In this document: positions 1 through 64,000 of the stretch, piece after piece
Position numbering within the stretch: position 1 is the first letter of the stretch
Layout of the letters: the number at the start of each line of letters is the position of its first letter
Virus record (IMG/VR): IMGVR_UViG_3300037010_001573
Coordinates: 1-64,000 of that record
DNA: 64,000 nucleotides
Reading direction: 5' to 3' (one strand)
Source: a virus
Taxonomy: Duplodnaviria > Heunggongvirae > Uroviricota > Caudoviricetes
The notes under the pieces: generated by a model
Seen by the model: the letters and a program-made list of their open reading frames with translations, nothing else
Told to the model about the DNA's origin: nothing
The model's database searches: none
Made by a program: the position numbers and the translations under genes

Positions 1-167
1 TAGAACCATCAAATGGAGCATCAAGCACAAAAATTTGTTTTGATTGTAATTTCATAACTTTTATTTTAAATTGTTTATATTTCTTTAATATAAAGATACG
101 AATAAAAAAACTAATAACAAAAAAAAAGACTCAATTTCTTGAGTCTCTTTAATTTGAATTAACCTAA

Positions 168-782
168 TTACCCTAATGATGTTTCATTAAACATTTCTGT
201 TTCATCTTCATCTTCGGCAACATAAACAGTAAGATCATTTTTATTTTGAAGTATAGGATCTACAATAATACTACCACCATCTCCACCATCTTCACCAACA
301 ATTTCATTTTCTGGAATTAATGGTTTCTCTATTGCTTTAGGACGACCTCTTTGGATTGTCCCACCTGCTTCTATAATTGCTTGGCGTTCTGCAAACTTTT
401 GTTGTCTTGCTGAATTCTCATTTACTGGTCTGCCTTTAGCTAACAAACCAGCTGCTAAAGCTGCTTCTCTGGCTGCTATTCTCATTTGACGAGTACTTGT
501 TAAATCAACTTTTCTACCTTTAGGTAATTCCCCACCTGCTGCTAATCTAGCTGCTTCAATAGCTGCTAAACGTTTTTGTCTTTCACTATTTGGATTGATT
601 TTTCTACCCAATACTTTTTCTTCAACAACAGCTTCTTCTACTTTATCTTCAATAGCTGCTGTATTAGCATCTAAAAGTTCTTGTAAAACAACTGTTTTCA
701 TTAGGTTAGGTGCTTTTTCTGTTTCGATACCTAACTCTTTTACTTTTGCAATGATTTCATTACGTGACATTTGTGTGTTCAT
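168..782 (-). CDS. HeH/Rho_N-like N-terminal domain protein with three ~30-aa tandem repeats (GRKxNxxSxRQxRxAAxEAAxxAG)
   Basis: ORF track; N-terminus resembles the Rho N-terminal/SAP helix-extension-helix; internal repeats visible in the translation. Confidence 0.45.
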   Translation of the reverse strand: MNTQMSRNEIIAKVKELGIETEKAPNLMKTVVLQELLDANTAAIEDKVEEAVVEEKVLGRKINPNSERQKRLAAIEAARLAAGGELPKGRKVDLTSTRQMRIAAREAALAAGLLAKGRPVNENSARQQKFAERQAIIEAGGTIQRGRPKAIEKPLIPENEIVGEDGGDGGSIIVDPILQNKNDLTVYVAEDEDETEMFNETSLG

Positions 783-821
783 AACCTTGATTTTTGAATT
801 ATTAAATTATTTATTGTTTTA

Positions 822-866
822 AACTCTGATATAAAATTAATTAAAATTTCTAATATAACCAAATTT
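822..866 (-). promoter_or_regulatory. conserved promoter-like motif, variant (TTGGTTATATTAGAAATTTTAATTAATTTTATATCAGAG on the minus strand)
   Basis: upstream of the 168..782 start; second copy at 908..955. Confidence 0.4.
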
Positions 867-907
867 ATTTTTAATTGTTTTTATTTTCTTTTTTAATTAA
901 TTACCTT

Positions 908-955
908 TTTAACTCTGATATAAAATTACGAATATTAATTCATGTAACCAAATTT
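908..955 (-). promoter_or_regulatory. conserved promoter-like motif, variant
   Basis: near-identical to 14183..14226. Confidence 0.4.
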
Positions 956-1436
956 AATTATGTAAATTTTTAAAGTATTTTATAATCGCCTTTTATACGA
1001 CGTCGTGTGTATCATTTATTATATAAGACAAAGGTAGCACCGTATGTGATATAGGTGCGCTGGATTATTTATTTTATTAGTAATTAATTAATGTTTGTTT
1101 GGTTCTGGTGCATCATGCGCTGCTCTTTTTTAACCCTTAGTACCTATTAACATTATTTAATTTATGTGTTTGTATTATATTACGTGTTGGATATGCTGGT
1201 GGTTGCCTCGAACCTCTTTTTTAACCCTTAGTATATTCCTGTATTATTATACGTGTATAAATATGTAATAGTATGGAGAAACGGAAAGGACCTTTACGGT
1301 CCTGTTTATTTTTTTCTCTTTTTCTATCGTATTTCTTCTTGTTTTTCTGGACTAGATGTCTTGAAGCCGCCCATTGTTCTTGTAATGTGAATACTACTGT
1401 CTTCATTTGTTATGTAATATGTTAATTATTAATGTG

Positions 1437-1817
1437 TTATACTTCTTTAAATGATTCTGTGTTATTGAATGGTATTAACCCATCACTATCATATAGATAC
1501 ATATTTCCTCTTCCTCGACGAAAAAAAGATAATTCATTATTCCTTTTAACAAAAAAACCTGTGCTGTTATTATATCCATCTAAATAATATCCACGCCCAA
1601 TAATAAGATCCTCTGGTTGTGTTGGGTTATGTTTTCGTTCTATTAGTTGGAGATTGTGGATATTAATATTATTATCCAAATTGTCTTCAGTATATCCTAA
1701 TACAATCACACGAACACTATCACTATCAACTTTAGATATTATTCCTATTGAATTTAATGGTAATCTACCACAATTTGCTAATACTTTAACTATATCACCA
1801 ATAAAAGCACTTTCCAT
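1437..1817 (-). CDS. hypothetical protein
   Basis: 126-aa ORF, same strand as neighbours, compact spacing. Confidence 0.4.
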   Translation of the reverse strand: MESAFIGDIVKVLANCGRLPLNSIGIISKVDSDSVRVIVLGYTEDNLDNNINIHNLQLIERKHNPTQPEDLIIGRGYYLDGYNNSTGFFVKRNNELSFFRRGRGNMYLYDSDGLIPFNNTESFKEV

Positions 1818-2443
1818 AACAAAAAAAAATTTAATTTAAAAAACAAAAAAAAAATTTAAAAAACAAAAAAAAACATTTATAGAGCATTAAAAATAAACAT
1901 GCTAACAAAAAAACATTTCATATATACATTTGGTTTTACGGAGTGGGGATGTGGCGATGCGTAACTTTTTGCCCAAAGACAAAACACCACATATCCCTTG
2001 CTATATTTGTTTTCCACATATAATAGCGCTTGCTAACAAAAAAACGATAACCAACCTCTATGGTTATCCACCCTTTCATTTTGTCTTACACCCTTCACCC
2101 TTTTCTTCAACTACCCGTATTCATCGGCTTTATGCGCATTTTTACGCGAATATTTGCATTATCTATTGATTTACATATCCCTTGGTGACTGCATACGTAA
2201 CATGTTGTTTAACATATGAACCATATATATTGCGTGTTCTTTCGTATCAAAACAAATAACTTCATTATAACCTAAAAGTATTATTGTTTCTCTAACCAAA
2301 CAAATAGATCCGATTTGAGTTACACCGGGTATTATTACAATGACATCTATATCGTTTTTGGTGTGTTGATTATATATTCTATTTATTCCCATATGCCCGT
2401 TTCTTATTAACATGGTGTTTTAGTTTTCTGAGTTATTTTGTCC

Positions 2444-3439
2444 TTAAGGTTTGGTTATTTGAATCATTTTTTTGATGAATTGTCGTCTTATTTCCATTCC
2501 TTGATGAATGTTATGTATTAATATCCACCATGAACCTGTTTTATTTCCATTATACCCATTATACATTAATTCATTTGTTATAGAATCTCGTTGTAACATG
2601 AATTCAGGGTGTAAGTCTTTGTTTGGTCTTTGGGAATGGAAATGGTTAAGTATTAATTCTACCTCTTCATCATTGAAACCACATTTGTGTTCTATTAAAA
2701 CGCATATATATTCCCAATCATCTTTTTTTTTATATGTTTTTAGATGTTTTAATAATATTTTATATAATTCATATAATGATCTGTGTGGTTTTGTGATTTG
2801 AATCATTTTTTCGATGAATTGTCGTCTTATTTCACGTCCACGTTTTTTATCAATACCCATACACCACCATACTGAACTCTTATCCTTGAACATTATTGTA
2901 TCATCAACACCACCTAACATTTGAGTAAATTCTATATGTTGGGTTTTACTTGGTTTTTGTGATTGAAAGTGTTTGAATAATATTATTTTTTCTTCATTTG
3001 TTATAGATAATGCATTGATACTATTACATATGAATAATTCACCAATATTATTATCCTCGACATTATTGTAGTGTTTCAGTAATATTTTATATAATTCGTA
3101 TATTGGTTTTGGTTTTGGTTTTGTGATTTGAATCATTTTTTTGATAAATTTTATGCGAATTGCTAAACCCGTTTTATAATCTTTCCCAACTAAATACCAC
3201 CACATCCCACCACCCATAAATTCATCACATTTATAGAATTCTGAATGTTGATCTTTATTTGGTTTTTGTGATTGAAAGTGTTCTAACAATAACCCCTTTT
3301 CTTTCCTTGTTATATCAAGATTATTTGTAATTACCTTACATATGAATGGGTATTGTCTTAATGAAGATGTTTCTTCATTTCCTGTATATTTTTGTAATTC
3401 TGTTAGAAGAATAACATACAATTCATTTATTGTTCTCAT
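2444..3439 (-). CDS. hypothetical protein made of three ~105-aa repeats, each ending RRQFIxKMIQITKP
   Basis: triplicated protein and nucleotide repeats (gtgatttgaatcattttttcgatgaattgtcgtc at ~2450, 2800, 3125). Confidence 0.5.
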   Translation of the reverse strand: MRTINELYVILLTELQKYTGNEETSSLRQYPFICKVITNNLDITRKEKGLLLEHFQSQKPNKDQHSEFYKCDEFMGGGMWWYLVGKDYKTGLAIRIKFIKKMIQITKPKPKPIYELYKILLKHYNNVEDNNIGELFICNSINALSITNEEKIILFKHFQSQKPSKTQHIEFTQMLGGVDDTIMFKDKSSVWWCMGIDKKRGREIRRQFIEKMIQITKPHRSLYELYKILLKHLKTYKKKDDWEYICVLIEHKCGFNDEEVELILNHFHSQRPNKDLHPEFMLQRDSITNELMYNGYNGNKTGSWWILIHNIHQGMEIRRQFIKKMIQITKP

Positions 3440-3464
3440 AATATTTGTTGTTTTAAATTATGTT

Positions 3465-3503
3465 ATAAAATTAAGAAAGAAGGCTCGTATAAACAAGCCT
3501 TCT
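3465..3503 (-). terminator. rho-independent terminator (GAAGGCUUGUUUAUACGAGCCUUC plus U-tract)
   Basis: 7-bp GC stem and T-run on the coding (minus) strand, downstream of the 3531..4376 stop; identical copy at 10122..10160. Confidence 0.65.
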
Positions 3504-3530
3504 ATCAATTTTTCACAAATTATTTTTTTA

Positions 3531-4376
3531 TTATCTATTTAATAATATATTCCCGGATGAACCAAAAACGTTATTAGCACCATATGGAGATACTCCTTGT
3601 TGAGCCCATATTCTGTCTGTTTCTGCTTTATACAATTCAATCATTTTAGGTTGTGATAATATTTCTTTAGTTTTAGCATCATACTGAGCAGCTTCATAAT
3701 TACCTTTAGCTACTGCTACTTTTTGTAATGCTGCTTGTTCCGCTTGTACAGTTTGTGATTTAATAGTGGCTGTTTCTTGAATTACTTTAATTTTTCTATT
3801 AATAGCATCTCTATATGATGTTGGAATCGCCATTTTTAGAATTGCTAAATTATTTAAATTAAATCCTTCTTTATCCAACAGTTTAGCTAAATCTTTATTC
3901 ACATTAGCTTCATAGATATTCCGGTGTTGTAGTAATGAATCCGAAGCAAATGTGACAGCGTCATCTAATAGTACTTTTCTTACAATGGTTTTAACTCGAG
4001 TATCAATTAAAGCAGGCATATCTACTCTATACTTAGTAAATAATTCAGCAGCATGTTCTCTTTGTAATTGTAGATTTATAGCTACATCTAAACCGAATGT
4101 TGCTCCATCTCCTGACGTTACATCAATGTGTTCATCTGATGGTGAATCTTCATTTTTATCAGCTGTCCATACTTTGTGTTGTACATTTGTTGGATATAAA
4201 AACACATCTTGTGTTGGTGGGAAATAGAAAATCAATCCTGATTCCATTTGGACATTTGGTGTTCCTTTAGAACTTCCAATTTGATCTACAACTAATGCTA
4301 CTTCTGCTGAATCTGCTGTTGTACATGATGATACACCTACCATCACTAATGCTAACATAACTAGTAATTTCTTCAT
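3531..4376 (-). CDS. SPFH/band-7-like lipoprotein
   Basis: signal peptide with lipobox (MLALVMVGVSSC); prohibitin/band-7-like central region. Confidence 0.5.
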   Translation of the reverse strand: MKKLLVMLALVMVGVSSCTTADSAEVALVVDQIGSSKGTPNVQMESGLIFYFPPTQDVFLYPTNVQHKVWTADKNEDSPSDEHIDVTSGDGATFGLDVAINLQLQREHAAELFTKYRVDMPALIDTRVKTIVRKVLLDDAVTFASDSLLQHRNIYEANVNKDLAKLLDKEGFNLNNLAILKMAIPTSYRDAINRKIKVIQETATIKSQTVQAEQAALQKVAVAKGNYEAAQYDAKTKEILSQPKMIELYKAETDRIWAQQGVSPYGANNVFGSSGNILLNR

Positions 4377-4388
4377 TTTAATTTGTTT

Positions 4389-4571
4389 TTATTGTTTATA
4401 TTTGAAATTTGTGAAAAGCTTTGTTTTTATTGCAATGTATAGTACTAATACAATTCCTAATATTGCTAATACATTAACCAATGTATTTGCTTTATTTAAT
4501 AATGTTATTAGATTCATCATTGCTATGATACTAAGGAATATTCCTACAGGTACTATAAAATATTTTTTCAT
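4389..4571 (-). CDS. small membrane protein
   Basis: 60-aa hydrophobic ORF; a further ~30-aa hydrophobic ORF (MEKLIVLIAVMFLIFILGFVVGSEQNEKNT) lies unlisted at ~4580-4670. Confidence 0.35.
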   Translation of the reverse strand: MKKYFIVPVGIFLSIIAMMNLITLLNKANTLVNVLAILGIVLVLYIAIKTKLFTNFKYKQ

Positions 4572-4675
4572 TATTTTTTATTTAAGTGTTTTTTTCGTTT
4601 TGTTCGGAACCCACCACAAACCCTAATATGAATATTAGAAACATTACAGCTATTAATACTATTAATTTTTCCATT

Positions 4676-4720
4676 TTAACTTTTTGATAAAATTACGAAT
4701 AAAATTTCTACAATCCAAAT
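4676..4720 (-). promoter_or_regulatory. conserved ~45-nt promoter-like motif (minus strand TTGGATTGTAGAAATTTTATTCGTAATTTTATCAAAAAG)
   Basis: TTGGNT, N17, CGTAATTTTA architecture; followed within ~10 nt by the ATG of a small ORF. Confidence 0.5.
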
Positions 4721-4960
4721 TTATTTTAATAAATTCCCAAAAAAAGAAGTTATTGTATTAAAAATATACGAGGCTGATTCAACATCATGACATTCAACAA
4801 TTTCATCATTACCCAATTCTATTCGAACCCCATATATGTTTGGGTAACTAATAGTACTTGATGTTATTATTATTGATGTCCTTGGTGTTTTGGCTTTTTC
4901 ATTGTATATTCTTGATATACCACCAACACCCACTGTAAGTTTCATTCCTGTAGCCGCCAT
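4721..4960 (-). CDS. hypothetical protein
   Basis: ORF track. Confidence 0.3.
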   Translation of the reverse strand: MAATGMKLTVGVGGISRIYNEKAKTPRTSIIITSSTISYPNIYGVRIELGNDEIVECHDVESASYIFNTITSFFGNLLK

Positions 4961-4964
4961 TTGT

Positions 4965-5603
4965 TTATTTTTTAATTTTTAATTTATCGACATTTATACC
5001 AAATTTATCAGCAATTTCATCCATTGTAAGACATATTTCTTTTTCTTCAACAATCTCAGCCCAAACACCATTTTTATATATACATAAATGATCAAATCGC
5101 CCTGTCATAGAATAACCATCGGTTTTTGTTTCACATTTATCAGAAAATATAGATAAACCTGTATGTAAATCATATTTAAATGATATATTTCCTGATTTAG
5201 TCCAAACTTCATAACCTTTTACAGGAATAAATGAACAACCATCAACAAAACCACGTTTAATTGCTTCTTGTATAAAAGCTTTCTCTATTTCTTCTTGAGT
5301 TGCAAGACGGCATTTAAGACTGTTTTTATTTAAACTAAGCCAAGACCATGTCTGATTTCCCATATCATGCCATATTCCTCTCCAAAAACCATACACACGA
5401 CTGGAGCCTTCTTCATCATATGCAAATATATAGGTTTCACCTTTACTTTGATGAATATAAAAAGTATGTACTTTTTTAATAAGATAAGAAGAAAAAATAT
5501 CTGGGAATGTTGCTTCTAATTTTTGTTTCCATGTAGAACACGCTGATTCATATGCTTCTAATACGAATTGTTCAGACACTTGGTAATGTTTTTCTGATTT
5601 CAT
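4965..5603 (-). CDS. hypothetical protein; C-terminal 27 aa identical to ORF 6430..6870
   Basis: shared ~80-bp 3' end. Confidence 0.45.
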   Translation of the reverse strand: MKSEKHYQVSEQFVLEAYESACSTWKQKLEATFPDIFSSYLIKKVHTFYIHQSKGETYIFAYDEEGSSRVYGFWRGIWHDMGNQTWSWLSLNKNSLKCRLATQEEIEKAFIQEAIKRGFVDGCSFIPVKGYEVWTKSGNISFKYDLHTGLSIFSDKCETKTDGYSMTGRFDHLCIYKNGVWAEIVEEKEICLTMDEIADKFGINVDKLKIKK

Positions 5604-5935
5604 TTTATTTAATTACTTTAAAGTGAATATGTTTTGGGAATGTCCCAAATACAAATTTAGTTACATCACATAACCAAACTGATTTAATACCTAAATGATA
5701 TAAACACCCGTTTGGTGGTGTTTTCATAATACGTTTTAATGTTTCATACCCATCAATGGGTTCTGTTGATAACATTATACTAACAGTTTCATTATTATTT
5801 GATAGATAATCTAATAAAGTATCAGCACCACCTACAAATGGTAGGGCTCCTTTTGGTCCTGTCCATTCTGGTAAATCTATATATCAATTATTGTCTTCTT
5901 TATTGAAATCATATTTTACCATATTATTTTTATTA

Positions 5936-5980
5936 TTTTAACCTTTTGGTAAAATTACGACTTTAGATTTTACAATCCAA
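5936..5980 (-). promoter_or_regulatory. conserved promoter-like motif (TTGGATTGTAAAATCTAAAGTCGTAATTTTACCAAAAGGTTAAAA)
   Basis: same element; ATG at 5925. Confidence 0.5.
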
Positions 5981-6428
5981 CTACTTTTTCAATTATTTTT
6001 TTAACTAAAGATATATCTGCCCTTCCATTAAATCTTTTATTAAATTCACCTAATGTTTTCCCGACCAAAGCTTGTTGATTAGGAACAACTCCAATTAAAT
6101 CGGAAACAATACCTCGAATTGATATTTCAATATTTTCTTCAGACATTGGTTTAGGTAAATATACTCGTAAAACATCAGCCTCATCGGATTCAGCTTGAGC
6201 TTGTTCAACCCTACATGCCTTTTCATATATAGACTGGGATTCTTCACGTTGTTTTATTGCTTTGATAATAATCTTCAAAACTTCAGCATCATTCGGTTCC
6301 CAATTTGGGTTAGATTTTTCAGCTTCAACTATTTTCGCTTTAACACTACTTAAAGATGCTTTTGCTATTTGGTTTTGTGTTTTCATTGCATTAATGAAAT
6401 CACTATATATTTGTTCTTTTAAAGACAT
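5970..6428 (-). CDS. hypothetical protein
   Basis: ORF track. Confidence 0.4.
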   Translation of the reverse strand: MSLKEQIYSDFINAMKTQNQIAKASLSSVKAKIVEAEKSNPNWEPNDAEVLKIIIKAIKQREESQSIYEKACRVEQAQAESDEADVLRVYLPKPMSEENIEISIRGIVSDLIGVVPNQQALVGKTLGEFNKRFNGRADISLVKKIIEKVVGL

Positions 6429-6429
6429 A

Positions 6430-6870
6430 TTATTTTTTAATTTTTAATTTATCGACATTTATACCAAATTTATCAGCAATTTCATCCATTGTAAGACATA
6501 TTTCTTTTTCTTCTTTAGCATAATTCCACACTTTTGTAGCCACCACGTCTATTACCATTTCACAGGTTGTTGCTAAACACCATGCTATAAATTTATTTTG
6601 TTTTTTAGCAATTACAAATCTTCTAACAAATGAAATATTATCATCACTAACTAACATCCACATTCCGTTTAGTTTTTTATCCAAAGGATCTGTTAAATAT
6701 ATTGATGGGTATTCATCCCATGTTTGGTATTTACCATCTTTAGTATATTTCCCCCCAGTTGATGTTTTTATAGGATAATAATCACCCTCTGTGGTTGATA
6801 ATATTGTTACCTTTCCATCTTGAATAGTCCACACTGTGTCTCCTTCTTTTAAATCTTCAGATCTTTTCAT
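6430..6870 (-). CDS. hypothetical protein (paralogous 3' end with 4965..5603)
   Basis: ORF track; identical C-terminal EEKEICLTMDEIADKFGINVDKLKIKK. Confidence 0.45.
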   Translation of the reverse strand: MKRSEDLKEGDTVWTIQDGKVTILSTTEGDYYPIKTSTGGKYTKDGKYQTWDEYPSIYLTDPLDKKLNGMWMLVSDDNISFVRRFVIAKKQNKFIAWCLATTCEMVIDVVATKVWNYAKEEKEICLTMDEIADKFGINVDKLKIKK

Positions 6871-7007
6871 TGTTATTCGTTTATTATTAAATATCTTAAC
6901 CCTGATTCTGTTTTTTTAACTATTCCACTTTCTACTATAGTTTGGGTTTGTTTTGTGTTTTGTTGAAACATTATAGATAATGTTTGTTCCATATAAATTA
7001 ATTTCAT

Positions 7008-7055
7008 ATTTTTAACTTTTGGATAAAATTACGACTTTAAATTCTATAAACCAAG
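7008..7055 (-). promoter_or_regulatory. conserved promoter-like motif
   Basis: same element; followed by a short ORF start (~7006). Confidence 0.5.
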
Positions 7056-7058
7056 TTT

Positions 7059-7667
7059 TCAATTCATTTTTCTAAAACTTTTAATTTTATCAAAACCTTT
7101 ATTTTCTATTTTTTGAATATCAGTTTGATTATCTTGTCTTGCTTGAGATTGGTCTATTTTTTTAGCTAAGTATTCTTGTATCCATCTATATACGTCTTGA
7201 GATGTCACAAATTTGGTAATAGGTGTAGATGACAATAAGGGGTATTTAGAAAAGTCCTCTTTTGTTACATCGGAACAGTACCAAGATTTACAATTGTATA
7301 TGATTGGGCAGTTATACTTATCATTTAGATATTCATAACCACTTTTAATACTGTCTGCAATGAACATGTTATTTCGTCTACCGTTTATATATCCGATATT
7401 AACCCTATAGTGTCCTTCTTTTTTATACCATTTATTACTTGTATCAAATTGTTTAATATCTTTACTAAAGTAGAAATCTTCTCCATTATTGTAAATTTGT
7501 ACCATGTTCCCTCCAATGATGAAAGTTAAAACATACATATCACACCCTATGTGGTTTGAATTTTCTACTACAAACTCACCTTTTCTTTCTAGGATTAATT
7601 TAGGATCTTCTCCCCAAACTCCCGAAAGATAATCGTAGTAGTCCTTGTATTTCGACAAAATCTTCAT
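7059..7667 (-). CDS. hypothetical protein
   Basis: ORF track. Confidence 0.4.
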   Translation of the reverse strand: MKILSKYKDYYDYLSGVWGEDPKLILERKGEFVVENSNHIGCDMYVLTFIIGGNMVQIYNNGEDFYFSKDIKQFDTSNKWYKKEGHYRVNIGYINGRRNNMFIADSIKSGYEYLNDKYNCPIIYNCKSWYCSDVTKEDFSKYPLLSSTPITKFVTSQDVYRWIQEYLAKKIDQSQARQDNQTDIQKIENKGFDKIKSFRKMN

Positions 7668-7679
7668 ATTATATTTTTT

Positions 7680-8063
7680 TTAATGAGTATGACGTTTATC
7701 TTTCATAATTGCTAAACGTTCATTTATTCTTTGACAAATTGTATTAATACCATGCTCATAAGGTGACCATGTTTTCATTAAATGGTTTGGTATTTCAATA
7801 AAACTATCATGCTTATCCGATACATCAAATCCTCTGAGTCTACATTCTCTATATAGTTTTTTATATCTATCTCTAATATATCCTATTTTATCATAGAAGA
7901 AAGTAACATGGCCTGTACCTAATCTAAAATGTTTTGGTATGTTTTCAATTTTGGCACGTCCTGATTTTATTGTATTAGGAATTCGGGTTATTTCTCTATG
8001 TTCCGCTCTCAAATGAGCATCACATAATTCAGCGGGTGGGATCCAGCAGTTTATTCTAGTCAT
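7680..8063 (-). CDS. denV: endonuclease V (pyrimidine-dimer DNA glycosylase), T4 DenV-like
   Basis: N-terminal MTRIN...AELCDAHLRAEHREITRI and GTGHVTFFYDK match T4 endoV [27 protein letters not shown] / GAGHVTFFYDK. Confidence 0.8.
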   Translation of the reverse strand: MTRINCWIPPAELCDAHLRAEHREITRIPNTIKSGRAKIENIPKHFRLGTGHVTFFYDKIGYIRDRYKKLYRECRLRGFDVSDKHDSFIEIPNHLMKTWSPYEHGINTICQRINERLAIMKDKRHTH

Positions 8064-8079
8064 AACTTTTATTTTTAAA

Positions 8080-8112
8080 TCTTATATAAAGATAATAAAA
8101 AAGGCTCGGTAA
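8080..8112 (-). terminator. rho-independent terminator, family GGCUUGGUUUACCGAGCC plus UUUUUUAUUAUCUUU
   Basis: follows the ligase stop; the same ~40-nt element recurs at 22917, 23404, 25284 and 38039. Confidence 0.7.
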
Positions 8113-8145
8113 ACCAAGCCTTTTAAAAATTTCCTAAATATTTTA

Positions 8146-9267
8146 TTACTTTAAATCAAATCTATCAATTGCTATTACTTTAGGAAAACGAAGTGAACCA
8201 TCTGTTGTTTTTTCAAAATATTTAACTGTAGCTTGTTTTCCTATAAGTGTATCTTTAATTTGAAATAATTCTTCCAAATACGTCATAGTTCCATTAACAG
8301 TAGCGTTAAACTGTACACCTTCTTGTGTCTTAAATGACAATGTTGCTAATTTACCACTAAATTTTCCTATTCCTTCTTCGTAACCAATGATCTCAAATTC
8401 ATCATCATGAAACGTCTTATGTTTTAGTAAATTATTTGAACGTTTATTTTCATATAATGAATCTAAAACACGAAGCATTTGACCTTCATACCCTAGTTCA
8501 ATATATTCCATTAATTTTATTTTAACTTCACTCTCATTGTTGACTATTTCGTAATCAACAAACACAAATTTAGGATCATTTATTCTATTAACAATTTGTT
8601 GAAGTAAAACCATTCTATCTTCATACCCACGTTCAATCCCATCTATGTAAGGTAAATCATAAACATGATATTCAATAAAATTACGAGATATTGCTAGATC
8701 TTCCATTGTTGGTTTTGTTTTACGAACACATGATATAATAGTGTTAAAATCAACTTCTTTATCTGATGTATATAACTCACCATCTAATATTAGATCTGGA
8801 TTTTCCTCAAACAGATGCTCGAGTATTCTGAATATATGTGGGGCTGATATTATTTTTTTACCATTACGAGACCACATACCATTTGCTTTTAATGTACATC
8901 TAACACCATCTAGTTTATATGAACTACCTAAAGGGTATTTTACTTTATCTAACCGCTTATCAAAATCCTGGGCTAGCATTGGTTGATAAAATACTTCTTT
9001 ATCACAATCAGATATATCTTCCCAATAACCTAATTCTTTACGTTTACTCCATAAAGATGTAGCTTCAGCTATTGCTTGTTGTTCGGCTGTTGTTGCATTT
9101 TTCTTATTTGTGTTTTTAGGAGTACATTTAGTCCAATCCCCAGTAAACATTTTCATCCCTACAAACCCTGTTGTGGTTCTAAAACTGTCACCATCTACTT
9201 CTATAAACCACTCGTTTATATTGTTTTTACTATTTGAACGTTTATATAACGTTGGGAATACTTTCAT
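8146..9267 (-). CDS. ATP-dependent DNA ligase
   Basis: KxDG adenylation motif (YKLDGVRC), OB-fold-like C-terminus; 373 aa. Confidence 0.75.
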   Translation of the reverse strand: MKVFPTLYKRSNSKNNINEWFIEVDGDSFRTTTGFVGMKMFTGDWTKCTPKNTNKKNATTAEQQAIAEATSLWSKRKELGYWEDISDCDKEVFYQPMLAQDFDKRLDKVKYPLGSSYKLDGVRCTLKANGMWSRNGKKIISAPHIFRILEHLFEENPDLILDGELYTSDKEVDFNTIISCVRKTKPTMEDLAISRNFIEYHVYDLPYIDGIERGYEDRMVLLQQIVNRINDPKFVFVDYEIVNNESEVKIKLMEYIELGYEGQMLRVLDSLYENKRSNNLLKHKTFHDDEFEIIGYEEGIGKFSGKLATLSFKTQEGVQFNATVNGTMTYLEELFQIKDTLIGKQATVKYFEKTTDGSLRFPKVIAIDRFDLK

Positions 9268-9270
9268 AAC

Positions 9271-10095
9271 TTATTTCTTTTTAAATTGTTCAAACCATTT
9301 TCTTGTTATATTATCATTCTCATCTGTAAACTTATCAAGTTCTGACGAAGGCATTTTCATAAGATAATTGAGTTGATTCAATATTTCAGCCTCACTATAA
9401 CTTCTTTCTTTTTGATAGTCTGCACCATTATTATAAGCATTTGTAACAATACTATGTAAACTTGTAGGAAAATCTTTTCCAACATTAATATCTATATAAT
9501 AAGACAATAATTGTTCTAATGATAAAGATTCTTCAATTGTTTCTTGTTTAGGTTCTTCGATATAATCTTCCAATGATGCACGTTCAAAATCTTCGTCATT
9601 TATAAAAATAGGTTCTTCTTTTGGAATGATGATTTTGTAATTTCTTAAATCTCCTCGACCTTTCCAATTACAATCGTCATTACCGCTTACTGCACTAATT
9701 TCAGCAACAGAAGTCTTGATTCCGTGAAACTTTTCAACCTCAATAAACTCACAACTTGGATTCTTAACAAACCATTCTAGAAACTCATTATTAATAGCTT
9801 GTACTCCATCTGCAATCAAATCTTGGTCTGTTGTTAAAATAATTTTTTTACCTTTGGGTTTAAAAACATTTTTGACATCATCACTTGTGAATTTATAAGC
9901 TATTTTATTAGCTCCAATAAAATACTCCCCTTCTTTAATTTTTTCATCATTAGTGATGTAGATGTTTTGGTTTTTATATTTATGAAAATTTTTATAAAAT
10001 TCTGTAAGTAAACTAGTAGAGTCAAGATTCAATCTATCTTCTATTTTCAATAACCTACTTGGTTTATCTGTTCGTAATACGTGTATGTTTTTCAT
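9271..10095 (-). CDS. hypothetical protein
   Basis: ORF track. Confidence 0.4.
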   Translation of the reverse strand: MKNIHVLRTDKPSRLLKIEDRLNLDSTSLLTEFYKNFHKYKNQNIYITNDEKIKEGEYFIGANKIAYKFTSDDVKNVFKPKGKKIILTTDQDLIADGVQAINNEFLEWFVKNPSCEFIEVEKFHGIKTSVAEISAVSGNDDCNWKGRGDLRNYKIIIPKEEPIFINDEDFERASLEDYIEEPKQETIEESLSLEQLLSYYIDINVGKDFPTSLHSIVTNAYNNGADYQKERSYSEAEILNQLNYLMKMPSSELDKFTDENDNITRKWFEQFKKK

Positions 10096-10121
10096 AACAT
10101 TTATTGTTTTAAATTATGTTA

Positions 10122-10160
10122 TAAAATTAAGAAAGAAGGCTCGTATAAACAAGCCTTCTA
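10122..10160 (-). terminator. rho-independent terminator (same family as 3465..3503)
   Basis: identical hairpin, downstream of the 10178..10630 stop. Confidence 0.65.
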
Positions 10161-10177
10161 TCAAATATTTTGAATAT

Positions 10178-10630
10178 CTATTTAGATGTAAAAAAAGCGG
10201 CAACAACACCAATAATAAATAAAATAAAAGCCCCAAACATATAAAGGTCGGTAAGTGTTATAGGATTATCATCTTCTTGTTGTGTTGTTTCATTTATTTT
10301 TTCTCGCAAAGCATCTGGCGTTTCTGCCGTTATTGTATCACATTTATTAGTATGGTGGTTCATTATTAAATAATAATATAACATATGGTTATTATTACTA
10401 AATGAATGTATTTCGTTTTCATTAATATAGGTTGGTCGTGTGTATCTTGATGATGTTTCACTTTCACTAACATGGTTGTAAGATGCAACTTCGTGTTCTG
10501 ATGAATTAATATGTTCAGATGACACATGTGTGCTTTCCGATACATGGCTGCTTGAAACATGGGACCCACCACCACCTCTAGAATATACGAATGATGATGT
10601 TAATAGTAATAAAATAAGTAATTTTTTCAT
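10178..10630 (-). CDS. secreted/membrane-anchored Ser/His-rich protein
   Basis: N-terminal signal peptide, SHVSS repeats, C-terminal TM helix. Confidence 0.4.
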   Translation of the reverse strand: MKKLLILLLLTSSFVYSRGGGGSHVSSSHVSESTHVSSEHINSSEHEVASYNHVSESETSSRYTRPTYINENEIHSFSNNNHMLYYYLIMNHHTNKCDTITAETPDALREKINETTQQEDDNPITLTDLYMFGAFILFIIGVVAAFFTSK

Positions 10631-10651
10631 TGTTTTTGTTTTAAATGTTAA

Positions 10652-10870
10652 TTATTTGTTTTCTTTTTTTAACAGTTTTACTCCTCGTTTTATTAAATAA
10701 AACATCAAACATGTTGAAAGCGATATTGTTATCAACAATAATATAGTTCCAATATAATTCAATGATTTATTATGTGTATGTGTTAAATAATCACTTAAAT
10801 TGAACATTTGTGTTAATCCAAATAAAGAACACATATACATCAATATATTTAAACTAAATATTGCTTTCAT
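10652..10870 (-). CDS. small membrane protein
   Basis: hydrophobic 72-aa ORF. Confidence 0.3.
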   Translation of the reverse strand: MKAIFSLNILMYMCSLFGLTQMFNLSDYLTHTHNKSLNYIGTILLLITISLSTCLMFYLIKRGVKLLKKENK

Positions 10871-10882
10871 AATATTGTTGTT

Positions 10883-11170
10883 TTATAGTTCTGAGTTTTC
10901 GATTTGTGTTTCGTTTTTAGCAATAGAAGATGTTGATTTACCTATTCCTAAACCTTCATATCTTAGAAGCGCGTTAGCAACATATGTTTGTAAAGCAATT
11001 AAATTTTTCTTATTTGATATTTCCTCAATTATTTTTAACCTATCAGATTCTTTAATTTTGCTTTCACTTAGGTGATCTAAAGCTGCTTTTTGTGCTGCTT
11101 TAAAATCTCTAGTTTCAAATACTAAATTAGCAATTTTGGCTAATGTAGATTCAATTTGGACTGGTTTCAT
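10883..11170 (-). CDS. hypothetical protein
   Basis: ORF track. Confidence 0.35.
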   Translation of the reverse strand: MKPVQIESTLAKIANLVFETRDFKAAQKAALDHLSESKIKESDRLKIIEEISNKKNLIALQTYVANALLRYEGLGIGKSTSSIAKNETQIENSEL

Positions 11171-11175
11171 TATGA

Positions 11176-11469
11176 TTAGTAATCGTTTTTAATTAATATA
11201 TTTAATAAATTTCCTAAAAATACATAAAAAAGATTCAAATAAACATAAAATTCATAATAATCTTTTACAGCTTTACTAGACACTATGTGTGGTACTCCAA
11301 AAACATAGAGTAAAGTATAAACAACGATACAATAATTAACAAATAATACCCTTGCTTTAAATAGAGGTTCATTATCACTACGCCATAACCATTTAACCAT
11401 CCCTTCAGTAGCCCAATTATATATCATTAATACAATTATTGCTTCTGCTAATTCTTTTAATTCTTTCAT
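11176..11469 (-). CDS. small membrane protein
   Basis: ORF track; conserved promoter motif immediately upstream. Confidence 0.4.
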   Translation of the reverse strand: MKELKELAEAIIVLMIYNWATEGMVKWLWRSDNEPLFKARVLFVNYCIVVYTLLYVFGVPHIVSSKAVKDYYEFYVYLNLFYVFLGNLLNILIKNDY

Positions 11470-11475
11470 AACCTT

Positions 11476-11526
11476 TAATTTTTTAACTTTTGGATAAAAT
11501 TACGACTTTAAATTCTATAAACCAAA
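11476..11526 (-). promoter_or_regulatory. conserved promoter-like motif
   Basis: ends ~6 nt before the ATG of 11176..11469. Confidence 0.5.
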
Positions 11527-11988
11527 TTTTTTAGCACCCTCTTTCTTATTACCACCACCACGTTGGCGATACTTCTTATATCTATACTCGGTTATGAGTT
11601 TTAAAATAATATAGTTAGTACGAGGCTTAATCTCGTCAAGGTCGAACTTAATCTATAAAAGTAGGGTCACGTAGTTTTACATTGCATCACAATAACCAAT
11701 TAAAACAGAATTTAATGGTAATAACTACTTGCTGAGAACTTATTTGTGTTGTAGACAAGACCTTATGTCTCTTTCCGCAATTCCTTTCTCAAGGGAACAA
11801 CACATCTACCATTACTGATAGTATCTTTATGCAAAAACTTACCTACCTATTAGAAAACAACCCAGTTGCTTAATTAGGTATTTACAAAGGCTTCAATGTT
11901 TAACCTAACATCATTGGTTTAGAGTGTAGAATGATAACACTTTTAATAAAAACCCGGCAAATATATTACAGGGATTGATAATATAGTT

Positions 11989-12444
11989 TTATTTTGCAGA
12001 AATAATTTTGATTCTTTTATTTAATGAATCAACTTGTTCTTGAATACTTTTTGATTCTTTTTCAAATCTCTCAGTAGTTCTTGTAATTTTTTCTTCAATT
12101 TGTTTAACAACCAACAAATGGTTATCAATGTTTTGTAAATAAATATCTACATAACGGGTTTGTTTTTCATTGGTATCAACTTGATTGACTTTGATGTTTG
12201 TGTATGATTCTGTTAAAGAAGCATTTGCATCTTCTAATTTATCATTCAATTCATCAAGTTCTTGTTCGTTGTTGAATTTTAATGTTGCTAAATTCTTGTT
12301 GTGTATTAGAATTTCTTTGTTAAGTGTTTTAACCACTCTTGTTACGAAAGAATCTAATTTACCGTCATTACCTAATTTAAGTAATTCTGAAATTTTTCTA
12401 ACGATTGCAAATGAACTTTTTGATGTTGTTTTAACTGTTGTCAT
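11989..12444 (-). CDS. coiled-coil protein
   Basis: ORF track; heptad-like K/E-rich sequence. Confidence 0.4.
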   Translation of the reverse strand: MTTVKTTSKSSFAIVRKISELLKLGNDGKLDSFVTRVVKTLNKEILIHNKNLATLKFNNEQELDELNDKLEDANASLTESYTNIKVNQVDTNEKQTRYVDIYLQNIDNHLLVVKQIEEKITRTTERFEKESKSIQEQVDSLNKRIKIISAK

Positions 12445-12466
12445 AATTTTTTTGTTTTAATTGTTT

Positions 12467-13900
12467 TTAAATAATTGCTCTTGTTTTTACTTCTATTAAG
12501 GGAAGAAGTGTTACCCTTTCTTTTACAATATCTTTTCTAATACTTGGAGGTTCTGGTATTTCAACACATAGGTTTGTTGGTCTTAATGAATGTTGTATTA
12601 ATGTTTGTTGTTTTTGATATTCTTGTTCTGTAGAAATTTCAAATGTTTTATCTTCAAGACGTTTATAATCAAATAGAACCTCATCCCATGTTAAATAATT
12701 CAATATATCAATTCTACCTGTTGTTGTTTTATAAATAACACCTTGTTTACAGTTTCCATAATTAGATAATGATAAAACATAATCAGGTATTTTATTCTTC
12801 ATAGCATTTAATGTTGTAACATCATAAGGTTTTCCAAGTCTTTCATATTCAACTATTTCTTCGGGTGTTGCATATCTCCACGTTGATGTATCCTCTTTTT
12901 TGATTAACATCCACCCGTTTGATGAATGACCATTTGCTGTTATAACTGGTTGTAGATACCCACAATCTTCTCTTTGTTTATAAACATAACAACAATTAAA
13001 ACCATCAGTACTATTTGTGTATAGTTGTACTATATACTCATCGGATTTAAATATTTGTTTACCCTTGTTTTTATTTTCTATTAACCTTTGAGAAAAACCA
13101 TTAGCTTCATCATAAGTTGCAAACCACGTTACATACTCTTTTTCGGAAGTAGTTGTTTTCTCTTTTTCACACACCATTGCTGTCTTAAAGGGGATATCAG
13201 GTGATTCCGTTATTTTATCAATATCACCAACATTTGAACTTCCATATTTTTTAATAAAAACAACATATGTCTCAACACCAAACAATTCAGTTTTTGTTTT
13301 ATTATTTGGTTCTATAATTTGTTGATAGCCTATTAATTTTATTAAATCCGAAACAGATATTTCTTTTTCACACTTTTGTCGGTTGTTATCAACACCATAG
13401 GAACCATATTTACCAATTCCGTGTGGTTCATAAGTTGATCTATTAAGTCCCCAATTATCAAATATAAACATTTTATGGCTTTGTAAACCATAATACGAAT
13501 CATTCATACCTCGTGGGATACCACGGCTGTTTTTAACAGCCCACAACATAGCAGCCCTGTATATATCTTCAGTAAATTCAGAAGTATAATTAACATAAAA
13601 TGAAACACGAGATGGTATAGCATTTAATGTTTTAACATTATAAGGTTTTCCAAGTCTTTCATATTCAACTATTTCTTCGGGTGTTGCATATCTCCAATCC
13701 AACAGTTCATGCTTTTTATCAAAAGTTAAACTAGTATTCCCATTTTCTCCACTTCCATCTAAATCAGTAACAGGACAAATGTAATCTTTATCTATTCTTT
13801 GTCTAAAACAGTAATCTTTTTTAACACAATTAGATGAATGTAGTGTAGTATTTAACATTACAATATATTCTCCAACTTTGAATCCATCTGGTATAAACAT
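12467..13900 (-). CDS. hypothetical protein with internal duplication (WRYATPEEIVEYERLGKPY occurs twice)
   Basis: ORF track; internal repeat. Confidence 0.45.
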   Translation of the reverse strand: MFIPDGFKVGEYIVMLNTTLHSSNCVKKDYCFRQRIDKDYICPVTDLDGSGENGNTSLTFDKKHELLDWRYATPEEIVEYERLGKPYNVKTLNAIPSRVSFYVNYTSEFTEDIYRAAMLWAVKNSRGIPRGMNDSYYGLQSHKMFIFDNWGLNRSTYEPHGIGKYGSYGVDNNRQKCEKEISVSDLIKLIGYQQIIEPNNKTKTELFGVETYVVFIKKYGSSNVGDIDKITESPDIPFKTAMVCEKEKTTTSEKEYVTWFATYDEANGFSQRLIENKNKGKQIFKSDEYIVQLYTNSTDGFNCCYVYKQREDCGYLQPVITANGHSSNGWMLIKKEDTSTWRYATPEEIVEYERLGKPYDVTTLNAMKNKIPDYVLSLSNYGNCKQGVIYKTTTGRIDILNYLTWDEVLFDYKRLEDKTFEISTEQEYQKQQTLIQHSLRPTNLCVEIPEPPSIRKDIVKERVTLLPLIEVKTRAII

Positions 13901-13912
13901 AATTTTTATATT

Positions 13913-14170
13913 TTAGTAATTATAATCAAAATCAGCGTCATCATCATCCATGAAGTAACTATCAATATCATCCTTAGTAGTTAATAAATCATTTCCCTCA
14001 GCAATTAGGGTATATACAGACCCATCACTTTCTTGGATAGATGCTTTATCAAGTAATTCTTCCATGTTTTCAACATCAAATTCTTCAAAATAATTTTCTA
14101 TAGTTGCCTTCCACATTTCATCATTCTGTAATTGAGAGTGGATTTCGGCTAATTGGTCGTAAATTGTCAT
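13913..14170 (-). CDS. acidic hypothetical protein
   Basis: ORF track. Confidence 0.35.
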   Translation of the reverse strand: MTIYDQLAEIHSQLQNDEMWKATIENYFEEFDVENMEELLDKASIQESDGSVYTLIAEGNDLLTTKDDIDSYFMDDDDADFDYNY

Positions 14171-14182
14171 ATTATCTGTTTT

Positions 14183-14226
14183 TAAATCTTTTGTAAAATT
14201 ACGAATATTAATTCATGTAACCAAAT
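14183..14226 (-). promoter_or_regulatory. conserved promoter-like motif, variant (TTGGTTACATGAATTAATATTCGTAATTTTAC)
   Basis: upstream of 13913..14170. Confidence 0.45.
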
Positions 14227-14916
14227 TTTTTAATGAATTTCTGTAAATTCTTTTAAATATAAATCTATAACTAGTTTTGTTTTTTCTAAATCTTCAATGA
14301 ATTGTTGTTTTTTTCGACATCTTACAATTCGTTTTATTATATCAAACTCCCAAGAATTCAAACCATGTTGTTCAGCGAATAAATAAAGACTACCATTGTC
14401 GTTATTATAATGCTTAGGAGCTTCCATTGTTGTTGGTGTTTTTTCGCTCATTATATAGACTGTGTTTTGTTATAATATTTTTTAGTTTTGTTTGTTGTTT
14501 CTAAATAATTATCTCTAATTGGTTCCCACATAGTAATTGGATTCAAATTCAACTCCCAAAATTGTTTTTTAGGTTTATCTTTTGTTTCTTGTTGGATTTG
14601 TTTACTTTCTTTTTCAACTTTCATTTTTAGAATATTAAATTATATAATTCTGTGAATATTTTACAAACTACTGCAGTTATTATTGACCAAGACACAATTG
14701 CTACCCAATTCCATTTAGTTGGGTTTATATTATTTTTTTTGTTTTGGTTCTTCATTTATTTTTATAATAGATTTCATATGTTCGTTTAATTCTCCCATTA
14801 TTTTTTATTCTTTTATATTCTACCAAACCATCATTTGATATGCGTTTAAATACATCAAATATTTCTAATGGGTATTTATCAGTATCATTATCATAAATTT
14901 TACGTTATCACTCAGC

Positions 14917-15267
14917 TTACTCAGCGATGTAGATATTAGAAGGTCTTTTATATTCTTCTAATTTACCAGTTGTGTTACTCCAGTCATCTACTCTTTCCGT
15001 ATTTGGTTTGGCTTCACTTTTACAAGCGTAATGTATTTGACATCCAGCAATAATTAAATGATTTTCATCGCTTCCTACTTTCGCAAACCAGTTAGAACTT
15101 CTAACATTTGTTTTTATTCCTAAAATAGAATCGCTAACTATTTCAACTTCTCCCCAAACTGATCTATATTGTTTTCCATCAGGAGCATAAAACCAATTGT
15201 CTGTTGTAATCAAAAATTTTCCTTTCATAATATTTTGTTTGTAAATAAAAAGCCGAAGTGATAACAT
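14917..15267 (-). CDS. hypothetical protein
   Basis: ORF track; conserved 5'-UTR element upstream. Confidence 0.4.
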   Translation of the reverse strand: MLSLRLFIYKQNIMKGKFLITTDNWFYAPDGKQYRSVWGEVEIVSDSILGIKTNVRSSNWFAKVGSDENHLIIAGCQIHYACKSEAKPNTERVDDWSNTTGKLEEYKRPSNIYIAE

Positions 15268-15397
15268 ACGTTAACCGCTATTCAAGCTTTTGGTTAAATT
15301 TAATAATTTGTTTGTGTTTGTTAGTACTTGTCTTTAATCGATAATTCAGGTGTACTTTTTCCTGAACATCGGTTAGCGTCCGCCGTTATGTGAGATT

Positions 15398-15772
15398 TTA
15401 GAAAACCTCGTAATATTTAAAAACACCATCAATCTGAAAATTTCTAATTCCAATATTCATATTTAGAATTGGATCTTCATATTTTGGAAAATGAAAATTC
15501 CATTTTCCTAAATCATCCATTTTATACTCTTTTTTTTCTTCGTCAAAATCAAAAACAAAAGAGTATAATTCGTTAAAATTATTTGTAATAATCTTAAACC
15601 TTACGTCTGTAAATTCTTCAACACATTTAAAAACACCTATTTCAATACCATTTTTTAATAGTTTACCTGTAAAAGAAGATTTAAAAGGTCTAATAAAAAC
15701 ATCACATAACAGCGGTTTTGAGCTATTTCCGTTTTCGACTAAATTTTCAGTTTGTTTTGCACTTATATTCAT
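15398..15772 (-). CDS. hypothetical protein
   Basis: ORF track. Confidence 0.4.
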   Translation of the reverse strand: MNISAKQTENLVENGNSSKPLLCDVFIRPFKSSFTGKLLKNGIEIGVFKCVEEFTDVRFKIITNNFNELYSFVFDFDEEKKEYKMDDLGKWNFHFPKYEDPILNMNIGIRNFQIDGVFKYYEVF

Positions 15773-16931
15773 TGTGTTTAATTTAAAAATTAGTTTGTAC
15801 TTTTATGTTTTGTCTTGAATTTTCGGCACTAGACAAAGCCGCAGGACGTTATGTGAGATTGTTATGACCTCATTTCAAAACAATATTTTTTGTTTTTTAT
15901 ATTGTTTCCACTTTTTTTCTGCAATATCAATCGCATTATTTAGCATTGAATAATATTTCATCCCAAACTCTATTTTTTTATCTGAAAAATAGCCATCTAA
16001 AAAAGCACCTATATATTTTTGTTTTTCTGTCATAATATTGTTTTTTCAATGTTTTTTAACTCAAACCTTTCAATTGCTTTTAGAATAAAGGTTTTACTTT
16101 TTTCTTTTTCACAAAGTCTTTCGGCTTCTGTTTCAGCTTCTTCAAGTGTTTCAAATCTTTTGTAAGGCATATTTTTACCTTCAACATAAATCATAAAAAA
16201 ATTGTCCATTGTATTTTTTTTTTTTAAATTACCCGCGCTACTTATAATAGGTGTTTGTAAATATCATCCGAATTTATAGGATCGTATAGGCTAGTGTCTA
16301 TTTAAACAACGTTTTATGTATAACCACATCGTTTAGTCTAATTGGGAATTTTAAACGCGCTAAAGTGTGGTATTTTAATTTCTCAAACTCACAACACTTT
16401 TTTAAGTTCCCGTAGGTTTCAACTCATTCGCCTTGAATAAAAACTATTATTGATTTTCTTTTCATTATAATATATGTTTTACAACAATTTTTAAATCTTC
16501 TAAACAAGCATTGTACATTCTAATGTCATTAAATGATTTTGAATAAAATGAATCATGTTGTTTTTTATTTTTAAAATTAGTTCTCAACTCTTTTAAAGAT
16601 GAATTTTCTTTAATTTTAAACTGCTTTACCAAACTTTTCGATAAGTTATTAAGCAACCCAATTATTTCTTCTTGGGTTGCTTTTTTACAATATTCCTCTG
16701 TCTTATTCAAATCTTGATTGCAAATTAGGCATTGTTAATATTGACAACCCTTCTGTTGCTCTTAATTCAGTCATTTTTAAAAAACATTTGTATGCTTTTT
16801 TATAGTTCCCATTCGCTAATGTTTTATTCATTGTTTTTTGTACTTCAATTGCTTTCATTTTGATTTGTTTTGGTATATAATTGCATAATTGTAATACTTT
16901 TATTGCGTGTATGTTGGAGTTATGGTTAATG

Positions 16932-17273
16932 CTACGATAACTTTTCAGCAGAAAATTCCTCTAACATTAGTCTAGCTTTCGTTTTGAACATTTTACCATT
17001 TTGAAAATATGCTTTCCAAATATCTCCGCTTTCTTCTCCTTCTCCGTTTATACAGAAAACTACATTTGGATGATTTTTAGAATATGCTTTCATATCTTCT
17101 TCACAATCATACCATTTTATTTCGTTATCAAATAAACTTGAATAATTAGTACTATCTGTGATTTCTTGTTCGTAATCAGTTCTAAAATCATCTCCTGAAA
17201 TAATTTCTAATTTGTGTCGTGTGTAATATCCCATAATGTTTTTTGTTTTGATGAACCGCATTAACCACAACAA
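16932..17273 (-). CDS. hypothetical protein
   Basis: ORF track; conserved 5'-UTR element upstream. Confidence 0.4.
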   Translation of the reverse strand: MLWLMRFIKTKNIMGYYTRHKLEIISGDDFRTDYEQEITDSTNYSSLFDNEIKWYDCEEDMKAYSKNHPNVVFCINGEGEESGDIWKAYFQNGKMFKTKARLMLEEFSAEKLS

Positions 17274-17467
17274 GTGTTTGGTAAAAAAGCGGGTTCGGTT
17301 ATTAATTTAAAGTCTGTTTTTTATTTGTTAATTTCGTCCTTAATCTGAAAGTTCAGTCCTTACTTTTCCTGAACATCAGTTAGCGTCCGTCGTTCCCCAC
17401 TAAATACCCAATTTGACCATTTTCTATTCCACCATTTTTTGATTGTATCCCCCCCATAATGTTTTAA

Positions 17468-17516
17468 TTTTTTTAACTTTTGGATAAAATTACGACTTTA
17501 GATTTTACAATCCAAA
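17468..17516 (-). promoter_or_regulatory. conserved promoter-like motif
   Basis: same element, upstream of a short ORF starting ~17456. Confidence 0.5.
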
Positions 17517-17518
17517 TC

Positions 17519-17893
17519 TTACGGATAATATTTTTTATAAAGTTCTGCTTCTAATTTTCCACAGTCATTACATTGCACTCCTCTTCCAACTGTATTTAAC
17601 ATCTGATCATACGAAGTAAGATCATTTAGTTCTTTTAATTCTTCTTCGGTTAGATCTACTCTTTCTAAATTGTCCCACCAAGTTTTGGTATACCATTTTT
17701 TTGAAAATTCTGAGTTTGATTTTATTTTAAGGTTGAATCCTTCTTGTGTATAATATTGAAAATCTATCTCAGGTTGCATCCAATCAGGTTCATTTCCACG
17801 TTCAAGTTTACAATTGTTTAGGTAATTCTTATAAGCATCAATCAAGTTCCACTTTTCAATTTGAGCTTCTACCTCAGGAATTGGAAGGCCCAA
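17519..17893 (-). CDS. hypothetical protein
   Basis: ORF track. Confidence 0.4.
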   Translation of the reverse strand: MGLPIPEVEAQIEKWNLIDAYKNYLNNCKLERGNEPDWMQPEIDFQYYTQEGFNLKIKSNSEFSKKWYTKTWWDNLERVDLTEEELKELNDLTSYDQMLNTVGRGVQCNDCGKLEAELYKKYYP

Positions 17894-17964
17894 TGATATG
17901 AATCCGTGATAACAATCTTCTTTTTATTCACCGTAGTGATGGCATGTTTCTAATCTAATACCCA

Positions 17965-18303
17965 TTATTTCCAAAAGATTTGAATTATCATTATACAAAG
18001 TGCTAATCCTAAACATGCTAGTGTTTTTCCGGTTAATGGTTCTCCAAACCACACATATGACATTATTGTGAAAATTATAGCTCCTGTTGAAAACCCCAAT
18101 AAACGTGAAGGCCAAAGCTGTCCATCAAAATGTTCCACTAAACGTTTTACTGAGAGTATATACAGATATGAGATTGGAATCCCGATACATGCTACTGCTA
18201 ATGTGTTATTTTTAAACCATTGCCATCTAAATTGTCCTTGTAGTTGTATGAATGTAAGTATACTTGCTACTGCTCCATAAAATATTCCTATTATAAAATT
18301 CAT
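17965..18303 (-). CDS. 4-TM membrane protein (small transporter-like)
   Basis: hydrophobic 112-aa ORF. Confidence 0.4.
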   Translation of the reverse strand: MNFIIGIFYGAVASILTFIQLQGQFRWQWFKNNTLAVACIGIPISYLYILSVKRLVEHFDGQLWPSRLLGFSTGAIIFTIMSYVWFGEPLTGKTLACLGLALCIMIIQIFWK

Positions 18304-18841
18304 ATATAATTATTTTTTATATTTCCAAATAAAATTATGAGCTGATTTTCTTCTCCCTTTGCATACTTCACATATAGCATATGCGGGTGTTCCGGTTTGA
18401 GCAAAGGCTTCACCCATTGATTTATATTCAGCTATAAGATTTCCTTGTTTATCAAATTGTAAGACAGCTGTACTAGTATCTAAATCCCAAGTTATCTTTT
18501 GCCCTTTTAATTTACTACTAACTGTAGGGTTTTTATACCTCTTTGTTTATCTCCTATTTTTTGTTTAGCAGATTCAGTTTGAAAACTAGGACCACCACCC
18601 CCTTTATTTTTATTCAAAAGTTCAATATTCCAACATTGGAATACTTCAATCCACCATTGTTCCCAAAATTCTCAGTTACTTTCTTCAACTTCATCAATTA
18701 CTTCAAGACATACATCTTTACCAAAATTAACTCTATACTCTTTTAACCTTCTATAGGAATCATTAGTTTTACCTAAATAAACAGGTATATTATTTTCTAC
18801 TAAAATGTAAATTAAAATCATAATGGCGCGTTTACTGTAAA
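18304..18841 (-). pseudogene. GIY-YIG homing endonuclease, disrupted by an in-frame TGA and a frameshift
   Basis: minus-strand translation gives MILIYILVENNIPVYLGKTNDSYRRLKEY, stop, EFWEQWWIEVFQCWNIELLNKNKGGGG, then frameshift, then a Seg/I-TevI-like C-terminal module (...KSAHNFIWKY). Confidence 0.55.
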
Positions 18842-18867
18842 TATTACACCATTATGGAGATATGCAA

Positions 18868-19887
18868 TTAATTTGAAAGAGGTAATTTTATTGTTGGGTG
18901 TGATTGGTAACTATCCATATAAAAATCACATGGTTGTAATTTAAATATTAGTTCATCAAATGACTTGTATGGGATTTCATCCATAGCAGGACAGTTAAAT
19001 GTTGGTAGAGGATAAGGTTCTCTAACTAATTGTTCCTTAATAGGCTCTATATGATCATTATATAAATGACAATCACTTAAATTACCAATTAATTGATCAG
19101 GTATCATCCCAACTTCTTTAGCTAATATTTCAAGTAATAAACCATAACTAGCAATATTGAAAGGTAACCCTAACCCACAATCTACACTTCTTTGATTCCA
19201 GGCTAAACTTAAATAACGTTTACCTTCTTTTTCATGGGTATAACATTGGAAACTAAAGTGGCAAGGAGGAAGAACCATTTGGTCTAATTCTCCAACATTC
19301 CAAGCATTAACCATTAATCGTCTTGAGTCTGGATTTGTTTTAAGGTCGTTGATTAGATTTTGGATTTGGTCTAATTTAGGGTCTATTCCATATCCTAATG
19401 GTACTCCTGTTATTGGATTAAACCCATATCCTTTTAATCTACCTCGCCACTGTGCTCCATAAATTGGACCTAACTCACCCCACTTTTTAGCAAACTCATC
19501 ATCTGTTTTTATTTTGTTGATGAATTCTTCTTGTCCCGTTTTGGCAAACTTATAGAGTCTATTTGGATATTTGTCTTTAAGTTTTTTAAATTCAGACATC
19601 TCATGTTTATGATAAGCTTTTAAGGAATCTCCTATCCAAATATGACAATCATTATCAACCAACCATTTGATGTTTGTATCACCTCGTAAGAACCAAAGAA
19701 GTTCTGTTACGATTGTTTTGAATGGCATTTTTTTGGTTGTAAGAAGTGGAAAACCATCTTTCATATTGTGACGTATTTGTCTTCCGAATACTGATATTGT
19801 TCCTGTACCTGTTCGGTCTTTCTTTTCTACTCCGTTCTCTAAAATATCTTTTAGAAGATTTTGATAATCTAAATCTAATTTATTCAT
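18868..19887 (-). CDS. thyA: thymidylate synthase (ThyA type)
   Basis: N-terminal DRTGTGTISVFG...PLLTTKK...ELLWFLRGDTN signature; 339 aa. Confidence 0.9.
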   Translation of the reverse strand: MNKLDLDYQNLLKDILENGVEKKDRTGTGTISVFGRQIRHNMKDGFPLLTTKKMPFKTIVTELLWFLRGDTNIKWLVDNDCHIWIGDSLKAYHKHEMSEFKKLKDKYPNRLYKFAKTGQEEFINKIKTDDEFAKKWGELGPIYGAQWRGRLKGYGFNPITGVPLGYGIDPKLDQIQNLINDLKTNPDSRRLMVNAWNVGELDQMVLPPCHFSFQCYTHEKEGKRYLSLAWNQRSVDCGLGLPFNIASYGLLLEILAKEVGMIPDQLIGNLSDCHLYNDHIEPIKEQLVREPYPLPTFNCPAMDEIPYKSFDELIFKLQPCDFYMDSYQSHPTIKLPLSN

Positions 19888-20254
19888 TTTCTATTTTAAT
19901 TGCTATTTTTCGTAAAAACAATGTACATAAATCTGAAGCACTAATATTGGTATAATTAATAGGACCAAGTATATAACCACTCATTATTTCTTTAGCTTGT
20001 TTATAATCTTCTGACTCTATATCTCCTAAATTCATTAAATATTGAGTAAGTTCATGTTCAAACCCTTGTAAAGCAGCATGTGTTGTTACATCTGTAACTC
20101 GTTTTAAATCTCCTACTTTCCATAATAGAGATGTATAACTTTTTCTACCTGGTTTAGTTTGAACTAACCAAATACCATCTGATATTTCGTTTTGATATCC
20201 TATAGATGCTTCTTCGTATCGTCCGTTTGGTTTTTTTCTATATAATGTTTCCAT
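19880..20254 (-). CDS. hypothetical protein
   Basis: ORF overlaps the thyA start by 8 nt (operon-like). Confidence 0.4.
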   Translation of the reverse strand: METLYRKKPNGRYEEASIGYQNEISDGIWLVQTKPGRKSYTSLLWKVGDLKRVTDVTTHAALQGFEHELTQYLMNLGDIESEDYKQAKEIMSGYILGPINYTNISASDLCTLFLRKIAIKIENE

Positions 20255-20257
20255 AAT

Positions 20258-20440
20258 TTATTTTACTTCTTCCCAAATAAAAATTGGTGTTGTTAATGGT
20301 GATGTTTTGTTTGGAATATATTCCGGATTATTTACCATTTTCCACTTCTTATCACATTTTGTACAAGTGCATTTTGTTGCTTGGGTAGGATGATTGTATT
20401 TGTACTTATGGTACCCTAGTTTACATTTAAGATTTATCAT
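20258..20440 (-). CDS. Cys-rich zinc-ribbon small protein
   Basis: CKLGYH...CTCTKCDKKW. Confidence 0.3.
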   Translation of the reverse strand: MINLKCKLGYHKYKYNHPTQATKCTCTKCDKKWKMVNNPEYIPNKTSPLTTPIFIWEEVK

Positions 20441-21622
20441 CTTTCAAATATGTGTTAAACATTTCTTTGGCTTTTTCTAAATTATCTTTATCTTCCATTA
20501 AAACAGTCATAATGATGAATTTAGCATCTTCTTCTTTACATTTTATATCTATAATATTAATGTATGTTTCTACATCAACCCCCAATGCATCTGCAATTGC
20601 ATCGTCCATCATATCAAATAATCCTCCCATATTTTATCCCTTTAATAATTGTAATTTTTTATCTGTCAGTCCTATATAGTTTTCACTCCAATGTTGTTCT
20701 AATTCCATATATAGAGAAAAGTCATCATATATTTTGCTAAAATTTGATACCAACCTATATGCATTTTGTAATTGTGAATTATCGATACATGAATCTATTA
20801 CTTTTTTAACCCAAACAAACGCATCGTATTTATTATCTATTAAAGCAGTCATGTTATTTTTCTCTTTGTTTTAACATTTCATCAGCCATTTGGTAAGATT
20901 GATCTGCTATATTGTTAATATTACTTTCTCCTTCTTTTAATCCTTTTAATATTGTTTGTAATAAAACATCATTAGTTAATATTGATTGCATTACTTTTGC
21001 TGCGAAATAGTCTCTAAGGGTCATACCCATATGTAGTCTATCCTCAATCATAGTAGGAAACGCAGGTGGGTTTTTTGTTTTATTTTTCATAATTATATTT
21101 TACTAAAAGTCAATTGTGTTGCTGCTTCTTTCATTTGATGTAAAATTTGAATAGCTCTACGTAAAGACACTTTTCTTCCAGATGGTGTTCTTAATAATAT
21201 CCGCCCTGTTTCTTTTATATCAGAGTATAAATTACCCCAATAAACATAATAATCAGGTTTAATAGTACCATAATCTAGGTATATATCTCGCACTAATATT
21301 AGCATTTTATCGCTTATCTCTATCTTAACGACAAACTCACAATCTTTAAATTTACTGTGTTTAACTCGCATTATTTTGTAAAATTTCTATCAATTAAATC
21401 ATACCAAACTAAATGTCCTATTAATTTAGGTATATTAATACTTTCAGTATATAAGGATACATAATCGTTTAAATCTATAGAAAAGAACATGATTTCATAA
21501 TGATCCGGATGGATTTTTATTTCACAATGTTTATTACTGAATACACCTTTTATATTTTTAAAACCATTTCGTTCTAAAAAACTTTCAATATATTTTGGTT
21601 GTATGTTTTCAAAATTCCCCAT
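20427..21622 (-). CDS. block of five small hypothetical genes (20427..20630, 20634..20852, 20854..21090, 21093..21371, 21371..21622)
   Basis: contiguous, non-overlapping minus-strand ORFs. Confidence 0.35.
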
Positions 21623-21789
21623 GATGTTTTAATTATATTCGTTATATTCCACACCCATTTCGCTTCTAAAATCCATATAAGAAATTTTATCATCAGGATG
21701 TGCTGTTTTTTGGTATTCCAACCATGCTTCTCTTAATTGTTTTTCGGACATAGTATTTTATTTACGATAATCAGATCGTGATTTCTCAC

Positions 21790-22232
21790 TTGCTGGTATT
21801 TAAATGTTTTAATATGTTAGTTTTTCATCAGATACATTCATTGATTGTCTTATTTCTATTAATTTTTTAAGACATTCAAGTTCTGCTTCTTCGTAGGTAT
21901 TATAATAATCATCTAAATCCATTTGAAACTCAATACCTTTATATTCATCAATACCAAAATAATACCCAACTTTTATAGTTGGTTTATATAAGTATTTAAC
22001 AAATGAATCTAAATTATACTTCTCTCTAAACCATCTAAATGCTTGTTGATATAGTGGTGCTGAGGTAGTATCGTAATTATAATCACCTAGTTGATTCTGT
22101 AGATGATAACTTATACTATGAGGATAATCAGCACAAGTATAGAATTTACCAGTATTCCAAAAGAATGCTAAACAAGGTTCATCAAATTCTAATTTTTTAT
22201 AGCTAATGCTTGTTCATAAGGTATAAATTCTT
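21790..22232 (-). pseudogene. hypothetical gene, paralog of 34685..35110, frameshifted at an A6 run
   Basis: MVKEFIPYEQALAIKN, stop; inserting one A gives ...KKLEFDEPCLAFFWNTGKFY...QQAFRWFREKYNL; the paralog reads MNKEFIPYEQALAVKELGFDEPC. Confidence 0.4.
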
Positions 22233-22890
22233 TTACCATTTGATTTGATTATATAATTTATCAAATATGTTTTGTTTTTTTCCTCTAATCATACATTCTA
22301 AAGCGAAACGTTGTTTGGTAACTTCTTCCTTAATTCGTTTTACTGCTCTCTCAAGGACTTTATCATTCAGATTTAAAGGGTAAACTTGAAAAGTATTTAC
22401 TATTTCTGCTTTACTTAAATCTATGATTAAATCTAAATGCAATGTTGGTACTTGTATGTAATATTTAGTAGTCTCAGAATCTTTTAACGGTGTCTCGCCT
22501 TGGGGGTGGTATAATAATTTTAAAATATTTCTATAACCACGAAGATCTTCTTTAGTTAATTTTATACCAAACTTATTTCTTATTTTAATTTTAACCCATA
22601 TTTTTATTTTCATAACCTTTATTTTTTATACCAAAGTTGCTCTGATGTTTTTTTCTCTTCTTACTATTAAATGGACCATAATCTTTTTCAATCCATTTCA
22701 TTAACATTGTATACAGGTTTTCATAAGCTTCACTTTTTTTATTTTTTGAAGTTTTCAATCTGTATTTGTTTTCACTGTCTGTTAAAAGAGTTAATGGTCC
22801 TTCTTCGAAGTCTCCATATAGAAAAACTCCGTTTGGGTAATGAGTAATCGAATATCTTTTTCTAATCTTTTTTAATAACTTTACTTTCAT
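22233..22890 (-). CDS. hypothetical protein, two ORFs joinable by a 1-nt change in an A6 run (~22600)
   Basis: deleting one A fuses ...HQSNFGIK to IKVMKIKIWVKIKIRNKFGIKLTKEDL. Confidence 0.35.
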
Positions 22891-22916
22891 AACCTTTATT
22901 TTACTTTCTTATATAA

Positions 22917-22949
22917 AGATAATAAAAAAGGCTCGGTAAACCAAGCCTT
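22917..22949 (-). terminator. rho-independent terminator (family copy)
   Basis: identical hairpin plus U-run after the 22961..23377 stop. Confidence 0.7.
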
Positions 22950-22960
22950 TTAAAAATATT

Positions 22961-23377
22961 TTACCAATCTCCTCCAGATCCTCCACCTGAGAAATCACCA
23001 CCATCAAAACCACTGTCAAACCCACTAGAACTATCATCTGGTTGAGAATCAAAACTAGTACTTGATGAATCATCATTTGATGAAAATAGTTCCGATATAA
23101 CTTCAGCAGCAACTATGGTATCTACAACATCCCAACTATTATCCTCTTCTTTATTCCGTGATTCCTTAACAGGTTCGGATATTGTTTCCATTGGTGGTAC
23201 ATAAGAACCAGTAATTTTATTTGAAAATGTTGGAATTTCCTGTTTCTTTATAAAAGATGTAGGTTGTGGGTATGAAGTGGGTTTATGATATTCATGATGC
23301 CCATATAAACCACCAGATTCAATATCAATAATTTGTTTTTCTTTAAACCCAAATAACCTTTTTAAGAATGATAACAT
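22961..23377 (-). CDS. hypothetical protein with Gly/Ser-rich C-terminus
   Basis: ORF track. Confidence 0.4.
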   Translation of the reverse strand: MLSFLKRLFGFKEKQIIDIESGGLYGHHEYHKPTSYPQPTSFIKKQEIPTFSNKITGSYVPPMETISEPVKESRNKEEDNSWDVVDTIVAAEVISELFSSNDDSSSTSFDSQPDDSSSGFDSGFDGGDFSGGGSGGDW

Positions 23378-23403
23378 AACTTTTATTTTTAAATTTTATA
23401 TAA

Positions 23404-23438
23404 AGATAATAAAGAAGGCTCGGTAAACCAAGCCTTCT
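23404..23438 (-). terminator. rho-independent terminator (family copy, longer stem)
   Basis: after the 23449..24075 stop. Confidence 0.7.
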
Positions 23439-23448
23439 ATTAAATTTA

Positions 23449-24075
23449 TTAAGCAACTTTATAAACAACGTTATTTAAAGTAATGCTTTCGATAGTTTGT
23501 AAATTAACGCTTTTAACAGTTGATACTTCTTTTCTACGAACTGCTGAAATGTCTTTTACATTAATGTAACCCAATGCACTTGTACTCATATTGGAAGTGT
23601 GCTGTCCATTCATAATACGACGAGAACCGTCTTTTTTAATAAATGTGACTGTGAAGAATTTACCGTTTGAATTTTGTATAATCTCAAGAGCTTTAGTTCG
23701 TGAAATCCTACTTGTTGTGGTTGGTGCTTTTGGTGCTTTCGGTGTTTTTACAGGTAAAACCGTTGGTGTTGTAGTCATATTTCCTACATTCACGGTTTGG
23801 TTAACTTGTGTACCAACTAATGAATATGTTCTGAAGGTTCCATTATCTATATAATCAAATTTACCAATTACATTAGCATCTATCATAACTTGAGAAATTT
23901 CATTTTGTCTCCAATTTTTATTTGGGAATTGTTTTCTCAATTCATTTTTGATTTCTAACGTAGTAACTGTGTTATTAGCTACACACAAATCTTCTGCTAC
24001 TTTGAGCACTTTGTCAATTTTACTTGTTTTCATATTTTTTAACATTTTAATGATACTATTTATCATTTTAACCAA
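23449..24075 (-). CDS. hypothetical protein
   Basis: ORF track. Confidence 0.4.
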   Translation of the reverse strand: MVKMINSIIKMLKNMKTSKIDKVLKVAEDLCVANNTVTTLEIKNELRKQFPNKNWRQNEISQVMIDANVIGKFDYIDNGTFRTYSLVGTQVNQTVNVGNMTTTPTVLPVKTPKAPKAPTTTSRISRTKALEIIQNSNGKFFTVTFIKKDGSRRIMNGQHTSNMSTSALGYINVKDISAVRRKEVSTVKSVNLQTIESITLNNVVYKVA

Positions 24076-25265
24076 ATTATATATTTAATTCTACATTGTT
24101 CTTCTTTATATGCTATTATTTCCGAATTTAACAATCCATTTCCTGCTTTAACATAAGTGGAATCAAAACCTCGTTTTTGTAATTCCTGATAATTTAAAGT
24201 AAATGAATTACCTCTATACCAACCATCGTATATAAACGGATTACCAGTATGGACCTCATATACCAATAAAATTTTATCATTATCATAACCAGTATAACCT
24301 AATGATTTGGATACTACTTCTGAAAAATAATTCCCTTGTCCATAAACCTTTCCTGAAAATTGGAAATTCCCAGATGGTCTAATTTTTAATCCTTGTGTTA
24401 ATATAGATAATACAGATGAACATCTAGTCCCATGAATTAATGTTCTGGTTTGAGTATTCTTTTGTTTTTTAACCCATGCTTCAAAACTAGTGTCTTCTGT
24501 TGGTTTATTTAATTCAAATATACACTCAACACGTCTACTACCACCTATCTGATCTATTAGATATTTTAACTCGGAATTTGATTTTGTTTCAATCATTTTT
24601 CCTAATCCCAAAACATCCAACATCGTTTGTTGTTTTGGTTTTTCTTTTATATCCTTGTTTTGTTTAGAGTTTTCCTTTTCCTGTTCATACATTTGAACTT
24701 GAGAAGACATTGCATCTATATTATCTTGTTCTTTTTCTAAAGCTTTATCTAAATTTAAAACAGGAAGTAGATATGCAGACACACGTCCCATTTTTCGGGG
24801 AATGACAGTGTATAATTCAATTAGTTTTTCATTAACCGTTTTTTCATCTGTTTTATTAATGTTCTCGAAATCATCTAAAATAGCTTGAGCTTTCTTAACT
24901 TGTTCTATAGTTACACTTTTGTATGTAACAGAATAAGTATTTTTTACTAACCCATCAGTATATTTCTGCATTAATTCCAGAAAGGTATTTACCTTAGTAG
25001 AATCTAATTTAGCCAATACTGCTTCTATTGTGTCTTCTGTATCCTCTTCTACTTTTTCCGTTACTAAATGTGTTACATCTTTGTAACCCTTTTTAGTTTT
25101 TTCCCTGTAAATAGAGGCCCATTGTGACATTGATTTGGTTAATTTAGTACTTGATGAATCAACACGTCCATATTCTATATGAAGCATACCATCTTTTTCT
25201 TGCATGACGTAAAACTTATTATTGTTTTGTTCTGTCACCATTACTAATTTACAATATTGCCCCAT
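24063..25265 (-). CDS. poly(ADP-ribose) polymerase-like protein (N-terminal WGR-like domain plus PARP catalytic domain)
   Basis: catalytic region LIHGTRCSSVLSILTQGLKI...GKVYGQGNYFSE...LLVYEVHTG matches the PARP H-G-S/T, Y and E motifs; N-terminus has a WGR-like pattern. Confidence 0.6.
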   Translation of the reverse strand: MGQYCKLVMVTEQNNNKFYVMQEKDGMLHIEYGRVDSSSTKLTKSMSQWASIYREKTKKGYKDVTHLVTEKVEEDTEDTIEAVLAKLDSTKVNTFLELMQKYTDGLVKNTYSVTYKSVTIEQVKKAQAILDDFENINKTDEKTVNEKLIELYTVIPRKMGRVSAYLLPVLNLDKALEKEQDNIDAMSSQVQMYEQEKENSKQNKDIKEKPKQQTMLDVLGLGKMIETKSNSELKYLIDQIGGSRRVECIFELNKPTEDTSFEAWVKKQKNTQTRTLIHGTRCSSVLSILTQGLKIRPSGNFQFSGKVYGQGNYFSEVVSKSLGYTGYDNDKILLVYEVHTGNPFIYDGWYRGNSFTLNYQELQKRGFDSTYVKAGNGLLNSEIIAYKEEQCRIKYIIWLK

Positions 25266-25283
25266 GTTTTTACTTTTTGGTAA

Positions 25284-25316
25284 AGATAATAAAAAAGGCT
25301 CGGTAAACCAAGCCTT
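25284..25316 (-). terminator. rho-independent terminator (family copy)
   Basis: after the NadV remnant and before the PARP-like gene. Confidence 0.65.
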
Positions 25317-25329
25317 TTAAAAATATTTT

Positions 25330-25625
25330 TAAAGAGCTTCTAAAGATTTTCTGACAGCTGTTAATGTGGTTTTATTATAGAAATTACCATCCTCATATAT
25401 TACTTGTAATATACCTTGGTTTTCTTGCTCTTCATTACATTGTGTAACTACATAATATCCACCATTTGTTGTCCAAATGATACTATTTTGCTTATTCCTT
25501 TAGGAGCATACTTTGTTGAGCGTGGTATCCAATTTCCGTATAAACGAGTTATTCCAGGAGCAAGCATTCTTTTATGTCCTACTTTGTAGGCATCGGTGTA
25601 ATATAAAGCGTTTGGTTTAAATATG
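25330..25625 (-). pseudogene. N-terminal remnant of nicotinamide phosphoribosyltransferase (NadV/NAMPT-like)
   Basis: MFKPNALYYTDAYKVGHKRMLAPGITRLYGNWIPRSTKYAPKGI matches the NAMPT N-terminus (TDSYKVSH); only ~100 aa remain, split over two frames. Confidence 0.45.
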
Positions 25626-25629
25626 TTTT

Positions 25630-26361
25630 TTATTTTTTATTAATAACCATTTCATTTAAATCTTCGATATGTTTTTGGTCTCCGTTCTTAGCGTATTTTA
25701 CTTTAGCATCTAGAACATCTAGTAAAGAACTAACTTTATATTTGTGTCCTTTATATTCAACAAACTCATATTTTTGTTTAGGATCAATTCTATAGTCTAT
25801 TTTAACACCATTACATGTAAAAGTGTAATCAAAATCATTACCTGATGTTTTACCATGACCATAATCTATATGAAGAGCATCCGTTGATTCAGGAAGAATA
25901 AAATAAGATGTTATAATATCATAATCACATACTGCACCGTAGTTGTCGTTCCATCTTTCTAATCTTACACCACGTAAAAACAAAGATGTAGACCCTCCCA
26001 CAATAAAATTAGGGTATTTTGTTTGTATCTCACGTAAAAGATCTAATTTAAAATAAGATTCCATTTGGATTTCTTTTATTTCGGATTTTGTTAGTTCTCT
26101 AAGTATTTTAAAAGATGTTGTTATGCTTTTTTTACTATCTTCATTAAAAGCACCTAATATTTCAATTTCACAAAATCGATTATAACCATCATCTGGATAG
26201 AAATCGAACACATTTACTAAATCACTACAATAATGAAAACCATCACTTGAACCTAATCGAAGATGATCTAAATCGTTATTCTTACTGTATGTTTCCTCTA
26301 TTTGGAATTTATCACCACGACACTCTAGGTTTTTATTAAACCCCTTATACCCTATTTTCAT
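25630..26361 (-). CDS. hypothetical protein
   Basis: ORF track. Confidence 0.4.
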   Translation of the reverse strand: MKIGYKGFNKNLECRGDKFQIEETYSKNNDLDHLRLGSSDGFHYCSDLVNVFDFYPDDGYNRFCEIEILGAFNEDSKKSITTSFKILRELTKSEIKEIQMESYFKLDLLREIQTKYPNFIVGGSTSLFLRGVRLERWNDNYGAVCDYDIITSYFILPESTDALHIDYGHGKTSGNDFDYTFTCNGVKIDYRIDPKQKYEFVEYKGHKYKVSSLLDVLDAKVKYAKNGDQKHIEDLNEMVINKK

Positions 26362-26744
26362 AATTTTTATTTTTATTTTTATTTTATATTATAGAAATTT
26401 TAAAGCACGAACCCATGTTTTTAAACTAAGATAATGTCCTAAACATATAATATTATCAGAAACATAACCAGCACTACCACCGTTTTCTAACCCATCATAA
26501 TATTTTGTATCTTTAGGGATCATAAACAAATAATTACCATATGGTTCCTTTTTCTTCCAAGAATGATATCCTTCTTCAATTTCACAACATCCTGGTTTTA
26601 ATTCTATTGTTTTTTCTTGAGGTTGACCTATTTTATAAGTGTACCCTTGATGTTGAGATACAACCCCCAAAATATAAATACTTCCAACAGAATATATTTT
26701 TGTCTGCTACTTTTTCTTTTGAAATGTTAGTTAAACACATATTA

Positions 26745-27266
26745 TTAAATTTTATAAATTACTACAGTTACATCACAATCTGTTAATTCAGTTTGTATAA
26801 TTTTTTTAATTATATCCCAGTTACCTCCAGCTAACCCGGCCCCTATTTGTGGTAAACCAATATGTTTTCCCTTAAAAACTTTATTTATTTTCCTCATACA
26901 TAATGTTAAAGCTTCATAATCTATAGGTTTAAAAGAACCAGTAGCATGGTTTCTCCCAAAATTATATTGAGTGTAAGCATTAACGACAGTTAATTCAGGT
27001 TCATTTTTGTTATTTTTAAAATCATCTAGGTTCCATATTGTATTTTCTCCTAAAACCAAAGTTTCGTAATCAATATTCCCTAGTTTATTAATATTAGAAC
27101 CCCACGTTTCCATTTCAAACTTATTAGCTCCGAAAGCTCGAGCCATTTGAGGAGCAATCCCAACACCCATAACAGAATGACAGTTCACACCGTGCGCTAT
27201 AACATCGAATTTACCTTGTTTTGCTAAAGCGATTAAATCCCCATCAAATTCTCTGTATGTTCCCAT
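26745..27266 (-). CDS. macro domain protein (ADP-ribose binding/hydrolase)
   Basis: FDVIAHGVNCHSVMGVGIAPQMARAFG and LPQIGAGLAGGNW macro-domain motifs. Confidence 0.65.
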   Translation of the reverse strand: MGTYREFDGDLIALAKQGKFDVIAHGVNCHSVMGVGIAPQMARAFGANKFEMETWGSNINKLGNIDYETLVLGENTIWNLDDFKNNKNEPELTVVNAYTQYNFGRNHATGSFKPIDYEALTLCMRKINKVFKGKHIGLPQIGAGLAGGNWDIIKKIIQTELTDCDVTVVIYKI

Positions 27267-27269
27267 AAC

Positions 27270-27990
27270 CTTAAATTTTTATATATTTTTTCGATTTGTT
27301 TTTATATTATCTAATATTGTTTTGTAATTATATAAACTACCATATTTAACATTTAATTTTTTTGATATTTTATTAAGATTAATTCCACTACAATATAATT
27401 CAATTACTTCATCTTTTATATCTTCAAAAAAATTAAATCTGTTATTATCTGATTTAATATTATCCCATTTTCGTTGTAATAATGGAATATTTAAACCTAT
27501 AAAAATATTTTTTAATTTTAATATATTTGAATGTTTAGTTAATGAAAACAGAGCATAACCACGATTATTAATAATAACTCTAGATATAATATTATAATTA
27601 TCTTCTAATAATGTTTCTTGTTTTTTTTCTTAAATCATTTAAAACTTGGTGTATATAATCACTATTATCTATTACAGTGCATTTTTTAATCAAAGCAGGT
27701 GATACATCTGAATGAGGGTCAAATATAAAATACCTATCTACTTCTAACCCATTTAAAATTTGACATATTGATTGTAATGAAAAACATTCACCCAAAGCGA
27801 AATCCCGATCGGCTTGTTGGTACGGAACATATGGTAATACTACTTGAACTAACCCACGATATCCATCTTTTCGAATAGTACCAACTGCTAATATCAATAA
27901 TATTAAATCATTTGCATTATTAATTCGACTAATAATTCTAATTCCAGATAATGAATACTTCAGGATAATGTATTTTAAAATGAATTTCAC
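27270..27990 (-). CDS. ribose-phosphate pyrophosphokinase (Prs)-like protein, apparently frameshifted at an A8 run (~27615)
   Basis: GLVQVVLPYVPYQQADRD...VDRYFIFDPHSDV matches Prs IVIPYYGYARQDR...ATRVIALDLHA; removing one A extends the ORF by ~110 aa to ~27270. Confidence 0.45.
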
Positions 27991-28117
27991 ATCCTGGAAA
28001 TATAAAAAGCATCATATTCTTTATTTTTTGTAATTCCGTTTCTTAAATCTAATATTACCATTTGTTTAAATTTCTCTTTTATAAAGATATGAATAAAATT
28101 TCTATAATCCTAATTTC

Positions 28118-28831
28118 TTATAAAAAACTCATATAGTTTGTTTGTTTATTCCAATCGAATGTATATGGTTTCTGTGTATATTCATACCTTTCATCTAACA
28201 CAGATGCATTGAAATAATGAGTTCCATCCTTAAATTCATAACCGTAACCGCTATGAATATGACCACATATGTGAATTTTTGGTTTGATTATTTTTACCCT
28301 TTCAGCCAACATACCACACCCCAAAGCGTCCCACGGTCTCCCAACTACCGTATCTAAGGTTCCATAAGTAGGACCGTGTGTTATAAGAATGTCGGTATTA
28401 TCAGGAATAGCTAACCATTTACTTGCTATTTCATGTCCATTTTTTGGTAAATTAAATGCCCAATTGTAAAATTCGGGTTGCCACGGTGAACCATAAACAC
28501 GGATATTTTCTTCAGGGGAATCCTCATTTATACCATCAAAATATAAATCCAAATATGAATCTTGAAGATAATCTATATTTTTATAAGAAGAATATATTTC
28601 TTTGGCTAACTCGGGTTTGTTTTCAAATAATCTATCATGATTCCCGGCTATGAATATTTTTATATCATAATTATCCAATTTATCAAACCAATCACAAAAG
28701 TTAGATATATCTTTATGATTATATCCTGAATTCATTAGGTCACCAGCATGTATTAAAATATTACCTCCCGGTAAATCTGGAGTGATTAAATCATGTCTAG
28801 TATGGGTATCTGATATGACAGTTATTCTCAT
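28118..28831 (-). CDS. calcineurin-like metallophosphoesterase
   Basis: ITVISDTHTRH...GDL...GNHD motifs. Confidence 0.7.
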   Translation of the reverse strand: MRITVISDTHTRHDLITPDLPGGNILIHAGDLMNSGYNHKDISNFCDWFDKLDNYDIKIFIAGNHDRLFENKPELAKEIYSSYKNIDYLQDSYLDLYFDGINEDSPEENIRVYGSPWQPEFYNWAFNLPKNGHEIASKWLAIPDNTDILITHGPTYGTLDTVVGRPWDALGCGMLAERVKIIKPKIHICGHIHSGYGYEFKDGTHYFNASVLDERYEYTQKPYTFDWNKQTNYMSFL

Positions 28832-29214
28832 ATTTTTTTATATTTTATATCACCCGATATTGTTTTTATATTTCCTGTTATATTTCCACAAGATACATCC
28901 CCGGACACTGTATTAATATTACCAACTACATGACTTTTAATATCTATATCACCCGATGTAGATTTTATATCACCATTAACATTCACAACATGGATACTTC
29001 CTCTAACAGATTGTAAATTATTTACAGAACCATGTACAGCAATGGACGTACAGTTATCTACAGATAAATTATCTATATTTCCTTCTACTGTTATTGATAT
29101 TTCTTTAGATGATAATATATCTTTATCTTTTACTTCAATCCCATCTATAATAATTTTATCACCATTAATTGAAATATTATTCCCATTAAATGTTTTTCCG
29201 TTAATTACAAACAT
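28828..29214 (-). CDS. beta-helix repeat protein (bactofilin-like SGDI repeats)
   Basis: repetitive G(D/N)I..(S/T)G pattern. Confidence 0.35.
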   Translation of the reverse strand: MFVINGKTFNGNNISINGDKIIIDGIEVKDKDILSSKEISITVEGNIDNLSVDNCTSIAVHGSVNNLQSVRGSIHVVNVNGDIKSTSGDIDIKSHVVGNINTVSGDVSCGNITGNIKTISGDIKYKKI

Positions 29215-29470
29215 TGTTTAAATTAATTAGTTGGAGATAATGTTTTTAAATAAAGAGCTTGTTGTCGTATTCCGTACTCTCTTGTTAACCAATTATGTAA
29301 ACCATTTTGATTAACCACCAACCCAACGACAGACGCCATTTTTACACCATCAAATTTTCTAATTCTACCCTGAATAAAGCCAGTTGTTGGATCTGTTAGT
29401 CTTAATATTGCTTTAGATAACGCTTCAACAGTTTCACAAGAATTAATCATTTCGTATTTTTCTAATTCAC

Positions 29471-30265
29471 TCATTGTACTCTTGATTTTAGTAATTGTAA
29501 TAATTTAAATTCATATGAAGATTCTCTTAAATCTTCTTTTATTATATTTTTGACAGTTTTATATATAGATAAAATATCATTGATAGATAAACACGGTTTA
29601 TTCATTAAAATATATTCTTCAGCTTTTTCTTTTGTTGAAAACGTTTTAGATGATTCATATACTTTAATTTTAACATTTATTCCTAAACTAAAGTTATTTG
29701 TAACTTCACAAAAAATACCTCCTTCAAAAATATCTACTCCATCTTCAGTTGCGAATAATGGTTGTTTAATTTTAATTAAATCTTTTATTGATTTTCTATA
29801 ACTATTAAAGTTACAAATATTATTTTCTATTTGAAAACTATTAATATATTCAAAGTCAACATCTTGATGTGTTGGTGTAATTTTATCACCAATAGTAAAG
29901 ACTTCACCATCAGATAATCTTTTTACAGAATATATTGCGTTTTTATAACGATTTAAACATTCATCTGCTGTAAACGAACCTATTCTTTTATTACATGCTG
30001 AGTATAGTCCATTTTCACATATATCATATATAATTGGTCTTGGATCCTGTTTGTTTACAAATGATAATATTTCATAATCTTTTTCAATTATTTCTTCCCA
30101 GTATTCAGGGTAATTTTCTGGTGATTCAACACCAAATCCTTTTTTATTAGTATATAGTTTGTTATTACCTATAACACCACTTCCAGTAAAATAACATTTT
30201 TCTACTATGGTGCCTGCTTCTCTACTTCCTGGGTATTCTTTGATAAGTTTATATTTTTTTCTCAT
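29471..30265 (-). CDS. hypothetical protein
   Basis: ORF track. Confidence 0.4.
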   Translation of the reverse strand: MRKKYKLIKEYPGSREAGTIVEKCYFTGSGVIGNNKLYTNKKGFGVESPENYPEYWEEIIEKDYEILSFVNKQDPRPIIYDICENGLYSACNKRIGSFTADECLNRYKNAIYSVKRLSDGEVFTIGDKITPTHQDVDFEYINSFQIENNICNFNSYRKSIKDLIKIKQPLFATEDGVDIFEGGIFCEVTNNFSLGINVKIKVYESSKTFSTKEKAEEYILMNKPCLSINDILSIYKTVKNIIKEDLRESSYEFKLLQLLKSRVQ

Positions 30266-30719
30266 TTTAGTTTTTTATTTAAAAATTTTTGAAGTTTTTC
30301 TGAATTTTAATAAAATCACAAATAACAATAATGTATTGTTTTAAAACTTCATAAATAGTAACAATAAGCATACACATATTCAAGATAGGGATAATACTTA
30401 CCAGTAAAACTTGTAATAATACCCTAACATCAAAATCTTCTTTAAAGATATATAACAGAATAGGAAGAAATATTAAAGGAATTATGTAAAAATACAAGAT
30501 CATAATATTTTGCTTTTAAAAAATAGAAAGGGATGACTTCAATAACAGAATTGATATCCGGTGTCTATGAGTTTTGATAACTGACATTGCGCGATTTTTG
30601 ATGATTTGAATACTTGAGATTTTATAATAATATCATCATCAGTTATCACCCTATTTGGCTATTATAGTTATGTTGTGAATATAAATTTATTATATCACCC
30701 ACCCCTCTCTAAATTTATG

Positions 30720-31151
30720 TTAGATTAATTCTGTAGTTGCATTATGGTAATCTAATTCACTTTGAATTTTATCAATATCTATTTCCAAATCATTTACCAA
30801 AGTGTCAATTTGAGAAATATTGATTTCCACAGTTTTGATAGAAGGTTGTGAACCAAAACGTTCCATCGCTTTTCCTTCATCTGTTGGGATTCTTTTTAGT
30901 TCTTTGATACGTCCTTTTAATTCAGCCATTTCAAATATTTTCCCATAGATAGGAGCATTAGCTAAATGTAATTTAGTTTTTAATTCTATTAACTCCACTG
31001 TTAATTTACTAGCTTTGTCTAAAGCTTCTTGAACAGAATATCTTCTTACATTTCCTTCTTCTTGTGAATTAAATTTAGCAGCAATAGCGTATTGTTTTTT
31101 AATTTCTACTGCTAATTTGTTTTTTTGTTTTAATGCTTGGGATACTTTCAT
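30720..31151 (-). CDS. coiled-coil protein
   Basis: ORF track. Confidence 0.4.
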   Translation of the reverse strand: MKVSQALKQKNKLAVEIKKQYAIAAKFNSQEEGNVRRYSVQEALDKASKLTVELIELKTKLHLANAPIYGKIFEMAELKGRIKELKRIPTDEGKAMERFGSQPSIKTVEINISQIDTLVNDLEIDIDKIQSELDYHNATTELI

Positions 31152-31211
31152 AACTTTTTATTTAGTTTTTATTATTCTTTCTTTTATAAAGATACAATCT
31201 TCTTTTTAAGA

Positions 31212-31676
31212 CTACAAATTATTTAATGAATTTCTTTTAATTATTTTTTCTAATTTTTGCTTCCAACCACCACCAATACAAGACACAGCAGCAACTGCTT
31301 TCAAATTTCGTTGAATTCCATTTATTTCTACAAAATCATCATCTAAATGGAATATAGGGTTAAAACCCAACTCAATCATCTTAAACCATTTATATTGCAT
31401 GTTGGTAAAAATGATTCTTTCTTTTGGAATGTTTAATTCAGATGTTACTTTTAATAAATCATGATGACAACTTTTATCCCATTTTCGCCATGTATAATCT
31501 TTACAATCTTCAAAACGTGATGTGCATACCCATATTTCGAATCCTCGTTTAATTAAAGAACGAACATAATCCTGAACATCTGTTCTAGATAATGTACTAT
31601 CAAAATCAAATGATACTTTATTGTTCGATATATAATTTGTATTCACTGTTTTCTGTTTTAAAATGTTTGAAATCAT
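31212..31676 (-). CDS. HAD-superfamily phosphatase (5'-deoxynucleotidase-like)
   Basis: DxDxT motif (VSFDFDSTLS). Confidence 0.5.
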   Translation of the reverse strand: MISNILKQKTVNTNYISNNKVSFDFDSTLSRTDVQDYVRSLIKRGFEIWVCTSRFEDCKDYTWRKWDKSCHHDLLKVTSELNIPKERIIFTNMQYKWFKMIELGFNPIFHLDDDFVEINGIQRNLKAVAAVSCIGGGWKQKLEKIIKRNSLNNL

Positions 31677-42239: not shown

Positions 42240-42313
42240 AGCTTCTTGACAGGATCGAACTGTCTCTATTCCTGGTTACAAATCAGGTGCACCACCATTC
42301 GTGCGTAAGAAGC
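42240..42313 (-). tRNA. tRNA-Thr (TGT)
   Basis: acceptor GCTTCTT/AAGAAGC, anticodon loop TTTGTAA, T-arm GACAGTTCGATCCTGTC. Confidence 0.7.
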
Positions 42314-42393
42314 ATATAGATTACAGCCGGTTTTCATATCCGTTCTGTAGAAACCTAATTCTACTGCTTTGCTATAAGCTAACTGTAATTTTG

Positions 42394-42466
42394 TACCCCA
42401 GGAGGGATTCGAACCCTCAAAATCTTGATCCTAAGTCAAGCGCGTATACCGTTCCACCACCGGGGT
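42394..42466 (-). tRNA. tRNA-Leu (TAG)-like with short variable loop
   Basis: anticodon stem CTTGA/TCAAG, loop CTTAGGA, T-arm GAGGGTTCGAATCCCTC. Confidence 0.4.
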
Positions 42467-42809
42467 ATTTAATTAATATAATTAATAGGAATTGGTTTAC
42501 CTATTATATCCAATTTTCAAAAGCATCCTAAGGTACTTACTCCAAGTTAAATAAGGAAACATGTTCTTGTTTCTAAATCCGATCCCGCTCTTTATTAATC
42601 AAGTGTAGCACTACATTACGACCGCTTAGTCTATAACGGGAAAAATGATACGCCTGCTAGTGACAATTATATTAATTTTATTTTATCCAATATATCAATG
42701 AACTCATTTTTCTTTCTTTTATAAAGATAATAATAATCTTTTAGGTAACCAAATCTTTTTTAATTGATTTTACAAATAAATATACCTTTTAACATTTTTA
42801 TATTTTTGA

Positions 42810-42879
42810 AGCTTGTGTAAGAATCGAACTTACTCTATTGGGGTTGCAATCCAACCGGCCTCCAAGACCAAACAAGCCA
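42810..42879 (-). tRNA. tRNA, anticodon unresolved (possibly TGC)
   Basis: acceptor GGCTTGT/ACAAGCT, T-arm GTAAGTTCGATTCTTAC; 70 nt. Confidence 0.35.
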
Positions 42880-43267
42880 TATCTAAGAGTGTATTCGTCC
42901 ATTTCTACTACCGAGCCAGTTTCAGCTAGCTCAGGTGGGAGTCGAACCCATATTCTCTCTTATATTTTCACCTAGCCTGACCTTCCAGACAGTACGTGTC
43001 GTCGATCGTGCGTTACGTAGTAGGTGTTTTATTTTACCATTTCCTGTAATCCTTTAACAACTTCCTTATTAAATTCTACTGCAAAGTCTCTTTCTACTAT
43101 GTTTATAAGTGCTTGTTGAGCATCTAACTTACCTTCACTAGTAGCCATTTCAATACAATCATCATCTGTTTTTTCTCCCCAAAACAACATATGTTTTAGT
43201 AAATCGTTTCCGTCTATATTAATTTTCATATCTTAATTTCTTATACTTAAATATACGAACTTTATTT

Positions 43268-43957
43268 CTAATATCCAAATATTTTATTAGATTTTTTTAA
43301 ATTATCTTTTTTCCATAGAGGTTGATAATTACTATAATGATTTAGCCTTATTATATCTTCCTCAGTTTGAGCTGAGGAGATTGGCATTTTATGATCCAAT
43401 TCCCATTGACCGTAGTTATGAATAGTCATACCTTCTTGAAAGAGGTTCTGAATATGTTCAGTGAATTCTAACAAAATACATCCTAATATTTCTTCAGTTC
43501 CTATACTTTTCCTATAAGTACCGTTGCAGCTTCTTTTAAATGAACCTCTTATTAAACTTCTAGTATTACATATAAGTTTATAAATTGGATCTACCTCTTT
43601 CCTACTTTTATGATATTGGTTATAGTATTCAGGATTTCTTTCAACCCATTTACTTTTCTTTTCTCTAGGCTTTTTAATAACCTCTTTTTTAGGTCTAGGA
43701 TGAGTTTTATAATATTCAATATGGTAGGCTTTTACTTGTTCTTTATTTTGTTGATACCTATTTTTATCATACTCTTTTTGCCTGTCCCTATTAGCATCTC
43801 TATAATTTTCTCCATATTTTTGTAGAGACTCTTTATTGTCTTCTTTCCATTTTGCAGTTTCTATTTTTCTACAAGCTCTACAGGTATAGTCATAGTTATT
43901 AAATACAGATTTTGATATATTAATTCCTACTTCTAACTCTACTTTACACTTTATACA
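43268..43957 (-). pseudogene. HNH endonuclease with an in-frame TAA at codon 3 and no other start
   Basis: ATG AAA TAA then an open frame CIKCKVELE...YTCRAC (zinc ribbon) ... WELDHKMPIS...NYQPLW...N..K (HNH) with no further stops. Confidence 0.5.
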
Positions 43958-44103
43958 TTATTTCATATTAAAATAAAAGGAGAAATTAAAGGTAACACAT
44001 GGTACGTGTTAAGCTCTAAAATCTCCTATAATGCTTTTATTGAACATTACCATTGTTCATTTAATATAAATATCACAAAATATAGGAAACCTTAATATAT
44101 TCT

Positions 44104-44610
44104 TTAAAAGAATAGGAATTTTTCCCACTCTATAGGTACATAGTTTAAGGTTTTTAAGAGCATCAAGTAGTGAGGTCTTTTTGGTTCTACTATTTCTTTA
44201 CCATATTCCTCAAGTGTTAAATCTGCTTTTTGTGAATTGCAACTTCTACAAGCTGTTACCAAATTATCCCATGTATCTTTTCCTCCTTTTGATTGAGGTA
44301 TAACATGATCTAATGTTAGAAATTTTTGATTACTACTTCCACAATAAACACATTCAAAATTATCACGTCTGTATACGTTTTCTCTTGTTAGAGGAACTTT
44401 TTGAATATTTTGTTTTACATATTTAAAAACTCTAATAATAGAAGGTTTAAATATTTGTAATTCAGGATTTACCAAACCAAACGTTTCGGGGTGATCTGCT
44501 ACAACCTCAGCATTGCCTTTATATGAAATCACGAATGCTCTTTCAGTACTGATGATGCTCCTCGCCATAAAGCTAGAATCCACTACTAATGTTTTCTGAT
44601 ATTTACCCAT
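44104..44610 (-). CDS. HNH endonuclease
   Basis: CVYCGSSNQ...LTLDHVIPQSKGGKDTWDNLVTACRSCNSQK. Confidence 0.7.
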   Translation of the reverse strand: MGKYQKTLVVDSSFMARSIISTERAFVISYKGNAEVVADHPETFGLVNPELQIFKPSIIRVFKYVKQNIQKVPLTRENVYRRDNFECVYCGSSNQKFLTLDHVIPQSKGGKDTWDNLVTACRSCNSQKADLTLEEYGKEIVEPKRPHYLMLLKTLNYVPIEWEKFLFF

Positions 44611-44614
44611 GATA

Positions 44615-45010
44615 ACTTATTTTAAATGAAACCATTTATTTTTTATGTTGAAAACAATCCTTATAAAACTCAGGAATGTTTTTCTTTAACCAACTCATAG
44701 CAGCATATAAAGTTAAACCTAAATGTTTTCCTAATTTAACCCCCCAACCACTAGAACCAAAATCTATGTTTGACTCTTTTATATCTTGTATTCTTTTTTC
44801 AAAAATCTCTTTATGAGAGGTTTTATACCTAGGTGATTTTGGTTCAATTTGAGGTAAATTATAAAACGAATCTAAATCATTTACTTTAATAAGTTTGTGA
44901 ACCCTTTTATAGTTTCCTCCAGAATTTGATAGATTTAAATTTATTAATACTTGATTTATATTAATACAATTTTTTAATTGTTCTAGTATTTCATCATCTG
45001 TTATTTGTTT
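44615..45010 (-). pseudogene. remnant of the 46957-type homing endonuclease lacking the HNH core
   Basis: translation LNLSNSGGNYKRVHKLIKVNDLDSFY...NIDFGSSGWGVKLGKHLGL fuses the family N- and C-domains with no HNH between them. Confidence 0.4.
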
Positions 45011-45068
45011 TTTTATTATTATATTTTTCTAAATATACGAACTTCTAGTTTTATTAGTAGTTTTAATT

Positions 45069-45142
45069 GTAGTCTTAGAGAGACTCGAACTCCCACATCT
45101 CTTGATCCGTATTCAAGTGTTTTTCCAATTAAACTATAAGAC
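45069..45142 (-). tRNA. tRNA-Arg (ACG)
   Basis: acceptor GGTCTTA/TAAGACT, D-stem GTTT/AAAC, anticodon stem CTTGA/TCAAG with loop ATACGGA. Confidence 0.65.
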
Positions 45143-45147
45143 CCATT

Positions 45148-45252
45148 AAAATTAAAGGCAGGATTCGAACCTGCAAGGTATAACCACTAAAACGTGGAGA
45201 TGGAGGTTAATTCCTCTTTTACAATACCAACCTGTGAGTGTTTACCAATTCC
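45148..45252 (-). tRNA. tRNA-like element with paired ends ATTAAAG/CTTTAAT, too long (105 nt), unresolved
   Basis: T-arm GCAGGTTCGAATCCTGC; contains AGTGGT motifs. Confidence 0.25.
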
Positions 45253-45256
45253 ACCA

Positions 45257-45336
45257 CTTTAATTTTGTATCCCTGACAGGAGTCGAACCTGCAAGCCTAA
45301 GCATTTGGGCTTAAACCAAACGTGTTTTCCATTTCA
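45257..45336 (-). tRNA. tRNA-Leu (TAA), type II
   Basis: acceptor ATCCCTG/CAGGGAT, anticodon stem TTTGG/CCAAA with loop TTTAAGC, extended variable arm. Confidence 0.55.
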
Positions 45337-45432
45337 CCACAGGGATGTTTAAGGTGAGAAACCTTTATGTTGTGATAATTTCAACTATTATCCTTCATAC
45401 TTCTTCCTTTCTCAAGGGAACAACACATTTGG

Positions 45433-45505
45433 GTGTAAGACGGGGATCGAACCCGCAATCGCTTGGACCACAACCAAGTGCTTTACCATTCAGCTACGAA
45501 CACCA
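45433..45505 (-). tRNA. tRNA-His (GTG) with G-1:C73
   Basis: anticodon stem CTTGG/CCAAG with loop TTGTGGT; 8-bp acceptor with extra 5' G. Confidence 0.55.
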
Positions 45506-45562
45506 TGTAACGATTTATAAGGTCAAATCGTAAACCAGGACCTTCTCCCTTGGGAGATGCAG

Positions 45563-45631
45563 TACCGAGTGTTGGATTCGAACCAACCTAAGGGCGGATA
45601 TGAGCCATCCTTGATCCCAAGCTCCCTCGAT
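45563..45631 (-). tRNA. tRNA-like with CAT anticodon and extended anticodon stem
   Basis: loop CTCATAT, T-arm GTTGGTTCGAATCCAAC. Confidence 0.3.
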
Positions 45632-45759
45632 AGTATGATAAGAACCCGGAAAACTTATCGGTGTGCTTATGATTTTAAAGTGTCTTACCACAGGGCTCCG
45701 AACGCACATTCTACTCTTGTATTGCTTAGATACATTATGAGGACGGGGAACAGGTTTTG

Positions 45760-45844
45760 TAGAGAGAGGAGGTATCGAACCCCATGCGAATAAACGCACA
45801 CACTGTTTAGCAAACAGGTCTAACACCTAGTTAGTACACTCTCC
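45760..45844 (-). tRNA. tRNA-Ser (GCT), type II
   Basis: D-stem CTAA/TTAG, anticodon loop TTGCTAA, long variable arm, T-loop TTCGATA. Confidence 0.55.
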
Positions 45845-45944
45845 ATATAAATTAAATTATGAAGTTGGACTTTACAGCAAGTTCGACATATTAGCCGGAC
45901 CATCATGCCAGCGTTCTTATCCTTAGTCTACTTAATTTAATTTG

Positions 45945-46019
45945 TACTCATAGCTGGATTTGAACCAGCGACTTTCATCTTATCAGGATGCTTATCTACC
46001 GGGCTGATATATATGAGTA
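45945..46019 (-). tRNA. tRNA-Ile (GAT)
   Basis: acceptor ACTCATA/TATGAGT, D-stem TATC/GATA, anticodon loop CTGATAA. Confidence 0.7.
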
Positions 46020-46085
46020 TTTATTACTAAAGCAGGTAGTCCTCCTGCTAATATTTTATTACGGTCGTCATTTCCTGACACCAGG

Positions 46086-46691
46086 TCACTTTTTATTTAT
46101 TTTAGTAATTTCTTTTAATCTGAAATGTTCTTCTCTATGACAATTAGCACATAATAATAAACATTTGTCTGCTTCTAACTTCATCCTATCAAATGAATAG
46201 GAGTGGGAACTTATATTGAAATCTTTTTTAGTTGGATCTTTATGATGAAATTCTAAAGCATTATTACATTTGCTGTATCCACAAAATTCACATTTCCCTC
46301 CTTTATAACCTATCAAAATTTCTTTCTTTTCCTTCTTCCAATTTATTACAGCTAAACTTTTATTTCTACTATCATTTATTTTGGTAAAATTTCCATATAA
46401 ACCTTCTTTTTCTAATAAATTCCTTAATGTCCATTTACTGAATTCATTAAATTTTAGAGAGGTTAAATGAAGGTTTCCATTATTTGTTTTATAGAAATCT
46501 AATATATTAGCAACGATATTATCAGTAAAATCTCTTTTATATTTATTTTGTAAAATCTCTTCAGTATTTTTTAAATGATAACCTACTGTTCCTTTCCCTA
46601 AATTTAGAGATCTACATATTTCAGGAATATTCATTCCACTTTTTTTCAAATATCTAACTTTTTGTTTTGTTGATAATTCTTTACATTCCAT
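46086..46691 (-). CDS. HNH endonuclease
   Basis: CEFCGY...LEFHHKDPTKK...LLCANCH. Confidence 0.65.
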   Translation of the reverse strand: MECKELSTKQKVRYLKKSGMNIPEICRSLNLGKGTVGYHLKNTEEILQNKYKRDFTDNIVANILDFYKTNNGNLHLTSLKFNEFSKWTLRNLLEKEGLYGNFTKINDSRNKSLAVINWKKEKKEILIGYKGGKCEFCGYSKCNNALEFHHKDPTKKDFNISSHSYSFDRMKLEADKCLLLCANCHREEHFRLKEITKINKK

Positions 46692-46748
46692 AATATTATT
46701 TATATATAAATATATCGAACTATCCTAAAAATTAAGGAAAAGATTAAG

Positions 46749-46820
46749 CTGCTCCCCAGAGAATCGAACTCTGATAATTTGATTAACAGTCAAACGTAAT
46801 AGCCTTTATACGAGAGAGCA
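46749..46820 (-). tRNA. tRNA-Asn (GTT)
   Basis: acceptor TGCTCTC/GGGAGCA, anticodon stem TTTGA/TCAAA with loop CTGTTAA. Confidence 0.65.
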
Positions 46821-46956
46821 ATTTTATTTGTCTTTCCAAATTGTCAACCAGAGCTACAGTGAACGTCTTCTATGTATTATTTTCATAGTTGGGTTTCTCG
46901 TGGGGACTCTCGGTTACGATCCGAGCTCTTTGGTACTTCCCGCTCTACCATTGGAG

Positions 46957-47634
46957 CTATAGGTACATTTTGTTTTGTGTTAATAGATGAGGATAATTTT
47001 GTTTAACTAATTTTAAACTCCATTGAGGTGATTTATTTAGTAATTTAGCAACTTTAACCCCCCATTTACCTTTTGAAAAATCTATATTTGATTTTAATAT
47101 ATTTTCTACATTATCAAATTCAATTTTTTCTTTTATTTGTTTTTCTATTTTTTTTCTTTTATTTAAACTATTTCCTCTATTTCTTCCAGAAAATGTATTA
47201 GTTTGTGAATGACAATTAGGACAAATAATTCTTAAATTATATATATTATTATTTAAACTATTTCCATCAATATGATCTAATTGTAAATTTATTAATTTCC
47301 CATTCCATTCATTTTTTAACCCACAACATTCACAAGAATCTTTTTTAATATTTTCTTTAATAAGTATATTTTTTATATGAGTATTACTCATTATTTTCTT
47401 ATTATTTAATTTAAAAATATCTTCAAATAAATATTTTCGTCCTTGTGATGGGTTCAATCGTTTACAAAATTCAGATCTTGATATAAAATGAGAAGTATCT
47501 AAATTATGTTTTATAATTTCTCTTTTTAATTTATTGTAATTACCACCACTTGTGTTAAAACCTAAATATTGTAAAACTCCTGCTTTTGATTCACTATTTT
47601 TTATAGCAAATTCTAATGTTTTTTTGTCCCACAT
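46957..47634 (-). CDS. HNH homing endonuclease (intact member of the family with NxSGGNY N-domain and NIDFSKGKWG C-domain)
   Basis: CECCGL...LDHIDGNSLNN...ICPNCH. Confidence 0.65.
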   Translation of the reverse strand: MWDKKTLEFAIKNSESKAGVLQYLGFNTSGGNYNKLKREIIKHNLDTSHFISRSEFCKRLNPSQGRKYLFEDIFKLNNKKIMSNTHIKNILIKENIKKDSCECCGLKNEWNGKLINLQLDHIDGNSLNNNIYNLRIICPNCHSQTNTFSGRNRGNSLNKRKKIEKQIKEKIEFDNVENILKSNIDFSKGKWGVKVAKLLNKSPQWSLKLVKQNYPHLLTQNKMYL

Positions 47635-47714
47635 AATATTATATTTATAATAAATACATGGAAATGAACTAAAAATGTAACTTCCTTAAAAAGAAATACT
47701 ATCACGTTCATTTG

Positions 47715-47788
47715 TGGAAACGGTAGGATTTGAACCTACGACCCTTTCCTCTTCAGGGAACCACTCTACCAAACTGAGTTACGAATCC
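47715..47788 (-). tRNA. tRNA-Phe (GAA)
   Basis: D-arm ACTC/GAGT, anticodon loop CTGAAGA, T-arm GTAGGTTCAAATCCTAC. Confidence 0.6.
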
Positions 47789-47832
47789 AATTTCTAGATT
47801 TTAATTATTCCCTGATCTAGAACAGGCCTATG

Positions 47833-48111
47833 TTATTTTCTAGAGTATTTTTTAACATCTTCTTTAGTACGCCCAAACCAATGTTTTGGTTCTTCATCAC
47901 CCCAATAAGGACGAGATTCTTGAATTAACCACCACCAATCACAATAATCATAATCATTGCGTATTTCTTTTGGGTGTTTAAAGTTAAAATCTTCATTCCA
48001 AAATGTACAACTCTTAATCTGTTGTTTCCATATTCTACGAATAGGACTCCAATACTCTCTTGTTGTCATTCCCTTATCTTTAATATAAGGTTTTTTTCTA
48101 CTTTTTGACAT
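47833..48111 (-). CDS. hypothetical protein
   Basis: ORF track. Confidence 0.4.
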   Translation of the reverse strand: MSKSRKKPYIKDKGMTTREYWSPIRRIWKQQIKSCTFWNEDFNFKHPKEIRNDYDYCDWWWLIQESRPYWGDEEPKHWFGRTKEDVKKYSRK

Positions 48112-48172
48112 TTTTCTAAGTTATATAATATTACTTAGAAGACCGAATGTTTCATACTAACAAATTTATTTG

Positions 48173-48253
48173 TGGGTAACAGTGGACTCGAACCACTCCC
48201 GTGAGGACCTGTTTTACAGACAGGCTGCCGTATCCGAACGACTTTTGCGACCC
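48173..48253 (-). tRNA. tRNA-Tyr (GTA), type II
   Basis: anticodon stem CCTGT/ACAGG with loop CTGTAAA, variable hairpin CTCACGGGAG. Confidence 0.55.
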
Positions 48254-48294
48254 AATTACACTTCCTTCTTGGAGTATAGTGTGAACTCATCTTG

Positions 48295-48365
48295 TACCTC
48301 GTAGTGGAATCGAACCACTGCCAATTGCATGTAAAACAATTACGCTTCCATTACGCCAACGAGGT
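48295..48365 (-). tRNA. tRNA-Val (TAC)
   Basis: acceptor ACCTCGT/ACGAGGT, anticodon loop TTTACAT. Confidence 0.65.
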
Positions 48366-48416
48366 ATGACGGTATCGGTATTTTTTAGTAGGTCCTATAC
48401 CATGTAACTACTATTG

Positions 48417-48487
48417 TACCCCTCTCAGGTAATGATCCTGATTCCCGATATTAAAAGTATCGTGCTTCACCTTAAAGCTTGAAGGGC
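48417..48487 (-). tRNA. tRNA-Lys (TTT) with non-canonical T-loop ATCATTA
   Basis: D-stem GCTT/AAGC, anticodon stem CGATA/TATCG with loop CTTTTAA. Confidence 0.55.
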
Positions 48488-48541
48488 AAAATCTAATTCT
48501 ACGCTCGACGTTCTTGGCCTCTATGAATTAGTAACAGTCTT

Positions 48542-48616
48542 TGGTCGGGTAGACAAGAGTTGCACTTGCCTCCTCTCGCGTCCAAGGCGAGCTTCTCACT
48601 CCGAGAATACTACCCG
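48542..48616 (-). tRNA. tRNA-Pro (TGG) with genomically encoded CCA and T-loop TGCAACT
   Basis: acceptor CGGGTAG/CTACCCG, D-stem TTCT/AGAA, anticodon stem CTCGC/GCGAG with loop CTTGGAC. Confidence 0.65.
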
Positions 48617-48624
48617 TTTAAATA

Positions 48625-49069
48625 TTCCTTTAATTCTATATTTTTATTTCTTTCTAAAAAATGAAAATCTCTATGACAATTAGAACATAATAAAATACAT
48701 TTACTGGCTTCATTATATGCTTTTTTTTATTGCATTTTCCCCGAATCCACTATAACTTAAAATATCTCCTATTATTGCTTCTTTTTCATTTTTATCTTTA
48801 TGGTGAAAATCTAACAAATGTTCTCTACTTTCAGAACATTTTTTACATTTACCCCCTAATGATAATCTAATTTCTGATATTATCGTTTTTATTTTTTCGT
48901 TTTTATTTTTATTTCCTTCTTTCCATATTGAAGGGTTTTCTGTGATCCATTTCTTATCACTTACTTTTTTACATTTTTTACAATATTTTTGCATCCCATC
49001 AGGTTGAGATTTGTTTTTTGTAAATTCATATAAATTCTTTTCTATTTTACATTTGGCACATTTTTTCAT
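48625..49069 (-). CDS. small HNH endonuclease, C-terminus restored by removing one A from an A8 run (~48722-48729)
   Basis: LDFHHKDKNEK... then, after correction, KKAYNEASKCILLCSNCHRDFH. Confidence 0.45.
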
Positions 49070-49121
49070 AATATATGTTTATTACAAATATGTGTCTTAT
49101 CTAGAGACTCGAAATTATTTG

Positions 49122-49193
49122 TTACCCCTAATGGAATCGAACCAATCCCGCATGGACCAAAACCATGTGTACTAACCAATATACGAAGGGGCA
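49122..49193 (-). tRNA. tRNA-Gln (TTG)
   Basis: anticodon stem CATGG/CCATG with loop TTTTGGT, T-loop TTCGATT. Confidence 0.5.
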
Positions 49194-49201
49194 AAATGTT
49201 G

Positions 49202-49296
49202 CGGAAGATGTAGGATTCGAACCCACACGCCCTTTTAAGGACTGACTGTTTTCAAGACAGCTGTCAATACCCCGTATGCTTTTGACTTAATCTTCC
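49202..49296 (-). tRNA. tRNA-Ser (TGA), type II, unusually long D-loop
   Basis: acceptor GGAAGAT/ATCTTCC, anticodon stem GCTGT/ACAGT with loop CTTGAAA. Confidence 0.45.
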
Positions 49297-49924
49297 ATTT
49301 TTTATCCAATATGTCAATGAACCACTTTTATTTTTAAACTTTTTATAAAATTAATACCTTTCTTTTAGGTAACCAAATTTATTTTTAAAAGTTTTTAATG
49401 TTTTATTCTTTATTTTTTCAACCTTATAAAGATAATAATAATCTCTTAGGTAACCAAATCTTTTATCAAAAAAAAACCCGAATTTTTAATCCGGGTTTCT
49501 ATTAGAATTTATATATTATAACTTCTTATATTATACCCCGTCAAAATCTTGTTTCGGTTCATTATTATATGAAAATCCAAGAACTACATCCCAATTAAAA
49601 TCACCACATAATGAACCAGATACCAACTGAATGGCTCTACTAAATATCGTAGTTAAATCTTGATGTATGTTTTGAATTGTTTTCATTTTTATTTTGTGAT
49701 TATAAATATATACAGAAATATAAAAAACGATGTTCTTAAATCTTTCTTTTGTAAAAATACAAATAATTTATTAGGTAACCAAATTTTTTTAATTTTTCTT
49801 TGAAATTTTTTCTTCATATTGTTTGATACAACTACCACAACATGAAACCCCATTAGAAGCAGTACGTCTTTGACAACCACATTCTAATATTTTTTTACAA
49901 TTATCGCATTTATTATCCATTTTA

Positions 49925-50137
49925 CTAAATTACTTCAATTATACTTGAGGCACTACATGATTTAATCTCAAAATTAGTTTCACCTCGGTCAGTCAAATGT
50001 TTGGTTGTTTTAACTTCTGAATCTGTTACAGATACGGCTTCTACTAAATAATTCTCTTTTTGTGTCTTCATTTTCCCCGTTTTTTCATCTTCGGTTAAAA
50101 ACTCTACTTTAACTGTGTAAAAATTTGTTTGTGTCAT
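49925..50137 (-). CDS. hypothetical protein
   Basis: ORF track. Confidence 0.35.
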   Translation of the reverse strand: MTQTNFYTVKVEFLTEDEKTGKMKTQKENYLVEAVSVTDSEVKTTKHLTDRGETNFEIKSCSASSIIEVI

Positions 50138-50160
50138 TTGTTTATTGTTTATTGTTTATG

Positions 50161-50814
50161 TTATTTTAAATATGCTATAAATTCAGAACCTGGTTCTTTG
50201 TCTTCTTCTTTATTCCACAGCCCCAATGATTTTAAATTTTCTATTTGTTCTTGATCTAATTCCCAATCATATGTTTGAGTTGCTGCATTCATTGTATTAT
50301 CTTCTATTTGTCTCATTTGACCTTGTGTTAAAGGATCAGCGACATATAAAAAATAACAATTATAACATTGTAATTCTAAATTATTTAATATATAATTAGT
50401 TTTATTCCCGTCTTTAAAATGAAGAAGTAAAGGTGTTTTGTAATCTGTTAGTCTACGTTCATGAAAACCGCATGTGTAACATTCATCTTTTAAAAAAGCT
50501 TCTGCTATTCCCCGTTCTTTTATTTTGGTAGGAGTAAAAGATTCAAATCCTGTTCCTTCTGTAAATATTCGTTTAACATTAGGTTCTTTTCGTTTATTTG
50601 GGAGAAATTTGGGAATACCACGTCCTGATGGATTTAAATGAGCTTCAAATAAAGTCGGTGAGTCTATATCATTTTCATCTACCCTATATAATTTAGCCCA
50701 CGGTTTATAATGTTGATACGAGCAACCTAAATACCTAGCAGCCGATCTATTTGATTTAGTGCGATTCATCGCTACCAATATCATTTCTTTACTTAATGGT
50801 TTCGCTTTTGGCAT
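50161..50814 (-). CDS. HTH plus HNH-like endonuclease
   Basis: N-terminal HTH-like RSAARYLGCSYQHY; CYTCGFHE...HFKDGNKTN...LQCYNCY. Confidence 0.45.
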   Translation of the reverse strand: MPKAKPLSKEMILVAMNRTKSNRSAARYLGCSYQHYKPWAKLYRVDENDIDSPTLFEAHLNPSGRGIPKFLPNKRKEPNVKRIFTEGTGFESFTPTKIKERGIAEAFLKDECYTCGFHERRLTDYKTPLLLHFKDGNKTNYILNNLELQCYNCYFLYVADPLTQGQMRQIEDNTMNAATQTYDWELDQEQIENLKSLGLWNKEEDKEPGSEFIAYLK

Positions 50815-50815
50815 T

Positions 50816-51966
50816 TTACTTTTTTAATTCTGATTCAATTTTATCAACTAAAAACCACAAATCATCAACGTCATGTAATATAATATCTTTCCCATTAATA
50901 TCTAAAATAGGATTAATAGAACCATCCGGATTTATCCTATCATATAAATAAAATAAAATTAATTCTGTTGATTCAACACTAAAATGTAAATGAAAAAGAC
51001 TATCTATTATTCTGTAAAAAGATTCATCATATTTCGCTGTATTAAAACCATAATCTAGTTCTAACATAACACCTCGATGTATTATGTGTTCTAATAAATT
51101 TATTGTTGTTACAAAAATATTTTTTTGAATATCTTCTTTAGTCTTTTTTTTATGTTTTAGACTACTATTCGTCTTTAATATTAAGTTTATTTGTTTTTGT
51201 AACTTTTCTATATGATCTTGTTGATCCATAACTTTCTATCGATTTGATTATTTCTTGAATAACAATACATGTTTCGTATTTTTCTTGTCCCACATAATAA
51301 GATTCAGCTGCTTCCAATGCTGTTTTCCAATTTTCTTTAGATAAAGAAAGAATATTACCTGTAAGATTTAATTCTACAATATCTGCTGTTTTTTTACGAG
51401 CTCGTTGTGCTTCTTTAATACCTAATATCAAATTCATAAAGATCATGTTTTGTATCTGAGGATTATCAGGTATTTTATTAAAATCAGATTCTTGATTGAC
51501 AATTATAGATAAATTCGGTATATTTTTTCTATCCATGTTATATTTCAGGAGGTGTATTATTCTGATTAGGATTTTGTGTTCCTCCTTCTAAAATAGATTT
51601 TATTAATAATTTAATATTACTTAATCTAATTAAAAAACCAATTACATTTTCATAAGGGACATCTAAATCAACATCAACACTCATCATATGGGGTGTTAAA
51701 CCAGCATTTAATTTTGTCTTTAATTTTTGTGTTAATTCTTCTTTTTGTGTTATTGTATATCCTTTAGGCAATACAAATTGTACTTTAACTCCTTTTTTAG
51801 TTGGGTTAGGATTAACATCTACTTTTAGAAGAGGGGTATTTGGGTTACTCATTTGATTATCCTGAGATTGAGCAACATCGTTTTGTTGTATGTTGTCATT
51901 ATGGTTCTCATCAGCTTCACACAGCAACATTAATTCTTCTATTATACTTAATTTATTTTTACTCAT
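50816..51966 (-). CDS. three hypothetical genes (50816..51229, 51165..51536, 51538..51966)
   Basis: ORF track; the first two overlap by 65 nt. Confidence 0.35.
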
Positions 51967-53113
51967 TATTTATTTTAGATATAAATATTAACTCATTTTG
52001 GTATTCTGTTAGTGCATTTATGGTAATTTTGAAAATATCAACGGTAAATGTACCAATTTCTCCACTTTCTTTAATAATATTCGGTAACTGAGTAATTATA
52101 TTAAAAGAATCTGAGGAAGCCAAACTTACATCGAATTCTACTATTATATCATTTTCTATTAAAGGGTCATTATAACCTATATTAAATATACGTTTATTTA
52201 AATCAAAATCAGTATATTTCTGTTCATGATCTATGTAATGAGATGTTATTACTTTCATATCATCATCAATGTATATTCTATCACACCATGGCTCCAAAGA
52301 AGCCAAAGCAATTGAATTACATTTTTTGACAACAAACGCTATATTATATTTAACATCACATGATTTACTCCCCCATTTGCGAAAAAAATTTCGATTTGAA
52401 TGAAGTTCTATTTGTTGTGTTTTCGATTGATATTCTTCTGAAAATCTAGATGTTTTGCTAACAAAATGGTAACAAATAGCATCTAAAGAAGTAAATAAAT
52501 TTAAACCATATAATTTAAAACGTTTTATTAAATCATCATCTTCACAAAACATCGGGTTAAATAGACTATCTAAACCACCTATTTCTATTAATTTTGCTTT
52601 AGGGGAACACATAAAAAAAGTAACACCAGGTTCGATTTTATCTTTATTTATTTGACATTCATTAAATGAAAACTCCCTAAATTTAATTTTATCAAAACTA
52701 TCTAAATCTGTACCAAAATCACGTATAATTTTACCAGGGCGTTCATGTCCCGAAAATATAGGAGGTTCAACTGTTGTATATGAAACAATATTGTTAACTC
52801 CCATATGTTTTTCTATATTTTCAATGAAACCTGGAGATAGAATGATATCGTTATGGAGATATATAACATATTCTTTTGAAGATAATTCAGTAGCTTTATT
52901 GAATGTATCTGAAAATGTTTTATTTTCATTTGAGTAAAAATATTTTAAATTTTTATCATTTAAAGAATCTAACCATTCGTGGGTTCCGTCATTAGAACCA
53001 TAACTAACAAAACATATCTCTATTTCAGGATATAATTCTCTAGTTGTGTTATAAAAACTTTTATTATATTCTAAATTATTTTTTAAACCTACTAAAAGTG
53101 ATATATTATTCAT
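51959..53113 (-). CDS. glycosyltransferase family 2-like (N-terminal GT-A domain) with C-terminal extension
   Basis: YGSNDGT...YLHNDI motifs. Confidence 0.5.
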   Translation of the reverse strand: MNNISLLVGLKNNLEYNKSFYNTTRELYPEIEICFVSYGSNDGTHEWLDSLNDKNLKYFYSNENKTFSDTFNKATELSSKEYVIYLHNDIILSPGFIENIEKHMGVNNIVSYTTVEPPIFSGHERPGKIIRDFGTDLDSFDKIKFREFSFNECQINKDKIEPGVTFFMCSPKAKLIEIGGLDSLFNPMFCEDDDLIKRFKLYGLNLFTSLDAICYHFVSKTSRFSEEYQSKTQQIELHSNRNFFRKWGSKSCDVKYNIAFVVKKCNSIALASLEPWCDRIYIDDDMKVITSHYIDHEQKYTDFDLNKRIFNIGYNDPLIENDIIVEFDVSLASSDSFNIITQLPNIIKESGEIGTFTVDIFKITINALTEYQNELIFISKINNE

Positions 53114-53969
53114 TTATTAAAATTTTATTATATAAACTATAATGTTGTTTCGCAACAAAGTTTCGTTTAAAGCGTTCTATTTTAGGTGGGTTTTTTAACT
53201 GTATGTCTAATATATCACCATAAGCATTTACATAATATATATAACTAGGAATACCACACATCCATCCTTCTATTGTTGTTCTTCCTCCAATACCTACTGT
53301 AAAATCAGCGTTTTTTAAATATTCTTCTGTATTATAACATTGATCATTGACTTGAATAAGATCATGTATAAAATCGCATTTACTTCGTGAAATAATCGTG
53401 AGTTTTATATTATCTTTAATACATTCTCCTATAATATGTTTTATCATGGGTAAACGCAAAGAATCATTAATTTCACCTATCAAAACCCCATTTATATTGT
53501 TTCTATGTGTTTGGTATTTTTTAAAACGAGTATCATCAATTGGGTTATAAAACAAAGAAATATTTTTAGTTTTTATATTATGTTGGTTTTTTAGACAACG
53601 GTATATATCAGGTTGGACAGCTATGTAATGTTTTATAGAATCATGTTTGATTACTTCTTCACTACGTAAAACTGAGTGTATAATGGATATTTTTGGTATA
53701 TCCTTAAAACGATTGCATAAAAAGACAGTTGGGTCCGGTTGAGATCCTATTATTAAATCAAAATCATCAGGTAAATTTAACATATTTGTGATTTTTATAC
53801 CCTGTTCTTGTAGATTTTGATATAAAAAAAAAGTTAAATCGGGTTCAGTATATGTAGCAAATATAATGTTTAAGTCTTTAAATTGAGAAAGCCCCATAAG
53901 TAATTCATAATGGTACAACTCACTACCACCCAAACCATTCATATTTAAACAATATACCAATATTTTCAT
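53106..53969 (-). CDS. putative glycosyltransferase (GT-B-like)
   Basis: operon context and NMNGLGGSELYHYEL N-terminus; weak. Confidence 0.4.
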   Translation of the reverse strand: MKILVYCLNMNGLGGSELYHYELLMGLSQFKDLNIIFATYTEPDLTFFLYQNLQEQGIKITNMLNLPDDFDLIIGSQPDPTVFLCNRFKDIPKISIIHSVLRSEEVIKHDSIKHYIAVQPDIYRCLKNQHNIKTKNISLFYNPIDDTRFKKYQTHRNNINGVLIGEINDSLRLPMIKHIIGECIKDNIKLTIISRSKCDFIHDLIQVNDQCYNTEEYLKNADFTVGIGGRTTIEGWMCGIPSYIYYVNAYGDILDIQLKNPPKIERFKRNFVAKQHYSLYNKILINE

Positions 53970-54493
53970 CTTGTTATGTTTTTACCTAATTCTCTAACAG
54001 GAACACCAACATATTTGTGATCCGGTTTTAAAATACTCTTTTTCCCTACAAAACTGCTAGCCCCTATCATACATCCTTCAGGAACATTTATCTTTTGATG
54101 GATTACAGCATTTAATCCTACGTTTGTTTTATTCCCTATTTCAGAATGACCTCCTACTTTTACACCACATGATAAAATAACATCATTGTGTAATACAACA
54201 TCATGCCCAACATGTGAATGTTTCATTAAATAGCAATTTTCCCCAATAGTTGTCGTTCTTTCAACACCAGAATCTATAGTTACTAATCCCGTTATTCTTG
54301 TATTCTTCTTTATTAATACCCCTTGATTTATATGTTCTTTACCTTTCCACTCAGCCGGGTAACCAATAACACAATGTGGGCCTATATATACTCCTTCTTC
54401 TATTTCCACTTTAGGACCAATAACAGCTGTAGGATGAATAAAAATTTCTCCAAAATTAATAGAGGGTTCCATATATGGTGTTAGGTCTTCCAT
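53966..54493 (-). CDS. hexapeptide-repeat (LbH) acyl/acetyltransferase
   Basis: repeated [LIV]G-x-x-x-x hexapeptides (IGPHCVIG, VGHDVVLHNDVILSCGVKVGGHSEIG). Confidence 0.65.
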   Translation of the reverse strand: MEDLTPYMEPSINFGEIFIHPTAVIGPKVEIEEGVYIGPHCVIGYPAEWKGKEHINQGVLIKKNTRITGLVTIDSGVERTTTIGENCYLMKHSHVGHDVVLHNDVILSCGVKVGGHSEIGNKTNVGLNAVIHQKINVPEGCMIGASSFVGKKSILKPDHKYVGVPVRELGKNITR

Positions 54494-54495
54494 AA

Positions 54496-55116
54496 TTATA
54501 ATGTTTCGTAATATTTATTTTGTTTTTCTTGTCTTTCAATTGTTTTAGGGTGGTATAGGTTATAATATTCTTTTGCGGCTAATGTAGAATATGATTTAAA
54601 CCCATCCAATCTTTCATGAACTTTATTTATCCATTTTATTTCAGAACAATTTCGATAGATTCTCCATTGGTAATCTGGGAAGTTTATCCATCCTTGTTCA
54701 TTTACATTCCACCCCCATTTGTTAACATGTTGTTGTGTTAATCCATCTACAGTATTAATTCTAGGAACAAGAATTACGTCGATTTCAGGATTTTCATGTA
54801 GTATAAAAGGTAAATGTTCTAAAAGAATTTTATTCGGAATTTCATCTGCATCTATTTGGAATATGTATTCTCCTTTACATAAAAGATTTAATTTATTTTT
54901 CCAATCAGCAAAATGTCCTGTAAAGTTGTCTTTTGCTACAAAAACATTTGATAATTTATCTAATCCTTCTATATAGTTGTAAACTTCTTTACTTCCATAA
55001 AGATCATATAATATTACTATTTCGTCTTGTTCTCGTTTATTAGAAAGGAGGAAAGAAACTAAACGTTTAATTTCCTCCAATTCATTACAAACAGTTATTG
55101 CATAACTTATTCTCAT
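54496..55116 (-). CDS. glycosyltransferase family 2
   Basis: ITVCNE...QIDADE (DxD) motif. Confidence 0.65.
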   Translation of the reverse strand: MRISYAITVCNELEEIKRLVSFLLSNKREQDEIVILYDLYGSKEVYNYIEGLDKLSNVFVAKDNFTGHFADWKNKLNLLCKGEYIFQIDADEIPNKILLEHLPFILHENPEIDVILVPRINTVDGLTQQHVNKWGWNVNEQGWINFPDYQWRIYRNCSEIKWINKVHERLDGFKSYSTLAAKEYYNLYHPKTIERQEKQNKYYETL

Positions 55117-55119
55117 TTT

Positions 55120-55551
55120 TTAAAGTGAATTTAATGTAGTAACAGCTAAAGCAAATTCTTCTCTAGGAAAATTACGTACATTTTTTAAATCAACTTTATA
55201 TTTTTGGTTTTTTGGGAAACGAGCTTTTTCCTGTTTTGAAATGGGGATCAATGAAGCTACTGACCAACCCCAGGTGTTACTTCCACTTCCATTAGGAAAT
55301 AATATCCCCTTTTCGGGTACGTTTATAGTGCTCGGATACCAAACAAAACCATCAGAATCTGTAAATTCTAGATCTTTAATCAATTCAGGAAGAACCTCTC
55401 GAGATGCTTTTACGAAATCACTATCTTTCACCATATGTGATGTACTTCCATAACCACAATTAAAACACATCCACTGGATGTATTGGGGATTGTGATATTC
55501 ATAACACATTTCGGATTCACAGTGTTGGCATTTTACTAAATTATCTGTCAT
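55120..55551 (-). CDS. zinc-ribbon protein
   Basis: CQHCES...CFNCG. Confidence 0.35.
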   Translation of the reverse strand: MTDNLVKCQHCESEMCYEYHNPQYIQWMCFNCGYGSTSHMVKDSDFVKASREVLPELIKDLEFTDSDGFVWYPSTINVPEKGILFPNGSGSNTWGWSVASLIPISKQEKARFPKNQKYKVDLKNVRNFPREEFALAVTTLNSL

Positions 55552-55603
55552 TTTTATCTTATTTTATTAAATATAATAAATTTTTCTTATATTACCAAAA
55601 AAA

Positions 55604-56905
55604 TTAATTATCTATTTTTACTAATTTAGGAAGAATTAAATCTACATGTTTGGGAAATCTAGGAACATGTTTATCAAGCAAAATATTTAAAGATTTAGTC
55701 ATCATATCTAATGAGAAATTTTGTCTATTTCTAACAGCTAATCTTTTTGCTTTTTCCTGGTATATTTTATATCTATTAACAACATCATTCAGAGCATGTC
55801 CTATCTGATTATCATCCGGTTTAAACCATTGAGATTCTTTTAATATGACATTAGGAACATAAGCACTTTGATGAACATTTGTTAAAGTACCACCTATTAG
55901 ACCAGCAAATTCAGCATTTAAAAAATCCAAATGTCCACTCCACCCAGATGCTATTATTGGTTTTCCGATAGCACTGAATTCTAATAAAGGACGTCCAAAA
56001 CCTTCACCTTTTGTGAAATTAAGCATTACTTTTATCTTTGGGTGATTGTATATTGAATTTATTTCTTTATCGCTTAAATCGCCGTGTATTACGTAAATAT
56101 TCGGGAGTTCGTTACCAGATACAGTTTTTCTGATGTCTTCTATTTTTCTTAATATTTTTTCTTTATCCAATACCGAAGTAGCACCTTGTGATACTTTCAA
56201 TACTAAAGCGGGTTTAGATTTGCTATTTTTAAAAGTTTCTAAAAATGCTTTTATCAAATAACCAACATTCTTCCTATCTTCACCAAAATCTCCTTGAAGC
56301 CAATGTCCTACAAATAAAAAACAAAATGTTTCTGGGATTGTATCTAGGTTTTTATAAACATCATAATCAAACTTATCTGAAGATTTAAAATATTTATCTA
56401 AATCAACACCTTCAAATAATATTTCAACTGGTTTCTTAATTGCTATAGACGCTACTAATTGACCCGCTTGGTTTTTTTGTTCGAATTTACTAGATTCAAA
56501 TACTTTTTTAGAATGATCAGACGATGTTAAAATTAAATCCATTCTATTACAACCATCAACCCATGATGGGTCGCATAATGTAGTTTCTATACCGGCCGTA
56601 ACACCAATGTTGTATTTTCCTACAGATTGGAATTCATTAGGGACTGATATTTGTATCCATATATCGGGCCTTGCTGGAAGATTCATTGTAACTGTACCTA
56701 TTATTCTATCTTTTATATCTTTTTCTTCGGGTATGTCTTTATTTAAAGCTCCAAAAGGAGTCTGCCCCCATCGTTGAGATAATACTTTTATATCCCATTC
56801 TTCTCCTTTTGATCTAATAAGAGATCTTAAAAAATCTCGTGAACGGGCACCATACCCACTTATTGTATCAGCTGGGCAGCTTACAATACATAACGGTTTA
56901 ATCAT
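55604..56905 (-). CDS. glycosyltransferase family 4 (GT-B)
   Basis: GEGFGRPLLEFSAIGKPIIAS motif. Confidence 0.65.
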   Translation of the reverse strand: MIKPLCIVSCPADTISGYGARSRDFLRSLIRSKGEEWDIKVLSQRWGQTPFGALNKDIPEEKDIKDRIIGTVTMNLPARPDIWIQISVPNEFQSVGKYNIGVTAGIETTLCDPSWVDGCNRMDLILTSSDHSKKVFESSKFEQKNQAGQLVASIAIKKPVEILFEGVDLDKYFKSSDKFDYDVYKNLDTIPETFCFLFVGHWLQGDFGEDRKNVGYLIKAFLETFKNSKSKPALVLKVSQGATSVLDKEKILRKIEDIRKTVSGNELPNIYVIHGDLSDKEINSIYNHPKIKVMLNFTKGEGFGRPLLEFSAIGKPIIASGWSGHLDFLNAEFAGLIGGTLTNVHQSAYVPNVILKESQWFKPDDNQIGHALNDVVNRYKIYQEKAKRLAVRNRQNFSLDMMTKSLNILLDKHVPRFPKHVDLILPKLVKIDN

Positions 56906-58257
56906 ATTGAAATTATATGTTTATTTTGTTTTGCTAATTTATTTTCTATTTTAAAAAAATCATGTGATTTTCTAGGAATCCAAGTATTAAATGTTTTATC
57001 TACACATGATATAACATTTTTAGCCATATTTTTAGAAGTCATCATAGCTTCATCTGATAAAACCCACTGACGTGCCAAATCTCCACGACGTGTTCTTTCC
57101 TCTTTACCTAGATAATATACATTTCTTATCTGAACAGCCACATCTCTGAAATCAGCTCTATCATCAAATATATAAGGTGTAGGGATTGATCCTATTAAAC
57201 TCATATTACTAGGAAAGACAGGAAACGCCCAATCTCCACAATCTTTATATTTTCCAAAATGATTAGAACCAAATTCTTCAGTAAAATTAATCCAATTACC
57301 ATTTTCATCAGTAAAACGCATTTGATCTTGCATACCACCAGTAACATTTGCTATAATAGGTTTAGCACACATCATTGCTTCTGTTAAAGATAAACCCCAC
57401 CCTTCATTAGAAGATATCAAGATGCCAGCATCAGCACAATTGTATAATAAATTCATTTGTTCTGGTGTGAATCTATTTAATCCTGTTATGAAAATATTAG
57501 GAGTGTTATTTCCCCAAATCATTTCTATAACCGCGGGTATATCTGTACCATTTTCGTCTAATGGTTGTGTGTGTGCTATTAAAGCTACTTTATCTTTTTC
57601 ATCTTCATTAAGAGAATCAACAAACATTTTCCATGATAATAAAACATCAGGAAATGATTTTCTTCGAATATTTCTAGAATTATATATTAAAACAAATTCA
57701 TATTGTTTCCCATTAAAAATTTGTTTTTTAAATAATTGTAAATCATTCCACTTTTCATCTCCTTCTTTAATAGGAAAGAAAATATCCTCATTAATACCAT
57801 GGGGGACATATTCGATGACTTTGTTATTGGCATCATCCCCTAAAACAACTTGATTAATGTTTTTAGTTTGTTTGGATATAGCCATTAACAAATCACAAGA
57901 ATTGTAATATTCTTTGTTATATAGGGGATATGGTAAAGAATCCCATATATTTAAATAAAAAATAGGAATTTGCGATCTAATTTCTCGTTCATGTATCCAT
58001 AACCATTCCCAATATCTAGGATCAGTAAATAATAAAATAGCATCTGGTTTCTCAATAGAGATTAATTCTCTAATTTTTTCAATAGTACCATATCCAGATG
58101 AAGGGTACAAAGTTACATTAGCATCTTCTATACCATTAAATTTATTAGAATCAGCACTTAAATCAAATCGCTTTCCTTCATCTGGGTTATTTATTGTTGC
58201 CCCTAAATTTACCCAATTGAAATGATGACATGTCCCTAAAACTATCTCTCGGGCCAT
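56902..58257 (-). CDS. glycosyltransferase family 4 (GT-B)
   Basis: SSNEGWGLSLTEAMMCAKPIIA motif. Confidence 0.65.
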   Translation of the reverse strand: MAREIVLGTCHHFNWVNLGATINNPDEGKRFDLSADSNKFNGIEDANVTLYPSSGYGTIEKIRELISIEKPDAILLFTDPRYWEWLWIHEREIRSQIPIFYLNIWDSLPYPLYNKEYYNSCDLLMAISKQTKNINQVVLGDDANNKVIEYVPHGINEDIFFPIKEGDEKWNDLQLFKKQIFNGKQYEFVLIYNSRNIRRKSFPDVLLSWKMFVDSLNEDEKDKVALIAHTQPLDENGTDIPAVIEMIWGNNTPNIFITGLNRFTPEQMNLLYNCADAGILISSNEGWGLSLTEAMMCAKPIIANVTGGMQDQMRFTDENGNWINFTEEFGSNHFGKYKDCGDWAFPVFPSNMSLIGSIPTPYIFDDRADFRDVAVQIRNVYYLGKEERTRRGDLARQWVLSDEAMMTSKNMAKNVISCVDKTFNTWIPRKSHDFFKIENKLAKQNKHIISI

Positions 58258-58366
58258 TGTTGCTATTCCGCTTGTTGTTCTAATTTTTAGATGTCGTCAC
58301 AGAGAAGAAGGATTTTTTTCCTTTTACTCTTCTCAATGTGACGACATTCAGGTGTTTGTTTGTTCA

Positions 58367-59090
58367 TATTGCTTTATTTAAAATATTTTTTATATTTTGG
58401 TTATATTTTATTCTTATTAATTTAATATTATTTTTTAAACAATATTCATCTTTAATTTTATCATTATTTTGAATATACAAAAATGTTCTTTCTCCTCCAA
58501 ATTTTTCTATAGGTTTGTAATGTTGTTCTCCATCAAATTCTATATATATTTTATATATAGGTAAATAAAAATCAAAAGGTAGTTTTCTTATATTTATACA
58601 ATCACTAAAAACATATTGATGGATATAACTAATATTATTTTGTTTTAAATATTCTATTATGTTGTTTTCTCCTTTTGATATTTTACATTTAGGACATCCC
58701 TGTTTTTGTTTTAAATGTCCTTTAGATGACTGTAGAAATAATCCATGTTTTTACATATAATTTTAAGCTTACTTACCATATTAAAGTAAATCGAGTTAGA
58801 ATAATCATATTTATCTCCATGGATGTTCTTAGCTCTTAATATAAATTCATTTTTATCATTAACCAAACTACCCCACCCAGAACATATTTTACATCCAAAA
58901 CCATTTAAACGATCATTGGGTTTTTGCCAAAATGTATGGTTTCTATTACATATAATCTCCACAGGAGTTTTGACATTTATATATTCTGTTAGAGAATAGT
59001 CATATTTATCTCCATGTTTTTTATTGCATCTTTTATAAAATCTAATGTATTTTTTCTCTTCATATTCTTGAATTTTTAGAATGGTTTTAT
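58367..59090 (-). pseudogene. homing-endonuclease-like gene (two zinc-ribbon/HGDKYDYS repeats plus Vsr-like PD-(D/E)xK C-domain) broken by two frameshifts
   Basis: ATG AAG AGA AAA AA-T...; adding one A to the A6 run gives MKRKKYIRFYKRCNKKHGDKYDYS...HGDKYDYS...HLKDI; the C-domain ...GCPKC...LPFDFYLPIYKIYIEFDGEQHY sits in a third frame. Confidence 0.45.
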
Positions 59091-59377
59091 TCTAATATCA
59101 TCAGTAAATATGAATAAATAATTAAATACTACCGCTTAATACCAAATCATTATGGTTGTGTATTTGTTTACGAAACGCGTCATCATTGATATAAAGATGC
59201 ATTGCTCGGTTTGTTAATTTTTGTAAATTAAATTTATTTTTAATACTTGCGACTTTAAAGTCATCGAATAATTCTTCATGTACTTTTACACTTGTAAGAA
59301 TCAATTTGTCATTTTTACTTGCCATAATTTATATTTTATATTTTATATATATATAAATATATGTATTTTTATAAAAA

Positions 59378-60307
59378 CTAAGATTTAACACAAAGAGAAG
59401 TGTTATTAAATTGACACCATTTACATAAAGATGATGTTTTCTTTTCGAATTCTTTATCTAATGGCTTAGCATTATTGTCAAAACAATCTTCTATAAAAGA
59501 ACGAAGAGAATCTATAGCCAATGAACGTTTTCTAGTTCCAGATGCCGGTGAAAATGTTTGTATGCGTGAAATTGGAAAATCACTTTTTTTAGGGATTTTT
59601 CGTTTTACTATAAAGAATTCTACCTCAATTTTAGAAACATCCCAATTAAATAACTTGCTAACATATTCTTTGTAAAAGAGTACTTGGGATACCTTAGCTT
59701 CATCTTTTTTTTCTTTATCTCCCCAACCTCGAGTTGATGTTTTTATATCATAAATGTATAAAGTATCTGTATCCTCATTATACATTATAACATCAATAAA
59801 TCCTTTATATTTTACATTAGGATAATCTTCATGCGGTGAATAAGATAATGGAAATTCTATACCAACCAAATGTGTTTTTGTTGTTGAAAAATATTTAGTT
59901 CTTCTATTCTTAAAAAATTCTACAATATTGGATCCATCTTCAAAAAATTCTTCCATTTCTTCTTTATTTGAAAAATGAACGTTTTTATTGGTGATATATC
60001 CTTTTTTGTATTCCTCTTTTAAATTATTTTCTAATAATTGAATTAAATCTTCATTATCAGCAACAATTCCACCTTTATCATATAATACTGTTAAATAATG
60101 TTGTAATGTAGTATGAATTGCCGTACCAAAAATCAAATGTATATTAGGTGGATTCTTTAATTTATCAACATTTTGTAATTTCCATTTATGTGGGCATTGT
60201 TTCCATGTAGAAAATTGAGAATATGATACTATTTTATCAGTATCCCAATTTATTTCTTCAGCTTTATGTTCAAGTAGTGGTTTTAGATGACTTGGTAGTT
60301 TTGTCAT
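59378..60307 (-). CDS. PD-(D/E)xK nuclease, Cas4/RecB-exonuclease-like with C-terminal Cys cluster
   Basis: GFIDVIMYN...IYDIKTS core and CKWCQF...C cluster. Confidence 0.55.
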   Translation of the reverse strand: MTKLPSHLKPLLEHKAEEINWDTDKIVSYSQFSTWKQCPHKWKLQNVDKLKNPPNIHLIFGTAIHTTLQHYLTVLYDKGGIVADNEDLIQLLENNLKEEYKKGYITNKNVHFSNKEEMEEFFEDGSNIVEFFKNRRTKYFSTTKTHLVGIEFPLSYSPHEDYPNVKYKGFIDVIMYNEDTDTLYIYDIKTSTRGWGDKEKKDEAKVSQVLFYKEYVSKLFNWDVSKIEVEFFIVKRKIPKKSDFPISRIQTFSPASGTRKRSLAIDSLRSFIEDCFDNNAKPLDKEFEKKTSSLCKWCQFNNTSLCVKS

Positions 60308-60722
60308 TATCTAATAATTTATTAATTTCATCATCATTTATACCTCTACTGATTAAGATAGATTTTATTTCATTTTTGCTTAATATACCAATATATTGCT
60401 TTATTTCTCTTGTAGAAAGTTTAAAATGTTCAGCTAAAACAAGCAATAAATCATTATTTGTTTTTTGTTTACTCGTTTTGATATATTTAGCGAATATTTT
60501 CTGGTTAGGTAAATATTCACAATAAATAACATATATCTGTTCTGGAGTTAAAGCCCAAAATTTTTGTAAATAATTAGCCAATTCAATATATGGTTCATGC
60601 ATCGATATAATTTTATTCAGCATGAATTTATTAAATGTCTCTTTATCTTCATCACTAAAACTATACCAAGGATCCTTGATATATGTTACTTGTTTCATCC
60701 AATCCCATATAGAAAGAGCCAT
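60270..60722 (-). CDS. clamp-loader small subunit, T4 gp62-like
   Basis: position downstream of the gp44 homolog and similarity to T4 gp62 (LAK.YQV.T.DAINYKSILTKNG vs LAEHFKLSTREIKQYIGILSKNE). Confidence 0.5.
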   Translation of the reverse strand: MALSIWDWMKQVTYIKDPWYSFSDEDKETFNKFMLNKIISMHEPYIELANYLQKFWALTPEQIYVIYCEYLPNQKIFAKYIKTSKQKTNNDLLLVLAEHFKLSTREIKQYIGILSKNEIKSILISRGINDDEINKLLDNDKTTKSSKTTT

Positions 60723-60724
60723 AT

Positions 60725-60943
60725 TTATTTATCTTTAGGCATAAATTCTTCATTAACATTCCCACATTTAGAACATGTAAAAACAGGAATTGGCATGAGG
60801 GCATCCTGAGCTGTCCCTGTTACAAATCTAGATATTTTTCGTAACAAAACACCTTCAATAAAGACATTATGTTCACAAGTCGAACAATTTATTGGTGTAG
60901 TATCTTTTAAAGATACATTCATATTTAATTCTGTTTGATTCAT
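60725..60943 (-). CDS. zinc-ribbon small protein
   Basis: CSTCEH...CSKCG. Confidence 0.35.
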   Translation of the reverse strand: MNQTELNMNVSLKDTTPINCSTCEHNVFIEGVLLRKISRFVTGTAQDALMPIPVFTCSKCGNVNEEFMPKDK

Positions 60944-60944
60944 T

Positions 60945-61670
60945 TTATTTAATTTTTAGTATTTGTGAAATAAAAGCCATAAAATTCAATTCTCTATCAG
61001 CGATAGAGTTATTCTGCCACATGTATTGTGCACCGTGTATAGCAATATCCGCATGGGATGTACTAAATTCTGAAGCACGCTCATACAATCCTGTATATAA
61101 AGGAATAAAATCATTTACATCTGAATCAACTATTTTTTGACGAATGTCAACCCAAGCCGTTTTTGGTTTTGATTTTAATATAACAATAGTATCATTTAAT
61201 ACATCATTTATATTAACAATTAATGTTTTAACATCCAATGTGTTTTTATCGTCAATACATTGTTGTGTAACATTTATTATCTTTCTAATATCAGGGTAAT
61301 ATGAACGTACTATACTTGCTAATTCGGGTAATTGAAAATTAATATCTTCATTTTCTAATATATCAGCAACATGTTTTGCCACTTCTCCCTTTGTAGGAGG
61401 TTCAATATGAAAAGCCTGACATCTACTTATTAAAGGTTCAATTATACGTTCCGCATAATTTGCAGTTAATATGAATCTGGTTTTAGCGGAGTAAGTTTCC
61501 ATAACATTACGTAAAGCAGCTTGTGCTTGAGATGTCATAAAATCACAATTGTGAGTAAGAATATTACCTTTACTTCCTATAAAAAAATTATGATTTTGTT
61601 CAACAGTTAAATCATATACTCTATGAGTTGTTTCTGTTTTCTTTATTGATTTGATTTTTAATATGTCCAT
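60945..61670 (-). CDS. split-intein C-half (41 aa) fused to the clamp-loader gp44 C-extein
   Basis: MDILKIKSIKKTETTHRVYDLTVEQNHNFFIGSKGNILTHN ends in HN then CDFMTSQAQAALRNVMETY...ILTAN...PLISRC, which matches T4 gp44. Confidence 0.7.
   Translation of the reverse strand: MDILKIKSIKKTETTHRVYDLTVEQNHNFFIGSKGNILTHNCDFMTSQAQAALRNVMETYSAKTRFILTANYAERIIEPLISRCQAFHIEPPTKGEVAKHVADILENEDINFQLPELASIVRSYYPDIRKIINVTQQCIDDKNTLDVKTLIVNINDVLNDTIVILKSKPKTAWVDIRQKIVDSDVNDFIPLYTGLYERASEFSTSHADIAIHGAQYMWQNNSIADRELNFMAFISQILKIK

Positions 61671-64000: not shown

Follow-up and report, generated by a model that had tools for sequence, protein, structure and literature searches.

Introduction

The early promoters of phage T4 number in the dozens and are strong and unusually uniform. 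Besides the host consensus they contain an A-tract upstream and additional fixed bases, and they drive small host-takeover genes and tRNAs. T4-type phages also carry promoter-early stem-loop (PeSL) cassettes (Arbiol 2010, PMC2839356; Comeau 2014, PMC4122927). In Bacteroidetes, the sigma-ABfr consensus is -33 TTTG/-7 TAnnTTTG (Bayley 2000; Chen 2007; Baez 2019, PMC6847099; Ryan 2020, PMC7366714). T-12, A-11, T-8, T-7 and T-6 are nearly invariant in the published consensus, and so is G at -5, the last base of TAnnTTTG, in Flavobacterium johnsoniae promoters. The middle promoters of Cellulophaga phage phi14:2 have the form TTG-N20-TAnnTTTG; they have been mapped by primer extension and are rifampicin-sensitive, thus read by the host RNAP (bioRxiv 10.1101/2020.03.07.982082).

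We analysed the first 64,000 nt (the window) of the tailed-virus record IMGVR_UViG_3300037010_001573. The virus is an uncultured phage of Flavobacterium type. Its roughly 27 near-identical intergenic sequences are most likely early promoters, and one in three is joined to a terminator.

Results

One bipartite motif recurs on the coding strand

A first-pass annotation of this DNA had described two families of intergenic repeats, which we found to be variants of a single motif, aaaa-TTG(G)-N20-TA(A/T)(T/C)TTTA (core TTG-N20-TAhhTTTA). The window contains 27 sites and about 8 more lie just outside it. All copies are on the minus strand, which encodes practically every ORF and all 20 tRNAs. A PWM scan of the whole window at ≥15 bits returned 26 sites on the minus strand and none on the plus strand; the 27th site (91-120) has a spacer of 19 nt instead of 20. 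The geometry is tightly fixed: a 20-nt spacer gave 25 matches, any other spacer from 16 to 24 at most 4 each. Among the 26 sites tested, 21 cores were wholly intergenic, compared with an intergenic share of only 20% of the window. The next ATG follows the last A of the motif by 14-36 nt in 17 of these 26 sites. Sites in the tRNA region precede tRNA clusters rather than ATGs, and several others have only very short ORFs or non-coding sequence downstream. The base before TTG is T in 14 of 24 seed sites, and the predicted +1 position is A in 21 of the 24. Spacers are almost identical inside sub-families, so part of the conservation reflects recent duplication or gene conversion and not independent selection.

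The sites fall into recognizable groups of putative promoter cores (window coordinates, all minus strand). Class A (TTGGATT..CGTAATTTTA) comprises cores at 4688-4718 (ATG 14 nt after the last A), 5950-5980, 7024-7054 (ATG 17 nt downstream), 11495-11525 (ATG 26 nt downstream), 14194-14224 (TTGGTTACATGAATTAATATTCGTAATTTTA), 17485-17515 (ATG 28 nt downstream) and 921-951. The last is in tandem with a core at 832-862 (TTAATTAATTTTA) that lies upstream of the ORF at 168-782. The short-spacer core at 91-120 (TTG..CGTATCTTTA) sits 2 nt downstream of an intrinsic terminator, a hairpin with a T-run at 123-150. Two cores carry TAGG in place of TTGG: 28082-28112 (27.5 bits) and 33482-33512 (31.6 bits; ATG 25 nt downstream). 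Two further cores lie at 31187-31217 (TTGTAG..TATCTTTA) and 32864-32894 (TTGGTTTAG..TATCTTTA; ATG 25 nt downstream). Class C, the second family, has exact copies at 41209-41239, upstream of tRNA-Gln, and at 49427-49457, 14 nt after another terminator hairpin with T-run (49472-49500), and a copy with 3 mismatches at 42722-42752 in the tRNA region. Class C-like cores occupy 49346-49376 (TTGGTTACCTAA..TAATTTTA) and 49752-49782 (TTGGTTACCTAA..TATTTTTA). The core at 43248-43278 (CGTATATTTA; ATG 19 nt downstream) has the form that dominates in relatives. The weakest, at 55568-55598 (16.4 bits; ATG 17 nt downstream), is inside a glycosyltransferase cluster.

The repeated intergenic element reported by the first-pass annotation is real and was understated. 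The first family, CGTAATTTTAYCMAAAAG, has 5 matches with ≤2 mismatches (4680, 5942, 7016, 11487 and 17477; 0.02 expected by chance). CGTAATTTTA is present at seven window sites, six of them within 4676-17516; the "at least eight" copies claimed for that interval are reached only by adding the hairpin-type copies at 8117 and 10152. The 36-mer of the second family occurs exactly twice (41204-41239 and 49422-49457) and once with 3 mismatches (42717-42752; 0 expected). Its five claimed occurrences in the tRNA region hold only loosely, when the partial copies at 49376 and 49782, which have TTGGTTACCTAA in common, are counted. The A-ending -7 element, the unity of the family and the terminator fusion at a third of the sites had all gone unremarked.

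The sites match Bacteroidetes promoters except at the last base of the -7 element

We compared the sites with sigma-ABfr promoters. All 24 seed and 26 PWM sites fit TAHHTTT (T-12, A-11, T-8, T-7 and T-6, never G at -10 or -9), a fit that the search pattern partly imposes, A-11 and the lack of G at -10/-9 being unforced. The distance from TTG to the -7 element is exactly 20 nt, within the 19-21 nt of sigma-ABfr promoters, and the AT-rich spacer and short, A-rich, Shine-Dalgarno-free leader are also shared. In contrast to the host's nearly invariant G, the -7 element ends in A everywhere in the window: with the last base left free, we counted A in 25 of 25 window sites. The same free-base count gave A 90, C 2, T 2 and G 0 in 94 sites of IMG/VR relatives, and 35 sites of Flavobacterium phage immuto gave A 34, T 1 and G 0. 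The proposed fit to TAnnTTTG therefore holds for the frame and the invariant T and A positions and fails at the final base. The window sites also differ in a far more conserved -33 TTG(G), which is barely visible in host promoters, and in having further fixed positions (A near -24, TT at -16/-15) and an A-tract upstream.

The sites also match the phi14:2 promoters closely. The g110 promoter (TTGGATATCTCAGAATTAAGTATTATCTTTG) and class C (TTGGTTACCTAAGAGATTATTATTATCTTTA) are nearly identical; both sets have the TTG-N20-TAnnTTT frame and a conserved A at position 11 after TTG, and both occur upstream of tRNA genes. However, phi14:2 promoters end in G and are few, and terminator fusion is unreported for them, whereas the window sites end in A, number about 27 and are fused at a third of positions. 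Moreover, phi14:2 belongs to the Crassvirales, a lineage unrelated to the Immutovirus-like myovirus of the window. Together, the strand and position bias, the fixed bipartite geometry, the upstream A-tract and the phi14:2 match support the earlier promoter reading as far as sequence goes.

One site in three carries an intrinsic terminator

At seven window sites (class B), the -33 TTG forms part of the stem of an intrinsic terminator that shows covariation and consists of a 10-11 bp stem, a 4-nt loop and a T-tract. The composite at 3466-3503 has an 11-bp stem (3478-3503) containing the TTG, a T-tract as spacer and then TAATTTTA. The unit at 8087-8124 (stem 8099-8124, TATCTTTA) follows the DNA ligase gene; the others are at 10122-10159 (stem 10134-10159), 22914-22951, 23401-23438, 25281-25318, upstream of a PARP-like gene (24063-25265), and 38035-38072. 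A terminator overlapped or directly preceded 9 of the 27 sites, versus 14 of 400 random windows (3.5%), and the three best-scoring terminator-like sites of window positions 1-20000 were class B sites. In the 11-bp stem, 95.5% of cells were paired, with compensatory changes in 4 pairs, and the covariation score was reached by none of 500 shuffles. Class B sites thus show the hallmarks of rho-independent terminators: a GC-containing stem, a short loop, a T/U-run and compensatory changes.

The repeated unit (60-95 nt, with measured repeats of 57-94 nt) consists of terminator, promoter, A-rich leader and ATG, and its copies sit among poorly conserved small ORFs. Like PeSLs, the units measure at most ~100 bp, combine an AT-rich upstream region and a putative early promoter of host type with a terminator stem-loop, followed by the translation start region with its ATG, as one conserved unit, and are repeated between small orphan ORFs of hyperplastic regions. 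In PeSLs, too, the stem-loop may overlap promoter elements. Unlike PeSLs, the window cassettes have a Bacteroidetes-type promoter and not a sigma-70 one, lack a Shine-Dalgarno sequence and place the -33 element inside the stem.

The motif is conserved in relatives, and a Bacteroidota host is likely

A Bacteroidota host, as hinted at by the first-pass annotation, is well supported. Only 2 of 92 genes have a Shine-Dalgarno core; leaders are A-rich at -14 to -10, and 68% of genes have A at -3, as in F. johnsoniae. The best cultured relative, immuto, carries the same motif, and of 13 MAG contigs that bear the sigma-like gene of the clade, 8 have a Bacteroidota label. In immuto we counted 34 sites with a 20-nt spacer, and 8 of them share the TTG-in-stem design. 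Of the 34, 26 lie in the block of small ORFs immediately upstream of the sigma-like gene and only 4 in the ~70-kb structural part. Across the clade the motif persists as the genes change.

Discussion

We put the probability at about 0.6 that the sites are non-late, most likely early, promoters read by the RNAP and primary sigma factor of a Bacteroidota (probably Flavobacteriia) host. The start of transcription at the sites, the polymerase and sigma that read them, the timing and the role in recombination we infer from the sequence features described above. The upstream A-tract may work like an UP element, and the -33 element would be TTG(G), followed by a spacer of exactly 20 nt and an extended -7 element, (TTC/TTA)nTA(A/T)(T/C)TTTA. 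Transcription would start ~5 nt past it, giving a predicted leader of 10-30 nt that is A-rich and Shine-Dalgarno-free (..TTAAAA..aaaGTT) before the ATG. Roughly one site in three would be a compact terminator-promoter fusion, with the -33 TTG in the 5' arm of the terminator stem and the T-tract doubling as promoter spacer. This arrangement suggests that each small gene or tRNA cluster is insulated from upstream transcription and has its own transcription started anew. The closest putative promoter ahead of immuto's sigma-like gene cluster is itself of the A type (at 76191), which favours a polymerase that is present before the phage sigma is made. Because host promoters have a nearly invariant G where the sites have A at -5, recognition by an unmodified host sigma is an assumption.

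It is doubtful, if well worth considering, that the sites are instead phage-specific middle promoters, read by host core RNAP with the phage's 250-aa sigma-like protein or by a host holoenzyme reprogrammed by a phage factor, with the invariant A at -5 as the discriminating base. The base counts speak for this, since G at -5 appears in none of the window, relatives' or immuto sites yet is found in the host-type consensus and in phi14:2, for which no sigma-like gene is annotated within the 50 kb examined. The sigma-like gene, just downstream at ~8 kb past the window start, is conserved in at least 599 IMG/VR contigs, and the A-type motif accompanies it in the window phage and its relatives, in MAG-binned contigs and in immuto. 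Its product scores 27.7 bits against Pfam Sigma70_r2 (region 2; cut-off 24) and has a helix-turn-helix-looking C-terminal segment, so that it could read bipartite promoters, but no match to solved sigma factors is detectable by sequence. Genomic context also runs counter to a middle-promoter role. In immuto the gene lies at the boundary with baseplate and tail genes, where late sigma genes are usually found. The structural module is almost devoid of A-type sites. An A-type promoter ahead of the sigma-like cluster would moreover make the scheme circular, unless virions carry the protein, and the small-ORF block shows no other plausible early-promoter family. TAnnTTTA as a phage-private promoter code, read by the clade's conserved but highly divergent sigma-like protein or a phage-modified host RNAP, is a tentative idea. 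If it is true, a one-base change at -5, from G in the host to A in the phage, would keep phage transcription apart from that of the host, and this change would be conserved throughout a clade of ~160-kb Flavobacteriia phages that is very abundant in aquatic habitats.

Readings that dispense with a Bacteroidetes-type promoter altogether fare worse. The near-identity of the 60-95 nt copies, "spacer" included, the conservation extending into the leader and the association with a hyperplastic gene region would suit selfish or structural repeats, such as MITE-like elements, recombination hot-spots, operators for a DNA-binding protein of the phage, or leader or processing elements acting purely at the RNA level. 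Such non-promoter repeats are improbable: between lineages spacers diverge and only sigma-contact positions stay fixed, orientation strictly follows transcription at a fixed distance to the start codon, sites precede tRNA clusters too, neither terminal inverted repeats nor target-site duplications were observed, and recombination need not conflict with promoter function, as PeSLs show. We consider it very improbable that the sites are ordinary sigma-70 -35/-10 promoters (TTGnnn-17-TAnnnT) of a non-Bacteroidota host such as a low-GC alphaproteobacterium. TTGGNN-N17-TAnnTT does have sigma-70 geometry with the optimal 17-bp spacer and retains all six of the best-conserved sigma-70 positions. Among isolates, the ligase has its closest homologs (~39% identity) in alphaproteobacterial phages, and the analogous promoters of phi14:2 are transcribed in vitro by E. 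coli RNAP (bioRxiv 10.1101/2020.03.07.982082). However, although the spacer fits TTGACA-N16-18-TATAAT, the sites match it at only 6-7 of 12 positions, below the scan threshold of 9/12, and a sigma-70 consensus scan was unenriched (114 found vs 128.9 expected), bearing out the earlier preference for a Bacteroidetes over an E. coli -35/-10 type. The invariant T at -8 and -6 is a Bacteroidetes signature; the Shine-Dalgarno-depleted, A-rich start regions, the Flavobacterium-infecting relative with the same motif and the Bacteroidota labels of the MAG contigs also argue against this alternative.

Host-read early promoters, the reading we prefer, would be ordinary phage biology, yet they tie the phage to a Bacteroidota host and would depart consistently by one base from the host promoter consensus. 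The putative promoters resemble T4 early promoters in number, uniformity, A-tract, extra fixed bases and the small genes and tRNAs that they would serve, the host consensus being different. As is the case for PeSLs, the cassettes are probably also recombination substrates. An 84-nt exact repeat lies at the ends of two ORFs. Of the 41 ORFs around the ligase gene, 25 lack a homolog in the corresponding region of 13 relatives; the ligase itself is found in 13 of 13.

A single minus-strand motif resembles Bacteroidetes promoters

The first-pass annotation described two families of repeated elements and read them as probable early promoters. Both cores are present (five matches to the first versus 0.02 expected, three to the second versus 0 expected), and every copy lies on the minus (coding) strand. 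A search for TTGG-N17-23-TAnnTTT gave 23 minus-strand matches, 21 of which span exactly 30 nt, and 19 plus-strand matches with scattered spans. Because the minus-strand matches share one span, the two families are not separate but are sub-types of one motif, aaaa-TTG(G)-N20-TA(A/T)(T/C)TTTA. With 24 sites as its input, a weight matrix retrieved 26 minus-strand sites and no plus-strand site at a cut-off of 15 bits; an extra site at 91-120 has a 19-nt spacer. With the last base left free (TTG-N20-TAhhTTTN), we found 25 matches on the coding strand, all 25 ending in A, and the other spacers between 16 and 24 gave at most four matches each. Several features that the search did not force are likewise nearly invariant: G after TTG (21/24 sites), A at position 11 after TTG (24/24), T at position 20 (23/24), and an upstream A-tract.

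The elements do not occur at similar frequency inside coding regions: 21 of the 26 cores are wholly intergenic, versus an intergenic share of 20% of the window. Seventeen of the 26 sites have an ORF-opening ATG 14-36 nt past their end, whereas the copies in the tRNA region sit ahead of tRNA clusters instead. The original observation is thus confirmed, and its interpretation as candidate promoters is supported. Exact scans of IMG/VR found no class A or class B core (class B being the terminator-fused sub-type), and the cassettes are specific to this phage at the level of exact-match identity. When motif-free intergenic regions were searched for a second promoter family, a vague ATATATTTAT signal was all that emerged.

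The TTGGNN-N17-TAnnTT geometry is compatible with a sigma-70 promoter and with a Bacteroidetes -33/-7 promoter. Geometry alone is therefore indecisive; the sequence is decisive. The sites match TTGACA/TATAAT at just 6-7 of 12 positions, and a sigma-70 consensus scan showed no enrichment (114 found versus 129 expected). By contrast, T is invariant at -8, -7, and -6, as in the Bacteroidetes signature TAHHTTTG (Baez 2019, PMC6847099; Ryan 2020, PMC7366714). The proposal of a Bacteroidetes-like rather than an E. coli promoter thus held up.

The best experimental comparison is offered by the middle promoters of Cellulophaga phage phi14:2, which primer extension has located and which require the rifampicin-sensitive host RNAP (bioRxiv 10.1101/2020.03.07.982082). 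As read from the phi14:2 genome, they have the frame TTG-N20-TAnnTTTG. The phi14:2 g110 promoter, TTGGATATCTCAGAATTAAGTATTATCTTTG, is near-identical to TTGGTTACCTAAGAGATTATTATTATCTTTA of class C, the tRNA-region sub-type, and the A at position 11 is common to both phages. The sole systematic difference is the last base (position -5), which is A in the window ("A-type") and G in phi14:2 and the host consensus. To our knowledge, an invariant A at -5 is undescribed. Cellulophaga phage phi4:1, which gave the best match to the PARP-like protein (35% identity), was rejected as a model, with 0 weight-matrix matches in 39 kb. The ends of short Logan contigs were also rejected as transcript ends because they fall within repeated cassettes, as expected of assembly breaks at repeats.

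A terminator stem is fused to a subset of sites

Seven minus-strand sites (class B; 3496, 8117, 10152, 22944, 23431, 25311, and 38065) have the form aaaGGCTTGGTTTACCGAGCCtttttt-ATTATCTTTA, in which the -33 TTG lies within the 5' arm of a stem and the T-run is the promoter spacer. The three class B sites in positions 1-20000 are the best-scoring terminator-like sites there and fold at -15 to -19 kcal/mol. We assessed covariation over twelve distinct versions, drawn from both the window and its relatives. The 11-bp stem is kept in all twelve, with 95.5% of cells paired versus only 22-70% in slid controls; both sides are changed in 4 pairs, and the covariation score was reached by 0 of 500 shuffles. 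A separate terminator lies directly upstream at two further sites, and composite terminator-promoter sites account for 9/27 versus 14/400 random windows. The cultured Flavobacterium phage vB_FspM_immuto (immuto) has TTG within a terminator stem at 8 of its 34 A-ending sites. We know of no earlier description of a terminator stem that incorporates the -33 element. Such compact natural terminator-promoter-leader parts could serve Flavobacterium genetics.

The motif is conserved across the clade, the genes it serves are not

In IMG/VR relatives (∼65% ligase identity), the motif occurs on the coding strand only, and its last base is A in 90 cases, C in 2, T in 2, and G in 0; G-type matches (TAnnTTTG) lie mostly within coding sequence and few are promoter-like. 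Immuto has, at spacer 20, one T-ending and no G-ending site besides the 34 that end in A. Twenty-six of the 34 lie at 60.9-76.2 kb, in a small-ORF block just upstream of a sigma-like gene, and the ∼70-kb structural part holds 4. The A-tract, TTG, a purine-A near -24, TT(C) at -16 to -14, TA..TTTA, and an A-rich leader with TTAAAA are common to three lineages, and the spacers diverge between them. The genes served by the sites lack such conservation: of 41 ORFs near the ligase, 25 have no homolog in the corresponding region of 13 relatives.

The promoter-early stem-loops (PeSLs) of T4-type phages are conserved composite cassettes in hyperplastic blocks of orphan ORFs (Arbiol 2010, PMC2839356; Comeau 2014, PMC4122927), a description that the window cassettes match. 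The biology would be ordinary, with host-matched phage promoters in PeSL-like cassettes. This would extend the PeSL idea of mobile regulatory cassettes within hyperplastic regions past sigma-70 hosts, and the motif can serve directly as a promoter model when transcription units of the clade's phages are annotated.

Four lines of evidence point to a Bacteroidota host

The first-pass annotation had suggested a Bacteroidetes host, and promoter type, start regions, cultured relatives, and MAG bins all point independently to Bacteroidota. A Shine-Dalgarno core precedes only 2 of 92 genes, compared with 9% of random positions; the leaders are A-enriched between -14 and -10, and 68% of genes have A at -3, a pattern also described for F. 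johnsoniae. The sigma-like protein encoded beyond window position 1 has its best cultured relatives in immuto (42% identity), a 160-kb phage of Flavobacterium sp. LMO8. Immuto and the window phage share a gene layout of polymerase, GroES/EL, nuclease, glycosyltransferases, DUF4494, ThyA, and tRNAs, which continues through the small-ORF block and the sigma-like gene to baseplate and tail genes. Among 13 GTDB genome or MAG contigs with the sigma-like protein, 8 carry a Bacteroidota label, and a Winogradskyella MAG gives the best match; MAG binning is weak evidence and agrees with the other lines. Within Bacteroidota, the host most likely belongs to the Flavobacteriia, which would give a widespread uncultured phage clade a host call from sequence only.

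Which polymerase reads the A-type sites?

An invariant A where the host has G could mean that the Bacteroidetes primary sigma tolerates A when the -33 element is strong, or that the phage has its own specificity factor. A candidate for the latter is the sigma-like gene on L027, a contig extending the window (18337-19089, ∼7.6-8.4 kb past window position 1 on the gene-downstream side). Its 250-aa product matches Pfam Sigma70_r2 (27.7 bits versus a threshold of 24), has a helix-turn-helix-looking C-terminal end, and shows very strong conservation (at least 599 matches in IMG/VR). Neither the protein nor its profile retrieved a sigma factor in sequence searches of solved structures.

That the invariant non-host base co-occurs with a conserved phage sigma is what favors recognition of the A-type sites by this protein. 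However, the immuto homolog, gp118, is encoded directly before the baseplate and tail genes. The window extension has 7-8 further sites in the next 4.8 kb and 0 in its final 5 kb, the part with the sigma-like gene; the 6.7 kb upstream of the window, which make up the replication module, also have 0. Since the gene heads the structural genes in immuto and A-type sites are nearly absent there, the sigma-like protein looks like a late sigma. Moreover, the closest promoter upstream of the immuto sigma-like gene cluster is itself A-type. Because of these signs, we favor recognition by the host holoenzyme, with a probability of roughly 0.6, and regard reading by the phage sigma as rather unlikely. 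We found no report on immuto promoters in the literature, nor any on the sample and run accessions.

The promoters immediately ahead of the sigma operon in relatives retain the TTGG-N19-TA..TT frame but end in TTGA, TTGT, TTAA, or TATC, which hints at promoter sub-classes. Seven related contigs (L042, L046, L060, L063, L070, L082, and L085) carry a conserved TTGGA(A/G)GTATAAAATTTCTTTCGTAACTTCG followed by ccctacgagggtt, ∼700 nt ahead of the sigma-like gene. This element shares the promoter frame but not the -7 element, and a structured RNA may follow it.

Non-coding features and gene content

The window has a GC content of 28%, and nearly all of its ORFs and all 20 tRNA genes (41064-49193) lie on the minus strand. 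Rfam found nothing but tRNAs in the window, including minus-strand tRNA-like sequences at 41368-41435 and 45150-45263 that ARAGORN missed; one, with a length of 114 nt, may be intron-containing. A third stretch at ∼49200-49285 (minus) includes a T-arm-like GTGGGTTCGAATCCTAC and was called by neither program. Hairpins of the form AAGTGGTAAG-loop-GTTACTTCG recur on the minus strand just upstream of tRNA or tRNA-like sequences (41140-41175, 40980-41012, 40845-40877, and 41720-41748) and may be a processing signal. A second conserved box, GTTCATTGAYATATTGGATAAAA, lies on the minus strand at ∼49300-49325, ∼42685-42705, and ∼41165-41185, 20-30 nt downstream of the tRNA-region promoters 49376, 42752, and 41239, and would be inside the predicted transcripts. 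L027 carries a GC-rich non-coding island of ∼320 nt (15100-15420, ∼4.4-4.7 kb past window position 1), immediately followed by an A-type promoter; the island has no Rfam match at E-values up to 1.

The proteins of the window recur on a 161,448-bp contig (Ga0373633_0000032) from JGI metagenome 3300035661 and in several Logan assemblies; megablast with window 4000-18000 found no close DNA match among GenBank phages. The window and its flanks encode a family-B DNA polymerase (with a GIY-YIG/NUMOD1 homing-endonuclease-like gene after it), GroES/GroEL, an intein-containing clamp-loader-like ATPase, a PD-(D/E)XK nuclease, a glycosyltransferase cluster, Ro/TROVE-like, CCA-adding-enzyme-like, and PARP-like proteins, thymidylate synthase, an ATP-dependent DNA ligase, and numerous small ORFs of unknown function. 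Weak Intein_splicing matches occur in AAA/clamp-loader-like genes at 61621-63321 and on sequence L030, with an endonuclease-like ORF between. Four or five glycosyltransferases cluster with a hexapeptide transferase at 50161-58257, and the thymidylate-synthase-family protein that accompanies them is unusually long (339 aa, 18868-19887). DpdA and queuosine-pathway genes are present in immuto as well. Phages of this clade may have modified DNA bases, which could affect how promoters are recognized. A 331-aa ORF contains three internal repeat units of ∼330 nt each (2448-3314), and a 477-aa ORF contains internal 80-mers that are 98% identical (12801-12880 and 13617-13696). Two different ORFs, of 212 aa and 146 aa, share an exact 84-nt repeat as their 3' end (4965-5048 and 6430-6513), which suggests recent recombination or paralogy inside the cassette-rich block.

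Follow-up and report, generated by a model that had tools for sequence, protein, structure and literature searches.

A cluster of NAD+ and ADP-ribose (ADPR) genes in a tailed phage raises two questions: whether it still encodes a working counter-defence pathway, and which of its genes act together. The cluster lies in a 64-kb stretch of DNA (positions 1 to 64,000 of IMG/VR record IMGVR_UViG_3300037010_001573; hereafter the window) from a large, 28%-GC tailed phage whose closest cultured relatives are Cellulophaga phages phi4:1 and phi17:2. A sequence-only reading had described a Prs-like gene frameshifted at an A8 run, a macro-domain gene, a ~100-aa N-terminal remnant of NadV and a WGR-PARP-like gene, and had proposed that the Prs-like and NAMPT-like proteins belong to a phage NAD-reconstitution pathway and that PARP and the macro protein form an ADP-ribosylation writer/eraser pair.

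Results

Layout of the locus and its intact relative

The region is an NAD+/ADPR counter-defence island in which every gene examined is carried on the minus strand (Table 1). All four elements were found where they had been placed, with the Prs-like start codon ~70 nt beyond the span first described. We compared the locus with L004, an IMG/VR contig whose PARP is 86% identical and which carries intact Adps, macro and Namat genes, in the order metallophosphoesterase, Adps, macro, NADAR, 131-aa ORF, Nuc_deoxyri_tr2, Namat, terminator and PARP; L019 is an extended form of the same locus.

Table 1. Features of the locus in window coordinates
Feature	Position	Strand	Evidence
208-aa protein	23449..24075	-	ORF list; overlaps PARP stop
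PARP-like ADP-ribosyltransferase, 400 aa, intact	24063..25265	-	Pfam PARP 1e-18, WGR 6.9e-6
Intrinsic-terminator hairpin, 11-bp stem and T tract	25293..25318	-	terminator scan
Namat (NAMPT-like nicotinamide ADPR-transferase) pseudogene	25329..25624	-	alignment to L004 orthologue
DUF7666 protein (N-terminal domain), 243 aa, intact	25630..26361	-	Pfam DUF7666 4.4e-20
131-aa ORF pseudogene	26389..26740	-	tblastn, two HSPs in different frames; three-frame translation
Macro-domain protein, 173 aa, intact (Adpp family)	26745..27266	-	Gary KNV71_gp137; PHROG 335; PDB macro domains
Foreign replacement segment, 300 nt and stop codon	27279..27581	-	L004 homology ends at 27582
Adps (Prs-like ADPR pyrophosphokinase) pseudogene	27582..28061	-	DNA alignment to L004 Adps; three-frame translation; tblastn
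Calcineurin-like metallophosphoesterase, intact	28118..28831	-	Pfam Metallophos 7.9e-15

The intact L004 proteins identify the ancestral enzymes. L004 Adps is 33% identical (E=3e-35) to that of Athena, which shares its genus with the tested phage Gary; identity to the Adps of SPbetaL1 and of Gary itself is about 31-32%. The L004 gene shares one operon with Namat, four genes lying between, and Namat is in the immediate vicinity of 97% of Adps-clade genes (bioRxiv 10.1101/2024.02.11.579819). By this similarity and gene context, rather than by phylogeny against bacterial Prs, the L004 orthologue is classed as Adps-like. Likewise, L004 Namat matches the SPbetaL1 Namat structures 9W5X/9W5W at E=2e-96, compared with 1e-35 to 1e-41 for true NAMPTs, and retains the catalytic residues and the aromatics of the ADPR-PP selectivity clamp (in alignment, F392/Y396 are F/F and R306 is R; reference PMC12774641), which points to a Namat-type enzyme. 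The intact layout, the Namat match and the alignment of the macro protein to Adpp together argue for an operon of the NARP1-AP type, defined by its Adps-Adpp-Namat arrangement (bioRxiv 10.64898/2026.01.28.702374), and the earlier attribution to NAD reconstitution was therefore sound, with both enzymes (Adps and Namat of NARP1) inactivated in the window.

Adps lies directly downstream of the metallophosphoesterase in both phages; this enzyme is 69% identical in amino acids to that of L004 (dN/dS 0.16) and was not specifically orthologous to the phosphoesterase that neighbours NARP1 in phage Gary. The slot held by Nuc_deoxyri_tr2 in L004 is filled in the window by the DUF7666 gene, whose product falls in PHROG 33731 (function unknown) and is 35% identical to phi4:1 gp159. 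Both phages are mosaic, with just ~70-80% nucleotide identity in shared blocks, so the lineage of the window may never have possessed NADAR and Nuc_deoxyri_tr2.

Inactivation of Adps, Namat and the 131-aa ORF

The Adps remnant starts with an ATG at 28061 and covers codons 1 to about 158, split over three frames (three tblastn HSPs). It contains an additional T in a T5 run (28004-28008), a 5-nt deletion between 27959 and 27958, and an additional A in the A8 run (27621-27628), after which homology to L004 stops at 27582; the PRTase-type catalytic C-terminal half (about 140 aa) is gone, and when the protein is aligned with Adps of SPbetaL1 and Gary the IIDDIxxGGxTF region is missing. The frameshift reported at A8 is real, but it is one of three indels and accompanies the loss of half the protein. 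The segment that follows (16.7% GC) is unrelated to Adps. Its open frame of 100 codons lacks a start codon and is in phase with the ancestral Adps reading frame; no open frame arose in any of 20,000 shuffles. It has a weak HTH-like motif, HTH_SB being the sole Pfam match (0.002, below cut-off), and there was no PHROG match and no phage tblastn match, nor did the window or the loci contain a paralogue. The segment is probably what is left of the 3' end of some other gene, which may have been mobile.

Namat begins with ATA (25622-25624) where L004 has ATG, and its codons 1-55 run at 25465/25466 straight into codons ~501-545, read in a different frame, leaving an internal deletion of ~1.3 kb (about 445 codons). 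The gene had rightly been called truncated, but the supposed ~100-aa N-terminal remnant is a fusion of its two ends. The homologue of the 131-aa ORF, which in L004 sits between Adps and Namat, has its ATG at 26740, is thrown out of frame at a T4G5 run (26664-26672), and appears to the gene caller only as a 93-aa TTG ORF, called identically in other assemblies; this lesion had escaped the sequence-only reading. Overall the damage is much heavier than the one frameshift and one truncation noticed before.

At least six independent lesions have thus knocked out Adps and Namat, the 131-aa ORF homologue is frameshifted too, and the pathway therefore cannot rebuild NAD+. Using tblastn we found no second copy of Adps or Namat in the 64-kb window; a further NAD pathway could lie elsewhere in the genome, of which these 64 kb are the part in view. 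The dN/dS of the pseudogene fragments was 0.07-0.25 (~0.1), against 0.08-0.16 for the intact metallophosphoesterase, macro and PARP genes and 0.26 for the intact 208-aa gene, and because the surviving fragments still carry a signature of purifying selection the decay is recent. The decayed form was the sole form among the datasets examined, pointing to relaxed selection, or to a cost that NARP1 imposes in the current host, although this reason is purely inferred.

The macro-domain protein

The macro assignment stands on grounds other than Pfam, where the Macro profile scored 18.3 bits, below the 22-bit cut-off. The protein matched the macro-domain structures BT1257 (1e-8), SCO6735 (4e-5), TARG1 (0.02) and Poa1p (0.05), as well as PHROG 335 'phosphatase' at 1.7e-43, and aligned over its full length with the Adpp of Vibrio phage Gary (30% identity, E=1e-16). 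The motifs H..NC...MG.GIAP and GLP.IG.G.AGG are invariant in the macro/Adpp comparison, and the protein is 78% identical to that of L004 (dN/dS 0.13). On these alignments it is assigned to the Adpp family of ADPR-1''-phosphate phosphatases of NARP1-AP. Given the survival of the gene, its main job here could be other than feeding NARP1.

The PARP unit and terminator

The PARP and WGR signature described earlier was confirmed, both Pfam matches being above cut-off: the protein has a WGR domain, a helical region and a catalytic domain whose H-Y-E triad, on alignment with PARP3, comprises H (LIHGT), Y (GNYFS) and E (NSEIIAY). Its top PDB match is PARP3, helical domain included; dN/dS against L004 is 0.08, and identity is 35% to the annotated phi4:1 PARP and 22-33% to other phage PARPs. 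It is presumably a DNA-activated, NAD+-consuming ADP-ribosyltransferase.

A strong terminator hairpin ends the NARP1 operon upstream of PARP, and a second copy lies at 23413-23438; their 22-nt core occurs in five exact copies in the window, all on the minus strand, with 0 expected. A by-eye reading of L004 showed a hairpin of different sequence at the matching position. The 208-aa gene also adjoins PARP in L004 (67-73% identity, dN/dS 0.26), its PHROG matches are all of unknown function, and because it lies between the two terminator copies and overlaps the PARP stop it is probably co-transcribed with PARP.

Discussion

We conclude with considerable confidence that the locus is a decayed NARP1-AP-type operon in which both core enzymes are dead, alongside a separately transcribed, intact PARP unit. 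The ancestral layout would have been a single transcription unit in which, by homology to characterised enzymes, Adps would use ATP to convert ADPR to ADPR-pyrophosphate and Namat would combine ADPR-PP with nicotinamide to give NAD+, with the Adpp macro phosphatase predicted to convert ADPR-1''-phosphate, the product of aRES-type defence, to ADPR for entry into the pathway. In the window the macro and DUF7666 genes and the upstream metallophosphoesterase are still intact, with the WGR-PARP and its 208-aa partner forming the unit beyond the terminator. The system itself, NARP1 with a macro-domain phosphatase acting in anti-defence, is already known, and the window shows its degenerate state.

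That the Prs-like and NAMPT-like genes are really intact, and their frameshifts and deletion artefacts of sequencing or assembly, is scarcely credible, even though homopolymer runs account for the position of two of the three Adps indels as well as of the frameshift in the 131-aa ORF and the JGI contig L003 starts 7 nt from the Namat junction, which could mark a branch in the assembly graph. Four further contigs carry all three Adps indels unchanged, and two, assemblies of SRR11727740 and SRR11723145, have the same Namat junction. Where covered, the lesions recur in contigs from three SRA runs and two JGI samples, five datasets besides that of the window, and are therefore not sequencing errors, although some of these datasets may represent one sample put through two assembly pipelines. 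Furthermore, a 5-nt deletion, an ATG to ATA change, a 1.3-kb deletion and a 300-nt replacement are not homopolymer errors, and the broken genes are three of the 20 ORFs shared with L019, all inside the NARP1 operon, with the other 17 intact. It is also very improbable that the ancestral enzymes were a conventional PRPP synthetase and nicotinamide phosphoribosyltransferase performing NARP2-like NMN salvage. Pfam and PHROG do label the L004 proteins Pribosyltran/ribose-phosphate pyrophosphokinase and NAPRTase/nicotinamide phosphoribosyltransferase, and Namat keeps residual PRPP-dependent NMN synthesis in vitro (PMC12774641). However, the L004 protein is far closer to solved Namat than to any NAMPT and has the Namat-specific aromatic clamp GSFTYQFNTRDT, and the Adps-macro-Namat arrangement is that of NARP1-AP. 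Such salvage would also need an NMN adenylyltransferase, and neither this nor Nudix nor other NAD genes appeared among the 25 Pfam families listed, out of 26, for 76 window ORFs, nor was NMNAT found among the ORFs in the scanned part of the L004 locus.

A more serious alternative, if still an unlikely one, is that a cycle of PARP (writer) and macro protein (eraser) is the functional core, the macro protein de-ADP-ribosylating PARP or its targets and the NARP1 remnants being incidental. The macro gene is the sole L004-shared gene between Adps and Namat still intact in the window, its product also resembles de-ADP-ribosylating macro domains of the TARG1/SCO6735 type, and phi4:1 has a PARP and a 48% identical macro protein, while its whole genome lacks Adps, Namat, NADAR and Ndt; a macro homologue also lies within 10 kb of PARP, with no NARP1, in four of 16 other PARP-bearing viral contigs. 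However, the phi4:1 genes are 17 kb apart, both phages place the macro gene between Adps and Namat, and the macro protein shows full-length homology to a biochemically defined ADPR-1''-phosphate phosphatase and is not of the PARG type, the known partner that reverses bacterial PARP products (PMC8120803). Its retention may reflect lack of time, since the decay is recent. Because a terminator separates PARP from the operon, the pairing is unsupported by operon structure, and the writer/eraser proposal was not supported in the form first given, though the macro protein may still have a PARP-related role.

Returning to the decayed operon, NARP1-AP systems are found in Vibrio phage Gary and other Thalassavirus phages, and core NARP1 in Bacillus phage SPbetaL1 and E. 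coli phages Bas63 and Fado. As in NARP1-AP, Adps is followed by the macro phosphatase and then Namat, in equal order on one strand, with Namat clamp residues conserved in L004 and macro motifs conserved. Unlike NARP1-AP, the window has Adps and Namat as pseudogenes, leaving the pathway non-functional, L004 has three extra genes between them (NADAR, the 131-aa ORF and Nuc_deoxyri_tr2), and the operon adjoins a PARP gene; unlike its Gary, Athena and ESCO5 homologues, the window macro protein has an extra insertion of ~20-25 aa. The PARP shares its WGR domain, helical region and H-Y-E ART domain with bacterial WGR-PARPs (Herpetosiphon aurantiacus PARP and Clostridioides difficile CD160 PARP; PMC8120803) and with eukaryotic PARP2/PARP3, but unlike these it is phage-encoded, with no PARG gene seen nearby. 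Accessory genes within the operon also recall the RyDEP-extended NARP1 of mycobacteriophage DyoEdafos (bioRxiv 10.64898/2026.05.28.727677), although there is no RyR-domain protein here and the L004 inserts are NADAR, a Nuc_deoxyri_tr2-like gene and the 131-aa ORF. In both the DyoEdafos and L004-type operons, accessory genes could feed the pathway with further molecules derived from ADPR.

An uninterrupted relative of the locus

The window has a GC content of 26–34% per 2-kb bin, mostly ~28%, and its ORFs of at least 150 aa all lie on the minus strand, except for one plus-strand ORF nested in a minus-strand ORF, with 20 tRNA genes at 41–49 kb. Megablast detected no nucleotide match between the 5.5-kb region and 50,697 phage records, and protein searches were therefore required. 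These showed the closest cultured relatives to be the Cellulophaga phages phi4:1 and phi17:2, with identities of 35% for the PARP and 48% for the macro-domain protein. An IMG/VR contig of 173 kb (L004, extended as L019) encodes a PARP 86% identical to that of the window, and upstream of this gene sits an uninterrupted Adps-macro-Namat locus, which provided the comparison with intact related loci that had been suggested from sequence inspection. No trace of the NADAR and Nuc_deoxyri_tr2 genes of L004 was present in the window, where a DUF7666 gene with a homologue in phi4:1 occupies the Nuc_deoxyri_tr2 position. We also considered whether the metallophosphoesterase corresponds to the one encoded close to NARP1 in Gary, and rejected this as the two have superfamily motifs alone in common.

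Features of the window and of the intact L004 locus
Feature	Source	Position	Strand	Length	Remarks
WGR-PARP	window	24063-25265		400 aa	Pfam PARP 1e-18, WGR 6.9e-6
Macro-domain protein	window	26745-27266		173 aa	
Strong terminator hairpin	window	25293-25318			between Namat remnant and PARP
Near-identical terminator copy	window	23413-23438			after 208-aa gene
22-nt core copies	window	8101-8122, 22928-22949, 23415-23436, 25295-25316, 38049-38070	minus	22 nt	intergenic, terminator-like context
Adps lesion	window	28004-28008			+1 T in run
Adps lesion	window	27959/27958			-5 nt
Adps lesion	window	27621-27628			+1 A in A8 run
Adps replacement segment	window	27279-27581	minus	300 nt	16.7% GC
Namat start codon	window	25622-25624			ATG to ATA
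Namat junction	window	25465/25466			codon 55 joined to ~codon 501, out of frame
Homologue of 131-aa ORF	window	26664-26672			frameshift in T4G5 run
cREC_REC protein	window	33053-33457	minus		
TROVE (Ro60-like) protein	window	38341-39882	minus	513 aa	Pfam 9.9e-13
20-tRNA array	window	41064-49193			
Weak tRNA-like matches	window	41368-41435, 45150-45263			Rfam; latter 114 nt
GT2 glycosyltransferase	window	51959-53113	minus		run 51959-58257
GT1-type glycosyltransferases	window	55604-56905, 56902-58257	minus		run 51959-58257
Metallophosphoesterase	L004			238 aa	
Prs-like (Adps)	L004			298 aa	
Macro	L004			180 aa	
NADAR	L004			157 aa	Pfam 8.7e-49
Function-unknown ORF	L004			131 aa	
Nuc_deoxyri_tr2	L004	5834-6298		154 aa	Pfam 2.3e-33
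NAMPT-like (Namat)	L004			545 aa	
cREC_REC and HAD_SAK_2 proteins	L004	994-1404, 1672-2259			

The core enzymes are probably Adps and Namat

The Prs-like protein of L004 was 33% identical (116 bits, E=3e-35) to Adps from Vibrio phage Athena, which belongs to the same genus as Gary, and 31–32% identical to Adps from Gary and SPbetaL1, and scored 35–69 bits against solved Prs enzymes. It shares one operon with Namat; Osterman et al. report that Namat lies in the immediate vicinity of 97% of Adps-clade genes (bioRxiv 10.1101/2024.02.11.579819). Likewise, L004 Namat matched chains 9W5X and 9W5W, which are structures of SPbetaL1 Namat (PMC12774641), with E=2e-96, compared with 1e-35 to 1e-41 for genuine NAMPTs. 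The hallmarks of Namat are a Nampt-like catalytic core and an ADPR-PP selectivity clamp, formed of an SCL residue and the SCH aromatics F392 and Y396 (PMC12774641), and alignment of L004 Namat to both chains revealed core and clamp. Catalytic R306 is kept as R (VRPDSGDP), F392 and Y396 both correspond to F within GSFTYQFNTRDT, and the R40 position is K38, followed by Y39. In the window, the sole surviving part of the clamp is the N-terminal SCL region (..PRSTKYAPKG..), with SCH and the core deleted. The sequence-only reading had rightly pointed to NAD reconstitution, and the pair is probably Adps and Namat rather than Prs and NadV.

Classical salvage by Nampt and NMNAT (NARP2) was also considered and rejected, no NMN adenylyltransferase partner being found among the families covered. 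None of NMNAT, Nudix, NadR, sirtuin and NAD synthase figured among the 25 of 26 Pfam families listed for 76 other window ORFs, and NMNAT, Nudix and NadR were likewise not seen among the scanned L004 ORFs, which cover part of that locus.

Both core genes are broken in the window

Three-frame translation placed Prs-like pieces in three frames (28061-27598) and an N-terminal NAMPT-like piece fused, with a change of frame, to a C-terminal one (25624-25329), and neither Adps nor Namat is intact and translatable. Adps carries three indels, and from 27581 on its C-terminal ~140 codons are swapped for unrelated sequence, while Namat has lost its start codon and ~445 codons. Inactivation of both genes, as proposed from the sequence, therefore stands, but the damage had been underestimated, with more lesions present than a truncated NadV and a frameshift at the A8 run. 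A tblastn search found no second copy of either gene in the window. Of 20 ORFs common to the window and its relative, three are broken, all within the NARP1 operon.

The replacement segment holds a 100-codon open frame without a start codon, in the ancestral Adps frame, and none of 20,000 shuffles gave such a frame. It includes a weak HTH-like stretch, ELYCSGINLNKISKKLNV, with a Pfam HTH_SB match below cut-off, and returned no PHROG match, paralogue or phage tblastn match. The segment, which took the place of the 3' half of Adps, could derive from the end of a mobile gene since lost; that it is a homing-endonuclease remnant is a speculative suggestion.

Exact-protein look-ups gave other contigs from Logan (SRR11727740, SRR11723145, SRR11727985) and JGI (3300035182, 3300036715), some of which may represent the same samples put through two assembly pipelines. 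Where they cover these sites, the contigs match the window exactly at all three Adps indels and across the insert, and the Namat junction sequence is identical in two of them. One contig (L003, 1.76 kb, JGI 3300036715) starts at window position 25459, 7 nt from the Namat junction, which may be a coincidence of assembly or may mark a branch in the assembly graph, from a co-existing allele with different, possibly intact, upstream sequence. In the hunt for an intact version of the window Namat, exact 34-mer matching across IMG/VR produced 0 matches, L004 Namat used as a query on metagenomes recovered relatives at ≤68% identity only, and the fused remnant, queried as protein, matched five short N-terminal pieces belonging to other Namats, none near-identical; no intact allele emerged from these searches.

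The macro protein resembles the NARP1-AP phosphatase Adpp

Profile searches gave a mixed picture for the macro assignment, in that the Pfam Macro match was sub-threshold while solved macro domains were matched at 1e-8 to 4e-5 and PHROG 335 ('phosphatase') at 2e-43. Matches to TARG1 and to yeast Poa1p (E=0.05–0.3) were weak, and within the TARG1/Poa1p class of macro domains a predicted fold does not tell phosphatases from hydrolases. The protein aligned over its full length with Gary KNV71_gp137 (30% identity, E=1e-16), with both nucleotide-binding loops invariant. KNV71_gp137 is the Adpp of NARP1-AP, an ADPR-1''-phosphate phosphatase by experiment (bioRxiv 10.64898/2026.01.28.702374). Judged by homology to this characterised enzyme and by its place inside the NARP1 operon, the window macro protein is a putative Adpp.

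The Adpp-type macro family occurs in >2,600 phage records and is far more widely spread than NARP1. In Phapecoctavirus phages (Escherichia phage ESCO5, L005 3142-4456), a 38% identical 'phosphatase' homologue directly follows an 'orotate phosphoribosyltransferase' gene, and no Namat lies near it.

The PARP gene forms a separate unit

PARP and WGR domains were both confirmed above cut-off (WGR: 26.5 bits vs 22), as anticipated by the sequence-only reading. When aligned to PARP3, the catalytic triad is in place (H of LIHGT, Y of GNYFS and E of NSEIIAY), and residues 139–243 align with the PARP3 helical domain; no Pfam PARP_reg match was reported. The two terminator hairpins indicate that PARP and the 208-aa gene form their own unit, with the macro gene falling in that of NARP1. 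The 22-nt hairpin core, AAGGCTTGGTTTACCGAGCCTT, has five exact copies in the window, all on the minus (coding) strand, with 0 expected by chance. Two Logan contigs (L008, L009) end within the copy at ~25300, and the repeat thus probably also breaks assemblies. A sigma-70 promoter scan was at background (43 found, 41.5 expected) and was left unused, and an Rfam scan of the window returned tRNAs only.

It had also been proposed that the PARP and macro proteins are an ADP-ribosylation writer/eraser pair. This is the weaker reading: a terminator intervenes between the two genes, and a macro homologue lies within 10 kb of PARP in 6 of 17 PARP-bearing viral contigs, L019/L004 included. Among the other 16, five have a macro gene at this distance (four without NARP1) and two have Adps and Namat. 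In its favour, macro outlives the decay of NARP1 and co-occurs with PARP in phi4:1, where the genes are 17 kb apart and Adps, Namat, NADAR and Ndt are missing from the whole genome. Linkage of PARP to NARP1 or to macro is loose and not that of an operon. We regard as unlikely a scheme in which the NARP1 operon of this clade is a hub gathering ADPR-processing 'feeder' or anti-ADP-ribosylation enzymes, with NADAR, the Nuc_deoxyri_tr2-like protein (recurrent next to Adps/Namat in at least 5 unrelated metagenomic loci) and the 131-aa ORF as candidates, and in which the macro protein related to Adpp might have two functions; it would then run an autonomous ADP-ribosylation cycle together with the adjacent PARP, and this would explain its lone survival.

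Accessory genes and other features

As in L004, a Nuc_deoxyri_tr2-like gene (PF15891) neighbours Adps and/or Namat in other loci: of 17 metagenomic loci from the same Namat subclade, at least 5 show this (L036, L038, L043, L047 and L049; 45–62% identical to the L004 copy). NADAR is similarly placed in L038 and L004. Both are candidate NARP1 accessory genes, and the literature searched did not mention NARP1 together with a deoxyribosyltransferase or PF15891.

Elsewhere in the window, the TROVE gene comes directly after the tRNA array with respect to transcription. Two weak tRNA-like Rfam matches go beyond the ARAGORN calls, and no Y-RNA family scored above threshold in the same scan. A cREC_REC (cyclic-phosphate processing receiver) protein is common to both phages, and L004 additionally encodes a HAD_SAK_2 protein; both domains are tied to RNA-repair systems. 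Further window ORFs match PolyA_pol, ATP-dependent DNA ligase, YqeY, HNH endonuclease, intein splicing (two matches) and Cpn60. The glycosyltransferases, together with a hexapeptide-repeat transferase encoded elsewhere in the window, may be a module for DNA or surface-glycan modification.

A decayed NARP1-AP-type operon

Compared with L004, dN/dS was 0.14 for Adps codons ~37–150, and 0.10 and 0.13 for the N- and C-terminal Namat pieces, respectively, with 0.08, 0.13 and 0.16 for the intact PARP, macro and metallophosphoesterase neighbours; dS was saturated in this comparison. Saturated dS with low dN/dS in the fragments indicates that most divergence accrued under selection and that the genes were inactivated recently in relation to the split. 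Since both core enzymes have been struck repeatedly while their neighbours are under purifying selection, NAD+ reconstitution would appear dispensable or costly in the present host. The locus is a clean natural case of a discarded anti-defence pathway, one in which domain-based annotation would miscall the phage NARP1-positive, and together with its intact relative it offers a ready comparison for the roles of macro, NADAR, the Nuc_deoxyri_tr2-like protein and the adjacent PARP.

NARP1-AP is a kind of system already in the literature. In Thalassavirus phages the gene order is Adps, a 158-aa protein (KNV71_gp137 in Gary) and Namat; in L004 the macro gene likewise lies between intact Adps and Namat genes, whereas in the window it lies between their remnants. 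The window locus is a degenerate member of the described NARP1-AP system, adjoining an intact phage WGR-PARP.

Follow-up and report, generated by a model that had tools for sequence, protein, structure and literature searches.

Seven adjacent genes for sugar transfer in a phage genome raise the question of what their product is attached to. The window, which is the whole 64-kb stretch of DNA analysed here out of a genome of ~162 kb, had been described in an earlier note as carrying a seven-gene cluster for an acetylated oligosaccharide, with virion proteins, DNA and the host surface all left open as targets. The ORF list of the window contains these seven contiguous ORFs, all on the minus strand (Table 1). 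They are separated by overlaps of 4-8 nt or by spacings of 2-3 nt, the sole exception being a 52-nt gap between O6 and O5.

Table 1. Features of the glycosylation island and its borders (positions in the window).
Feature	Position	Strand	Description
HNH endonuclease gene	50161..50814	-	phrog_14736 1.8e-7; close to the distal edge of the island
O1	51959-53113	-	384 aa; cassette GT2; uncharacterised C-terminal region of ~150 aa
O2	53106-53969	-	287 aa; cassette compact GT-B (GT4-like) glycosyltransferase
O3	53966-54493	-	175 aa; cassette LpxA-like LbH acyl/acetyltransferase, short
O4	54496-55116	-	206 aa; core small GT-A (GT2), GmaR/SunS type
O5	55120-55551	-	143 aa; core orphan, N-terminal Cys-knuckle (zinc-ribbon-like) and alpha/beta domain
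O6	55604-56905	-	433 aa; core GT4-type GT-B glycosyltransferase
O7	56902-58257	-	451 aa; core GT4-type GT-B; downstream part only, full length in relatives 480 aa
8-nt insert	58282..58289	-	TAAAAATT; stop codon first, Ile codon last; parts O7 from its first 26 codons
Detached O7 N-terminal 26 codons	58287..58367	-	MNKQTPECRHIEKSKRKKILLLCDDI + TAA; encodes beta-strand 1 of the GT-B N-domain
DUF723-type homing endonuclease remnant	58364..59091	-	frameshifted; between p67 and O7; two open stretches in different frames
p67	59122..59325	-	conserved 67-aa protein; directly upstream of O7 in all loci

Profile or fold searches back the GT2, GT-B, LbH and GT4 calls made earlier for O1-O4, O6 and O7. 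Pfam matches exceeded the curated cut-offs for O1 (PF00535, 48 bits against 23.3; also PF10111, 32 bits), O4 (PF00535, 31.1 against 23.3), O3 (Hexapep, 62.2 against 27), O6 (PF00534, 29 against 26.4) and O7 (PF00534, 37.3 against 26.4), and phrog_2170 matched both O6 (7e-15) and O7 (4e-19). For O2, which has a sub-threshold Pfam match only, the AlphaFold (AF2) model with a pLDDT of 94 resembles the GT4 GT-B enzymes MshA, BshA and PglA (Foldseek E ~5e-11, TM ~0.7). The DxD motif described before is present as DAD at residue 89 of O4, as are both E-x7-E motifs (EGFGRPLLE at residue 301 of O6 and EGWGLSLTE at residue 285 of O7). O6 is a distant paralogue of O7 with 27% identity across the donor domain; the chlorovirus glycosyltransferase B736L is the best match of the O7 family profile (3.5e-10) and the sole match of that of O6. 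O3 matched LpxA (1e-26) and NeuD/PglB/VioB (4e-25), both far under the equivalog cut-offs, as well as PDB entry 8E62 (189 aa; 3.4e-37), and is devoid of the C-terminal helical domain of LpxA. The zinc-ribbon assignment of O5 holds as far as the Cys-knuckle motifs CQHC and CFNC are concerned; otherwise it is an orphan protein and a possible partner of the core glycosyltransferases. Synthesis of an acylated oligosaccharide, acetylated in the earlier proposal, is a reasonable reading.

The locus is of phage origin and does not represent host O-antigen genes in a prophage. GC content of the O1-O7 region (26-31%) is similar to the remainder of the window, 65 of the 68 window ORFs that are 100 aa or longer lie on the strand of the cluster, replication genes and 20 tRNAs are located nearby, and the locus is syntenic across ~80 phage contigs and Flavobacterium phage immuto. 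Its neighbours are a clamp loader, a PD-(D/E)XK nuclease, HNH and DUF723-type endonucleases and a tRNA array, in agreement with the homing-endonuclease and replication neighbourhood noted before, and no structural genes were found near O1-O7. HNH homologues also border the distal end of the cassette in four relatives (L029, L064, L073 and L074). The p67 gene was detected in 79 loci with a median identity of 52%; searches of Pfam, PHROG and PADLOC yielded no match for the protein, whose pattern looks to us ribbon-helix-helix-like.

Comparison with the related loci demonstrated that the seven genes, contiguous as they are, do not form one unit. The island is composed of a lineage-wide core of four genes, which a large set of uncultured phages from aquatic habitats has in common, and a strain-specific, horizontally shuffled cassette of three. 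In the ~80 related phage contigs, the order O7-O6-O5-O4 is collinear and located 3′ of the clamp-loader and PD-(D/E)XK genes. Among related loci, 72 contain the O7 ORF (median identity 51%); O6 is present in 60 of 60, O5 in 49 of 49 and O4 in 35 of 36 (median identity 58%). With median identities of 50-58%, the core glycosyltransferases are better conserved than the clamp loader (41%) and the nuclease (44%). An O7-O6-O4 core is common to immuto and Microcystis phage Mel-JY01, the hosts of which belong to different phyla; the tblastn matches listed for O7 were these two, LR756508, RM378 and TJE1. Downstream of O4, by contrast, the loci carry a mosaic cassette, with 215 proteins falling into 88 protein clusters and eight architectures among 11 genomes from the clade to which the window belongs. 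Dehydratases, aminotransferases and methyl- and acetyltransferases prevail in it together with additional GT2s, representing nucleotide-sugar tailoring and GT2 functions. The window cassette (O3-O2-O1, 2.5 kb) is the shortest seen. Close homologues of O1 are limited to L029 (64%), immuto gp169 and L033 (42%), O3 shares only 22-34% identity with the LbH genes of other cassettes, and O2 has 304 metagenomic relatives but no homologue in the 78 IMG/VR loci compared. Since relatives carry 8-10 further cassette genes, and cyanomyoviruses with 13 glycosyltransferases have been published, a size exceeding that of the T-even systems, stressed in the earlier note, is nothing unusual.

The island is soluble throughout. 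TM helices are absent from O1-O7 and a single marginal hydrophobic stretch was present in only four of the 215 cassette proteins, so that Wzx, Wzy, PGT and OST are lacking. The cassettes contain no flippase, polymerase, initiating transferase or polytopic membrane protein, and neither the window nor the ~30 cassettes examined contain a PGT, Wzx, Wzy, ligase, ABC transporter or Gtr-type membrane protein.

The O4 family profile matches GmaR over the full length (6.5e-9) and SunS (2.5e-5); the former is the flagellin O-GlcNAc transferase of Listeria, the latter the S-glycosyltransferase of the SPbeta peptide sublancin, and both are soluble GT2s acting directly on protein or peptide. The alignment with the GT domain of GmaR covers the whole domain with the common motifs IDADE, R-IYKN...HE, LYH and Q-K-N. 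The likeness is remote and at the profile level, and O4 consists of the catalytic domain alone, whereas GmaR and SunS add C-terminal TPR or other substrate-recognition regions. Because GmaR and SunS are the best matches of the O4 profile, we favour a phage protein, likely of the virion, as the glycosylation target, though tentatively and at somewhat less than an even chance. The core common to Flavobacterium and Microcystis phages likewise argues for an acceptor intrinsic to the phage. Counterpoints are the lack of structural genes in the neighbourhood and the location of the cluster within a replication or early-type block, as the timing of expression may therefore mismatch virion assembly.

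The phage encodes a fully soluble glycan-assembly island in two layers, the first of which (O7 and O6 as GT4 enzymes, O5 as orphan partner and O4 as GmaR/SunS-like GT2) occupies a fixed site after the clamp-loader, PD-(D/E)XK and p67 genes, and the second of which (the O3 acyltransferase, the compact GT-B O2 and the GT2 O1) is minimal in the window genome. Acceptor, order of action and biological role we infer as follows. O4, proposed as initiator from its sequence relationships and perhaps targeted by O5, would attach the first sugar to Ser/Thr or Cys of a phage protein in the cytoplasm, most likely a virion surface protein. O6 and O7 would then extend a conserved inner core, to which the cassette enzymes would add strain-specific outer sugars and acyl groups using nucleotide sugars of the host. 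If this is true, virions would bear a strain-variable oligosaccharide.

Alternatively, the soluble enzymes might modify undecaprenyl-linked intermediates of the host (O-antigen, capsule or Bacteroidota general O-glycosylation), with the initiating transferase, flippase and ligase of the host exporting the altered glycan and changing the surface of the infected cell, for example for superinfection exclusion or to avoid re-adsorption of progeny to debris. Lipid-linked acceptors, too, are used by GT4 and GT2 enzymes that have no TM helix, and O2 structurally resembles PglA, an enzyme of the peripheral GT4/GT2 type. The gene set resembles O-antigen and capsule loci, the hypervariable cassette recalls serotype loci, the early-type neighbourhood suits host takeover, and cyanomyovirus sugar clusters are usually read in this way. 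Nevertheless, we consider it a possible but rather unlikely explanation: export and membrane genes are missing as described above, the core is kept although Bacteroidota and Cyanobacteria, the hosts of the phages concerned, have different envelope glycans, the nearest solved relatives of O4 act directly on proteins, and the window is devoid of signs of lysogeny.

The integrity of O7 also had to be considered. Taken as whole in the earlier note, the gene is in fact interrupted by an 8-nt insert containing a stop codon. This insert is absent from six aligned relatives and present in an independent assembly (L003); L088 and L025 have an insert at this position as well, whereas the other 81 loci in the survey have none. 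Three diverged genomes share the interruption, which is linked to a homing-endonuclease cassette: where the window has a frameshifted remnant, L088 encodes an intact 319-aa homologue (PF05265; phrog_559 1.9e-73). The spacing between p67 and O7 in relatives is ~18 nt. The insert can fold into a hairpin, one pair of which covaries, and in each of the three interrupted alleles the detached ORF has stayed open, with the block RKKILLLCDD kept.

Judged from the sequence, these features resemble translational bypass. Bonocora and coworkers reportedly described in 2011 the T4 mobA-gene 60 cassette as combining a homing endonuclease with a 50-nt translational bypass. As in T4, a homing endonuclease gene lies beside a short non-coding insert within a neighbouring coding sequence, a stop codon immediately follows the take-off codon on its 3′ side, a small hairpin is found, and take-off and landing codons are matched, here in two of three alleles. 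In contrast to T4, the insert of this putative bypass comprises 8 nt only, the codons are mismatched in one allele, and the upstream gene is a different one in one allele.

As O7 is interrupted and the cassette contains no sugar-nucleotide pathway, the island could be partly decayed in the window genome. In the extreme case it would be a remnant producing little or no glycan, with O7 inactivated and the cassette reduced to three genes, a reading that fits any acceptor in the relatives. Unless recoded, O7 is deprived of beta-strand 1 and the Gly-loop, the adjacent endonuclease is itself frameshifted, and the shortness of the cassette points the same way. We regard such decay as doubtful, since what is left of O7 (451 codons) is intact, as are the other six genes, with 68-81% identity to close relatives. 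Moreover, two further diverged genomes carry the same interruption and have kept both parts of the ORF open and the beta-1 codons conserved, and intact relatives of O2 and O1 exist elsewhere.

Intracellular acceptors of another type, be they small molecules or lipids (glycolipids, compatible solutes), host proteins or modified tRNA nucleosides, appear quite improbable: small-molecule enzymes are among the GT4 relatives (MshA, BshA, TreT, sucrose-phosphate synthase) and the tRNA array adjoining the cluster includes four queuosine-type tRNAs, but 7-deazaguanine genes were not found in the window, five GT-fold proteins and the rare-sugar cassettes of relatives suit a surface-exposed polymer better, and specific support is lacking.

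Least probable of all is an oligosaccharide that would be built on a modified base and protect the phage DNA from restriction. The T-even phages, RB69 and the MT-5mYOX-GT clusters set precedents for this, as YerA41 possibly does, its thymidine adduct of ~1 kDa being apparently an oligosaccharide. The cluster adjoins replication and nuclease genes, just as the GT-A/GT-B genes of T4 (alpha/beta-GT), RB69/DLP3 (arabinosyl-5hoC) and the MT-5mYOX-GT clusters lie near genes of DNA metabolism; phage enzymes of these folds are documented to make mono- to tri-saccharide DNA glycans, in some systems with sugar epimerases, and ~98 kb of the genome lie outside the window. However, such systems need a hydroxylated pyrimidine provided by a ThyA homologue with N177D, L143D/E or D169N, or by MT plus TET. 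The ThyA of the window is canonical (302 bits against an equivalog threshold of 108) with L143, D169 and N177 kept, and is therefore not an hmC, 5hoC or hmU synthase. TET/JBP and C5-MT domains were not found in 30 window ORFs outside the cluster that were scanned with Pfam, and sequence searches gave no match to T4 alpha- or beta-GT. Published LC-UV-MS/MS analysis of virion DNA of immuto, a relative in culture, showed dA, dC, dT and non-glycosylated fdPreQ1 only; this phage has the same core and a bigger cassette, yet its DNA is unglycosylated, and its annotation contains no hydroxylase. With a canonical ThyA and no glycosylated nucleoside in immuto DNA, DNA is an unlikely acceptor. Among the three targets left open before, protein is favoured and DNA disfavoured.

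A protein-linked glycan of this kind would have parallels in other viruses. The Megavirinae (Mimivirus, Moumouvirus, Megavirus) possess clade-specific glycosylation gene clusters of 6-33 genes (PMC10117803), which, like the island, are virus-encoded and soluble, occupy a fixed genomic site, vary in content between lineages and are free of export machinery; the repertoire of 4,6-dehydratases, aminotransferases, acetyltransferases, methyltransferases, GT2 and GT-B enzymes is also that of the island's group. Their product has been chemically shown to decorate virion fibrils, whereas the acceptor of the island is proposed from its genes, and they are giant viruses of eukaryotes, whereas the host here is bacterial. 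The likeness concerns arrangement and repertoire, the island having a distinct four-gene core with an orphan protein. In Che8-type mycobacteriophages, capsid proteins are glycosylated in the cytoplasm by glycosyltransferases whose genes, as in the island, lie far from the structural genes (Freeman et al. 2023, as cited in PMC11256854). Che8-type phages are small temperate siphoviruses with 2-3 glycosyltransferases and proven glycans, where the island's glycan is predicted from genes, and they are not known to have a core-plus-cassette architecture. Large cyanomyoviruses (P-SSM2, S-SCSM1, S-SCSM2R) carry sugar or "cell-wall" gene clusters (PMC12801897). Like the island, these belong to large aquatic myoviruses, combine many glycosyltransferases with nucleotide-sugar epimerases and have a putative function, but tblastn detected no O7 homologue in them, and they differ from the island in gene families and arrangement.

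All seven ORFs of the putative glycosylation cluster (O1 to O7, transcribed from O7 towards O1) were confirmed as closely packed or overlapping genes on the minus strand, and every motif that the earlier note had quoted for them was found in their sequences. Its family assignments survived profile searches, O1 and O4 belonging to GT2, O6 and O7 to the GT1/GT4 type and O3 to the hexapeptide-repeat transferases. Assignment to GT2 was based on a PF00535 match above the gathering score (23.3) together with a DxD-type metal/donor motif, and both were present in O1 (48 bits, DDD at residue 192) and in O4 (31.1 bits, DAD at residue 89). GT4 enzymes were recognised by PF00534/PF13692 scores above the cut-off (26.4) plus an E-x7-E motif in the C-terminal Rossmann domain, as detected in O6 (29 bits, EGFGRPLLE) and O7 (37.3 bits, EGWGLSLTE). 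O2, which had been described as GT-B-like, gave a weak Pfam match, kept only the second Glu of E-x7-E (invariant E234) and belongs to GT4 by its fold alone; AlphaFold predicts for it, with a pLDDT of 94, a compact GT-B structure that bears out the description and is nearest to those of GT4 enzymes (MshA, BshA, PglA and others). For the LbH class, we required hexapeptide repeats that score beyond the Pfam cut-off as well as a catalytic His motif. O3 scored 62.2 bits with Hexapep (cut-off 27) and contains SHVGHDV, which we take to be the counterpart of the LpxA H-x-x-H-D motif; its best PDB match was 8E62 (3.4e-37). That O3 is an LpxA or NeuD equivalog was ruled out by scores of 93.6 and 88.6 bits against cut-offs of 226 and 160.8, respectively. 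Single-sequence PDB searches with O1 and O4 yielded no significant match; the O4 family profile alone was informative. Both GT4 profiles (O6 and O7) matched the chlorovirus glycosyltransferase B736L best.

The zinc-ribbon call for O5 held with respect to its two CxxC knuckles, but the protein matches no described family. Its predicted structure is a confident model, built from an alignment narrower than the diverse set of fetched loci, and a structural search with it found no relatives. The metagenomic protein P0435 (328 aa) is an in-frame fusion of the C-terminal part of an O6 homologue with an O5 homologue. The locus of Microcystis phage Mel-JY01 contains homologues of O7, O6 and O4 and no O5-family ORF.

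Across 78 IMG/VR loci, and in several further contigs, a conserved core (O7-O6-O5-O4) was distinguished from a variable cassette downstream of O4. The order clamp loader, p72, clamp-loader A subunit, PD-(D/E)XK nuclease, p67 (encoding a 67-aa protein), O7, O6, O5, O4 is collinear in all loci, even at 45% identity. Among loci reaching far enough, O6 was present in 60 of 60, O5 in 49 of 49 and O4 in 35 of 36, and the median identity of the core glycosyltransferases (50-58%) exceeds that of the nuclease (44%) and the clamp loader (41%). The cassette, in contrast, differs from genome to genome: its 215 proteins fell into 88 clusters, and eight architectures were found in the 11 genomes of the window's own clade. 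Enzymes encoded there in relatives are 4,6-dehydratases/epimerases, DegT aminotransferases, sugar methyltransferases, PglD-like and GNAT acetyltransferases, a nucleotidyltransferase and further GT2 enzymes. With 2.5 kb, the window cassette O3-O2-O1 is the shortest among those compared. None of the 78 loci contains a counterpart of O2, which has 304 relatives elsewhere; O3 shares only 22-34% identity with the LbH genes of other cassettes, and close relatives of O1 are limited to three loci. The commonest cassette family, a 246-aa protein of 19 loci that is missing from the window, gave no match in Pfam or PHROG.

A prophage or host O-antigen cargo was rejected, as composition, strand bias and synteny of the window are all phage-like, in agreement with the context originally proposed. 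The GC content of 26-34% is uniform along the window, one strand carries 65 of the 68 ORFs of at least 100 aa, and the gene content includes 20 tRNA genes, a ligase, ThyA, the clamp loader, the PD-(D/E)XK nuclease and several homing endonucleases. The exact O7 sequence is present on a 161,676-bp contig, and more than 8000 metagenomic homologues were found, many of them on contigs of 150-172 kb. Among cultured phages, O7 homologues occur only in Flavobacterium phage immuto (61% identity) and Mel-JY01, with more distant ones in RM378 and TJE1; a further homologue is encoded by an uncultured 484-kb phage. Promoter and terminator scans were uninformative, promoter-like sites being rarer than in shuffled sequence, and an Rfam scan matched tRNAs only. 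In several genomes, the island formed by core and cassette has homing endonuclease genes (HNH and DUF723) at or close to either edge, DUF723 being the proximal one, and these genes may favour the exchange of cassettes.

No TM helix was found in O1-O7, and of the 215 cassette proteins only four contain a single marginal hydrophobic stretch and none is polytopic, so that these proteins include no flippase, polymerase or ligase, no Gtr-type protein and no initiating phosphoglycosyl transferase. The membrane components of O-antigen/capsule or Gtr systems (phosphoglycosyl transferase, Wzx/Wzy, ABC transporter, ligase, GtrA/GtrB/Gtr(type)) were not found in O1-O7 and the 215 cassette proteins, a GtrB-like PHROG match reaching only E 0.0084. 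The island represents a soluble, virus-encoded glycosyltransferase set, and it includes a relative of direct protein glycosyltransferases: the O4 family profile matched GmaR best, over the whole catalytic domain (6.5e-9), and SunS second best (2.5e-5). GmaR is the flagellin O-GlcNAc transferase of Listeria and SunS a prophage peptide S-glycosyltransferase, and the motifs IDADE, R-IYKN...HE and LYH are common to both enzymes and the O4 family. In contrast to O4, however, GmaR and SunS carry substrate-recognition domains; speculatively, the orphan O5 encoded beside O4 might supply the recognition that O4 lacks. Gene position is uninformative on the acceptor, since the glycosyltransferase genes with which Che8-type phages glycosylate their capsids also lie far from the structural genes (PMC11256854).

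Three targets had been left open by the earlier note, namely virion protein, DNA and the host surface. The relationship of O4 to GmaR and SunS favours protein, and we tentatively prefer a phage protein, probably of the virion, that is glycosylated in the cytoplasm. In this case, O4, O6 and O7 would build a conserved inner glycan to which the cassette enzymes would attach strain-specific outer sugars, O3 would add an acyl group in this genome, and the sugar donors would be supplied by the host. It is possible, but rather unlikely, that lipid-linked glycans of the host are remodelled and exported by the host machinery instead; the O7-O6-O4 core is common to phages with hosts of different phyla, which is easier to reconcile with an acceptor intrinsic to the phage than with a glycan of the host envelope. 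That the island has partly decayed in this genome, which would be compatible with the other readings, appears improbable, and acceptors of any further kind are highly improbable.

Hypermodification of DNA is the least credible of these readings. Known phage DNA glycosylation always begins at a hydroxylated pyrimidine that derives either from a specialised ThyA homologue or from a methyltransferase plus TET-type dioxygenase (see, among others, the Pyle preprint). As indicators of a hydroxylated base we considered a ThyA homologue with N177D, L143D/E or D169N, or a C5-MT together with 5mYOX/TET. The window ThyA passes the TIGR03284 equivalog threshold and has kept L143, D169 and N177; because it is canonical, DNA glycosylation based on hmC, 5hoC or hmU was rejected for the window. 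TET/JBP or DNA methylase domains were absent from the 30 window ORFs scanned (64 kb of the 161,676-bp contig), and the annotation of immuto lists no such enzyme either. Immuto, a cultured phage, possesses the same core (gp178-gp181 are its homologues of O4-O7) and a larger cassette than the window, and LC-UV-MS/MS of its virion DNA detected dA, dC and dT, with dG wholly replaced by non-glycosylated fdPreQ1 (PMC10516641), in an assay that minor or digestion-resistant species could escape. ThyA and the immuto mass spectrometry therefore make DNA an unlikely acceptor. A Pfam scan of 30 window ORFs outside the cluster found no Que, FolE or DpdA genes. The replicative polymerase belongs to family B in the window lineage versus family A in immuto.

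A separate peculiarity concerns the 5' end of O7. The N-terminal Rossmann domain is complete in 81 related loci, in which O7 opens with a conserved 29-residue extension (...RKKILLLCDDIR.TSGIAT...) whose residues form beta-strand 1 together with the Gly-loop in the N-domain of the GT-B fold. In the O7 ORF of the window, from which the first 26 codons are cut off, the domain lacks beta-strand 1 and the Gly-rich loop. An 8-nt insert is located exactly between DDI and R in the window, in L003 (an independent assembly of the same genome) and in the related loci L088 and L025, the latter from a clade at about 59% identity. It thus occupies the identical site in three diverged genomes and is absent from 81 others. 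All three inserts (TAAAAATT, TGAGGATT, TGAAGATC) start with a stop codon and end with an Ile codon. The codon pairs preceding and closing the insert are ATC and ATT in the window, ATC and ATC in L025, and CTC and ATT in L088; in two of these three alleles, a single tRNA reads both the closing Ile codon and the ATC in front of the insert. A common 5-bp hairpin spanning the insert can form in each, with one covarying pair (A-U, G.U, G-C). The detached ORF of 26-27 codons is open in all three alleles with conserved beta-1 codons, and omission of the 8 nt would regenerate the ancestral O7 protein exactly. L025 has no start codon where translation could restart in the window.

L088 carries an intact DUF723 homing endonuclease gene directly upstream of O7, the window a frameshifted remnant of the same gene and L025 a different inserted gene. 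The N-terminal O7 codons of the window are closer to L088 than to the window's nearest relatives, a similarity that suggests co-conversion in the course of homing. A search of IMG/VR for further interrupted alleles returned only the contig of L025, and none was found in the metagenome collection, which does not contain even the window's own contig. The protein P0036 ("451 aa") was dismissed as an interrupted allele, reflecting the start choice of the gene caller. Restoration of O7 by a -1 or +2 frameshift was ruled out, as the +2 frame meets TAG and the -1 frame lacks a re-pairing site.

The interrupted O7 may encode an enzyme that is truncated or split, or it may be a dead gene. Alternatively, it might be expressed via a programmed 8-nt hop installed by a homing-endonuclease cassette, which we regard as doubtful. 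Peptidyl-tRNA-Ile would then detach from ATC on meeting the stop codon held in the 5-bp hairpin and re-pair with the Ile codon closing the insert, and translation would restart at AGA, resulting in the ancestral ...CDDI-RTTSG.... The T4 mobA-gene 60 cassette is of similar arrangement to the O7 interruption with its adjacent homing endonuclease. If true, this would be a new mobile element, naturally occurring and of the gene-60-like "endonuclease plus bypass" type. It would lie within a glycan island that, through its variable cassette, would provide an abundant lineage of aquatic phages with serotype-like sugars on the virion. The interrupted allele is a separate candidate for rare translational recoding tied to a mobile element.

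Several further genes of the window, listed below with the loci of relatives, deserve mention. The PARP-like protein represents a eukaryote-like PARP architecture (WGR plus PARP) in a phage. In the neighbourhood of Ro60 and the tRNA array no Y-RNA-like Rfam match was obtained, and the longer of two tRNA matches missed by ARAGORN (114 nt) possibly represents a tRNA that contains an intron or another insertion.

Coordinates of features in the window and in related phage loci
Feature	Coordinates	Strand	Remarks
SPFH/Band-7 protein	3531-4376	-	
YqeY-like protein	5970-6428	-	
ATP-dependent DNA ligase	8146-9267	-	
ThyA	18868-19887	-	339 aa, long-form, canonical; insertion typical of Lactobacillus/Enterococcus-type ThyA
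PARP-like protein	24063-25265	-	400 aa; WGR (PF05406 6.9e-6), poly(ADP-ribose) polymerase catalytic domain (PF00644 1e-18)
RNA-maintenance neighbourhood	35562-36302, 38341-39882, 41064-49193	-	Ro60/TROVE protein (513 aa), CCA-adding/poly(A)-polymerase-family nucleotidyltransferase, 20-tRNA array
HNH-type endonuclease genes	40246-40692, 44104-44610, 46957-47634, 48713-49069		scattered in RNA-maintenance neighbourhood
Rfam tRNA matches	41368-41435, 45150-45263	-	missed by ARAGORN
DUF4494 gene	49925-50137		beside tRNA array
HNH endonuclease	50161-50814	-	at or near distal cassette boundary, likewise in L029, L064, L073 and L074; in immuto, HNH gene just past the cassette
O1-O7	51959-58257	-	
8-nt insert	58282-58289	-	interruption of O7
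Detached O7 N-terminal codons	58287-58367	-	interruption of O7
DUF723 remnant	58364-59091	-	interruption of O7
Clamp-loader ATPase gene	60945-63321	-	fractured; one 303-aa ORF in relatives
AAA domain and intein N-terminal splicing region	62680-63321	-	first clamp-loader ORF
Endonuclease ORF	61621-62646	-	341 aa; phrog_15427 4.5e-18
Intein C-terminus (...ILTHN|C) and remainder of clamp loader	60945-61670	-	third ORF
L088	1-1150		interruption of O7
L025	about 9150-10001		interruption of O7
L074	6986-7723		commonest cassette family, 246 aa; also in 18 other loci
Mel-JY01 (L002)	6608-10139		O7 homologue annotated as two CDSs
immuto (L006)	18607-37015		full 7-deazaguanine (fdPreQ1) DNA-modification pathway around DUF4494 gene

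That large aquatic phages carry multi-gene sugar clusters has been known since the earliest cyanomyovirus genomes, but to our knowledge the targets of these clusters have never been established. Since large cyanomyovirus sugar clusters are already published, with functions untested (PMC12801897), and the immuto cluster is annotated in GenBank, the region is not a new kind of system. The analysis provides a sharper picture of one abundant, mostly uncultured lineage with thousands of metagenomic homologues: a core conserved above the replication proteins, an O-antigen-like swappable cassette without export genes, a GmaR/SunS-like candidate initiating enzyme, and DNA largely excluded as acceptor by mass spectrometry already available for one cultured member. 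Strain-variable glycans on the virions, if present, would bring environmental phages under the glycan-shield/serotype idea alongside mycobacteriophages and giant viruses, and would have consequences for adsorption, the stickiness of particles, grazing and decay. In its logic, the region most resembles the clade-specific glycosylation clusters of the Megavirinae (PMC10117803), followed by the virion glycosylation of the Che8 type.
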